58,129 bases of DNA from NCBI GenBank assembly GCA_001724265.1, contig MEDY01000167.1, positions 1 through 58,129 on the forward strand. Direction: 5' to 3'. Under the pieces are notes generated by a model that saw only the letters and a list, made by a program, of their open reading frames with translations, ran no database searches and was not told the origin of the DNA. Origin of the DNA: Rhizaria sp. SCN 62-66. Its lineage: Eukaryota. The position numbers were made by a program, and so were the translations under genes. How positions within the stretch are numbered: position 1 is the first letter of the stretch; the number at the start of each line of letters is the position of its first letter. Shown in pieces: positions 1 through 58,129 of this stretch.

Positions 1-1
1 A

Positions 2-903
2 GCCGGAGTCATGGACGCCCCTGTGCGCGTGCTTGTTGACGACAACATCGCACCGGTCACGTTCACTGCTGTTGCCAGCGGTGCAAAGGCGTTTTCGATG
101 ACGATGCCACGTTTCCAGCCAGGCCCCACTCTCATGCTTGTGTGCGATGCGCCTGTTCCAATGATCGGCATTGTGTCAAGCTCTGGTGCAGTCACTGCGG
201 TGGCGCTCGCGTCATGGAGCCAAGCGACGCAGATTGATGCGCTGTACTACCACTCCGTCGCCGTCACCAACGTTGACGTTGTCGCAAGTGCCACAGACCT
301 TGTGGTGGCCACGCGCCAGACGCTTTTGTGCAGTGTGTACGACTCGCACGGCGCGACGCCCTACGTCCCTGCGCGGGTGCCCGCTTTCCCGCTCGAGCTC
401 GATGCAACCGTGATGCCTTCTCGCTATACTGTCTCGGTCACCTTTGCGCCAACGGGCACGTTTGCGCTGCTGGAGGCTGAGGACAAGTTCACTCTCAGCC
501 CGCACGTCCACAACTGCGTTGCTGTGACCAACGCTGTTATCATCAGTGGCAACACCGTCACAGTACAGACTGCCGGTCTCGCTCCCGCTGCGCCAGCCGT
601 CGTGTGCGACTTCGTCACAAGCTTCAAGAGGCTCTTTGACATGACTCTCACAGCCACCGTTGCGGGCGTCAACACGACGTACAGTACCCTTTGCTGCTTA
701 CAAGCACGCCGCCTGTGTCGTTCCGCTTGCTGGCGGACGCCACATCTCAACCTTGCAGCGAAAACTCGGACTGTCTCTCCGGCAAATGTAAGGCTGACGG
801 CGCATGTGGCAACGTTAGCAGCGCCACTTCTGCCGACGCTGCTTTTGTTTTGGCGACTGCTATGTTTGTCACAGTGCTAATGATGCTGTTTGACAGCATG
901 TAA
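2..903 (+). CDS. 5'-truncated putative cell-surface protein with C-terminal Cys-rich motif and hydrophobic tail; frame break near 662-690
   Basis: Frame open from the window start with V/A/T-rich sequence to ~690. The plausible C-terminus (QPCSENSDCLSGKCKADGACGN, then SS and hydrophobic AAFVLATAMFVTVLMMLF, TAA at 901-903) is in a different frame (ORF 691-903). Confidence 0.6.
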
Positions 904-1950
904 CTCGAATGCTGTCGAAGTTTTTTCGATCCGTATCAACGCTGATCCATTCTTCGCTATCGTTTCTTGTCAATTTTTTATCTGCATATTTCTTTCCCTG
1001 ACGTTGAAGCATTAATGAATCTAATTGCTGATATTGTCATTATATGTTCTGTGCATTGTAACTTGATGGCTCGTTTTTCATCACTTGTCACGACCTCCGC
1101 ATCCAGCCCCGTTAGAAAAAGTGGCTGTGAGCACTTGGATCCTCTAACTATAACAAGTCCAACCTTGTTTGCCTTGTTGTCTTCTGTTGCCAGTGTACTT
1201 ACGTATGCATATTTCCAAAGCCAGAGCCAAGTTTGCTGATTTATTGTTGCTGGACGTAGTCTTGCATCAACGCCAACGCAACAGTCACTCTGATGATGAC
1301 TCTTTATAACTTCTTTCATTGATGCGCATTATACCGATTTTTTCTTTCTCGATGGTGCATCTGTTTTCCCTTCTCTTTTCCTTTAGTCAGTCAAACGTCT
1401 CTTTCTTGATGTCTCTCTGCACAGTCGCTACGGTGGCTCCCGTGAAAAGTGCTTTGAAATAGAACAAAGCTTTGGCCACTCCAAGTTTAAGTACATTTAG
1501 TATAGCACTACTAGTACCAATAATGCGTAAATATTAATACATGTACTAGTACTATTGGCACAGAACTCATGATAGATCAAACATTTGCGGTCGAGAACGC
1601 GCGGCTAGAACTCTTCGTTAAAAACATACTCGTCGAACAATCATAGCTCCTAAGCGAGTTGCGAACGATTTTTGATGACATCATAATAAACCACCTATGG
1701 TTGACTTAACTTGGCTTTTATCGAACGATTCCTTCGTATTCAGCGTTCCATATTTGTAACGCCCGAAATCATTCCTCAATACATTTATCATTGGTAAATC
1801 TCTCTCACGGTCAAATCATGACAAAGCAGATGATACTTCACTTTAAACAAATATATTGATAAAATAATTTCAAATATTTATTAAATAAATTAACGATACA
1901 CATAAAGGGAAAATTTTATTAACACAAATATCTCGGAGTACGTCGAAATA

Positions 1951-3873
1951 TTAGTTAGAAGTATGATTAAACAGCGGGGTCGACTCCTGCCACAGCATGT
2001 CATCGACGCCCCTTTGGATCGCGGCCATGACGCGGCGGCCCTCAGTCTCGGCCCCAAACACCGCCACCAGCTCCCCGTCGGGCTGCTCCACAATCAGCGC
2101 AGACTGCGGGGGTTGCGACTGCGGGTGCAGGTGCCGGAGTGTCTGGGAGAGCTGCTCACGACTGACCCCGGGCACGCGGAGCCTATCAATCGGCAGGAAC
2201 AGGCGACTAGTGCTGCTCACGGCGCAGCCCCCCCACTCGGCCACACTGCCCAGCTCCGGCCCCGCCCCCGCCGCCGCCGCTGCTGTCACCGCCGCCGCTG
2301 CCGCCTTTGTCCCATCCACTTTTATGGCCTCACTGTCGTTGCGGCCGCGCCCCGCGCACTCGTCCACGGCCACACCCAGCGCGCGCGCGACCGCGAGCGC
2401 GGTGGCCCGCACGGTGCCCAGAAGCACGCCCTCGCTCGCCGTCACCAGAGTCCAGCGGGTGAAGTCGACGTCGCCGGACTCCGTCGTGTTTGCGGAGTCA
2501 GTTGTGGACTCGGACCCACGTTGGGAGCGAGCGCTCGGGATTGCAGTCGCGGCCGCATTCGCGTTTGAGCGCGTGCTACTGCTGGTGCTGCTGGCGTTGC
2601 TGCTAGTGGTACTCTTGGTGTTGTTGTTCTTGTTGTTGAGCGACTTTTTCGGAATCAGAGCGAAGAAGTTGGACGAAATACCTTCGCTGAAGCTCTTTTT
2701 GACGGGATCGTACATAACCACCTCATTCTCGTCCCTTTTCATGCTTTTCTCCAGCATTTCCGCCTCGCGCACCCACCGCGAGTCCTTGATGTGGCCGTGG
2801 GGGCGCACCGCCGGCCGCGCGACCGCGCACACGGGGGGCGACGGCCTTGGCGGCAGCGGGGACAGATGCAGAGTGACGTGGTAGGCCGCCTCAATCGCGG
2901 CAGCCAGCGCCTCTGCCTCGGCGGAAGATGCAGTAGAAGCAGAGGCAGCGGCAGCAGCAGTGACAGGAGCACTCGCAGAGCTAGAGCTTGAGTTTGCCGT
3001 CGACTTGATGTTGTTTTTGTTGTTGCGCGCAAAGGCAGCCGCGTCGAGGGTGGTTAGTGCGGTCAAAGCGTCGGCGCCCTCGGAGCGAGGGGTGAGCAGA
3101 TACAGAATGCGGACATCCTCCGGCTCAGTCTCAGCGCTGTCAGCCGCACCCGCACCCGCACCCGCACCCGCACCCGCAATGCTGTTAGAATCAGCGCTGC
3201 TGTAGACCTTGTTGCCGTTGCCGTTGCCACGGAAGAGGGTGAGCGCTTTTGTCGTGTGCTTACGAAGGGAGACTGCCACAGCGTCACACAGCAGCTCACT
3301 CACGGCGTTCTCATCAGCAGCGGCAGCCGTAGCAGCTGTACCTACAGCAGCAGCAGCAGCAGCAGCAGTCGCAGAAGCAGTAGCAGCAGAAGTAGCGCTG
3401 ACGTTGCCACTGGGAGTGCTGTTGAAGTCGTTGTTGCTGTTGCTGCTCTTTCCCAGCCCGCCGCGGGCAGCGAGTCTCTTGGCCGTGGTCGTGGCGAGCG
3501 CCAGCGCGATACGGTGTAAGTGCTGTCTCAGCCGGAAGACACGTGCCTCCCCCTTAGACGCACGCATCACGCTGTAAGGGCCTGTCTCGTCGCTCGCCAG
3601 CAGCAGCACGTGCGACGACGGCGCCGGGGCCGCGACGGGGGCAAAGTCGCGCAGCTCGACGGGGTGGTAGTGCGAGGAGCCGGCTTGCACAGCTGTTACA
3701 GATGCAGTGGAACTCTTGGCGTTGGCGCTGGAACTTGAGCTACCGAAATGAGCAGCGGCGGAGGCAGAGGTTGAGCCGGACATTGCGAGCTGCGATGTGA
3801 GTGAAACCGAGTGCAAGCAAGGGGAAAAGAGAGGTGCGCGACGTGATAAGAGGCGCGTGGCGCGGGGCAGCAT
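1951..3873 (-). CDS. PLP-dependent class IV aminotransferase-like protein (D-amino-acid/BCAT/ADC-lyase fold), probable mitochondrial presequence, intronless
   Basis: Ordered motifs HLHRI, HIKDSRWV (candidate PLP lysine), EGISSNFF, GVLLGTVR, SSTSR. N-terminus MLPRATRLLSRR is Arg/Leu/Ser-rich. Ends TAA. Confidence 0.8.
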   Translation of the reverse strand: MLPRATRLLSRRAPLFSPCLHSVSLTSQLAMSGSTSASAAAHFGSSSSSANAKSSTASVTAVQAGSSHYHPVELRDFAPVAAPAPSSHVLLLASDETGPYSVMRASKGEARVFRLRQHLHRIALALATTTAKRLAARGGLGKSSNSNNDFNSTPSGNVSATSAATASATAAAAAAAVGTAATAAAADENAVSELLCDAVAVSLRKHTTKALTLFRGNGNGNKVYSSADSNSIAGAGAGAGAGAADSAETEPEDVRILYLLTPRSEGADALTALTTLDAAAFARNNKNNIKSTANSSSSSASAPVTAAAAASASTASSAEAEALAAAIEAAYHVTLHLSPLPPRPSPPVCAVARPAVRPHGHIKDSRWVREAEMLEKSMKRDENEVVMYDPVKKSFSEGISSNFFALIPKKSLNNKNNNTKSTTSSNASSTSSSTRSNANAAATAIPSARSQRGSESTTDSANTTESGDVDFTRWTLVTASEGVLLGTVRATALAVARALGVAVDECAGRGRNDSEAIKVDGTKAAAAAVTAAAAAGAGPELGSVAEWGGCAVSSTSRLFLPIDRLRVPGVSREQLSQTLRHLHPQSQPPQSALIVEQPDGELVAVFGAETEGRRVMAAIQRGVDDMLWQESTPLFNHTSN

Positions 3874-4349
3874 GGCAGAAGCACAATGCAGTGCTAGAGA
3901 GGTAGGAAAGGTCAATTTAGGATTGTGGCTTGTTGAGGGAAGCTGCAGGCGAGAAGAATGTGGAGTAAAGATACTTCGTGTGAGACCTAAGGTGTGTTAT
4001 TAACATAAATCGTATTTTCCGCATAATAGTATCATATTGTGTCCTGAGATGCTCTCATGACGACTGTATGCGGAGAAAAACCAGAGATATTTCTGTCGGA
4101 CTTGGACCTTCACCCACACATCATCATCAAGCAAAAGATCAGCACAATCGGCTGTCCAACCGCATCTTAACAGACTCAAATAGAGATGACGACAAAAAAA
4201 TCAGTTGATAAAAAGTGCATAAATCTAGAATTGCAGTGTATTATCTGGCCATCCTTTGTTTCACCTCGAAATGCACAGCAAAACAATTTCCCACCACAAA
4301 CAGTTGATGAGTCAAGTCACGTGGTTCACACAGGAAACGGCTGACTAAT

Positions 4350-5137
4350 TCAATGCCAATGGATAACAAGCGTGTCGTTCTCCTTGACGCCGACTTCCTC
4401 CATCGTCAGCGCGTCGTCCAGCAGCCTGCGGCCCTTGAAGTAAAAGACGATGTACTCGAGCGCCGTCGTGCGCGCCTGCGGGTGGTTAAACTTAGCCAGC
4501 GAGCGGCGTTTCAGTTCCTCCAAACTCGTGCTGAATACAGCAAAAATGAACACCCAACAAAACAAAAACAATAGAACAAGTTAGAAAATAACATTTTACA
4601 CAATATGTCTTAGATTTAAATCGTTTGAAGCTGATGTTTGCGGTGTTGTTGGGAAAGAGACGTACGTGGCCTGGACGCGAACGGGAACCTCGTGGTTTGC
4701 CTTGGAGAGGGACAGGGTGCCATTCCACTTGACGTACACAAGGTAGTCCTGCACCAGGTCCAGCTCCATGTCGCGGGCCAGCTCGGCGTTGCTGTACGCA
4801 TCGGCCTCGGCCTCGGCCTCGGCCTGAGCCTGCGCCCGAGCGGCGGCGGCGGCGCTGGCGTTCAAGCCGTCGGTGTAACTGTGGCTGTGGTTGCTGCTGT
4901 AGTATTGGCCGTCGTCGTTGTCGCCGCTAGCGCCGTCGCCGTAGTGGGGGTGACCGGCAGAGTAGTAGCCGGAGAAGCCGTCGTCAGCGCCAAGGTCCTC
5001 TACAAGTCAGCAACACAGAACATGCAAAGATGACAAGATGATGAGCCAAACAAGGTGTCTGGGGTTTTCAAGCTTTAAACAAAGGGGAAACAAGGTGCAA
5101 GCATGTACGTACCGTGGAACACGTCGCCTTCGTCCAT
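4350..5137 (-). CDS. Protein with C-terminal ubiquitin-like (beta-grasp) domain; exons 5137-5113, 4999-4666, 4530-4350
   Basis: Two GTACGT..AG introns join in frame. VPVRVQATTSLEELK...VFYFKGRRLLDDALTMEEVGVKENDTLVIHWH matches the ubiquitin/SUMO pattern. Ends TGA. Confidence 0.75.
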
Positions 5138-5341
5138 GGTGGGTTAGTATCAACCGCAGTAGTGGCACCACTGTCGCACAACCGAGAGGAGAGGGGAGTT
5201 ACTAAAGTGGAGTTAAGCCGGAGGAAACGGACGTGTGAGGGACAAGCCAGACGAAGACCAAGATGAAAGACTCAAGAGCTATAATTAGAAATACAATGCA
5301 AAATCATGACGGGTATTCACCAGTTTCAACCGCTAAACGGC

Positions 5342-5350
5342 TTGACGGAG
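5342..5350 (+). promoter_or_regulatory. Candidate promoter element TTGACGGAG in a divergent promoter
   Basis: Lies between ATGs at 5137(-) and 5706(+); the same 9-mer recurs upstream of other genes. Confidence 0.4.
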
Positions 5351-5705
5351 TTTAGTTCCCTTTCTATCCCCGCCAAGTTTTCCCTCTCGAGCCCCACAGT
5401 CCCCCACCAGCCACCACCGCGACCGACCGCACGGCCGACTGGGCTTTCGAGCTGGCCTTCCTGCGATCGAAAAGCAGAGATATCCTACACTGAACTTCAC
5501 AGTACACGGCTGGAACGAGACAACTTAACGGTAAAACTTTTAGTTGCAGCCTAATTATTTTTTCATGCACTGCATTTCTCACCAAAACCCCGCTTTTCTC
5601 TCACTTTCTTTCCCACCCAAGCCAGCCTAGCAACTTCAAACTTTCCGCAGCGCCCCTGCCCCCTCGCGCCCCGCCCGCTTCGCCCGCATCTGCCCCGTTG
5701 TGCCC

Positions 5706-8700
5706 ATGAGTGCTCCCGCGGGATCATCCCCGGCCGACGCCGCGCCCCCCCCGCCCGGCAGCATGAGCGTGCCGCGCGAGTCGCGCGTGCTCATGCGGCT
5801 CGAACACATCAACACGGCCTACGCGTTCGATGACGACGACGACGAGGAAGACATCGCTGGCCATGGCAGCCGCGGCGGCAGTCGCAGGAGCAACCGGCGC
5901 ACCCCCGCGTTATCCCCGCGCCGCGTCGGCGTTGGCGCCTCCCCCCGCCACAAGACTTCAAGCCTCACCCCTCCGACTAGAGGCACCGCTGATCACGCCG
6001 CCCACGGTGACCCCGCGCCCGGCGGCACCACCAACCGCAGTCAGTCGGTGAGCCTCGCGTTCGCGGACGACGACGACGCCGACGACGCCGCCGCCGCCGC
6101 GCACCACGCCGACCGCCCCCGCTCCGCGAACAGAGCCCATCATGTGGGCCGCAACCGCTCTAATACCAACGCGAGCAGTGACATCACCGTCGGGGACACG
6201 ATCCCGGAGGAAGGGGAGGGCGCCGAAGCCTCCGACGAGGCCGACATCGACGCCAACGGCGGCGACGACGCGGATCACGACTACGTGGACGAGGAAGGCG
6301 AGGACATGGACGGGGAGTTTTTCTATGACGAAGACGAGGACGACGACGAGGACGAGGACGACGGCGGTGACGACGGCGGCATCTTCGGTGTGCTCGACGT
6401 TGACCTGCTGTCCGAGTACAAGGGGCACTTCGACCAGGCGCTCATCGACTCGATTGCGCAAAACAACTCCAACGCTGCGGCGGCTGCTGCTGCTAAGGAC
6501 AAGCCCGCTGTCGTCATCGACATCAACAACATCAGCACGATCGACGACGGCAACAACGGCTACGACCTCCACAACACGTCGCTCATTGCCGACGCCAGCT
6601 TCGACGCCAATGACAACAACCCCGGCGGTGGCGCGATGCCGCGCCTCAAGGGCCCCCAGAGCGTCTACTCAGTCGCGGACAGCAACAACGACGAGGCCGA
6701 CAACGAGATCGCATCCGCCCTCAAGAACAACAACAACAACAACAACGAGCACGATGCTCAGGACTCCCCGGTTTATCTGCGCAGCTCCACTCTCGCGGGC
6801 GGCAACACTGGCGCCAGCAGCGCCGGCGGCTTCCGTCCTTCCCTGTACCGCCCCCCCTCGGCCCTCACCCGCCTCCGCTTTCTCGACAACAGCAACAGAG
6901 TCAACAACAGCGACAGCGCTGCGGCTGCAGGCGGCGCTGCGTCCGGCCCCGGCGCCACGGTGTACAGCACGCCCAGCATCATCACGCGCGGCCTCTCGGT
7001 CCGCAACATCACCGCCGACGCCGCTAATACCAACGCTTCTTCTAACGCCGCTAACGCCACTGCCACCGCGAACGGCGGCGGCGACAACAACGGGGACGTG
7101 CTGGGGGAGATGCCGGCCTTCAACCCGCAGTTCTCGGCCTCGGTGCAGCGGCGCAGGCTGCTGACGCGCGGCGCCTCCGCGACCCCGGGCTTCAAGCGCG
7201 GGCTCAGCACGCGCCGCGGCGCCCTGGGGCTGGGCCTGCCGGCCGTCAAGCGCGGCCCGCTGTGGGGCAAGATCAGGGACAATTACTTTGCGCTGAACAA
7301 GACGCAGATCGCGAGCTTCATGGCTGAGTCGGCCGAGGGCGCGGGGAACCAGTTCGACGCCAAGGGCACGGAGCGCTACCGCACGGGTCCGATCCCGATT
7401 GTGGCGACGGCGGATGCTGAGGCGCTGCTGCAGCTGCCGCCGCAGATCCTTTCGCTCGGGCCCCAGCCCGCCAGCAACAGCAACAACAACGCTAATAACG
7501 AGAATAGAGACACCGACGGCGACAAGATCAACAACAGCAACAACGACAACGAGGTCGTTGCGCTGGGCTCAGGCGTCAACGCAAGTGTGCTCGCGACCCC
7601 TTCGAAGGGCGGACCCGTTCTGCCGGCGTTCAACGAGGAGGACGAAGATAACAATGACAACAATAGCAACAAGCGCAAGAAGGTCGGCGGCAACCCCAGC
7701 GCTGCTGCTGCTGCGCCCGTGTTGAGTGGGAAGGAACGTCGTGCGGCCGCGAAAGAGCGGGCCGCGCTGGACGAAGAGCGCCAGGCCGCCGCCGCGCTGC
7801 CGTCGCTCGGCGTGCCGCGCGTTGGCGGATCCATGGGCGCAGGCGGGACGCCCATGCACATTGCCGGCGGGTCCTCGCACCTCAACCTCGACGGCATGGC
7901 GGGCATCTCGCTCCACAAGGCGAGCAAGTTCGCCGGATCGGCGCTCATCGCGGAAGTGCAGGTATGTTTGTGAATGAGAGTTTTTGGGTTATAGCTTGCG
8001 CGAATTCAGTTAATTTTAACAATGCGTATTTTCATAATGTATTTATTTCTATTAGTTTTAGTCATCATGCTTACATTTACTGTGTTTGATATCCCTTATG
8101 TTTTCTTCTCTCACCCGCCCACAGGCCGAGGTGGCCTCGTACCGCCAGAAGGCGTCGCTAGGCCGCGTGTACGCGCCCTCGGTGCTGTGCGGCGAGCGCG
8201 CGCCCACGGCTGCAGCCGATGCAGTGCCCTGGTGGACGGCGCCGGAGTCCCGCGCCGTCACCATGCGCGCGCTCAAGGAGCTGCCCTACTGCTTCCAGGT
8301 ACATCATACGAACACAACGCTCTGTTCGATGAAATATATTTACAGATCTGATATTAATTTTAACGCAAGTTCAATTTTCATTGCTGTATTTGTTCATAAC
8401 AAGCCAATCTAAAGCATCACACATTTTTCCTCACTCACTTTTTTGTTTTCGATGCAATTACAACAGGAGTACGCGCACTTCCACGTGCAGGCCGTGGCGC
8501 TGCCCAACGTGCGGCGCCTGGGCCAGTACTTCACGCCCTACGTCTGCCTCCAGCGCCAGCGCAAGCTGCCCGACGGCCGCGCGCTGTGGGACACGGTCGC
8601 CAGCACTGAGCCGTATCCGGTGCTACTGAGCGACCCGCTGCTGAGCTTCGAGAAGAAGCGCGATCTGGCGGCTTTCCTGGGCTGGCCCGTCGATGGCGCC

Positions 8701-11700
8701 GACAGCTACATTGGCGACGACCTGCTTGAGGCCTCGCCCTGCTTCCCGCGGTACGTTTGTGATTATTTGGCAACATATAACACACTGTAACGACATTATT
8801 TTGTGTGCCTATTGTTTTTCATCTAGATTCTTGTATCAGATCGAAATTCTGAATGTATCGATTGGGCTATATATAGAAATAACCTCACACTTATGCTCAA
8901 TCCTCACTTATACTCTCCCCTTTCTACTCTTTACGAACTCGTAACACTCTGAACAACAAAACCCCGCTCCCAGTCTGATGGTGCCCGTCGGCATGCTGAC
9001 TGAGGGCGACCCGAAGCAGGCGATGCGGTTCATCGTGCATCACCAAGACGACTACAGCGTCCGCGTGTCTGGCTCCGTCGTCGTCACACTGGCCGAGCTC
9101 AGGGAGCTTGCCATGCGCGATGTCGCGATCGCCGCGGCGAGGTGCGTCCTTCCTCAAATACTACTAAAGCACTGATTTAACGCCATATATATCATCATTA
9201 TTGCATGAATTTTTCTTAACATCCACTTTCACTTCCCATGTGTATCCTTAATTCTCACATCTCTACGCTTTTCTCGTCATTTTTGTGGCTGTGTAGGAGG
9301 GCCAAGATCATCAAGAAGAAGGACCTGCCTCCTGCCTCGAGCTCGGCCTTCACCGACTACCTCCAGCTGACGCTCACGCCCCCCGAGGACGCCCCCTCGC
9401 ACGTCTACAAGCTCGTCCCGGGCGCCAATAACCCCAACAACCCCGTTAACTCTGCTGCGGGCGCTGACTGGAGCAACCCCAGCGCCCCGGGCGCCACGGC
9501 CGCCGCCAACGCCGCCGCGACCGCCAGCAACGCCACCGGCGCTGGCGCCGGTGCCCCGGGCGCCGCCGCCGCGACCGCCGTGGGCGTCGACGCCGGATAC
9601 CCGCGTCTGTACGTCGCGATCAAGCAGCCCTTCTTCGACCTGACTCCTGCCGCGGCGCTGACGCCGCTGTACAAGCCGGTGCCGTTTGTGCTGCGCAAGG
9701 CGCACGTGTTCATGCAGGTCTCGACGTCGCCCACGGTCAAGGGGCTCACGAACCACGGCGTGCGGGACCAGCTCGCCGCCGCGTACTTGGTGTTCCGCAC
9801 GTACTTCAAGACGACGCCGCGGCTCAACGACTTCAAGGACTACCCGGGCCGCAGCAAGCCTGCGCTGGGCGGCGCCGGCGGCCGCTTCAGAGTTCTCGGC
9901 GGCGGCGGTACCGGCTCGAGGCCGGGGTCGAGGCCCAGTTCGCGGCTTAGCTTCGATCAGGGCGGCCGGGGCCGGACCGACTCGCGGGTCGATTTCCACG
10001 ACAGCTACATCCACACCAACGACGCCGATAACAACAACCACACTGGTAACAACAACAGCAATGTTAGCTTGAACGCGATGTCCGAGTACGCCGCCAACCG
10101 TAAGCGCCACGGCAAGGACTTCAACCCGACCCCCTTACCCCAGTCTAAGCGCCTGCCCCACGACGACGATCACCACGACGACGAGGACGACGACGACGAC
10201 GAGGACGACGGCGACGTGGTGACCGGCGGCAAGACCGAGGCCTCCGACGCCCTCAAGCGCGCCCCTGGCAAGCGCGGGGTGACCGTTGGCGCGACGCCGG
10301 GCACCAAGCGGCGCACTCTTAACGCCGCGGCTGCGAAGAAGCACACGAGCACACACACGACTGGCGCAGCAGGCACCGGCATGTCGTCCAACGCCACGCA
10401 GCCCTCCAAGGGCGGCTTCCAGGCCAACTACGGGGAGGCAGCTCCCGCGACTGGCCCCGGGCCGGCCAGGGGTAGTCTGCTGGCGCCGCCGGCACCGTCG
10501 TCTCGGGGCGCTAGCGCGGCAGGCGTCAGCGCGGACAATGAGTTCAGCGACAGCACGGCGCTGGGGCTCATGGGCTTTGATAACGCGACCCACCCCGACT
10601 CGATGTCGCCCAACAGCAACGGCAACAACAATAACAATAACAACAACGGCAATGGTATCGACTCTGACACGGACCCGCTGCCCAAGCTCGGCACCGGTGG
10701 CCGTGTCATCACCGCGACGCCCACGGGCACTGCAGGCGACGACGAGGACGAGGACCAGGAGCTGTACCAAGAGGTGACAGTGTTTGCGACTACGGTCAAG
10801 CACCAGAACGGCGTCCTCACGTGGACCTTCTCAGGTATGTTTAGCGATATATTTCACCAACAAAGCTTTATCATGTCCTGTTTTCTCTCTACAGTCAGTA
10901 TCATATCGCAATCTAACATTTTTTTTTACTTTTATTTTTTCTCTCTACTCTTTTCTTTGCTACATTATATCTAGTCCCTGTGACTGTGCTGACGGGCGGG
11001 TACGGCAACTTCGACCAGCAGATCAAGGTCTCGCTCGTCGACGCCCTGTCGGGCAAGGCCGAGCGCCGCAAGGAGCGCGGTTTCACCGTCACAACCTTGC
11101 GCGAGATGATCCTCATGGGCACCAACCAGTGGACACTGTACAAGCCCGAGGCGGAGCCCCCACTGGTGGACGCTAACGGCAAGCCCTACATCCCCAAGGC
11201 CGCGCAGGGCAAGGGCGCCGGCAAGACCGCCGCCGCCGCCGCCGCTGCTGCCAACGCCAAGGACGAAGCGAAGGACGCCGAGCCGGCGCTGGTTGTCCCC
11301 GGCGCTAGCGAGAAGTACCCCTCCCCGTCGGCCGTGATTATGACGCCGCTGCCGTTCGACCCCGCCGCCGTGCTGCTGACCGGCGTGGCACCGCCCGCGC
11401 AGACGCACAGCGTGCCGCGCGTGCCCGTCAAGAACCCTACCGCGGCCAACCCCGCGGGTACTGGTCCCGCTGCCACGAGTACCGGCGTCACGGGTACTGG
11501 CGGCGGTAAGGCAGGGTCGGTGCCGCCGACACCGAGCAACGCCAAGGGTGCCTCTGGTACCGCTACCGCTGCCGCTGGGACCCCCAGCACTGCCATTACT
11601 CCCACCGCTTCTCCCCCCGCCCCCGCCCCCACTGCATCTGCCACTGCGACTGCTAGCGCGACCGAGGTCACCGTGTACGGCCTGCCGCCCGACGCCGCTG

Positions 11701-14700
11701 CCGAGCCCGCCAGCTACCCGAAACTCTCTCCGGTCGGCTACCTCGTCTTCAACCGCGTGATGCTGTGCTCGTACGCGCACGACATCGAGAACGCTGCGCG
11801 CCGCGTGATCGCACACGACGCCTCGCGCCTGCCGCCAGAGGCCGCCTCGGCCGCCACGGCGGGCACCTCGGTCACGGCCGGTAGCACGGGCGCCGGCGCC
11901 GCACTCATCCCCTACGCCCCCAGTCAGAGCGGCAACAACGGCAACGCGATCGTGAGCACTGGCTCCGGCTCCGGCACCGGCTTGGTCAGCGCCAACAGCG
12001 GTAGCAGCGGCGCCAGTCTGGCGCCGCCGAGCGTGGTTCTCTCGGCCGGCACGCCCGTGCCCCCCGGCTCTCGCCCCGGCTCCGCGCACGGCCGCGCGGG
12101 CGCGCCCCCAGGCACGCCCGGCTTTCGCGGGAGCGTGGCGGGCGGCTGGCTAGGCATGGCGCGCGGCTACAGCGCGGCTCTGGCTCACGGTCACGCGCTG
12201 CCGTCCTCGCACCCCGGGTTCGTGCAGTCCGTCTGCCCACTCGACACCGTCGTGGTGATGCTGCTGGAACAGGCGCGCGTCACGGGCGCGCTCGGCAACA
12301 TGAAGAACCAGAACGCACTCGGTGTCTACAAGGCGCAGCGCGAGATCGCCAAGCTCCGCACGCTCGAAGGAGGTACGACTATTCACACTTCATGCGATAT
12401 AACAAGGATTTATAAAGCTTTTATGAATATCTATTGTATCTATTGTATTTTATTTGTATTTATTGTTTTTACGAAGCTTCAAGGTCGATTGTTCACCAGT
12501 TGTGTTAACTTCTCTGCTTTTCCTATTTCTTTTCCACGATAGGCATTCTGCCGCCCCTGTGCTTCGCGTACATCGCCCACCTGTGCCTGCCCCGCACCAC
12601 CGTCCTTTCCGTCCCCACCGCCGACGCTCTCAGCAACGCCGCCGCGGCCGACTCGACCGCCCTGGTCCCCGCCGGCGCCGGCGCTGGCGCTGGCTCGGGC
12701 GTCAACGCCAGTGTCGGCGCCGGCTCCACGAGCGGCAACATCACACAGGCCGCCGTGTCGCGCGGCCAGTTCTCGTCTGTCGCGCTCGCCACGGCCGCGG
12801 CGGCCGCCAACAACGGCGCCAGCACCCTCCCGCCCTCCAAGGGCTCCGGCGTCGTGTCTGGTAAGGCTAGCAACATCGCCGGCAGCAGCGGCGGCGGCGG
12901 CGGCGCGCTGGTCGAGAGCGGCAGTGCGGGCGCGATGGGGTTATACGTCACGCCCGGCGCGGGCAATGAGGAGGAGGCGCAGGGCTTTGAGGCGCTGACC
13001 ACGACTTTCTCCAACTGGCTGACCAACCGCAAGTATGACTTGTACCACTCTTGGTCCATTGACGCCACCACCGTCCCCGGCCCCGGTACGTTAGTCGAGA
13101 TATCTCTATCGCATATGCATCATTTCGACCATAACTCAATGTTTAACTGTGTTTTGTTTGTGTGCATTTATATCTAGGCTTTTTTTTTTAGTAACTCACA
13201 TGTGTTCTGCTAACTTTTGTTTCTCTTTGCTGCCAACTCACAGGTTTGTACCAGCTGGAGCTCTACACGTGGCGCCTGGGTCAGTACGAGCTTTACAAGG
13301 CGACCCCGCTGACAGCGGCCAAGAAGAACGGCTCGATCTACACTGTGACTTTCCCGCCGCTGACGGTCCAGGGCCTTGGCGTGCTCGAGTGCGAGGGCGC
13401 GATGAAGCCCCGCAAGGTCGCACCTGCCCCGCCGTCGCTGCAGGACCTCGCCGTGCGCCAGGGCCGCCTCGCCGCGCTGTGTACCCCGCCCGCGGGCGTT
13501 GCGACCCATAGTAAGAGTGCGGGGGCAGGCAGCGCCTACTACACGGGCGAGGCGGCCGACTGGGATGATTGCGGACCTGGCGAGGTCCCGGAGGAGGTTT
13601 TCGCCGCGCTGACCCCGCAGGACCAGTCCGAGTTCGTGACGGGCGACTCGCGCTTCGGCGACACGCACCGGCTGCTGTTCGCGCTCTCGTCGCCCAACAT
13701 GGTTCAGAATAAGCACCTTAAGTCCGCGAGCAAGGCCCCCGCGGCCGCCAAGGCCGGCGCCAAGGGCGTGACCCCCGCTGTGGGCAGCCCCAGCGTCGGG
13801 CAGGTGGGCCCCGCGTTTAGCGGCTTTCTGGCGCCCGAGGAGGCCGTCGTGCCCACGGTCACCATCACGCCCCCGCTGGCTATTTTCGCGCAGCCCGAGG
13901 CCGAGGACACGGGTCTCACTATCCCCAGTCATGGCGCAGACGGCAAGAAGGGCGGCGGAGGCGGCACTGTGGAGGACACGTTCGCTGTCAGCGCCAAGAC
14001 GCGCGGCCGCCCGGCACACGTCGTCGCGATCAATAACCGGCCGATCCGTTTGCTGCACCCGCTGACCAATACGCTGACCAACAACACCAACGGCAGCGCG
14101 CAGAGCAGCGTCAACAACAACGCTATGCTTGCCAAGAACGCTAAGGACAAGAGGTCCGCTGCGGCCAAGAGCAACGAGATCATGACGATGAACGAGTACA
14201 ACAACACGCAGTACCTGGGCTTCGTCGAAGTGCTCTACGAGGACGTCCGCACCGAGGCCCAGCTCCAGAAGGAGAAGCCCACCGAAGAAAAGGGCCGCTG
14301 CGGTTCCGAAAAAACCGGCGCGGGTATCACGGTCTCTGCGTTGGGCAGCGGCGCGCGCATGGTGGCCGGCGAGGCCGTAGTGTGGTCCGCAGAGGCGCTG
14401 GCCAACCCCGTGGCCGTGGCGCTGCCGCTATGCGATGGCGGCAGCGGCGAGCTCGTGACGGCCTCGCTCGAGGTCAAGAGCGTCACGCTGGCGAGCAACG
14501 TCGCGCAGAGGGACGAGAAGGCTGCGCAGAAGCTCGCCAAAGAGCGCCGCGGCAAGCACGAGGCGCGGGCAGCCGCGCGCGCGGGCGCTGGGGCTGGGGC
14601 TGAGTCTGGGTCTGGCAGCACCACGCCGTCCAACGCTAAGTCGCCCAGCGCCAAGGCGTCAAGGAGCGACAGGGAGGCGGCCGCTGGCGGCGGCAAGACT

Positions 14701-14733
14701 AAGGCGCTCAAGGCAAAGCTCGGTGCTGTGTAA
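5706..14733 (+). CDS. ~2,616-aa protein, mostly low-complexity, with divergent C2-like segments; exons 5706-7961, 8125-8298, 8467-8750, 8974-9141, 9297-10834, 10975-12372, 12543-13085, 13244-14733
   Basis: Seven AT-rich GT-AG introns, all phase-consistent (total 7,851 nt). FTPYVCLQRQRKLPDGRALWDTVASTEP and QIKVSLVD...GFTVTTLREM resemble copine-type C2 strands; the domain call is tentative. Ends TAA. Confidence 0.75.
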
Positions 14734-14788
14734 ATTAAGACGAATCAGCAGAGCAATAAGTTCTTCTTTTTTGAATCATAACCAACTC

Positions 14789-14841
14789 AGCAACAACAGC
14801 AACAACAACAGCAACAACAACAACAACAACAACAACAACAA
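14789..14841 (+). repeat. (AAC/AGC)n microsatellite in the 3' flank
   Basis: Run of aac triplets with a few agc interruptions just after the stop at 14733. Confidence 0.9.
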
Positions 14842-16026
14842 AACAATCGACATAATATCGATCAGAACCAACCTGGAGCCGTTCTGCTTGCGGCTTCAAG
14901 AATATCAATGATGTACAGTCTTTAAAAGAGATGTGCTGTGTAACTTTTACTATATTATGATCCTATCTTATGATCTTACTATTTTTCACGATTTTTTTCT
15001 TTTTCTAGTCAATGGAACGATGGGGGACAACAATTTATGACTTTAACGAATGATGATTGCGACGATTTGACGATGATGCATGATGACGGGAGCAGCCTGA
15101 GATTGATTTTTGTTTTCGGTTTGAGCGGACGAGGATTTAAATATCATGCGTTAATACAGATAAGAATGAAGTGTACACATGAAATTAACACATCATCAAT
15201 GCTTTCAAAGATGACACGTACGCCGTTTTCATATGCACAACAAGGATCAGGATCTTGTCACCTTGGTCTGAGGCGAGCGACCATTTCAGTGCTCATAACA
15301 TTCAGAATAGACTATGAAGTGGGATTGCTTTCAAGTCGTGATAACAAGACGACGATTACACGTTAGTCGAGCAACTCGAGCTGTGCAAGTGTTAACTTAT
15401 ACGACTGGCTGAAATGATGCATTTTGATACATAGTAAGAGTTAATTATCACGCATTTATACATACGACAACAACACTTGCGTTATATCACACATTTCATC
15501 TGACATTCACGTTGTCTTGGTGCGAGTATGCACTTGAATGTGTTTCACCACATATGCTTTTGCAGTCGAGTTGCGAGTCGCCTGACGACGGTCGCGACAG
15601 GTCCACTTCAAGGAAAAGCGTAGCAACGCCCCAAAACTCGTGAGTATAGAATCAAACCGATATACCAAGCTTTATTAAGTTGTTTCATACATTCACTTTA
15701 AATCGGGATGCTACTTACGAGAATTCTGGCCGTATTTCGCAGTGCATACTGTGTGACCCGCGAGTCGGACTTTCCTGTCTTAGAAAAGCGCGACTTTCGT
15801 CATGGATTGTCATATATTTCTTACTGGCCCTTATTTGTTCGGGGAGATCTAAGCGCATTTATGCCGATTTACGACGATTTTCCTTCGCACGTTAGTTTCA
15901 TGTCAGTACGCTCCTTTTTGTGCATTTCGCCACCTAGCCTCCCTTCAGCCGCTTCATCCTTCCCACCAAGGTCTCAAAGCCAAGACAATAATCTTTGTGA
16001 TTCCCCATCACACCCCAGCGTTTAAC

Positions 16027-17397
16027 ATGCGCTCCGCTTTTTTCCGCGCGACGTCCCGCGCGTCCAACCTGCTGTCATCCAGCGCTGGCGCCACCGGCGC
16101 CCTCGTCAAGCGCACCTTCGCGTCGACTACGACTGGCTCCGCGGCCACCACGGCTCTGAAGCGCGTGTCGCGGCCGCTGCTCTTCTCCGCCGCGCTCGCC
16201 GGCACCGCCATTACCGCCCTTGCTGCCTCCCCCGCCAGCGGCAGTAGCACTGCCAGTAGTGGCCACGGGCACGCGTTGTCCCCGCTCGACGTCCCCGAGT
16301 GCCAAGTCTCCACCGCCATACGCGGCATGATCGGCTTCCCCGCCGTGACGGAGCCGGCCTACCCCGAGGTCTCTCACTACGAGGGCCCACCGAAGCCCCC
16401 GGTGCGGCCCCGCTGGTCGCCCACCGCCGAGGCCTTTTTCGCCGACTTTTCCGAGCAAGGGTACGTGCAGATCCCGCAGACGTTCAGCACACACAGCTTC
16501 GTCGCCGGCGGCCACGGCGTTGAGCGCCGCGTGCAGTTCCGCTTCTACGTCAAGCGCGGCGACGTGCTGCCCAACTCCGACTTCTCGCTCGCGCCAGCAA
16601 CCGGCGGCAGGACCATCGACCCCAAGGCCAAGGCCGCGCTAGCCGAGGCGAGCCCGCTCCAGGCTGGTGCGTCAGTGCTCCACGGCACACCGCATCACAC
16701 GACAAACAACATCAGCAGCAAGGTGATTGACAAGGCGGCTAGCGCTCCTGTTGCTGCTGCTGCTGTGAAAAGCGATGCTGCGGCTGCGGCCCCTGTGTCC
16801 AAGAAGGTCTCTGCGACGACCGTGTCGGACTTTGACCCCCAAGGCAACGTGCTGTCGCTCTCTGGCATAATCCACTTCGGGCCCGACGCTCAGGGCCCCA
16901 AGGACTGCGTGCACGGCGGCGCCATTGCGGCCCTTGCAGACAGCGCGATGGGCCAGGCCGTCGCCGCGGCGGGCATGAGCTGCGTCACCGCCAACCTCAG
17001 CGTCAACTACCGCTCCCTCATCCGTACGTCGAGTTTCTCCCGATATTTCAGCAAAGCGTAATATTTCTGGGTTATATCGCTGAAAATCTAGCTGAAGTTT
17101 CATCACAATACGTATTATTGCCAAATTCAATGTTTTTCTTTTATTTTAATTTGTTTGAGTTCATTTCGTTCTAATCTTCCTCCTCTTTTTCTGCTTTGTT
17201 ATCATATATCTCCAGCGCTCGACACTGACGTGCTGATCAAGGTCGTAGTTCCGGCCCTGGAGGGCCGCAAGGGCACGGTCCGTTTCGGCCTCTTCAGCCC
17301 TGCCCGCGACGGTGAGACGCCGAAGCTGTATTCAGAGGGCACGGGGCTGTTCATCATGCCTAAGGAGTGGGCCGACAAGTACTTCGGCAAGCACTAA
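16027..17397 (+). CDS. Hotdog-fold acyl-CoA thioesterase (THEM4/PaaI-like), probable mitochondrial targeting; exons 16027-17023, 17216-17397
   Basis: FGPDAQGPKDCVHGGAIAALADSAMG...VTANLSVNYR is the THEM4-type signature. N-terminus MRSAFFRATSRAS...KRTFAS. One GTACGT..CAG intron. Ends TAA. Confidence 0.85.
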
Positions 17398-17494
17398 ATG
17401 CAGGCTTGCTCTCGAGTGGCGTTGTATTGCGGGTACGATACGCCCGGATTATACCTCGACAAACACTTAGCGCACGCATTTAGTCCACGTGTCG

Positions 17495-17555
17495 CTGCCG
17501 CCGCCGCCGCCGTCGCCGTCGCTGTTTCTGTTGCTGTTGCTGTTGCTGTTGCTGT
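17495..17555 (+). repeat. (GCC)n followed by (GTTGCT)n simple repeats in the 3' flank
   Basis: gccgccgccgcc... then gttgctgttgctgttgctgttgct read directly. Confidence 0.8.
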
Positions 17556-18786
17556 ATCGAAAGTCGAGCGCTAAATATTGCGTGCTGCACTTATTTTGTT
17601 TCATTGGAAGCTGAATGGTTATTTAAGTTTGGTTGGAGGTTCTTTTGTTGAAAATACCCTTGTATATTTGTGATTTTGCGTCGATGTTGGCCACGCTATA
17701 CTCAGAGTGTTGATGCATTATTGCTCCGACCGGTTTCTGAGTGTGGTTGCTGTTGTTGCTGTTGTTCGTGCATTGGCGTTTGTGGTTAGAATAACCTTGG
17801 TGTGACGTTTATAGTTAGGAGTATATGTAGGATTATGCACTTTATTATCAAGATAAACACACAGTTTAAGACGAATATTCAGCGCATTCATATTGCTTTC
17901 TGTATGCTCAGGTGCCTCAGATGATGCTGTCCTCGTACCATTGACCGCAGTAACATCGGCTCTCTCAAATCATCAGAATCATCTCACGAAATTCTTTCTT
18001 AGTTCACATCGCACACACACACTGTAGCGCTTACAGTTGCACACGTAACGTGTTCACGTCTTGCTAAATCTGTACGAAGTACAATTCTGTCGTCAATTCT
18101 GTCGTTTCAGTCTCGGCGCCAGTGCCAGTGCCAATGCCAGTGCCGGTGCCCGTGTCAGTGTCGCCGGAGCCGGAGTCGTTTCCTGAGCCCGTGTCCACCG
18201 GGATTTCGTTGTGTCTGATGACGTTTTACAAGTATGCGAAGCTTGCCAGGCTTTTATGGAGCCTCCCCAAGGTGAAGCCTCACACGAACTCCATCGTTCG
18301 GCGCAAGCGCAAGGCCCACATTGCCGAGTAACTTGGCTTACAGGAGCGATGAAGTGTTGCAAACATTGAAAACATATGTTTAAGTTTGTCAATCTGCGTT
18401 TCCACATGTAAAAACAACGACACACGATGTAAAATAGCGATTATAACAACATATTTAGATTCAGCTTGGTATGATGATTGATACCACGGTGACATATACT
18501 ACGAAATTATGCGTCGATCCAGTGTTGCCAGATTTGGAGGCGGACGGTCGAGACGCTAGGCGACAGCGAGGCTTCTTTCAGATGAGTGTATCTCGACAGA
18601 AGTCCGTTCTTTCGATAAGCCGGCGGAATATCATATTTAAAAACACATTTTCGCTGTTTTAACCTATTTATACATTCTCAATTCACGTTTCGTGCTCTAT
18701 ATCCTAACTTAGGTTCCCACTCCTTTCGAGGCGATTCAGAGCACACCTACTTGCTTCCCTGCCGTCCGTTCACACTCGCAACGGTG

Positions 18787-19739
18787 ATGTCAAGCTCTGC
18801 CAACGCGCCCATAGCGATGAGCGCTACTGGCAAGAACGTTGCCGAACAGCACGCTGCTAACAACGCGAGTGGTGGCGCGAACACTAGCACGGCGAGTGCG
18901 CCAGCGAGCGTCAGCGCCACCAACAACACCAAAAGCAACGACGATGGCGGCGACGATGACTTCCTCTCAATCCTGCCCGACCTCTCCGTCTTCACGCTTA
19001 ACGCCAACTACGAGAACGCGCCCGACGTGACTAACACCCTGACAAAGCTCGCAGGCAGCACTGCTGCACTGTCTAAGAGCTTCGCCGCAGTGGCCGAGGC
19101 GTCGGCGTCGCAAGTCGGCGAGCTGACGGAGTTTATGGTACGCTTCAATATAGGAACAAAATGCCAATATATCTACGTATAACACTACATTTTACGTTGT
19201 ATTAACATTTTAATTGATATAGGTATGATTTATAGCGAGGAATTGCAGTTTCAACGTAAAATATGAGTCGCTGACACCATCCGCTTCATTCGCTTTCGCG
19301 TTCAGTTTGGACAACTAGAGAAGCTTGCCGAACATGCTGAGGCCACCCGCGATGCTAGCGAGGTTTTGGCGGTGCAGAGCGAGGTTTTTATGGCCAAATG
19401 CGCACAGCTCAACCGCCAGCTGTCGCGTTTGGACAGGCTGGAGGGGCAAATCGCCTACGTCGAGGTACGCATATAAAAACAAAACTATCTCAAAATATCT
19501 TTAAATCATGGATACGAAGCTCTGTTTAACGCCAGATGTATGTTTATTACAACATATCAGCCTGTTTTGTTTCACCAAGCACTCACATGTGCGATATACA
19601 TGCTGTTTTGCGTCTTGATTGCGGCCCTCTTCAGAAGCACTTGCCTCAGCTCGAGGTGCTGGTCGACGCCCGCATCAAGAGGGCTGAGGCCGAGAACGCG
19701 GCCGCGAAGCACAGGCAGCATCAAGCTGCGGCCAAGTGA
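18787..19739 (+). CDS. Small coiled-coil protein, weakly BLOC-1 subunit-like (cappuccino/BLOC1S4 or BLOC1S2 type); exons 18787-19137, 19306-19464, 19635-19739
   Basis: Two phase-0 GTACGC..CAG introns. Heptad segment KCAQLNRQLSRLDRLEGQIAYVEKHLPQLEVLVD. Family call is from recollection only. Ends TGA. Confidence 0.65.
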
Positions 19740-20058
19740 AACGCTGTTGGTAGACAGTGAAGCCATGACGCGCATACTCAGTGCGTACGGACCAGAATGG
19801 AACGGTGGCCACTGCTTTAGGGGCTTTGAGATGGCATATTGAAGGCCATAACTGTGACAAATACAAATAATTCAAACAAGTACATTGATTTAAACGTCTA
19901 GGTACACTATACTAGAATAACCACTCTATGGACTAATGTTCTGTTAGTCATGTCCTGGATTTTGTTGTTTGTACACATTGATTTGTGGTTGGGGCGTTGG
20001 ACTGGAGTCATGATAGGTTTGCGCGCGAAGATCTGCCGTCTTTGGCCTGACATTAAAG

Positions 20059-20067
20059 CTCCGTCAA
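20059..20067 (-). promoter_or_regulatory. Candidate promoter element TTGACGGAG upstream of CTF8
   Basis: CTCCGTCAA on + strand, ~90 nt before the ATG. Confidence 0.4.
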
Positions 20068-20158
20068 CGGATATAAAACCGATATTCCAAGAAAGAGAAC
20101 TAGAAATACTCGTTGTTTTTCTTTTAATACTTTCTGAGTGTGCTTTTGTGGTGCGCAA

Positions 20159-20863
20159 ATGAGCGACTCCGAGTTGTCTACAATGGTGTCTGAGGCCGTT
20201 GCCACCCTCTTCCCCAACGGCACCCCTTTCGTCCACAATGGGCAAGCCTTCATCCGTAGCCCCGAAAACCCGCTTGAGTGGACGTATCTGGAGCTGCAGG
20301 GGGAGATTCAGAACAACATCAACCCGTCCACGCACAAGGGCACGCTCTCGGGCGCCACCGGGGACCACCTGTGGGCGATGCCGCTGGGCGAGTTTACAAA
20401 CGATCCAAAAGTACGTGAAAATTGAACGAAACAAAATGCATGTACAATTTATGACGACATTATTTATGTATATATACTATCTACTCGTTTTAGCGACTAT
20501 CTTTAACGTTTTGTAAGCGAGTTACTCAACAACTCTTATCTTCTTGGATTCCCTGCAACTCTCATCCAGACGCCGACGTTGCGCATCGGCAACAACTTGC
20601 TCAACGGCGCCCGCAAGAAGCTCGCCAAGCCCCTGCTTGTTACCCGCAAGGAGCCCGACCTCCCCGCTCCCGCTAATAACGGCTTGGCTTCTTCGAGTGA
20701 TATGAGTGAGGCGATCAACCCACAGTCGTTTCTGACGGAGCCTGCCGCCAGTACCACCGCGACGAGGCTCGTCGTCGTCGGTGTTATCAGGGAGAAGATC
20801 GTGTTCGACTCGCGGCCCACGCCGATCATCTCGTCGGCCTCTACTGTTACGCTCTCGAAGTGA
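20159..20863 (+). CDS. CTF8: Chromosome transmission fidelity protein 8 (Ctf18-RFC subunit); exons 20159-20410, 20570-20863
   Basis: EWTYLELQGEI, LRIGNNLLNGARKKLAKPLLV and VIREKIVFDSRPTPII match Ctf8 blocks. Ends TGA. Confidence 0.9.
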
Positions 20864-21229
20864 AGCCGCTGCCGCCGCTGCCACCGCGGCTGCTGCTACT
20901 GTTTGGCCAACGAGCGAGTCATTGCATGCTTCTTTAGACAAGATGGCCAGTCTTATGTTGCGAGACAATGACGTATCACTTGGATGTAGAGCGGAAAACG
21001 AGAAAATACATTATGGATTGCTTCTCACGACATAAACTTTGCGCAAGATGCTTCGAAAGTTGGTTGCCATGCAACCACAACAACTGTGTATTGTGTCTGT
21101 CTGATCACGTCAGCGCAGACCCGTGTTATTCATCGTGAAATAAGAAATATTAAGAAACTCCATTAAGGACACTCTATAGAAATAATACATATACCCTGCC
21201 AATATTGTGTCTAGTCGGATACTTATTAT

Positions 21230-22423
21230 TTAGACACGCACTTGTTTGTTCTTGCTCTGCGCCTCCTTCAGAGCCTTCATCACCGTGTCAAACGTGAAGA
21301 ACACCGTCGCAGCGCCCGGAATGCCACGGGTAAACGCCACGGACCACCCGCGCCACAGCGCGCCTAAGCGTACAGTACACAGTGTGGGTGCACACAAAAC
21401 AAACAAATAAATAAAGTGAAGTCAATCGACAAATGTGAGATGACACAACAGTAGTGACAGTAGGCACAACAATATGATCGAAAGAGAGCGAGAATACCCA
21501 CAATCAACAAATATACGGTGATTTTCAGACTAATATCACAAATTCAGCAATCTAATGCCTCGTATATGTTGCGTTTCAGTGTTTTACGCCGCACACGTAC
21601 CCACCCCACCCTTGGCGAGGAGCTCTTTGAGAAGTACTGTCGCGCTACGGCCCGTCGTGTCCGTCTGCACCACGGACTTGATGGTGTCCAGCGGCAGCGC
21701 AACCGACCAGAAACCCACGCCCGCGCACGCGCCGGCGATGATGTTGGTCGCGGCCAGGGACAGCGAGGGGAAGTGAGAGGACAGAGAGCGCTTTGCCTGT
21801 TCGTTGGAGGCGTAGAAAGCTGCGACGCCTGGCATGTCGCGCAGCAGCGTAACGCTGAGCCCGCGCCAGAGCGAGAGGACGCCGCCCGTGGCCACGATGC
21901 TGCGCAGCGCGTGCACGGGGCCGCGGTACACGGTCGCGTTCGCAGCACCCGCAGCGCCAGAGGCGGCAGAGGCGACAGTGGCAGAGGCGGGTTTGGCTGC
22001 ATTGCTGTACTGCACCATGAGGCGGTTGCGAATCAGCTCAACGGGGGTCACGACGAGCGTGTTAACGCCGCCGGCAAGGCCGCCGCAGAGGGCCAGCTCC
22101 CCGAGAGACAGCGGCGCAGCTGCCGCCGCCGCCGCACTAGGTTTGGAGCGGAGCGAGATGAGCGTCGACTGCGCGCCGTTGTAGGCAGTGAACATCACGC
22201 TCTTGTACACGGCCTGCGCAACAAGCGGGAATGCCATGCCCTTGTACAGCGCGCGTGCGCCCTCGGCGGCCACGGTCTGCCGCGCGCAGTCGATCGCGCC
22301 AGTGAAGCGCGTCGAGGTCTGCAAGCGCGTTCGGATCGTGTCTAGCGGGTGCGCGACCAGCGTGGAAGCGATGCCGGCGGCGCTGCCCGCAAGCACGGGG
22401 TTCCAACGGGACCAGTCGGACAT
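21230..22423 (-). CDS. Mitochondrial carrier (SLC25; carnitine/ornithine/basic amino acid group); coding exons 22423-21601, 21363-21230
   Basis: Three PX[DE]XX[KR] motifs (PLDTIRTRLQ, PVELIRNRL, PLDTIKSVVQ) plus LYKGMAFPL, LWRG..RDMPG, LWRGW..RGIPG. Ends TAA. Confidence 0.92.
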
Positions 22424-23047
22424 CTGCACAGGGGAAACAAAGCAATGGGGTGATGTTAGAGAGTAGATGAGGGGGATGCGACAAGCGGTGACGTCGTTTG
22501 GGGGGAGCGTCGCCAAGGAGAAAGGAGCGCGTACAAGCCAGGTTATCTGTCCACATGACAAATATCATCCACATTATGCGGTTTAAAAGAACAGTTGAAC
22601 TACATCAAGCAACAGTTCATACGTTGCTGCAACAATTTGGCGGAGATATGCAAGAGCACGTCTCGATGACAAGGAGATACGTCCTTCAAGTCTCGAAGTT
22701 CGAAAAAAGGAGAAGCTGGTGCGCATGGCATATATGCAATACAAGACTTTCAAAAACAGGTTTAGTCATGTCAAACTCTAAAAGACTTAAGGCAATCACA
22801 GCATGCGGTATGACGTTGCATACACTGCTGGAGAGCCTGGTTTTGGTTGTGCATTCTCACCGCATAAGACCGAAAACCGTTTTGTGGTGGTTGCTTGGTC
22901 AGTCTGACCAAATCGTCCCGGACCTGCCGCGACGGAGGCTGTCACGCAAATGTCTGCATCTCAACGAGACGAGTTCCAACCAAAGCATAATTTCAGTATA
23001 ATATACCCACGTCACACATTTATTTTGCGGCACTATTGCTCTTTCTA

Positions 23048-23056
23048 TTGACGGAG
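23048..23056 (+). promoter_or_regulatory. Candidate promoter element TTGACGGAG upstream of the ankyrin gene
   Basis: ~140 nt before ATG 23194. Confidence 0.4.
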
Positions 23057-23193
23057 AAGCTGTCTAACCCGACATCATTTCACATATCACCGCTATTTCT
23101 GCTCGCCCTTCCGCCAAGCATCCTTCCCGAGCTTCCCACAGCGAGTAAACTCCTCGATCCCTTCTGAAAGCAGGCCTTTCACGCATAACCGCA

Positions 23194-23510
23194 ATGTCCG
23201 GGCGCGGCATCGCGAGCATTATGCGCGCGGCCTTCCCCCCGCGCAGCCCTTTCGTCTCGCCCGTTCCCTCCCGTCTCCGCCCTACCTCCGCCACTACATC
23301 CACCTCAGTCGCCGCCGCCGCCGAAGCCGCCGACACCGCCGTCGCCGTTGCCACCGCTGCTGCTGCCGCGAGCCGCCCAGCGTTGTTGCACGGGGACGCG
23401 GCCGCGACCAGCTCGCCCCTGCTGCCCCCGCTGCCCCGGCTTGTGTCGGTCGGCGAGGTCTGTGACGAGTCAAAGCCAAAGCCACTACCACAACTACAAC
23501 AGCAGCCACA

Positions 23511-23542
<32 letters not shown>

Positions 23543-24026
23543 GCAGCAGCATTACAAGCGCAGCCGCGCCCCAATCAGGCACCGCCGTTGTCATTACGGG
23601 CTCGGACAACAGCAGCTCTGTCGCCGGCAACGGCGGCGCGCAGCTGGCCATTGCAGCCACTACCGAGAGACCCTCTGCTTCTCTCGACGCGCCGTGCACC
23701 GTCACCGTCGGCCCACTTGGCCCTCTTGACCCGCTTGGCCCGCTTGCACTTGGCCCCTTCCAGAGCGCGTTCGACCACGCGATCGAGTCAAACGTCAGCT
23801 CTAGCTCTCATGACTCTAACTCTAGCTCTGCCTCCGGCTCTATGAGTCGTAGTCAATATAATCGGCAGGTTGTTGCGGCTGCCACTGCGTTTTCAGACGC
23901 TGCCAACAAAGCTCTTACTTCTGCTGCTGCTGCCGCTGCTGCGGCAGCTGCGTCAGCGACCACAAGCTCGAGCATTTGCGCTGACTCTACGACCGCCACA
24001 CCGGCTGCGGCTGATACTGCTGCTGA

Positions 24027-24068
<42 letters not shown>

Positions 24069-27000
24069 TGCGCTACCGGGACTGCTCCAGGCAGTGTTCA
24101 AAGCGACGATTATGCACTCAAAGTCGCCGTCGCCGTCGGTGTCGGAGTCAGCCTCGGAGTCAGCCTCAGCGTCAGCTGACCGCTGTGACTCTGCTCTGGC
24201 TTTATTGGCCGTCAAGACAATCTTTGGACGCAGCTCTGGCTCGTTGTTGCTGCTGTTGGAGCTGTCTCTGCTCGCAATGCCTGCACCGTACCCGGCCAAC
24301 GCTAGCGCACACGCCAGCGCACACGTCAGTGTGAGCGGCGCAGCCGGCACAAGCTCCGCCGGCAGTGGCAGCGGCAGCGGCAGCGGCGCTGCGCTAGCCT
24401 GGGCGAGCCCGGTGTCACACGGGCTGCTCGACCTGTTTGCCGCCGCCGCCGACACGTGGGACTCCCGACGGGCGCACACGGCCATGCGGCTGATGATGCA
24501 GGTCGTGCGTGCGCGCGATGACGACTGCGGACTCAGTGTCCTGGACCTAGCTGCGATCGCGTACAGCCGTCCCAACAACAACAACAACAGAAACAACAAC
24601 AGAAGCAACAGCGGCAACAACGGCAGCAACGCTAGCACAAGCCCGGGCGCGGACGCGCTACAGTCACAATCCCTGCAGGCGCTGTTTCCGCGGCTTCTGG
24701 CCCTCACAGAGGACTATGTCGTAAATCATAAAGGCGCACGGGGGAAGCTCGTCGAAGCTGTTGCTGTTGCGCTAACCCACGCTATCATGGCGTCAACGCC
24801 AGCATTACCACAACAACAACAACAGCCGCAGCTGCCGCAGCCGCAGCAGCAGCAGCATCAGCAGCAGCAACAGAATGGAAGCATGGCAACGACAGGTGCG
24901 GCGGCTGCTGTTGGTCGACCTCGCGTTGGAGACTATGCACACCTCAGCTCCAACCCCGCCGTCGCCGCATTGGCACACTGGCTCCGGCTCCCTATCCCTG
25001 TCGCTCACGGTCATAGCCAGCCGCTGTCCAAGTCCCCGCCGCCGCCTAAGTACCCGTCGCAGTCGAATTCCACGTCGCAGTCCAAGGACCAGTCGCAGTC
25101 TAAGGACATGTCGTGGCCCGAGTCCCCTGCACCACGCACATAGAAGCAGAAACTACTGCTCCCGCTGCTCCTGGCCGCTTTGGAGACCAAACACGAGGCC
25201 TTGACGGAGTCTCTTCTCCAGGCCGGTGGTGACGCGTTCGCGCCCTATCGAAGTACCCCCTTAGACCGGCTCCGCGCGCCCGCACCCGCCCTGCGGGGGC
25301 GTCGCGGTGGCGCAGGCGAGTCCCAGCGGGACTTCGGGTCCCAGCAAGACTTGCGCCCCGCCGTCTCGTCTGTCTTGGGCGCCACCGCCGTCGCCGCGCC
25401 TCTGGCTGCAGCGCTGGCTCTGCCGCCTCCTCCGGCCTTGGCGAGGGCGACGGCAACAGCAGCGGCGGCAGCAACGACACCCGCACCTCTCTTGATCACT
25501 GTCGCGGCAGCCGCAGCAGCCGCAGCATCAGCGTTGGACGCGGGGAGTGCTGCTGCTGCAGCTGGTGCAGCTGCTGAAACTGCTAGCATGCGTGCCGATA
25601 CGGCCGTTGCTGCGAAGATTGCCAAGATGATCGCTACACGCGCCAAGGCGGCAGCGTCGCGGTACTTACCCGATGTAAGGGCCGCTTCGCCGCATGTCCT
25701 GCCTTCTGAGGCGGCGGCTCTGACCCCAGTCGACGTGCTGATTAGGTTTGCTGACGTGACACTCCTTAACGCATTTCGCGCACCGCCAGCCACGATCAAG
25801 ACTAAGCGGGGGGCTCCGGCGAGGGCTGTGGCCATGCCTGCTACTGCGACTGGGACTGGGACTGAGGCGGCACCGGGGCCGGAATCGCAGCTGCTTGCAG
25901 CTCAAACTGCACCCTTAGAGGACCTAAGCAGCAACAAGGACGACATCAACAACAACAACAACAACAACAGCAACAACAACAGCAACACGCCAGTTCTTAA
26001 GGCGGCTGCAACTCCTGATGCCGGCGCGAACGCACGTGCTCTCACCTCCGCTAGCTCCGATAACCATATCATGCTGCCGCCGATGACGCCCTCGACGCCG
26101 TCCTCGACGACGACGCCGCCGGCGACGACGCCGACGACGACGGCGACGTCGATGACGCCGACTTCGAGTGAGACCAGCGCCGACCGCATCCAAAGCCTGT
26201 CCCCGTCCGAGTTCGAGGCGTTGCTGTACCAAGCGGTTCTCGCAAGCAACGCCAGCGCACTGCGCTCGCTGCTGCTGGCGCGCGGCACTTATCCGGACCC
26301 CCCTTACATGGGCGACAGCGAACAAAGCAGTCAAGCCGCGAATGAGAGCGAGTCAAACCAAATTCAAGCCGCGTCGCCTGACCAAAGTCAAGCCTCGCCG
26401 AGCACGTCCACCAGCGGCAACAATACCGGCCACACCACGAGTCGCCGGTACTTAGACATGACGGCGACCCCCTTAGCGCTGTACTTGGCCATCCGGCGCG
26501 GTGACGAAGGCTGCGTGCGCGCTTTTATCTCCGCCGGTGTCGACCTGTCGCTCTTCACCCGCACCAACGGATTCACGGTGGTTCACGCTGCCATGGACGC
26601 CATCGCCACCGCGGTCACTACGGAGACGCCCAGGTTCACGCTCAACTATGCAACGAATGCGACCTCCACCTCCACTTCCAGCTCCAGCTCCAGCTCCAGC
26701 GGCAGCGGCAGCGGCAGCAGCAACAGTGTTGGTATAAGCCGTGTCAGCGCTTGGGTGTCTGCTTCGGACGCTACTTCTGCGCCACTGACATATCTGAGCG
26801 GCCCCTTGGACAGTCGTGACAGCAGCAACAAGCGGGAGAGCGACGAACTTGCGTTCGAGGACGAGGAGAATGATTTTCTGCCTCAAAACCACTTAGAAGG
26901 TCTCGGTAGCCACTCCAACATGCCAGGTTTTGATGACGTTGCCGGCGCTATGCATCTAAGTACCTCCTTAGACGCGGCCGTGAGCAATAGGCCCCTCCGC

Positions 27001-30000
27001 ACTACTCTCGACGACGCCCCCACCGATGGCAACAACAACAGCGCTTCTGACTCTCTCAGCAGAACAGCAGCATCATCATCATCATCAGCAGCAGCAGCGA
27101 GCTTGAATAGCTCCAGCGCTAGCGCGAGCAGTTCCGCCAGTGTCAGCCCAGCCGTGTCCCTGTTTTACCGCAGCTCTCTCCCGCTCTCCGAGCGCGTTCT
27201 GCTCCTTAACACGAGCTACGCCCCGCGCCTCTCCCTGCTGCGGCTGCTCGTCTTCTCCTCCTCTCTGTCGCCCTGGGCGATGTCGCAGCCCGCGAGCGCG
27301 GGGGGCAAAGCACCGCTCCACGTCGCGGTTGGCTACGGGCTCATCTGCGCTGCGCAGGTGCTGCTGAGCAGGCCGAAGCAGCCCGTCGGCAGCAGCAGCA
27401 GTACTAGCTTCAGCAGCGCTGGCTCCGCCGGCGGCACCGGCGGCAGCAGTATTACGATTGGCAACATCAATGCTGTGAACAACTACAACAACGCTATCGC
27501 CGCGGGTGGATCTCACGATATCGGTTCGACTCGGTATATCTCGGCCTCTAGCGCTGCGTCTGCCCCCAGCAAGGACACTAAAAGCGCGATTGTTGACGCT
27601 GAGGGCGATGAGCTCGATACTGACTACGACGACGACGAGTTTGACTCTGATGGCAACAAGAGTCCGACGGCGGCTGAGAGCACTGACACAGGCGCAGGTT
27701 CTCACCGGAACATTAGTGCTGCTTTACCCAGCGGTAAACCGGCTCGTTACGGCAGCACTGGCAGCTCTGGGACGCCGAGCTATAGCAGCCACAGCTCTCC
27801 TGGTGCTGGTCCGAGCAGCTACGATACACGCAAGACGCGCGTCATCAGGCCCGCCGTCGACGCGCTATGCAGCACCCGTGGTTTCACCCCCCTCGCCTAC
27901 GTGGCAGCGAACGATGTCGTCGTGTACCTGCCCTCAACGACTCTCTCAGACGCGCAGACGTGCAATAACAGCGCAAAGAGCACAGCACACAGTGCCGCTG
28001 ACGGTGCTGGAGCGGTCGCGAACGCTGCGGCGGGTGAGTCCACGTCTTTTTTTGGCCCAAACGTCGCGCACACGGATCTCTCTCTCGCCTATGCGTTATG
28101 CGCTGAGCTCGCCACCGCCGACCCCACAGGCTCTGGCAGCATCAGTAGTAAAGCGCACACAGCTGAGCTGCTGTCACGAGCCCGCGCGTTATCAGCTTCG
28201 CGGGCTAAGCCCCCCGCGGTGACCCACCGCGACCACACTCTGGCCGTCCTGACGCGCGTGCTGCTGCAAGCCGGAGCGGACCCGGACGCGAGGGCGCACG
28301 GTCCAGCCGGGTATGTCAAGACTAAGTGGTCGCTCTGGGGACAGAAGTCTAGTCGCGGCCTGACTTACCCTGAGATTGCTGAATGTAAGGAGGTACTTAG
28401 GATTGACACAAACACTAACTCAAGCAATATCGCAACCAAAGGCGCAAGCACTGACTCTAGTTCTGGCGCTGTCAGTGTGGAGCAGCAGCAACAGCAGCAG
28501 CAGCAACAGGAGCACTCTGCTTTGTTACTCAAACACGACACTTTGGCTCAATTCCTCTCCGTCTACACAGCGAGCGCGGCGCTAAAGCATGCGGAGCGAA
28601 TGGCTATCCACGCTCGCCTGACCACAGCCTGCGCCGCGACGTACCAGTCGATGATCGCGTCCCACAGTCCGGTCCACATCATGGATCACGAGGCGTCTTT
28701 GAACAAGCTAAGGCAGTTTGAGCAGACGGCTGCAGAGACTGACCGCACAAGCCGAGCGGAACGTCTGCGCCTGGAAACGAAGCTCGCGGTTTTGAAGGAG
28801 AGGCTTGCGGCTCTCGAGCAAAAGTTAGAGCTTGAGCCAGATGCGCGGACTTCAGAGGTCGAGCAGACAGGGAACATCACCCATAACGACCACCGCAACA
28901 AAAGCAACACTAGCAGCGCCGATGTCCTGGGTGCGACTGTTAGCGCCAGCGCGAGCGCGAGCGGTGCTCCAACGAAGAAGAATGGTGCCGAAACAGACAT
29001 GGCATCCGAGCCTGAGACCTCCATGACGACATCTGATTCTGCAACTCACCGGGGCGCTGATGACTCGCTGTTGTCTGTCGACTGTGCACCTCTCATCCAC
29101 AGCCCCGCCGCTGCGCTCGCCGCTGCCCACGGTCACATGGTGTCGGCTTTCTACGGCAACGACATCCTGGCGACGACTGCGGGCTTGTCGGTGCTTATGT
29201 TGGCCGCCTATGGCAACAACACAGTCACGGGCAAGATCCTACTGGCCCACGGCGTTGATGCCAACGCTGCTGTCTTTGCGCAAGCTGTGCCCGCTATCTA
29301 CAGCGACGCAGACTCAAGTTCTCCCTTAGATGGGCATGTAAGTACATCTTCAGACCAGAGGACGCGCACCCTGCTCGTGCCGGGCCGGCCGCGGATGCCC
29401 AAAGACACGGCCTTGCTCATTGCAGTCGCCAAGAAGCACCGTGCTTTCATCGCTATGCTCCTGCCGCGGTCACTTCAAGCCTTCACACAACAACAGCTTG
29501 TTGGTGCGAATTCCACTGGCACTCTCGCCTTGCTGCCCCGGCCGGCTCTGGCCGCGTCCGCGCCGACGATGGCCGAGTTGCGCTCCCTCTCCAAGGGCGT
29601 CCTGACGCTGCCGGATGACTCGCGCACTAGTGGTACGGCGAGCGCCTCCGGTGCCAGAGGCGTTTTCGCGCCACCATACCCCGAAGCCCTCTTGCTCGGT
29701 CCTCTCGTCGCCCCTGCCACCACCGCGGCGTCGTCACCGTCGTCCAAAGAGACTTACATCGATGTGAGTTCTCCTAACGACGCAGCGCACACCTCTCCGG
29801 TGGGGAGTGACGAGTGGGCATTCACACCCTTAGTGCCGCTACGCGGCTTATATTCAACGCACAGTGGTGACCACTCTTCAGTTGACGGCAGCGTATTTGC
29901 GTCTGGTTCGAACCAATCGCCATTTTCGACACAGTCTCAGTTCACAAGTATTCGTGTCGTTCCACCTGTTTTGGCTCATCAGGACGGGCAACACGGGGTT

Positions 30001-33000
30001 GACGTGTCCAAGACTGGGCGAGGCGAGTCTCTCGCTAACGACAGCGAGTTCAACCGTGTCGACATGACTGATGGCAGCTCCTACTCTCTCTACAGCACTA
30101 AGAGCGCGGGAAGTAGCAGCAGCGCGTCAAACAGTCTTACGACAACGCCGTCTGACCAGTCGTTCTTCACGCAGAATAGCACCTACACCGCCTTGCTCGC
30201 CAGTCTGGAGAGCCGTGATCACCCGCCGCCGGCCGACAAGGCAGCTGCGGCTGCGCCTGCGAGTGCGGCTGCGGGCGCCGCGGCTGCCCATAGCGCCGCC
30301 GCCGCGATCATGGCCCGGTCTCGGGAGGCCGCCGTGCTGCGTCAGGCGAAGGCAGCTCTTCTCTCGCTCGCTTTGCCCCAGCCGCAGTCTCAGTCTGATC
30401 CGGCCGTGACGGGAGCTGGCAGTGACTGGGTGGCGTACACGCCTCAGAGCCAGTGCGACCCGAACGTCGTCTACGCTGCTCCCTTGCCTCGCTACACGAG
30501 AGATCCGATCGGCAGCACAAGCATTAACAGCGATTCGAGTGTCATTGAGAGTTCGAGCGATTATTCGCTCTCTTTGTCCCTTGTTGCAGCCGAGTCTGCG
30601 TCTAATCTCGCTGCTCCAAACGCTAGCCGCCTTTTCAAACCAAGCCACAGTGGCGAAGACCGTTCAGCGCTCTCTGCCCAGCACAAGCAGCACGCGTTCG
30701 CACTGGCAAGCAGCCTGGCGACGGCGCTGCAAGTCGCTGCAGAGCTCGGAGACGTGCTTACGGTCACGTTGCTCCTTCGGGCTGGTGCTGTGCCACAACC
30801 GAACCCCGCGCTAAGTACCCCCTCAGATTACTATAAGCTGCAGGTGCATCATTCCGTGATCACCGCTCTCATTGCTTCAACCAGTGACGACACTGAGCAG
30901 CTCAGCGTTGATCTCAGCAAGCTCAACCTTTCTGCGCCGCACTCGGAGTCGTTGTCATTGCTCGAGTCCTACGCCAAGACCCTGGTGGCCCGCCCGCTTC
31001 TGACTCTGGTGCAATTGGCTGCCAACTCAAACGCGAGCGGCGACACGCAGCGTGCTCAGTCAAGTCCGGCTTTGGAGTTAGGCCAGTGCCGCTTTACATT
31101 CTTCGACTCTCAGGGCCGGTCCCCCTTAGTCTGGGCTGTTATCAAGAACAGGGCGGATTTGGCACGCTTACTGCTGCTCGCCGAGGCCGCGGCGGTGCGA
31201 CGCGCTTTCTATGCCCAAACCAGCGGCACCACGGTCAACCATGCGAGCACGACTGACGCTGTTCCGCGTTCGTCCGAGTCGACCTCGAAGCGTATGACAC
31301 ATGCCGAGGCCGTGGAGGCGATGCGCGGCGCGGCGACGATTGCCGCGGCGGTCGCACTTGTTCGCTCAGCGCAAAGCCCGTTAGTGTCGCGCGCGCTGGC
31401 AAGTGGCGCGGGCGCGGGCGCACTGTCTGCGGGCACAAACAGCGCTAGCGACCAACGAGCTGATGGGGCGACGATTTTGTGTTTATCGGCATTAATGGAC
31501 TCGCAAAACAGCTACAGCGACGTCGGGACTGCTTTGACACTGGAAAAACTGAAGCGCACATATATCCGTCTCGTTGCTCAAGACTTCTACCGCAAGTTCA
31601 GCTCCAGCTCGGATGGGTGGTTGGTGAACAAGGCTTGCTTTAGGGGCGCCACGCCCTTAGATTACGCATTGCTCATGGGTACTTACACCAACAGGTCGAA
31701 CGCGAGTACCATTGATGCGCTGTTGCGCGCCTGCGGCGGCGCGCACTCGTCGACGCCGGCGCAGCTCGTCTTGCTTGCACAGTCCCAGTCGCCGTCGCAA
31801 TTGCCGTCCTAGTCGCAGTTTCTGGCCGCGGCTGCCTTTACAGCCGCGCAGACGGCGACCACCGCGGTTGCGGCTGCCGTCGATGCTGCCGCTGATGTTG
31901 CTGCTGCTGCTGCTGCTGCTGATGCTGCTGATGCAGTTGTTGTTGATGGGACTGAGAGGACTGCTGCTGTCAGCGCTGCAAATCGCGCGATCAAGGCTGC
32001 TGCTAGTGCGACTAAGGCTGCTGCTTATTTTGATCAAATGGCAACAAACCGCCTCTCAAAGCTAGCACCCGAGGCCGCAACCATCACTCTGGACGCGGAA
32101 AATCCGACTACAACTCAGAAAACGCCCGTGTTTTTCCCTCCCAGCCGCCCCGCTGCCAAAGCGACGAGTATTACGACTGATTCCGCGAAGAAGCCCACCA
32201 CCACCACGAGTGCCACAGCTTCTCTCGCAACACCAGCATCACGTTCTAGTCCTTCTGCCACTTCCAGTGTCGCAACAACGGTAACTGACGTCGCTCTCGC
32301 AGCCTCGGCAGTGCCAGATCGCGTGTCAACGACGGCGACGCCTGAGGCCGCTCTCGCTGCCTCGGCGGTGCCCCTCACTGTTGTCGGCGTTGCCAGTCTT
32401 GCGGCGCGGCTGCTCGTTGCCGCCCGCACCAGCAGCGCGCTCGTGACGATGCCTTACTACACAACGACGACAACAACAACAAGAACCAAAACAGCAATAT
32501 CAGAGACTGCGACAGCTTCCGATGCATCTTCTGCGTCACAGAACGTTGCTCCACCTGTAACAAAGAACCCGTACAAGCTAGCGCGTGCCGCCGCCGCCAA
32601 AGCCGCTACCGCTACGCGGTGCCTGCCGTCGGCCCCCGTCCTTGCTATCGAGCCCTGGTCAGCGCTGATCGCATCCGGCTACACTCTGAAACACGCGAAA
32701 AATTCGCTTAAATTTGCGTACGTCTCTATTCTTCACACACCAAAAACCCTTTTCTCAACTATGCCAATGAAACACAACCATATTTGGCACCGTCTTCACA
32801 AAACTGTGTACTATGCCGGAATCAAACTCGAATTGCACTAATAAGATAACTGATTATTCTATTTCCACTATCCTTTGCTCTTATTGCGTCACTATAGCCC
32901 GCCGAGCGTCATCAATTCCGCCACTTTCAACAACATCGAGATTTCCGCCGACAGCGATCGTTTTATGATGGCAGCTGAGCTTGCCATTAAAACTGACATC

Positions 33001-36000
33001 ATCACGAAGTGGATCCCTGCCAAGCTCAGTGTCGCGCGGCTGTACCAACAGCAAAGCTTCGCGCTGCCCTGCTTTGACGTGTTTTCCCCTGTGGACGCCG
33101 TGTTGTACTCGCCCCCGGCAGCGCTGGCGACCCTCCTTGCCGCGGACGACGCCAAGGCGATGGATGCCTACATCATTGGCCAAGCAGCTGCGGCGAACGG
33201 CCGCGGTCTAAGCGCGAGTGTCAGCGCCCACTCAGAGGCGGGTGAGGTCGAGATCGATGTCGCTGCGGTAGCAGCCGCAGCCAACGCTGTCGTGCTCTGC
33301 GGTCTTGACAACGGCGACACGCACATCACCGACGAGACCAGCTCTCATGTGACCACAACGCCTCTGAGCGACGACTCGTCTGTGACTGTGGAAGTGAGCG
33401 TCACCGGCGCCAACCGCACCGTCACCGCACAGTCTCTGCTTTCGCTCTGCATTTTCCACCGCGCGTACAACTGCGCCGCGCTGCTGCTGCGTCGCGGCGC
33501 GCTGCCGGGCGCCAGTGCGAGCGCCACCGAAGCCGTGGCCGCGGCGGCTGCCAGCGGACTGGCGATCTGCGACTGGCCGTACTTCAGCCCTGTGTTGTCC
33601 GACAACGGCTCCTCGAAGAGTCGTTTATCCGGTGGAGCTGATGGGACGCAGGGTGGACCGACCGTTAGCATCACGCGTACTGTCGAGCTGTCGGATACGG
33701 TCGTGGTGGCGCCGACATTGCCTCGCACTGGGCGCTTTGTTCCGTCGACGATCGTGAGCCACTACAGCAACAGCAGCGCCGATAGTGAGCTCGGGGATGC
33801 GAGCGCTGGTCACCAAGAACGCACTGCGCGCGTCGGCCGTTTACTGGTCGCTCAATGCAAGAACTTCGGTGTTAAGGCTCACGCCGGGTCACAATCTGTA
33901 TGGACGCCGGGTACCACCGAGTTTGCGTCTCAGGCAGCTCACTCACTGCTCAATTCGCCTGCATTGGGGACACTGATTCCTCGTGAGTCGACTGTCCATC
34001 CGTTCACTATCGCAAAAGCCCCGTTGTACTTGCCGCTCGCTCCCTTAAATGCAGATCCAAGTGCGAAGACAGACACTATGAGTGGGTTTGTGTTCGATTT
34101 GCGCTGTCTCAGGGGGTGGTCGCCCCTCCACCTGGCGAGCGCCCTCGGCGACCTCAGGGGCATCTCCCTGCTTCTCTCCGCAGGCGCCCCGCTTGACTGT
34201 GTCGACGTGACAGACCAGACCCCTCTCGTCACGGCCGCCATCGCTGCTGCCTCCGGCTACCACAATCACTTGCTCTTCCCCAGCAACAACAACAACGACA
34301 ACAACATCAACAACAAAGCAGGCAGCGGAAATAAATTCTCGCGCTCGAATGCGGCTGTCGACAGTTTGGGCAAGTCCGCGACCGCCGAGCTCGTGACCTA
34401 TCTCTCCCGCCTCGGCTTCAACGGCGCCGCTGTGCTCGCATCGCCCCTCTACAACACCACGTCCACCGCTGCTGCCGCAACGACGACGACGGCCGCCGCG
34501 GCCGCCGCGGCCGCCGCCGCCGCCACCCCGTTGATCACGGCGGCGGGCGTGCCCACGCATGCGCTGGCGCTCTTGCTGGCTGGCGGCGCCGGCTCCAGCT
34601 CCAGCGCCAGCGCCGCGACCCCCGCGGCGGCGGGCGCGGGCCCCGGCTCCGAGGCCGCCACCGCGGCCGCCGCCACCGCAGTCAGCACAGCGAGCGCGAA
34701 CGTGCTGTCGGGCGTGCGCGAGTGGCTGGTCCGTGCCGCGGCGCGCGGCCAGCGCGAAGCTGCGGTGGTGGATCTGACGCTGGCGCGGCTCCAGGCGGCG
34801 GCCAGGCAGGCGCGCGCGGCGCGGGCGGCCGCGGTGAAGACCCTGTTGGCCACGGCGAGCGACACTGGCAGCGGCAACGGCGATGGCGCTAACAACAGCA
34901 GCCATAACAGCGGCAGCAATGGTGCTGATAACGGCGGGGAAAAGGTGATCAATCTGCTGCGGACGCTGACGCAGAGACTGAACACTGCTCCTCCACACAG
35001 CAACGCAGGCAGCTCTGCCACTCCTCGTGCGAATCCTGGCGGTGCCTTAAGTGTCTCTGCGAACTCGAGTGCAGCTGAACGTGGTGGGCAGGTTAGCTCG
35101 GGCGCGGACCCAGACCCGAGCACGCTTGGGAGCCGGATCGACGCGACGAGCGTGAGCGCACAGAGCGTCACCACCAGTGCCGCGAGCGATGTGTTTGCCA
35201 ACATCCACGCTTTATTCAACAGGGCCGCTCGTAATAGCACGTCTAGTACCAGTGTGAGCGCCAACACGGCTCCGAAGACAGACACCAACGCTAGCGATGA
35301 CAAAATCACTCCCAACGAGGCGAGCACGACGGCATCCAGTACGGCGGCATCCATCGCTCCCACTGAGAGTGATACTGCTCCTGCCGGTGTCACCAGTGCC
35401 GCTATTGCAAGTGCGACCGCGAGTAGTTCGCGTGTCAGTGACAAGGAAGTGCTGGCTGCCATCGTGAAGTGTGAGGCAGCTCTTTCTCAAATCAATGCAG
35501 TACGTTATCAAAACAAACAAATATCGCATGAAAAGCCACATCTACTTTGCTAATTTTTCAGTATGACATTAAAATTCTCATTTACAATGCACCATTTGCT
35601 TACCTGATACTTGCTTTTTGCGATACTCTTTCCTTTCAACCTGTTTAGACCGCGAACGCCGCCGTCGCGACCGCGCTCTCGTCCCTCCGCGCCTCCTTCG
35701 TCCCCTTCAACACCCCCGTGCCCTCCGCCGGCGGACTGCCCCTGCTCGCCGCCGTCGCCCCGCTCCACTCGGCGCTGCCCGGGCTGCTGCGCGCGCTCGT
35801 CCGCGGCGGCGCGCGCGCTAATGCGGTCACCGACGGCGGCTGGTCACTCCCGATGCTCGTCGCACAGTCGCTCGCGCACAGCAACGGCGCGCACACCGCC
35901 AACAGCAACAACAACAACAACAGCAGCAACAGCAACAACAGCAACAATGCCGCTACTGCCGCGAACGCTAGCGCGAGCGCTAGCAGTGGCGGCGCCACCG

Positions 36001-39000
36001 CCGCCGGCGCCGCCGCTAGCAACGCCACAGGCGCTGGCGCGGGCGCGGGCGCGGGGTCGCCACAGAGCGCCGGCGACGGCTCCAGCGGCGGCGGCAGCGG
36101 CAACGGCATTGCAAATGCGTACGCGGCGTCCGAGTGGAGCTGCGTGGCCGAGCTGCTGCACCTGGGCATCATCAGCCCCGTCACGGCGTCCCTGCGCCAC
36201 GTCAGCACGGCCGTGGCCGTGGGCGGGGTCGATCCTGCCTTCGCTTTCGCCGCCGCGGCCACCGCCGCCAGCGCCAGCGCGGCCGCGAACAAGGCGCGGT
36301 CTCAGGGGGTGCTTACGCTCGCACAGCAGCAGTCGACGCACGGCAACGGCTTGGCCGGTGGCAGCGCTGGCCAGGGCCAGGAAGTTAAGCCGCCTGTCAC
36401 TCCTGGTAGCTCTTCTGTTCTTCCGGCTGTTGGCCACAAAGTTAAGCCGGCGCCGTTCCCCCTTACGCGCGAGGCCTTGCACTTGTACGCCAATATCCAG
36501 CTCTCCCCGACGACACCGCCGCCAGGTACGATGACAGCAACAACAGCAGCGACGCCGGCAGCCGCGCCAGCGACGACTGCACCGAGCGCCGCAAGTCATA
36601 GCGATTTGCTCTCCGCGTCTTCAAGCCACGACTTTTCGACTCTGTTCACTTTCTGGTCGCAAATGCCGCCCTCAGTGCTTGCCTCCGTCTCGGTCAGCCC
36701 CGTGCTGCTCTCAGTCACCAACAACAACACCACCAGCCACCACCACCGCTCTCCGGACTTCCCTAACTCTAACCACACCCGGACTCGGAGCCACGCCCCT
36801 TTCCCTTTCCCCAGCGCGAGTGCGAGCGCCGACCTGGCCACTACGACCGGCGCCGGCGCCGACACCTCCGGCGGCTCGCTGCTCACGGTCATGATTCGCG
36901 CCGGCGCGCCCGGCGCGGCCGTGGCGGCCGTGCTGCGTCTGGCGCCGTCACTGGCGGCCGTCACCGACGGAGTCGCCGTCGCGGGGCGCGGGGTCGACGG
37001 CGCCGGCGTGCGGGGCGTCGTGCTCGCCTGCAACAGGGGGCTGAGCACCGCCGTGGCCACCGACGGCGACGACGCGCTCGGCGACGGCGCTCTCGGCTTT
37101 GCTGGCCAGTCGCATGATTTGTCGCAACATCTCAGTCGCGCTTCCGCTCTCAGCGGTGCTTCCGCGGGAATCAAGGGCTCGTACACCGACGCCGAGCTGG
37201 CCGGTCTCGCGCTGCGGTCACTCGGAACGACGGTGCTGCCGCTCGAGTCGCAGCCGACGACCGTGAGCGAGGTGCTTGAGGCGCGGCAGCAGTTTATCTG
37301 GTGGCATCAACACACGAGCGTAAGCTCGAAAGGTTACTTTTTAAAATCCAGTGCAACTGATTTAGCGTTTCAGGGGCTGCTCAAGTCGCTTGACTCCACA
37401 CACTTCAATTATCTGCTCGCGAAGTCGCGCAATGACGGGCAGGACTGGATGTTCACGATGCACCGGCGGGACCTGAGCGCTGAGTTCTACTCTCTAAAGA
37501 AGTATCTCCTCAGGAACGGCACCACTCCTGGTGCAAAAGGAACGACTAAGCAGCTGCGCGGTGATTTGTTTACACCCAGGCCCCTGTCCGAAGCTGCAAT
37601 CGTGCTGCTGCACTCGTACGTCCGCGCTTTGTCGTACGGAGCTGTGACGACTGACATCTTCTCTCCCGTCACGGCATCGCGCCACATAGGGCCTGACACG
37701 GGTGCTGACAAGGGCGATTTGAGCGAACAACAAGTGTTCACGACGATCGACGGCGTTCCCATGGCTATGAACCTCAACCGCGCTCCGGACACGGACGCCG
37801 ACGCTGGGCAGCACGCCACACGCACACTCACGAGCATCGGCTCCGCTGCGTACCCACAGAGCTACTACTCGCACTTTAAATCATACTTGCTTCAAATGGA
37901 ACGTGGCGGGAACATGCCACAGTCTCTGCAGTTGCCCCCGCCTCCCCCATACTGGGTCGCGCGTGCGCAGCCGCTGCTGGCGCCTTTTTTCGACCCCGAC
38001 AACACTGCCCTGGGACTCTTGCTGTTGGCCCCCACGCTGCGCGCTATCGGCAGCGGCAACACCCACATCACCGCGGCTACGGCGGCGCCTAACTCCTCCG
38101 CCAAGAGTCTTCACGCCCAAGCTGCTGGCACGACGGATGGCGCCACAATGCGTCTCGGCTACGATGGTGCTCGCGGCGGGGCAGGCGCTTCAGGGCGAAG
38201 TCCGCTCATTTTGGCCATTTCAGTTTTACAAACACTGACCAACTCCAGCGTCAGCAACACGTTGAGCTCACCTCAGAAGCAGCAACAACGCAATGGTAGC
38301 ACCAGCAGCAGCGGCGGGAGCCTTTCTCCGTATCAGCAGAGGCAGCAACAACAGATCGAGGCTCAAGCGGCGGCTGCTGCTGTAGTAGACATCCTGATGG
38401 CTCCTGTGCCCCCGCGCACGATCACAGTCAAGCTGCCGCAGTCTCACGGCAAGACTATCACGGAGGCAGAGATTGTTTCCACTTCTAATCCCACCAACGC
38501 AACTGCTAGCCCGAGCCCTCTTGCCAGTGTCGCCAGCGCCGGCGCCGGTGCTCCTTCCCCTAACACAAACAACACAAGCTCCAGCTCGGCTGCGTTGCTT
38601 AATGACGCGCTGTTCTTAGAAGCAGCACAACTCAGCAGCCTCAGTCGCACCTCTACGATGACGTCGCTGCTGTCTGCGCTGCTGCCGCTGCCCGTGCCTG
38701 TGTGGCTGGGGCCTCTGAATCAAAGCCAGGCCGCGTTCGTCAAGTCCCTCGCACTCGTACTGTACAGGAAAACGCATTCGTTCAGCAAGAAGAGCACTGC
38801 AACCAATGCTCTTGCTGATGCTGCTGTTGCTGTTGATGCTAGCGACGCGGTGACTCAGCGTTTCATCAACAAGTCTGTGCGTGCGTTGGTGAACCGTCGC
38901 ATCGAGAGTATCAGCCTGCAGTCGCCGCCGCCGCTGCTGCTGGCGGCAGCGCGCGCCCCGAGTGTGGTGCCGCTGCTGGTGTCGGTTGGCGCCTGGCCGC

Positions 39001-40958
39001 TGTGCTTATACCTCCCCCAGTCAAATAGAGGTAGTAGTTCTGCGTACTTGAGCAACACGAGGAGCTTGTTGGAAGGAACGCGCATCACGCACTATAATCA
39101 CAACGTTTTCACGTCTGCAAACGGCATCACGGACATGAATGGCGTCCCTGCCAATGGCACGAATCAGCCGCAGGCGGCCTCCAGGAGCCGCCGGCATGGC
39201 CGCTGTGTCACCGTCGTCGCTAACGCGGACGATTTCACCGGCGACGGCGATGACTATGCCGGTGCACTCGTACAGACCGAGCCCCTTACACCGCTGATGG
39301 TACTCACACGATTGCGCAATGGTATCAGCACAACGCCTTTCTCGCCGCCTGCGAGCGTAGGCGCCGCAAACAGGAGCTCTCCTGACAACTCCCACAACGG
39401 CGGCGCGTTCACGGTCAGGTGCGGCGGTGAGCCGGCGGTCAATATCGCGTGCAAGGCGCTTGCAGTTGCGGAGGCAGCCACCTTCAGCGCCAAGTTCCGT
39501 GATACCAATGCCAAAGCTTCAGCAGATGCTGTTGATGTGGACGGCGACTCGGATGTTAATGCTGAGGCGAATAGTAGTGCCGTTTCCACGGTGCTTGCTG
39601 TCACATCTGGCGATAGCGCGACTTTACGCGCCTTGATCTCGACTCTGACTCCTTTCACACAGCAGCAGAAACAGCACTACAGCCACTACAACATTGACAG
39701 CTGCGCCCTTACCAGTAGCAGTGCCGCAACCAGCGCAGGCTCTGACAGGGTTGCCACCGTTGCGGCTGCGTTTGAGGCCGCCGTCAAAGCCCAGGCTCAG
39801 GCGAGCTGTGTGGCTAGGACTACAGCCGCCGCCGCCGGTGCCCACAGCGCCCAAGCAGCCGTCGCGTCCATTGCGTCGGTGGTTGCCTCGTCCGCCGTCT
39901 CCGCTGCCGCGGTGCTGCTGCTGCGGCCGCCGCTGCCGTACACACAGTCGCTGCTGCATCTGGCGGCCGCGGCAGACTCGGCGGAGGCTGTGGCGCTGCT
40001 GTTGGACCACAAGATTGGGCTTGCATCTGTCACAGTTAACAATGACAACAACGATCACAGCGGCGAAGATGATTCAACCGAGACTGACGCTGCGGCTGCT
40101 GCTGCGAAGGAAACTGCCGATGTTGCTGCGGCGTGGGGTATCCCCTTCGATAGCTCACGCGCTGTAGATACTCAGAGCGCTCCTGTCAGCAACAGTCACG
40201 ATGATGCGTGTACTCTGTGGGTGCTTGATTGCGACAGCCGTGGGATCACCCCCTTAGATGTTGCGCGCAATGTCAGGGCATCCTCTGCGGTACTAACACT
40301 GCTCGAACAGTATGAGTCAACGAATGTGTTTAATCAATACCGCCAGCACAAACGCAAGCTGCAACAACAGCTGCATCTGCAGCGGCAGCAGCTGCTGCAA
40401 CAACAGCAGAAGCGGCAGCAGCAGGCGGCGCACCAGCAACAGTCGCTCTCCGAGTTGGATGCGACGAGCAGTCGCGGGTCTGACCAAGGCGCTCATGCTG
40501 GCGCAGGTGCCGTTGGCGCGGTCTCAGGCGACGCCGACGCCGATGCCGTCAGCGACATCATCATGCTCGTCAGCGGCGCCGCTGCGCCCACCAATAGCGG
40601 CGACAGTAGCATGAGCAGCAGCAGCAACAACAACAACAGCAGTGCCTGCGCGAAGGGGGTGGAGACCGCGAGCAAGCTTCGGAGGCAGCGGCAGATGCTC
40701 CGTATGCAGGCCCGACAGCAGGGACCTGGGCAGGACGCTGCTCATGGGCAACGGCATAAGTACGAGAGGGCGCCGGCTGCCCGATGGCGTGCGCAGCCGC
40801 AGTCCCAGTCGCAGTCACTCTCTAAGCTCGAGTCACAGCAGCTGACGGACGAGAGCATGCGCGCATTGCTCTTTCCAGCGGTTTTTGAAGCACTGGTCTT
40901 TGATGATGATACTGCCAACAATAACAATAACTCACCGAAGGGCAACAATATTGGCTAA
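23194..40958 (+). CDS. Giant ankyrin-repeat protein, ~5,811 aa if TAG at 25141-25143 and 31810-31812 are read as sense; exons 23194-32717, 32898-35499, 35649-40958
   Basis: ORFs 23194, 25180 and 32038 share one frame, separated only by single TAGs. Two GTACGT..TAG introns link the later ORFs in phase. About 15 ankyrin-like repeats, e.g. GKAPLHVAV, GRSPLVWAV, GATPLDYAL, GWSPLHLASALGD, GITPLDVA. Ends TAA. Confidence 0.75.
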
Positions 40959-41507
40959 TTTGCGAGGTAGTCGCAGCAGTCACGTTACATGAAGTCTTAC
41001 AATGCTTTCTTTCAAAAGGCATTTCATATATTTAGATAAAAGCTATTTTATTTGACATAGTCTAAAACATGTTGTTGATCACACGAATACAACAACTTTT
41101 ATTTATTTATTCATCATGAATATGTCACATAGATTGACATCATTAACATGACACTCAAACCGTGAGACGCAAGTCGTTCTTATCACGGAAATTCTTGATT
41201 ATATATTGAGTTTTACAAGAGAAAACAAGCGTAGTATAAATTTTGAGTCTATTGATCTAACATATCCGAATGAATGTCATTAAGGAGATCTTAATCATGC
41301 TTTTATAACAGGAAATGACCAAATCCTATCAATTGTCGGTCAACGCTGCGCGACGGCTAGGGACCGCCTTCTCGAAGACCGTTCAACTTCGTTATCGGCC
41401 ATTCAGCTTCCGCCTCATAACTTCCGTCAATACGTATATTGCTGCACAAAAGAGTTTCTCACTTAATAATATACTTTTCTTTTTGTTTCTATTCACTCAG
41501 CTTGCCG

Positions 41508-42782
41508 ATGGACGAGATCCCCGGCGCCCCGAAAGAGGAGAACTTCTTCGATGATGGCGACGACCACATCTTGGGCCGCATCGAACCTGGCGAGTCCGCC
41601 GACGCCTACGGTCTCGTCGAAGTCTCCGACGAGGAGATCGACCGCAACCTTGCCAACTCGCACTACGAGCGCGAGCAGGTTGACCGCGGACCCAACATGG
41701 CGGATGATTACGACTGGCGCATGGTTGGCCGCGGCCAGGAGCCACAGGCGCCCAAGGGCCTGATGGCTAAGTCTCAGAACACTGGCCCCAAGGGCGTGAA
41801 GCGCGACTACGAGATTGCCAAGCGCAACACGGCGATTAACCGCACCTTCGACCAGATGCGCAAAGAGCGGTCGCTGAAACTAGCCTCACAGGGCATGCGG
41901 AACCTGCACTCCGCCGGCGACCCGGACTACGAGCCCGACCGCTTCGGCAACGCCGCGGCCGAGATCGCAGAGGCCTCGGCGCGCGCGCGGGACGACCGCC
42001 CTGCGGCGACGCCTGCGGACGAGCTGCGCCAGCGACGTATCGACGCTCTCCGCGCACAGCAAAAGCAACAACAGCAACAGCAGCAGAAGGAGAAGGCGAA
42101 GCAAGACAGCGATCGTGAGGGCCGGGACGAGGGGAGCGACTTGGACAGCGATGAGGAGCGCAACTTTCAGCGCTACAAGGCCGAGCGTTTGCGCCAGGTG
42201 CAATCGAGCCTGCCCACGTTCGGCAACTACGTGCGCGCACACGAGTTCGACGAACTGGCCGAAATGATCAAGAACCAGCACGAGCTCGTGCGTACCGTTG
42301 TGCATGTGTACGAGAACACCAGCAAGACGTGCATCTCGCTGCACCTGACGTTCGAGGCCATGGCGCAGCAGTACCAGCACGTGGCTTTTGTCCGCATCCG
42401 TTCCTCGGCCGCGATGCAAGGCGCCTACGACGCCAAGGGGCTGCCCACGCTGCTGCTGTACAAGGGATCCAAGATGACGGCGTCCCTCATCGCCGCCGCG
42501 ACAGTGTTGGGCGAACAGCCCTCGGACGCCGCCGTGGCCACGTTCCTCGAGAAGCAGGGTGTGCTCGCGATGCCGACGGGCGGCGTCGAGGCCATCACGC
42601 GCCGCAAGCGCGCGGAGTGGGACGAAAGCTACGAGTCGGGACCGAAAAACTCGATCCGCGCCGGCGGCACGCCCGCCGCGAACACGGGGGTCACGGGTAC
42701 CACGAGTTATACCACCCGCGTCGGAGTGGCGGCCGCGCTGGACTCGGACGACGACGACGTTTTCGGTGACGACTCTGATTGA
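41508..42782 (+). CDS. PDCL: Phosducin-like protein, PhLP1 subgroup
   Basis: NTGPKGVKRDY is the group-I phosducin motif. Thioredoxin-like C-domain VVHVYE...C...F VRI...LPTLLLYKG. Acidic tail. Ends TGA. Confidence 0.88.
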   Translation: MDEIPGAPKEENFFDDGDDHILGRIEPGESADAYGLVEVSDEEIDRNLANSHYEREQVDRGPNMADDYDWRMVGRGQEPQAPKGLMAKSQNTGPKGVKRDYEIAKRNTAINRTFDQMRKERSLKLASQGMRNLHSAGDPDYEPDRFGNAAAEIAEASARARDDRPAATPADELRQRRIDALRAQQKQQQQQQQKEKAKQDSDREGRDEGSDLDSDEERNFQRYKAERLRQVQSSLPTFGNYVRAHEFDELAEMIKNQHELVRTVVHVYENTSKTCISLHLTFEAMAQQYQHVAFVRIRSSAAMQGAYDAKGLPTLLLYKGSKMTASLIAAATVLGEQPSDAAVATFLEKQGVLAMPTGGVEAITRRKRAEWDESYESGPKNSIRAGGTPAANTGVTGTTSYTTRVGVAAALDSDDDDVFGDDSD

Positions 42783-43369
42783 ACAAGCAGACGAGTTGCC
42801 GCGACTTCAGAAAGCGATCGCCGCCCGTTTTGTGCTTTTACGTCGATATACGCACGGTTTGAGTTGAAGTAAGCTCCTGATGGCCTGCTGCGATGGATAC
42901 GATATCATCATTGTGAGCTTGGTTGATGCATTTTGATTCAAATAACTTAACACTACATTTCCGTAATCCAACAGGTGGCCATGATAAGAATACATTCTCA
43001 CATGCTTTACAACAATGTGGATACTTATCACATTTGTCACCGCGCCATAATTTGCACATGTACGTATAATTTCAAGTCAAAATAATTGAACTCATCCATC
43101 TTTGTGAAACAATCATTGTAGTCCCATCATTGGAGTCAGTCGTTTGGTCGTTTGAGCGACTTGAAGACGAACAGGTGGATTCGTTGCTAATCAATATCAG
43201 TGTCGTTAAATTATTCTCATGGTATTGTATTTATACAACGCATTCATATAGTATGTAACATTAATATCTTTGGCCCTAGCGTGTAACAACAGAGACCAGA
43301 TCGCAATTCTACACGTAATGACCATTTCACGGAAGCCTAACAATACTACATCATCTAACCCATCACTGA

Positions 43370-44465
43370 TCACTTCTTGCCACCCTTCTTCTTCTTCTTG
43401 GCGGCCTTCTCCAGCTCTTTGAACTGCGCCATCTGCTGTTGCATCGTGCCCTTGAGCTTCCCTTCCTTCTTGAGCTGCGCAATGCGCGCTGCGAGCGCCT
43501 CCTCCTTGGCCTTGCGGCCCTGGTAACTGCCCAGGAGGTCGTGGACGAAGAGCGAGTTCTCGTTCCGCAGCCGCTCGACCTTGACCTCCCGGTCACGCGC
43601 CTCGGCCACCAGCTCTAGCTCGCGGTCAACCCGCGCAGTCTCCTCGTCGCGTTGCTGGAAGAACAAGTTAAGCCGCTTGAGCTCGCGGCTTTCTTTCTCG
43701 TACACCTGCATGAGCTCGACAAGCCGCGTGTGTTTGTCCGTCATAGCGGCGTCGTACGCCTCGATCTTGGACGTGACGTCGGCCGAGCGCAGGTCCTTCT
43801 GGCGCTGCTTCTGGATCTCTGTGCGGAAATGATCGCCGCCCTCGCTCTCGAGCCTCTGCGCCAGCGCCAGGGACTCTGCGCGGAGGGAGAACTCGGCCGC
43901 GTCGTACTCCTCCTTGGCCGCCGAGGCAGAGTCCTTGAGGTTGTGCGCCAGTGACGCGCGCTCGGCGACGGCATGGCTGGTGATGTTCGCGATCTCACTG
44001 CGCAAATCGGCGATGGTGTTATCCTTGGTGGCCAGCGAGTGCGTATACACCGCGCGATTCTTCTCCAGCAAGTCCGACAGCGAGCTAAACCGCTGCCGCT
44101 CCTCGTCCTCCTGCAGTTGCAGTGCGGCGAGCTGTGCCTTGACCTGCTTCTCCTCGTCCGCCGTCTCGCCCAGCCGCGACCGCGCGAGGGTCCGCAGCCG
44201 CGCGAAGACGTGAGAGAACATGAGCGAGTGCGTCGCGCGCTGGTGCGCCAGGTCGCGCAGCCGCCGCACCAGCAGCGGGTTCTGTCGCAGCAGCCGCGCG
44301 ACTGTGCGCGTGCTGTCGCTAATGCACAGCTGCAGTTCAGAGAGCTGGTCCTCCAGGTTCGCCGTATTCTCGGCCAGGGCGTCGGGGTCCGCGCTCGTGC
44401 CGCCCAACGCGCTCGCGTCCGCCAGTGTGCCCGTCAGCGTGAACCCGGCGCCCGTGGCGTTGGCC

Positions 44466-44497
<32 letters not shown>

Positions 44498-45250
44498 CGC
44501 GGCAGAGGAGGCGTCCGCACCCGAGCCCGCGCCAGTGCCGCCACCGGCAGCGGCCGCGGCGGCGGCCGCGGCGGCGGAGACCTGGCCCAGACGGAGGACT
44601 TCAAGCAGGTTCTCGTACTGCTTCTCAACCTGTAGTGTCGGGTTGAGAAGAGAAACAGTCGTCCGCAAAAAGCAAGAATGGGGTTAGTGAGAGTGTGTAG
44701 CACAGAATGAGGTGTAGAGAGCTTATATAGAGGAGGTTTAGATTTAATTTTAGATTATAGATACAAAATACATTCACAAAAAAATTAGCAAAATACAATT
44801 AAACAGTTGTTTTGTGCCGATCTTTGTTTGAGTGAATGGGAGTCGTACCTGGAAGTGGACGCGGAGGGCGATGACGATGTCTGCGTCAAGAGCGTCAACA
44901 ATCTTGTCTTTCATAATATCCGGGGTAAGATAAGAGATCAACGCCAGCTTGGAGAATATGTCGTCGAGCACAGAGAGGATCCATTGCGCTTCCGGGGCTA
45001 GACGAGATGTGTCTTTGTCTACGTCCTCAGTCACACTAGCGGGAGGGGGAGCGGTGCCAGTCGCAGCCGTGGCGGCGGCCGCGGTGCGCTGTGCAGGGGC
45101 CGCACCCGCAAGCGAGGATGAGGCCTGTGTCGCGGCGGGGTTGCGGTCGCTGGCGCGAAACGTGCGTGCGAGGGCGGCCGCAGAGGCCGAGCTCACAGTG
45201 GCTGTCGCTGTCGCCGAGGACGACGGCAACGAGGCCATTGCTGAAGCCAT
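43370..45250 (-). CDS. DRC10: Dynein regulatory complex subunit 10 (IQCD-like); exons 45250-44849, 44629-43370
   Basis: EAQWILSVLDDIFSKLALISYL, STRTVARLLRQNP, long coiled coil with IEAYDAAMTDK, Lys-rich tail KKKKKGGKK. One GTACGA..CAG intron. Ends TGA. Confidence 0.78.
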
Positions 45251-46170
45251 TCGAACGGCTGTTGAGATAAAAACAGTGTAATGCAAATAGATGGCATATT
45301 ACGCAGTCGTGTGAGTACATATCATTTGTGTTTCAAGGTACAGGTCAGGCATGGCAGCGACTATTTGTTGCTTGGGAACAGGCTGACAACGGGAGAAACC
45401 GTTACCACAGTCCGGGGTACACAGCAGCGGACTAACGCATCTGAACAGTCATCGTAAAAGGAAAATAACACAATTATGCTAGAAATAATCCAAAAGTAGC
45501 AGTGAATTATGAAACGGACGATCAATAGTCGTGATTTAAGCCTTCCTCAAAGTGCCCTTCGTCAACCCCGACCGCAGCTAACGTACGCTCTCTTGTGAGA
45601 CGACACAAAACACTAACACAAAGGGTTTAAGAACCAAGACAGGTTCGATTCCAGACAGCTTTGTTCCATTAAATCTATCCAGTACTTTATATGATATAAT
45701 TTTTGTCATCATGTTTGTATTTGTGTACAACGTTCCATCTCTTATTGTCTGCCGCATCAGCTCATGGACAACGAACATCACTGTTGGCTGTCACAGCTCT
45801 TTGCTGCTCCGTCGATCGTATTTATCGCCCTTGTCGTCGCAAAAGTATACCGAAATAAAGGCATTGTGATACGCATTCATATAGCTTTCGCCTATATAAC
45901 GCATAAACCACCCTTACCCTCATTCATACATTTAACTTTAAGAGAGCTACAACAGGTGTTTAGATTACAAATACATACACACTTTCTTATCTCAATGCTG
46001 ATACAATACTGGTATAGCAGAGCTTCAAAACATCACCATCATCATCATCTTCAATTATCTTTGTCACCAACAAAACCGTCTTTCAAAACAAAGGCAATTC
46101 CAACTCATCCACCCATTCAACATCTTCCTTTCCCTTTCACGTTGGCTTACGCGGCGAGGAGCTTGTTCGC

Positions 46171-48296
46171 TTAGGGACTGAAATTGAGCACCATCGTCTG
46201 CGGCTTGTTGCTGGGGACGGCGCCGGAGTTGGTGCAGTACGCGGACCCGCAGCGCACGGAGAAGACAGGACGGTACAGCCCACTGCTCTCACCGAGCGGG
46301 GTGGAGTAGTACTGGCCCTTGGCTTCCCAGCGCTTGCCCTCGGCCAGCGAGCCGGGCAGGAAGCACATCTTGACATGGTCCTGCTGCTCGTTGTACCGCT
46401 CCGTGTCGTTGTGCGTGGGCGCCATCACGTTCAGCTTCTCGCCAACCTTGTTGAAGAAGTTGTCGAAGGGCGCCAGAGACGGGTTGCGCTGAGTGAGTTC
46501 CTTACCGACTCTAGAAGACATGTAGTCGGAGAGGCAGAAACCCTTGAGCTCGTCGCCGGACAGGTCGTCGAGCTCGGACAGCGTGCCACCGTTGCACTGC
46601 AGGAACTCCTTGGCCTTGATGAGGCAGGAGGACGCCTTGGTGCGCGGCAGAGGAGGCAGCTTGAGGCCGTTCATGGGCAGGTGGGTGAGCACGTACGGGC
46701 GGTGCACGTTGCTGCGGACGGGCAGAGCACCGGGGATCTTCTTGGGGGGAGCCAGCGAGCTGGCAGAGATGTAGGAGGAGATTTGGAGCAGAACGGCCTC
46801 CTCATCCTCGGCCTCGACCTCGAATTCGGCGTCGAGCTCGTACTCGGCGTCGGCATCAGTCTCGGCCTCAGCCTCAGCCTCGGCGTCAACCTCAGCCTCG
46901 GCCTCAGCGTCGAGCTCGACGAAGGAGGACTGTACAAGGTAGTAAACAGTAGCAATAAGCGAGATAGATAAAACGATGAAGTGAACATTTAGTGACGTGA
47001 AACTTCCAACATACGAAGATATATGCGTTGGAGTGTCAACGTACCTCCTCAGAGTCGGCCTCAGCCTCAAGCTCGCCCTCCTCCTCAGCCTCGGCATCAA
47101 CGTCGACCTCAGCGTCGGCATCAGCCTCAGCGTCGAGCTCAGCCTCAGCGTCGACCTCAGCCTCGGCGTCAGCCTCGGCATCGAGCTCGAAGAGAGCGGC
47201 AGCAGGGACGGGGACAGTGGCGGCCGCGGCGGGCGCGGAAGCGTTCATGCCCTCCGTGTAGTTGGAGTTGGACAGGTTGGCCTCCTCGGCGAAGAACGAC
47301 GCGTGACGCGCAAGACGGAAGCGCTGCAGCACGAGCTTGTGCTGCGCGGTGCGGAGACCGCGGTAGTAGAAGCCGCCTTCCTCCTTCTTGGGGAGGAGGT
47401 CGCACCACTCGCCGACGAAAGGGTCAACAGTGTGGCCGTCGGGCAGGTCCAGGTTGCAGCCCTATAGGAACAATCATAGAACGCAAAGAAAAAGGTACAG
47501 TGAGATAAACTTCATACACTTCGACATCGGGTCATTATCGGAATCTCATGGTGTAATTTAATGCCAGTGCAAGGATATCTTGGTGGTCAAGTGTCATATC
47601 TAGTGTAGTGGTAAGTCCGTAATACAACGTACCTGGGGCTCAACGTAGGTGGTGTTTTCGATAGACGCGGTGGCGTTGTTCGAAGGGTCCAGCAGCGGGT
47701 CCACGGGCTCGGGCACGGGGATGATCTGCCCGCTGGCCGTGACGTTGGGGTCCACCCACGTGCCGTTGACAAAGGTGGCGTTGATGTGGCGGCCGATGGT
47801 GCCGTTCACAGTCAGGATGCGGTTCTGGTTGGCCGCGATCGAGGCGTTCACGACCGTGTCGTTGGTGATCGGCGCAAGGGGGTTCCACGCGTCAACGACA
47901 GGGATCGCTGTTAGCGGGAGAGAGCGAGCGCAAGGGCAGGTGTAGGGAAAGAGAGAGAAGACAAGAAAGCAAGCAGCGTGGCAAGAGGGAAGAGATGGTA
48001 TGAGCGGACAGGAAAGGGGTTGTAGCGGGGGGAGGTAAAAGTGTGGAGGAGTGTGGGTATTTGCGATGAATAGATTGGATAAAGGACGTACCCTTAGCAC
48101 CTTCGACACTGGACGCGACAGCGCACTACGGGCGAGAAAGATGCGAGAGAAACGGGGCAAAGGGGGAAGTGAGCCAAGGGGTGGGGTCACAAATACGGGT
48201 CTGTGGACAGATAAGACAACGGCAAACGGGCAATTTTATGATACCACAGAAAACTAGACGTACCAGAGCCACAAGAACACAGAGAGCAAACTTCAT
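46171..48296 (-). CDS. Secreted ~505-aa glycoprotein with acidic (E/D)A-repeat spacer and Cys-containing C-terminal domain; exons 48296-48264, 48125-48092, 47907-47633, 47461-47045, 46929-46171
   Basis: Spliced signal peptide MKFALCVLVALCAVASSVEGA. Four GTACGT..AG introns, all in phase. Dense N-x-S/T sequons in exon 3. Ends TAA. Confidence 0.8.
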
Positions 48297-48545
48297 AGCA
48301 GCTTGATTCCTGTGACACACAAGGCAAAGAAGACCTCCCTTGTGCTCCTCTTCTCTTGACCGAGCCTCGGTTGGTCGGCAGTCGTCCATAATCAAAAAGT
48401 GACGCCAGCCGTCACTTTTTCGCGAACCGTTGCGCCACAAGAGAGAGTGAAGTGCAGGGTCATTTTCGAGGACATCTTTTGATTCCGACTGACCGTCATC
48501 GGTGTATCTTTGGCGTTTCAGAGCCACTTAACAGTCTAATCCCCC

Positions 48546-49412
48546 ATGTCTGCCATTCGGCAGGTTTCTAAAGCGGGTTCTCGCCTCGCCAGCAAGGCTG
48601 CCGTGAGCATTGTACGTCACTTCTCGTCCCTTCCTCGTCACCCACCCTCTCCCCCGTTTCCCTTCTCAAACGTCCTTCACTAGTCTCAAAACCTCAGCGA
48701 CTTGGTGCTTATTTCTTTACTGTTTCCTTTATGTTGTGCTTTTATTCCTGCCTGTAGACTCCTTCCGCCGCTTCCCGCATCAAATTCCTTTGTGGCAGCA
48801 ACGAGCCTGAGCCGTACGTACCCCTACACTTTGCCCTCGTGAACCATCATTGGTCGTCCTTACAACACACCCTCACCGTTATATATTGTACCTCGCCCTG
48901 TTTTATGGCTATCCCGCGTAGAGCGCGTGCGATCCGCCTCGGTGTCCGCACCCGTGGCTGCAATGGCATGTCGTATACCATGAACTTTGCCAACGAGCCC
49001 GCTAAGCTCGACGAGGTACGCACATACAAAACGCAAATCACCACTTATGATTATAGTTTCATTAAATAACTACGTTGTATGTATTAGACGTTTGATATGC
49101 GTCTTTGTATTTCTCCAAGTGTTCATCTTTGTTGTCAAAGCCTGTATTTAATCAATCCCAATCCCCAAACTCCATCGCACCTCACATTCCATTTTCTCTC
49201 ATTGGTTGCCATTTCCACCCTCCCGTTGCGGCCTGCTTTAGGTCGTCAAGATTCCCGACTCGGACCTGCAGCTCTTTATCGACTCGAAGGCCTTGCTGCA
49301 CGTCATCGGCACCGAGATGGACTTTGTCGAGAACGACGTCGCGTCCGAGTTCGTATTTAACAACCCCAACAGCAAGGGCTCCTGCGGCTGCGGCGAGAGC
49401 TTCACCGTCTAA
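48546..49412 (+). CDS. ISCA1: Iron-sulfur cluster assembly A-type carrier, mitochondrial; exons 48546-48611, 48758-48813, 48922-49015, 49242-49412
   Basis: Spliced product has ITPSAASRIK, IRLGVRTRGCNGMSYTM, VIGTEMDF and EFVFNNPNSKGSCGCGESF. Not shown intact in the ORF track. Ends TAA. Confidence 0.95.
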
Positions 49413-50505
49413 AAGAGCACGACATTGTAGTTTAACGCTTCTGCGGTCAAGCAAGAGCTTTGCAAGAGCACAGTGATGTCAACATATCTGCAAAATCCGC
49501 GGCGTGCCTTGTCTTTGTAACATCAGAATGCGATGTCACTGAGAGGCGTTGATGCTATCTTAGTTTGATTTGCTGTGTTTCTGTGTGATCTAAGTTCGCT
49601 TGAGCGTGTTGCTGGGTATTTTGGCGATCTTATAATGTTTTCATAGTGTTCGTGGTTGGTGTGTCCGTTACTTTGTGTTATGTAGTATAATTGTTAAAAG
49701 ACACGGGGGTCGTTATGTGAGACCTCCTTTGCGTTCTGTATCTAAGTTGCTATCCCTTTTGATCAGAACGATGTAAAGTCTCGAACAATGTTGGCACGTT
49801 CTGCTCTCAACAGCAGCAAGCGTGTGACGGTGCCGTGCCGTGTCGGCAGTGAGTGATGGCTTTGTGATCGAGTGTGAACGAACACCAAACCTATTTATTT
49901 AGTTCCCACTCTGACCAACGAAGCCAATCTATTTTCTCTCTGCATATGATGATAACCACGACAGAGCACGATAGCAATAATGCAGCTTCGGGTGCTCTAG
50001 ACGCGTTTGCAACTGCACGATCACCCATGGCACGCGATATGCACACCAAGATAGCTCAACACAAGATTGTTCAGAGATAAAAATGATAAAACAGTCAATA
50101 AACAATACAAATTCTAAACTTTGAGTCTTACAACGCCTCTTAATACTGCAGCGTTGCGTTCTCGGTTCCGTTCGTTTCGCCCCTTTTGACCGGAGCTTGG
50201 ACTGGGCGCACAGGCGGCGCGAGCCTTTGCAGGGCCCCTTTGAGGGATCCGTATCTTACTTCTGCTGCGCGCAGCTCTCGACCAAATACACCTGCGGTTG
50301 AATTTCAGAATTCAATCAACAATTGTGTGTTGAAGATTTTTTCGCTATTGCTTTAGTCTTTGTTTTATTCGTTATATCCTCTTTGATGTTCTCCCCCTTC
50401 GACGTCATCTCACCGCACCTCCGTCCCTCGCATCGACACCCTCTCCTGACCTCCCATCTCAACCTCAACAACCGCTGCCTTGCAATTTCGTTGTTCAGCG
50501 CTCCG

Positions 50506-52874
50506 ATGTCTCTGCGCGACCGCATCGCGCAGCTGCAGGCCGCTGCGGCCGCCGCCCAGGCCCCCGCGTCGACGCTCACCTCCCCGACCACCACGGCCGC
50601 CCCTTCCCAGGGCTCTGCCGTCGCCGCCTACGCCGCCGCCGCGGCCGCCACCGGCAGCGCAAGCTCGCCCAGCGCCACTGCAGGCGCGGGCGTTGGCGCG
50701 AACGGCGCTGTTGCTGCTCCCGGCCGGCTCGTGTCTCGCACCCCCGCCTTCATGACAGCTTCCCCCACCAGCCCTTCTAGCGGCGGCGACGCCGGAATGA
50801 CGACGCCCCCCGGTCGCCTGGCACAGCCCCGCACCATCTCCTCCCCGTTTCTGAACCAAAACAACGGCGCCGGTGACTCTAGCGGCGCTGGCGCTGTGAG
50901 TCCTCACGGGAGCTCTGGAGCTGACGGGGCCTTGTCCCCCGCCTCTGCGCACAGCCAGTCGCATGGCCAGCAGCAGCACCGCCAGCAGTTCAACACATTC
51001 ACCGCCGGGTCCTTTTCCCGCAACGCGCCGCCCGTTGCTGCAGATCTCGCTCACAACGCAAACGCTAATGGAAATGGTAACGGCGCGGATGCAAGTGCCA
51101 GTGCGAGAGGGAGTACAACTACGGACCCGTCGCGGCCGGCGCCTGGACGGTTAGCCTCGTCCCGCTTTTCCGTCACATCTCCGCCGCCCGCATTCGTCAC
51201 GTCCACACACGCCAGCAGCGCCGCCGGTGCCGGCGACAACAGTAACGCTAGCGAGGGCGGCTCCAATGGCAACAGTCTGCGCCTCAACTTGAGCGCGACC
51301 GGCCAGCCCATCGGCCGCGTGTCCACCGCGTTCTTGTCCCCCACCAGCACCACTAGCACTGCCGGCAGCGACGCCGCCGCGCACACCGGTACCGGCACTG
51401 GCGGCGGAGACGATAGCGGCCGGCCGAAGCCGGGTAGGCTCACAGCGTCACGCATGTCAGTGCTGACGGCGCCGCCGCCGCCGCCGCCGGGGGCCGCTGC
51501 GGGCGGCGACGAAGACCCCAACAAGCCCAAACCGGGCAAGATCTCCGCTGCACGGTACGTATCGCATGCGCTGAAACAGCAACGCGAAAAAAACACCGTG
51601 TGAAATGTGGTGACGTTAACGAGTTAAGATGCGGTGCTTCAGAAGAATATTGGATAGCAGACACTGTTCATCGATTGCTAATGTTTCATAATTCAAGTAT
51701 TGTGTTTTGTTATTGCTTGTGCAACTTTCTGTCAACTGCTCGACTCATATGACTTGCTATTTGTTATGTTCCTCTCTGTTTCTTTAGGATGTCTGTGGCT
51801 GTGAACTTCAACCCAATGATGATGATGGGGGGTCCCCCGCCGCCCGGTCTCTTCAAGAAGCAGGCCAACAGCCCCTCAGTCGACGGCGGCGACATGGCCG
51901 ACGGACAGCGGCCCTCAGTGCCGGTCCCAGGGACGGAGAACGCCGACGCCTCGGCCCAGTCCGCGCTCGCGGCGGCGATGGCAGCGTACAACGCTGACGA
52001 CAGCGACGACGACGCTAACGGGCCCTCCAAGGCGGCGCCTGTCGCCCGCCCCGTCGCTGCCGGCGGCTCCGGCCTCCGTCCCAACGCCGCTGCCCACGGC
52101 CACGCGTACGGCCACTCGAACACGCTGCCTCTGCCCGCAGACAGCGCAGGCCCCTCCAATAACACCAATGGCGGCGCCACCGGTAACATCTACGCGGAGC
52201 CTCCCGGGACGCTGAAACACGTCACGCGCACCAAGATGGGTGGCCCGCGCCGCGCCAGCACTATGACGGCCCGCTTTAACTCGCTTCCGGGCGGCGGCTT
52301 CGAAGATTTCTCCGCGGGAAGTAACAGTGGGAGCTCGACGGCTTTAAGTCATCATAACGGTACTTCAAGTTCCCCAGCTGCAACAGTGACGACGATGCCT
52401 GCGCTTGCTGAAGTTGACGACGACACTGTCGCCAACAACAACAACTATAACGCTCGTGTCAGTGTCACGCACACTGCTGCTCACGGTCACTTTGACGACG
52501 TGACGACTCACGGTCACCCCTCTGCTGCTCACGGTCACGTCTCTGCTCACGGTCACGCCCACAGTCACACGATGCCCGCGCTGCCCACCGCGCCGCTGCC
52601 CCCCGCCCCGTCCCAGACTGCGCCTCACATGCCGCCGCCCCATACGCTGCCTGCGCCGCCCCGGTCGCCAGCGGTGGCTCCGGTTGCGATGCCACCTCAA
52701 GTTCGCCCCCCTGCCACCGGCCCCTCTGCCTCTGCCGCCGGCGCCGGCACCGGCGCTGGCGCGGGTAATAGCGGGCCCCGCGCGATGAGCATGCGGCAGA
52801 AGCTGGCGATGGCTCACAGCCAGGTCACCAGCGAGGCCAACGTTGGCAATCCGAATGGTAACACTGTGCAGTGA
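50506..52874 (+). CDS. Disordered Pro/Ala/Ser-rich protein with repeated PGRL motifs and a CPI-like motif; exons 50506-51554, 51788-52874
   Basis: Phase-2 GTACGT..TAG intron joins ORFs 50323 and 51789. N-terminal MSLRDRIAQLQ, FNPMMMMGGPPPPG, LKHVTRTKMGGPRR. Ends TGA. Confidence 0.7.
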
Positions 52875-53586
52875 GTCCGCCTCATTAAGAGCTTTGCTAG
52901 CGAAGATGTGGAGAAAGCTTGCGTTCAAGCTACGCTCATTAATGAGTTTGAGATTAGTTTTCTGCGATGATAATATGAAATGCACGTCAAATGGCTGTGT
53001 TATTATTTTCTTGTTGTTTCTTCGTTGTGGCCATTGATAAGATAAGCATAGTAGTCACACGCAGATCCGAAGCTTTCTCGGAGTTATGTGTGTTATGCGT
53101 TGTATATTTTTGTATAATTTCCTCTCCTTGTGCCGTAATTGTGTATTTTATTCTTTGCTTCCACGGCCACTGTCTTCGTTGACGTGCTCTCTGATGATTT
53201 TGACCAATGACAACGATGCAAACGCGCGTATGTCACATAAGTGGTTTCGTATTCAGAATTGTTAAACCCTTTGAACTGTGTTATCTATCATATATGATTC
53301 TCATGTGCTTATATGTCCTCATACTCACTCTCTCTCGATGTTTATGTCTGGGATTGGCCCCGAAACAAACTCAAATACAATAGTGATCAAATAACTTTTT
53401 AAGTTAGCACATCGAATACTATAGATTTGATATTCTGTTTTGATGTATTCACAACGCGAATTACAATTATTTCTTGTACTACGGACGAATATCGCTCAGA
53501 AAATGTAAACTAATGTAATCAATGCTTTTAAGTCAGACGACTTCTTGAAGCGGACACAGTCGCTTGTTTGTTTTGCTCACAGCTAC

Positions 53587-55956
53587 TTAACGGCGCCCCT
53601 GGTAATAGCCCTGGCCACCCGACCTAGGCTGCTGCTGCTGCTGTTGTTGTTGCCCCTGCTGGTGCGGCTGCTGGCCTTGGTACCGCTGGCCTTGCTGCTG
53701 CTGGTGCTGCTGGTGGTGGAGAGTGGCAGCGCCAGCCCCGGGGCCAGGTCCAGGGCCATAGCCTTGCTGTTGCTGCTGCTGCTGGTGCTGGTAAGGCAGC
53801 GGTGGAGGCACGTGCGGGCCCTGACCGCCGGTAAACTGACCGTGAGCAGAGTGCATTGCGGGAGGCATCGGGGGCCGCATGTTGCTGTTATACTGCTGAC
53901 CCTGCTGTCCCTGATGTCCCTGTTGCTGTTGCCATCCAGGGGGCGGCGGCGGTGGCAGTCCTGCTCCTGCTGCTGCTGCTGCTGCAGGTGCTCCCATTCC
54001 CATGTGGGGCGGCGGTGCATAGCCAGAGCCGGCCATATGAGCGCCGGCAGCGTTGTTAATCAAGTGAGGCGGCGGCGGCGGAGGCGTCGGCGGCATCATT
54101 CCCCCAGCTCCAGCGCCAGCGCCAGCGCCAAAGCCAGGGCCAAAGCCAGGGCCAGCGTTCGAGCCAAAGCTTGAGCCAGAGCCATAATGGGGGCTTGGGC
54201 CAGCACCGAAGTGACCGCGGGGAGCGCCGCCACTGGGCCCGTCACGGTCGCTGCGGTCGCGGAACCCGTGCTGCTCACGGTCACCCCCGGCAGGCTCACG
54301 GTCGCGGTCATCGCGGGCCCTGCGCGGGTTGCCATAGCCGCCACCGCCGGAACCCATGCCGTAGCCGCCGGGACCAGTGGAACCCATGCCGCCTTGGTGA
54401 GCCGTGAGGGACGCAGGGGGCGGCATGTTACGGTAGTCCGGCCGCTGCTGCTGCTGCTGGCCATGCTGCCCCTGCATAGGATGACCAGGGAACGGACCGC
54501 TGCCGCTGCCAGCACTAGCGTCAGGCACCGGCGCATTCCCACCGATACCGGGAATGCCAATGCTGACGCCGACGCCGACGCCGGGGATGTTGACACCGAC
54601 GCCTGGAATGCCGCCGCCGAAGCCGCCGCTGATGCCACCAGACGCAGCCGCAGTCTCGACACCGGCGGCAGTCGCGGGGTTCTGAACGGTGTACTTCTCC
54701 AGCAAGTGCGCCGCGGCGTTGTGCGGCTGCCTCAGCGCGGCCTCCTGTTCCAAGTGCGCCTCCCTGCGGTGCGCGGCCTCAAGCTGCATGAGGTTGAATG
54801 CGTCGCGCATGCTGTCACCGGGCAGGTTCTGCCCCCAGAACTTGATCTTCTTGTCCAGCGATGACGAGCAAAGCAGGTGGCCTAGCGGGTGCCAATCCAA
54901 GTCGGTGACGCCGTTGGTGTGGGCCTGGTTGATGCTCGCCTCGGGCTGTGCATTGTGCGCCGACCAGTGAATGATATCGCCCTTGTCGTCGGCCGTCGTG
55001 AGGAGGTCCTCCGTGTGCGGATGCCACGTAAGCGCCGTAATCGCACCGCGGTGGCCATTCTGCCCGCCGTGCACCGTCATCGGCCGCAGCGAGCGCACGT
55101 CCCACGTCCGCACCGTCCGGTCGATCGAGCCAGTCGCGAACCAGTGCCCATTGTCGTTCCAGCGCGCCTTGAGCACACCGGCCGTGTTGCCCAGTGACGC
55201 CACCATCAGCTTGCTGCGTGGATCCCAAAGCTTGACGGTGCTGTCGGTCGAGGAGGATAGCAGCAGCCCCTGCGATGGGTGCCAAGCCACGGCCGTCGCG
55301 TCAGAGTTATGCGCAGCTGCGAACTTATGCTCGAGAGTGCGTCGCTCGAAGTCGTACAGTGAAAGGTCGCCGTTGCCGATCGCGGCAACGTACTTCTGGT
55401 CCGTGGGGGCAAAGGCAAAGTCGCGGACGGCGTAGGTGCCGTGCTCAACGTCCGGGTTGATCTCGTGGACGGCGCGGAGTGAGTATTCGAGGTACTTGAT
55501 GCCGCCGCTAAGGTCACCCGACAGCAGCCAGCGGCCCGAGTGTGCCCACTGTAGGCAGCGGACAGCGCTGGTGTGACAGTCCGTGGTGACGTAGAAGTTG
55601 AACAGCGTCGTGTTCCACAGCGCGATCTGCCCAGACTCGTACCCCGTGAAGACGTGGCGGCCGCGGGGCTCGAACGCGACGGCGTGCGCGATGCGCTGGT
55701 TCTGGTCGCGAACGTCTTTCACGAAGCGGGTCGCGTAGGTCGTCGCGGCGTTCGCGGCCGTGAAGGGCGCCGGCAGCAGCGCGGCGGCACCGTCGAGATT
55801 CGGCGGGATGAACGGCAGGTCGCGGTAGTCGCGGTAGAGGTGCCGCGTGCGGAGCATTGTGAGCAGAGGGGAGTAGTACTCCAGGGTCGTGCGGGCGGAG
55901 ACTTGGCGAGGCCGTGTGCCGTCGCAGCGCTCGACCTGGCGCGCGTGGTACAGCAT
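53587..55956 (-). CDS. WDR33: Pre-mRNA 3'-end processing WD40 protein (WDR33/Pfs2/FY) with Gly/Pro/Gln-rich tail; N-terminus may extend further upstream
   Basis: CDGTRPRQVSARTTLEYY, ATRFV, GQIALWN..FNF, VRDFAFAPTDQKY, LDWHPLGHLLCSSSLDKKIKFW..N.PGD. Ends TAA. Confidence 0.93.
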   Translation of the reverse strand: MLYHARQVERCDGTRPRQVSARTTLEYYSPLLTMLRTRHLYRDYRDLPFIPPNLDGAAALLPAPFTAANAATTYATRFVKDVRDQNQRIAHAVAFEPRGRHVFTGYESGQIALWNTTLFNFYVTTDCHTSAVRCLQWAHSGRWLLSGDLSGGIKYLEYSLRAVHEINPDVEHGTYAVRDFAFAPTDQKYVAAIGNGDLSLYDFERRTLEHKFAAAHNSDATAVAWHPSQGLLLSSSTDSTVKLWDPRSKLMVASLGNTAGVLKARWNDNGHWFATGSIDRTVRTWDVRSLRPMTVHGGQNGHRGAITALTWHPHTEDLLTTADDKGDIIHWSAHNAQPEASINQAHTNGVTDLDWHPLGHLLCSSSLDKKIKFWGQNLPGDSMRDAFNLMQLEAAHRREAHLEQEAALRQPHNAAAHLLEKYTVQNPATAAGVETAAASGGISGGFGGGIPGVGVNIPGVGVGVSIGIPGIGGNAPVPDASAGSGSGPFPGHPMQGQHGQQQQQRPDYRNMPPPASLTAHQGGMGSTGPGGYGMGSGGGGYGNPRRARDDRDREPAGGDREQHGFRDRSDRDGPSGGAPRGHFGAGPSPHYGSGSSFGSNAGPGFGPGFGAGAGAGAGGMMPPTPPPPPPHLINNAAGAHMAGSGYAPPPHMGMGAPAAAAAAGAGLPPPPPPGWQQQQGHQGQQGQQYNSNMRPPMPPAMHSAHGQFTGGQGPHVPPPLPYQHQQQQQQQGYGPGPGPGAGAATLHHQQHQQQQGQRYQGQQPHQQGQQQQQQQQPRSGGQGYYQGRR

Positions 55957-57758
55957 CAGCGGTGAGTGATCAAGATCCGGTACGACGTGGGTGTGCTGCA
56001 GGTGTAGAACAGTCAGACCGGGATGCCTGGGATGCGCTGGAATGTAGGTCGGGCGGTCGAGAGTCTAGTTTGGTTGGGAGGTGAAAAAAAGAGGAGATGC
56101 GAGACAGAAGTATCGTCAATAGAGATTTAAGAAGTGCGATATGATTGAAGATTATATATTTTAGCTGTTGTGACTTTTATTTGTTTCAGGACGAGAACCA
56201 TGATGAGTTGGGCGTGTGGTAGGATCCGGGGCCGTTGGTTCGAAGGCAGCGAGACTTCGCTGAAAATTGTGACTGTGAGCCGACTTTGAGGTTGATGCCA
56301 TCAATCGCGGGTGATTTCACACTTAAATCGAAATATTTTCCTTTCGAATTTAAATATGCTGTTGTGACATTTATATCATGTACACTTAGTGATTTATTAT
56401 TGTTCGATCACGCATATGTAGTGCGCTTCCGCATGATACGACGAACTTTGACAAGCGCTGACGAACTTAAAGGTGTTGGTTTCCGAACAAGACAAGTTAT
56501 GTTTTGAGGAGTACATATGACTTTGAGGCATTATGAAGCAATTTTCGTACAAAACGATCGTTAACGAGTTCATCGGAGACCACTTCACGAGACAGGCGCG
56601 TCCGATTTCTGGGAAGTGAAGTTTGTCCCCAACCTAGCGCACTTCTCAGATGGCTAACGAGAACAAACTTTGTGGATAAATATAAAAAAACATACATTTT
56701 TTTTTTCAGTATCAGCATTGCGGGTTCTCAGATATATCAATTTTTCAGGACGTCACAACGCTGGAAATGACTTGAATATTTGATTACAGTGGCGCGTAAG
56801 CCAGTTTGCTAAGTACACTCGACTTCATATACTGCCAAGTGCAGCCCGTGCAACTCTGTAGGCGCAAAAATGTACAAAATAGTCTCACGCAATCACACCA
56901 CGCAACAATACAACAATCTTAAGATGAACTTATGAGGACGTCAGGCAGGGCCATTAACACCAAGCACCTCACAGGTACAGTGGATGGGCGGAGATTCAAC
57001 TCGGACTCAGCCACCGAAACCGCTGGGTCATACGATGTGGGCAGTGCTCACCTTGGCTCTACTTGTTTTGCTCAGAAGTTCGAACTAGCTCAGTTTTGAG
57101 GCCGCCGTAGGGCAGAGATGCTAGTTGCTCACGACGGATTTACAGGAAGCAACCGTTATGTGATATGACTCTACTATGAGCAAACTTCGGCACGCAACAA
57201 CAAAAAGTCTTGCCCAAGGCTACCCTTGTTCGCATTACAATAGTACGCTTCCTGACATCGGTATATCGCACCTAACGCCGTTATCTTAATTGTGGCGCAG
57301 CAAATGAGCTAGACCTGACAACTTTCTCAACTATAATATGCTTAGTCACACAAGAAAATATACCGGCACAATATGTACCTACGGTACATCAGAATACATT
57401 CTCAAATTTTGAATTCGAACATTTGTGCTCTTGATTTCACGAACAGCTTGATCGAGGGTTGAGTGGCTTCTCTACCGGTCGACGAGATTTTGAGAGCCAA
57501 ATCGAAACAAAGTATGTTTTCGCCACAAATCATGCACACTTCCGATATTGAATACTCAAATACAAATACACCAAATCTTCAGTCTTTGATCCTTGCAATT
57601 GGATTTACCATCATCATCTCAAATGACTCTTCTGCGGGGTAGCCGCCATTTGGCTAACAATGCAAGACAACTCAAGAAAAACATGCTATTACAAAATACG
57701 CGGAGCCACCCGTATGTAAACAGCGTAATTAAGCTAGAAAACTCAACTTAATTGTTCA

Positions 57759-57767
57759 TTGACGGAG
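57759..57767 (+). promoter_or_regulatory. Candidate promoter element TTGACGGAG upstream of H2B
   Basis: ~205 nt before ATG 57974. Confidence 0.4.
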
Positions 57768-57973
57768 AGATTGTCGAGTAAAGTGAATAGGTTTCTGTCT
57801 TGGTGACACTGACTGGCCGCTTTCGGTGGATTTTGTCGATAGCAACAAAGCTAGTTTTTCAATATTTGCGGAGGCCATCAGTTGGTGCAGGGGCCGTCGA
57901 AAAACTGTGGTGACACACCTTTTACGCCCCCTCGATTACTTTCGAAAACCCGAAAGGCAGTTTCATTTCAACA

Positions 57974-58129
57974 ATGGCTCCCCCTCGCAAGTCCACTGGC
58001 TCCAAGCAGCCTTCCAAGACCCCCGCCGACGGCTCCAAGAAGAAGGCCGGCAAGCGTGGAAAGAAGCGCACCGAGACCTACTCCTCCTACATCTTCAAGG
58101 TCCTCCGCCAGGTTCACCCCGACACCGGC
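57974..58129 (+). CDS. H2B: Histone H2B, 3'-truncated by the window end
   Basis: [52 protein letters not shown]. Confidence 0.97.

Follow-up and report, generated by a model that had tools for sequence, protein, structure and literature searches.

Two in-frame TAG codons in a giant gene with scattered ankyrin repeats more probably reflect recent gene-disabling mutations than an altered genetic code

We found that a giant gene in the window, by which we mean the whole stretch of 58,129 nucleotides that was analysed, is interrupted by two in-frame TAG codons (TAG1 and TAG2), and that these resemble recent mutations that break the gene more than they do the sign of a changed genetic code. Nonsense mutation under the standard code fits the data at least as well as reassignment of UAG. 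We give about an even chance to the reading that TAG1 and TAG2 are nonsense alleles, under the standard code, of a gene that was recently disabled or truncated.

The giant gene lies at 23194-40958 on the plus strand and has three exons, which together make 17,436 nt, or 5,811 codons. We infer its two introns, since no splice joints at these positions were seen in the contigs aligned to the window. The features are as follows.

23194..32717, plus strand: exon 1, 9,524 nt, from the first in-frame ATG to a GTACGT donor, with both TAGs inside
25141..25143, plus strand: TAG1, codon 650 of the spliced coding sequence, inside an S/Q/P-rich linker
31810..31812, plus strand: TAG2, codon 2873 of the spliced coding sequence, inside an S/Q-rich linker
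32718..32897, plus strand: predicted intron 1, 180 nt, AT-rich, GTACGT...TATAG
32898..35499, plus strand: exon 2, 2,602 nt, with a weak Pfam Ank match
35500..35648, plus strand: predicted intron 2, 149 nt, AT-rich, GTACGT...GTTTAG, linking frame 1 to frame 3
35649..40958, plus strand: exon 3, 5,310 nt, with its terminal TAA at 40956-40958, followed by AT-rich DNA

A sequence-only reading had described two isolated TAGs that break an otherwise open exon and had proposed that UAG is read as sense, probably as Gln. The description was borne out: frame 1 of the plus strand is uninterrupted from 23149 to 32841 save for TAG1 and TAG2. Over exon 1 (23194-32715, 3,174 codons), frame 1 has two stops, both of them TAG, and the remaining five frames have 70, 133, 89, 73, and 136, so the openness of frame 1 is far beyond chance. 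The raw frame is closed by the stops TAA TAA ... TGA, which lie in predicted intron 1, and exon 1 most likely ends at the GTACGT donor at 32718 rather than at the TAA at 32839. Removal of predicted intron 1 preserves the frame, and the spliced coding sequence is a multiple of 3. Besides the two TAGs, the 5,811 codons and the two predicted introns are intact, with no TAA, TGA, or frameshift. Listed contig "joints" were rejected as low-complexity artefacts, with sides of 18 to 27 letters.

The DNA on both sides of each TAG looks like the inside of a gene. GC content over the 300 nt 3' of TAG1 and TAG2 is 0.71 and 0.59, respectively, versus 0.31 to 0.47 3' of 11 real gene ends, and there is no 60-nt stretch with a GC content below 0.45 within 600 nt of either site. 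This agrees with the earlier claim of GC-rich, frame-open flanks without an AT-rich spacer. The nearest in-frame ATG downstream is 148 codons from TAG1 and 75 codons from TAG2. Codon-usage scoring favored frame 1 on average on both sides of the TAGs; the signal is weak because the usage of the giant gene departs from that of the other genes. TAG1 stands in ACA TAG AAG CAG AAA (T-[TAG]-K-Q-K) and TAG2 in TCC TAG TCG CAG TTT (P-S-[TAG]-S-Q-F). With CAG at the sites, these contexts would read as Q-type repeats, (Q)KQK and SQS...(Q)SQ, and NCBI table 15 renders the TAG site as Q. The TCC-CAG-TCG that had been said to echo TAG2 from upstream is present, but at a distance of 8 codons, not 9.

The product of the giant gene is a protein of low complexity that is specific to the lineage and has ankyrin repeats scattered along it. 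Between the TAGs, Pfam matched Ank (4.6e-11) and Ank_2 (5.1e-11), with Ank matches at residues 449-483, 1325-1375, and 1990-2012 of this piece; exon 2 has a weak match (1.1e-3), under the curated cut-off. Pfam gave no Ank match in the stretches that adjoin the TAGs (the 664 aa leading up to TAG1, the 148 aa that follow it, and the 301 aa that follow TAG2), and the claim that ankyrin repeats continue across both sites thus did not hold. An exhaustive search of 1.84 billion cluster representatives with a 1,200-aa query found no orthologue spanning TAG1; its matches were the gene call of the window itself and a marginal one (E = 3.5e-4). The lack of a detectable relative is in keeping with a gene that evolves fast and is not essential. 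Low-complexity words overwhelmed the word-indexed protein searches of the region across TAG1, which missed even the window's own protein. The predicted proteins of piece 1 and exon 3 are absent from the protein collection, and no internal repeats of the giant protein could be aligned to the TAG sites. AlphaFold2, run without an alignment on 250 aa around TAG1, gave a mean pLDDT of 51.5, too low for the model to be of use. The protein cluster for this locus has three members (P0011, P0013, and P0014), which are identical to the window and each end at TAG2. The database gene calls for the locus follow a prokaryote style and start at TTG or ATG.

TAG1 and TAG2 are genuine: the dominant strain carries these bases in its DNA. 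Contigs of data sets X2 and X3 span 24879-25931 and 30332-31881, and thus both TAGs, with 0 differences from the window. The check for CAG at these sites that had been put forward with the sense-codon proposal therefore returned TAG, not CAG. X2 and X3 look like a single data set filed twice, and their samples differ from the possible source, X1; contig depth is low, about 4 to 8 per contig. At least two data sets, from different years, have contigs with the TAG allele, and three distinct gene calls, on 3 + 3 + 1 contigs, terminate at TAG2. The organism is an uncultured eukaryote from bioreactor or wastewater metagenomes. It appears to persist in bioreactor samples of several years, X2 and X3 being those in which the TAG sites were checked.

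We then compared the window with X4, a diverged strain; among the pieces listed, those of X4 and of X6, an RNA run, cover neither TAG. Coding differences from X4 among those listed number 33, of which 19 are synonymous and 14 non-synonymous. The synonymous share among the differences listed is 8/14 between the TAGs and 9/16 after TAG2. X4 has 14 T>C changes, 11 of them among the differences listed. The overall 19/33 compares with a neutral expectation of 26 to 32% (P = 0.0002 to 0.003). This excess means that the frame was under purifying selection past both TAGs until very recently.

How might two TAGs have come to stand in an otherwise intact gene? A C-to-T change probably turned CAG (Gln) codons into both. 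In this strain, the allele of a gene that is very large, evolves fast, and is probably dispensable would have been disabled or truncated recently; translation would halt at codon 650, and the remainder would still be coding-like because the time has been too short for decay. Among the possible single-base nonsense changes in the coding sequence, 55 to 59% yield TAG, and CAG>TAG alone makes up 12 to 36%, varying with the transition bias. TAG is thus the commonest nonsense outcome to be expected, and two TAGs out of two are unremarkable. Counting against this reading, nonsense changes would make up only about 2% of neutral substitutions, and the chance of a second nonsense change within 5 to 20 neutral substitutions is 0.10 to 0.33. 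As in nonsense alleles and young pseudogenes, the stops are in one gene (1 of 14) and of the type that mutation predicts, and the protein is an orphan, fast-evolving, and of low complexity. Unlike in such genes, there are two nonsense changes without relaxed constraint or other decay (no frameshift or other stop in 5,811 codons), and the synonymous excess persists. The intact gene and the 19:14 synonymous ratio make the nonsense reading compatible only with a very recent event. The recurrence of the TAG allele in data sets of different years also weighs against it. No allele without the TAGs was observed in protein look-ups, which gave only sequences identical to the window.

A changed code should leave its mark on other genes, and we counted TAG in the 58-kb window and in a 1.7-kb contig, L001. 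The latter is the one metagenome contig (1,740 bp) that an exact 43-mer search returned, and it yields the stop of an H2B gene. No further DNA of the organism was found in viral or genome collections or by an H2B-based scan of genome contigs. Of the 14 gene ends, several of which come from our own gene models, 9 are TAA, 5 are TGA, and none is TAG. The absence of TAG has P = 0.044 if the normal share of TAG is 20% and P = 0.10 to 0.23 if it is 15 to 10%. The question of whether genes terminate at TAG, which the sequence-only reading had raised as a check, is therefore answered in favor of reassignment, but weakly. In-frame TAG in other genes, in contrast, spoke against it: there is none in 12 coding stretches that total 6,013 codons and hold 227 Gln codons (189 CAG and 38 CAA). 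Nor is there any in the roughly 2,640 codons that make up the second and third exons of the giant gene or in the genes with recognisable homologues (phosducin-like, mitochondrial carrier, Pfs2-like WD40, thioesterase, and H2B). Internal TAG thus occurs in 1 of 14 genes, the giant gene, and makes up 2/455 Gln-type codons (0.4%). Any reassignment would have to keep TAG under about 1% of Gln codons; at 8% usage, the other genes should hold about 20 TAGs, and the probability of seeing none is 6e-9. If TAGs were spread evenly over 11,823 codons, both would fall in one exon with P = 0.07 and in the giant gene with P = 0.24. No tRNA genes were found in the window or L001 by a tRNA scan, and an Rfam scan was empty. 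A minus-strand ORF at 18750-19007 that ends in TAG was rejected as a gene, being antisense to a plus-strand gene. The nearest relative of the phosducin-like protein is 57% identical, and Atlas look-alikes of the WD40 domain carry the name Pfs2.

These counts bear on the reading in which a tRNA(CUA) decodes UAG as sense, probably as Gln, with UAA and UGA still stops; we consider this reading unlikely. This would be UAG-only stop-to-Gln reassignment in a non-ciliate eukaryote at its earliest stage, incipient or at very low usage: UAG would be gone as a terminator and re-emerging as a rare sense codon, tolerated so far solely in the linkers of a gene with weak expression, at positions free of constraint. 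The lack of TAG ends and the dominance of TAA (9/14) are as in known UAG-reassigned lineages. The gene that is intact apart from its TAGs, the synonymous excess downstream of both among the differences listed, the GC-rich, open flanks without a nearby ATG, the Gln-compatible contexts, and the recurrence of the TAGs in a second data set are all consistent with it. The codes in which UAG is Gln (table 15; Iotanema spirale, Hartmannula sinica, and Trochilia petrani) likewise show in-frame TAG, TAA and TGA as the sole terminators seen, TAA as the preferred stop, and Gln-compatible contexts. They differ in scale. In the I. spirale data given in PMC5304391, UAG is about 8% of Gln codons, with 204 in-frame UAGs in 126 genes, and PMC11687900 gives, for the other UAG=Gln lineages that it treats, 18.5 to 31.8% of Gln codons and 78 to 84% of genes affected. 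Usage in the cases described there (8 to 32% of Gln codons, about 80% of genes) is 20 to 70 times higher than here. Those accounts place UAG in many genes at conserved Gln positions, whereas both TAGs here are at unalignable linker positions within one exon, and the genes with homologues lack them. Were UAG sense, the code would resemble the UAG=Leu codes, in which, by the same accounts, UAG alone is reassigned and UAA and UGA terminate: the rhizarian exLh, with 384 in-frame UAGs in 71 genes (PMC5304391), and uncultivated phyllopharyngean ciliate genomes (PMC11687900). Nothing here favors Leu, however, and usage is orders of magnitude lower than the sources report for those codes. Outside ciliates, UAG-only reassignment also has a very low prior probability, with two cases described in PMC5304391.

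The other explanations keep UAG as a stop or dispense with it. Leaky TAGs under the standard code, at which basal or programmed near-cognate readthrough gives some full-length protein and makes the allele tolerated rather than null, would account for a frame that is intact and under selection past both sites, as in programmed readthrough, where an open, conserved frame follows the stop. We rate this somewhat below a sense UAG. Here, two stops stand in series deep in the gene, so that very little full-length product would be expected. UAG-CAR-YYA is a readthrough-type context; the codons after TAG1 and TAG2 are AAG and TCG, unlike that type. Downstream RNA structure does not stand out against shuffles either (z = +0.6 and -1.2; controls in the same gene, -2.0 and -0.7). 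It is improbable that the TAGs are spliced out with unconventional GC-rich introns, edited from U to C, or the ends of three adjacent genes. Both can be read as YAG acceptors (CATAG and CCTAG), but the predicted introns that we examined closely in the window are AT-rich, 140 to 240 nt long, and begin with GTAYG, there is no AT-rich island at either TAG, and no GTAYGT donor occurs in 23149-28311 or 28312-32717. Database gene callers cut the locus at the TAGs, but their calls are of the prokaryote style noted above; moreover, an AT-rich spacer follows 11 of 11 real ends and neither TAG, and open in-frame codons run on from both without an ATG, as described. Least probable of all, and very much so, is a base-calling or assembly error that hides true CAG codons: depth is low, but the same letters recur in a second data set, from a different year, and in separate assemblies, three gene calls end at TAG2, and two independent mistakes that each make TAG in one frame are very unlikely.

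If UAG were sense, the organism would join the two non-ciliate cases of UAG-only reassignment in PMC5304391 as a third, and it would be the first case caught at very low usage, a living snapshot that would bear on how stop codons are captured. If TAG1 and TAG2 are nonsense alleles, as we favor, they record the loss of a large orphan gene at the strain level, an ordinary event. They would then also caution against calling a change of code from two in-frame stops when both sit in a single, poorly conserved gene.

We found that frame 1 of the plus strand is open from 23149 to 32841 apart from two TAGs, at 25141-25143 (TAG1) and 31810-31812 (TAG2). The sequence-only reading had described both as interrupting an open exon, and this was borne out: across 23194-32715, frame 1 contains 2 stops in 3,174 codons, and the other five frames contain 70 to 136 each. 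In the public metagenome data sets X2 and X3, contigs spanning 24879-25931 and 30332-31881 have TAG at both sites and do not differ from the window at any position. X2 and X3 were counted as a single data set because their figures are identical; their samples are distinct from that of X1, the possible source of the window. Three database gene calls (2,074, 2,210, and 492 aa, on 3, 3, and 1 contigs), each matching the window without a difference, stop at TAG2. Because these contigs and gene calls agree with the window, sequence error is unlikely. We concluded that the TAGs are an artefact of neither assembly nor chance and that the observation is right. Gene calls at this locus are prokaryote-style, starting at TTG 25180 or ATG 25588 and ending at TAG2. 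The 649-codon piece upstream of TAG1 is absent from the protein collection.

The window, part of a contig of ~170 kb, is eukaryotic nuclear DNA whose assembly derives from metagenomes of bioreactors or wastewater. Searches for further DNA from the same organism yielded only one 1,740-bp metagenome contig (L001, joined to the window's end). Coding sequence is GC-rich (GC3, ~0.7 to 0.85), and the AT-rich parts are introns and intergenic DNA. The predicted introns that we read closely are 140 to 240 nt long, start with GTAYG, and end with YAG. TAA TAA at 32836-32841, within a 220-nt AT-rich island, closes raw frame 1, and the gene was modeled as follows.

Model of the giant gene, 23194-40958 (+)
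23194-32717 (+), exon 1 of the model, frame 1, holding both TAGs
32718-32897 (+), predicted intron 1, GTACGT at 32718 to TATAG at 32897
32898-35499 (+), exon 2 of the model
35500-35648 (+), predicted intron 2, GTACGT at 35500 to GTTTAG at 35648, a second AT-rich island
35649-40958 (+), exon 3 of the model, with terminal TAA

The spliced CDS is 17,436 nt (5,811 codons plus the terminal TAA); the TAGs, at codons 650 and 2873, are its sole internal stops, and it has no frameshift. Both introns are predictions from sequence, and no RNA joint was seen at either among the contigs aligned to the window. Both TAGs lie in S/Q/P-rich linkers. Ankyrin repeats had been thought to run across both sites, which did not hold up: apart from a weak match in exon 2, all Pfam ankyrin matches lie between the TAGs, and the 664 aa preceding TAG1, the 148 aa following it, and the 301 aa following TAG2 gave no match. 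We searched 1.84 billion cluster representatives with a 1,200-aa query across TAG1, taking TAG as Q. The only matches were P0011, which is the gene call from the window itself, and a single marginal protein (E = 3.5e-4). By this search, the predicted protein is an orphan.

We next compared the TAGs with gene ends. The GC content of the 300 nt 3' of TAG1 and TAG2 is 0.71 and 0.59, versus 0.31 to 0.47 after 11 real ends, and the next in-frame ATG lies 148 and 75 codons downstream, respectively. We therefore rejected the TAGs as ordinary gene ends. As the sequence-only reading had stated, GC-rich sequence continues past both without an AT-rich spacer or intron; neither a GTAYGT donor nor an AT-rich island was found near either. 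DNA on the 3' side of stops is strongly AT-rich across the window. That reading had also named conserved genes ending at TAG as a refutation, and we found no TAG among 14 gene ends built or checked (TAA, 9; TGA, 5).

Gene ends in the window and L001
2-880, ORF, TAA
1951-3996, gene, TAA
5631-14733 (+), long, apparently multi-exon gene, TAA
ending at 17395, thioesterase gene, TAA
21249-22423 (-), mitochondrial carrier after intron removal, TAA near 21249
23194-40958 (+), giant gene, TAA
46171, gene, TAA
53590-56064 (-), Pfs2-like WD40 gene, TAA
57975-58129 plus L001 1-289 (+), H2B gene, TAA in L001
18788-19739 (+), three-exon small gene, TGA at 19737
20159-20863 (+), two-exon small gene, TGA at 20861
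42780, 43370, and 52872, further gene ends, TGA

If TAG made up 20%, 15%, or 10% of terminators, the probability of 0/14 would be 0.044, 0.10, or 0.23. TAA ends 9 of the 14 genes despite the high coding GC3.

Several of these genes merit description. The gene at 5631-14733 has predicted AT-rich introns that include 7962-8124, 10835-10974, 12373-12542, and 13086-13243; the TAGs closing its raw ORFs (10972, 12540, and 13175) lie inside or at the ends of introns, and no Pfam family was found in it. For the mitochondrial carrier, removing a 237-nt intron (21364-21600) restores the conserved C-terminal carrier motif, and we rejected TAA at 21584 as its stop in favor of the TAA near 21249. The two small TGA-ending genes were missed by the ORF scan. 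The 53590-56064 product is a Pfs2/WDR33-like polyadenylation factor with a G/P/Q-rich C-terminal tail of ~400 aa. The 1.8 kb upstream of H2B is AT-rich and contains no H2A gene.

X4, a metagenome data set from a second strain, diverges from the window by ~0.3%. Among the 33 listed coding differences, 19 are synonymous, including 8/14 between the TAGs and 9/16 after TAG2; against a neutral expectation of 26 to 32%, the overall P is 0.0002 to 0.003. This excess indicates that purifying selection acted past both TAGs until very recently. With 6 differences over 329 nt, the two predicted introns have a density about ten times that of the exons, where 33 were listed over 17.4 kb. Both listed indels, 3 nt at 24898 and 6 nt at 27388, are multiples of three. 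T>C changes in X4 number 14, 3 of them outside the listed differences (13 rows are unlisted), and this strain may therefore have C at either TAG site. The listed pieces of X4 and of the RNA run X6 cover neither TAG site.

The sequence-only reading had proposed that UAG is a sense codon, probably Gln. The absence of TAG from 14 gene ends favors this, as do the mostly synonymous X4 differences, also past both TAGs, with no frameshift. However, usage is far under any precedent. UAG makes up ~8% of Gln codons in Iotanema (204 in-frame UAGs in 126 genes; PMC5304391) and 18.5% and 31.8% in Hartmannula and Trochilia, with 78 to 84% of genes affected (PMC11687900). In the window, the TAGs are limited to one exon of one orphan gene (P = 0.07 under an even spread) and amount to 2/455 Gln-type codons; 12 coding stretches of other genes contain 0 in 6,013 codons, with 227 CAG/CAA. 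At 8% usage, ~20 would be expected there (P for none, 6e-9), and only usage below ~1% is compatible. TAG is also the commonest nonsense outcome in the giant CDS (55 to 59% of possible changes), and the prior is low. No tRNA gene was found by a scan of the window and L001. A true sense UAG of very low usage is unlikely. Tolerated or programmed readthrough, for which we found no RNA structure downstream of the TAGs, is somewhat less probable, and splicing, editing, separate genes, or error, even taken jointly, are more improbable still.

A reading in which the code is standard and the TAGs are recent nonsense alleles would have to be reconciled with a giant gene that is otherwise intact, a persisting synonymous excess, the lack of any TAG terminator among the 14 ends, and a chance of only 0.10 to 0.33 for a second nonsense change within 5 to 20 neutral substitutions. 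CAG>TAG is the largest single nonsense class in this CDS given transition bias, and a CAG ancestor would fit the sequence around the TAGs, (Q)KQK and (Q)SQ. We give about an even chance that both TAGs are recent nonsense alleles in an organism that uses the standard code.
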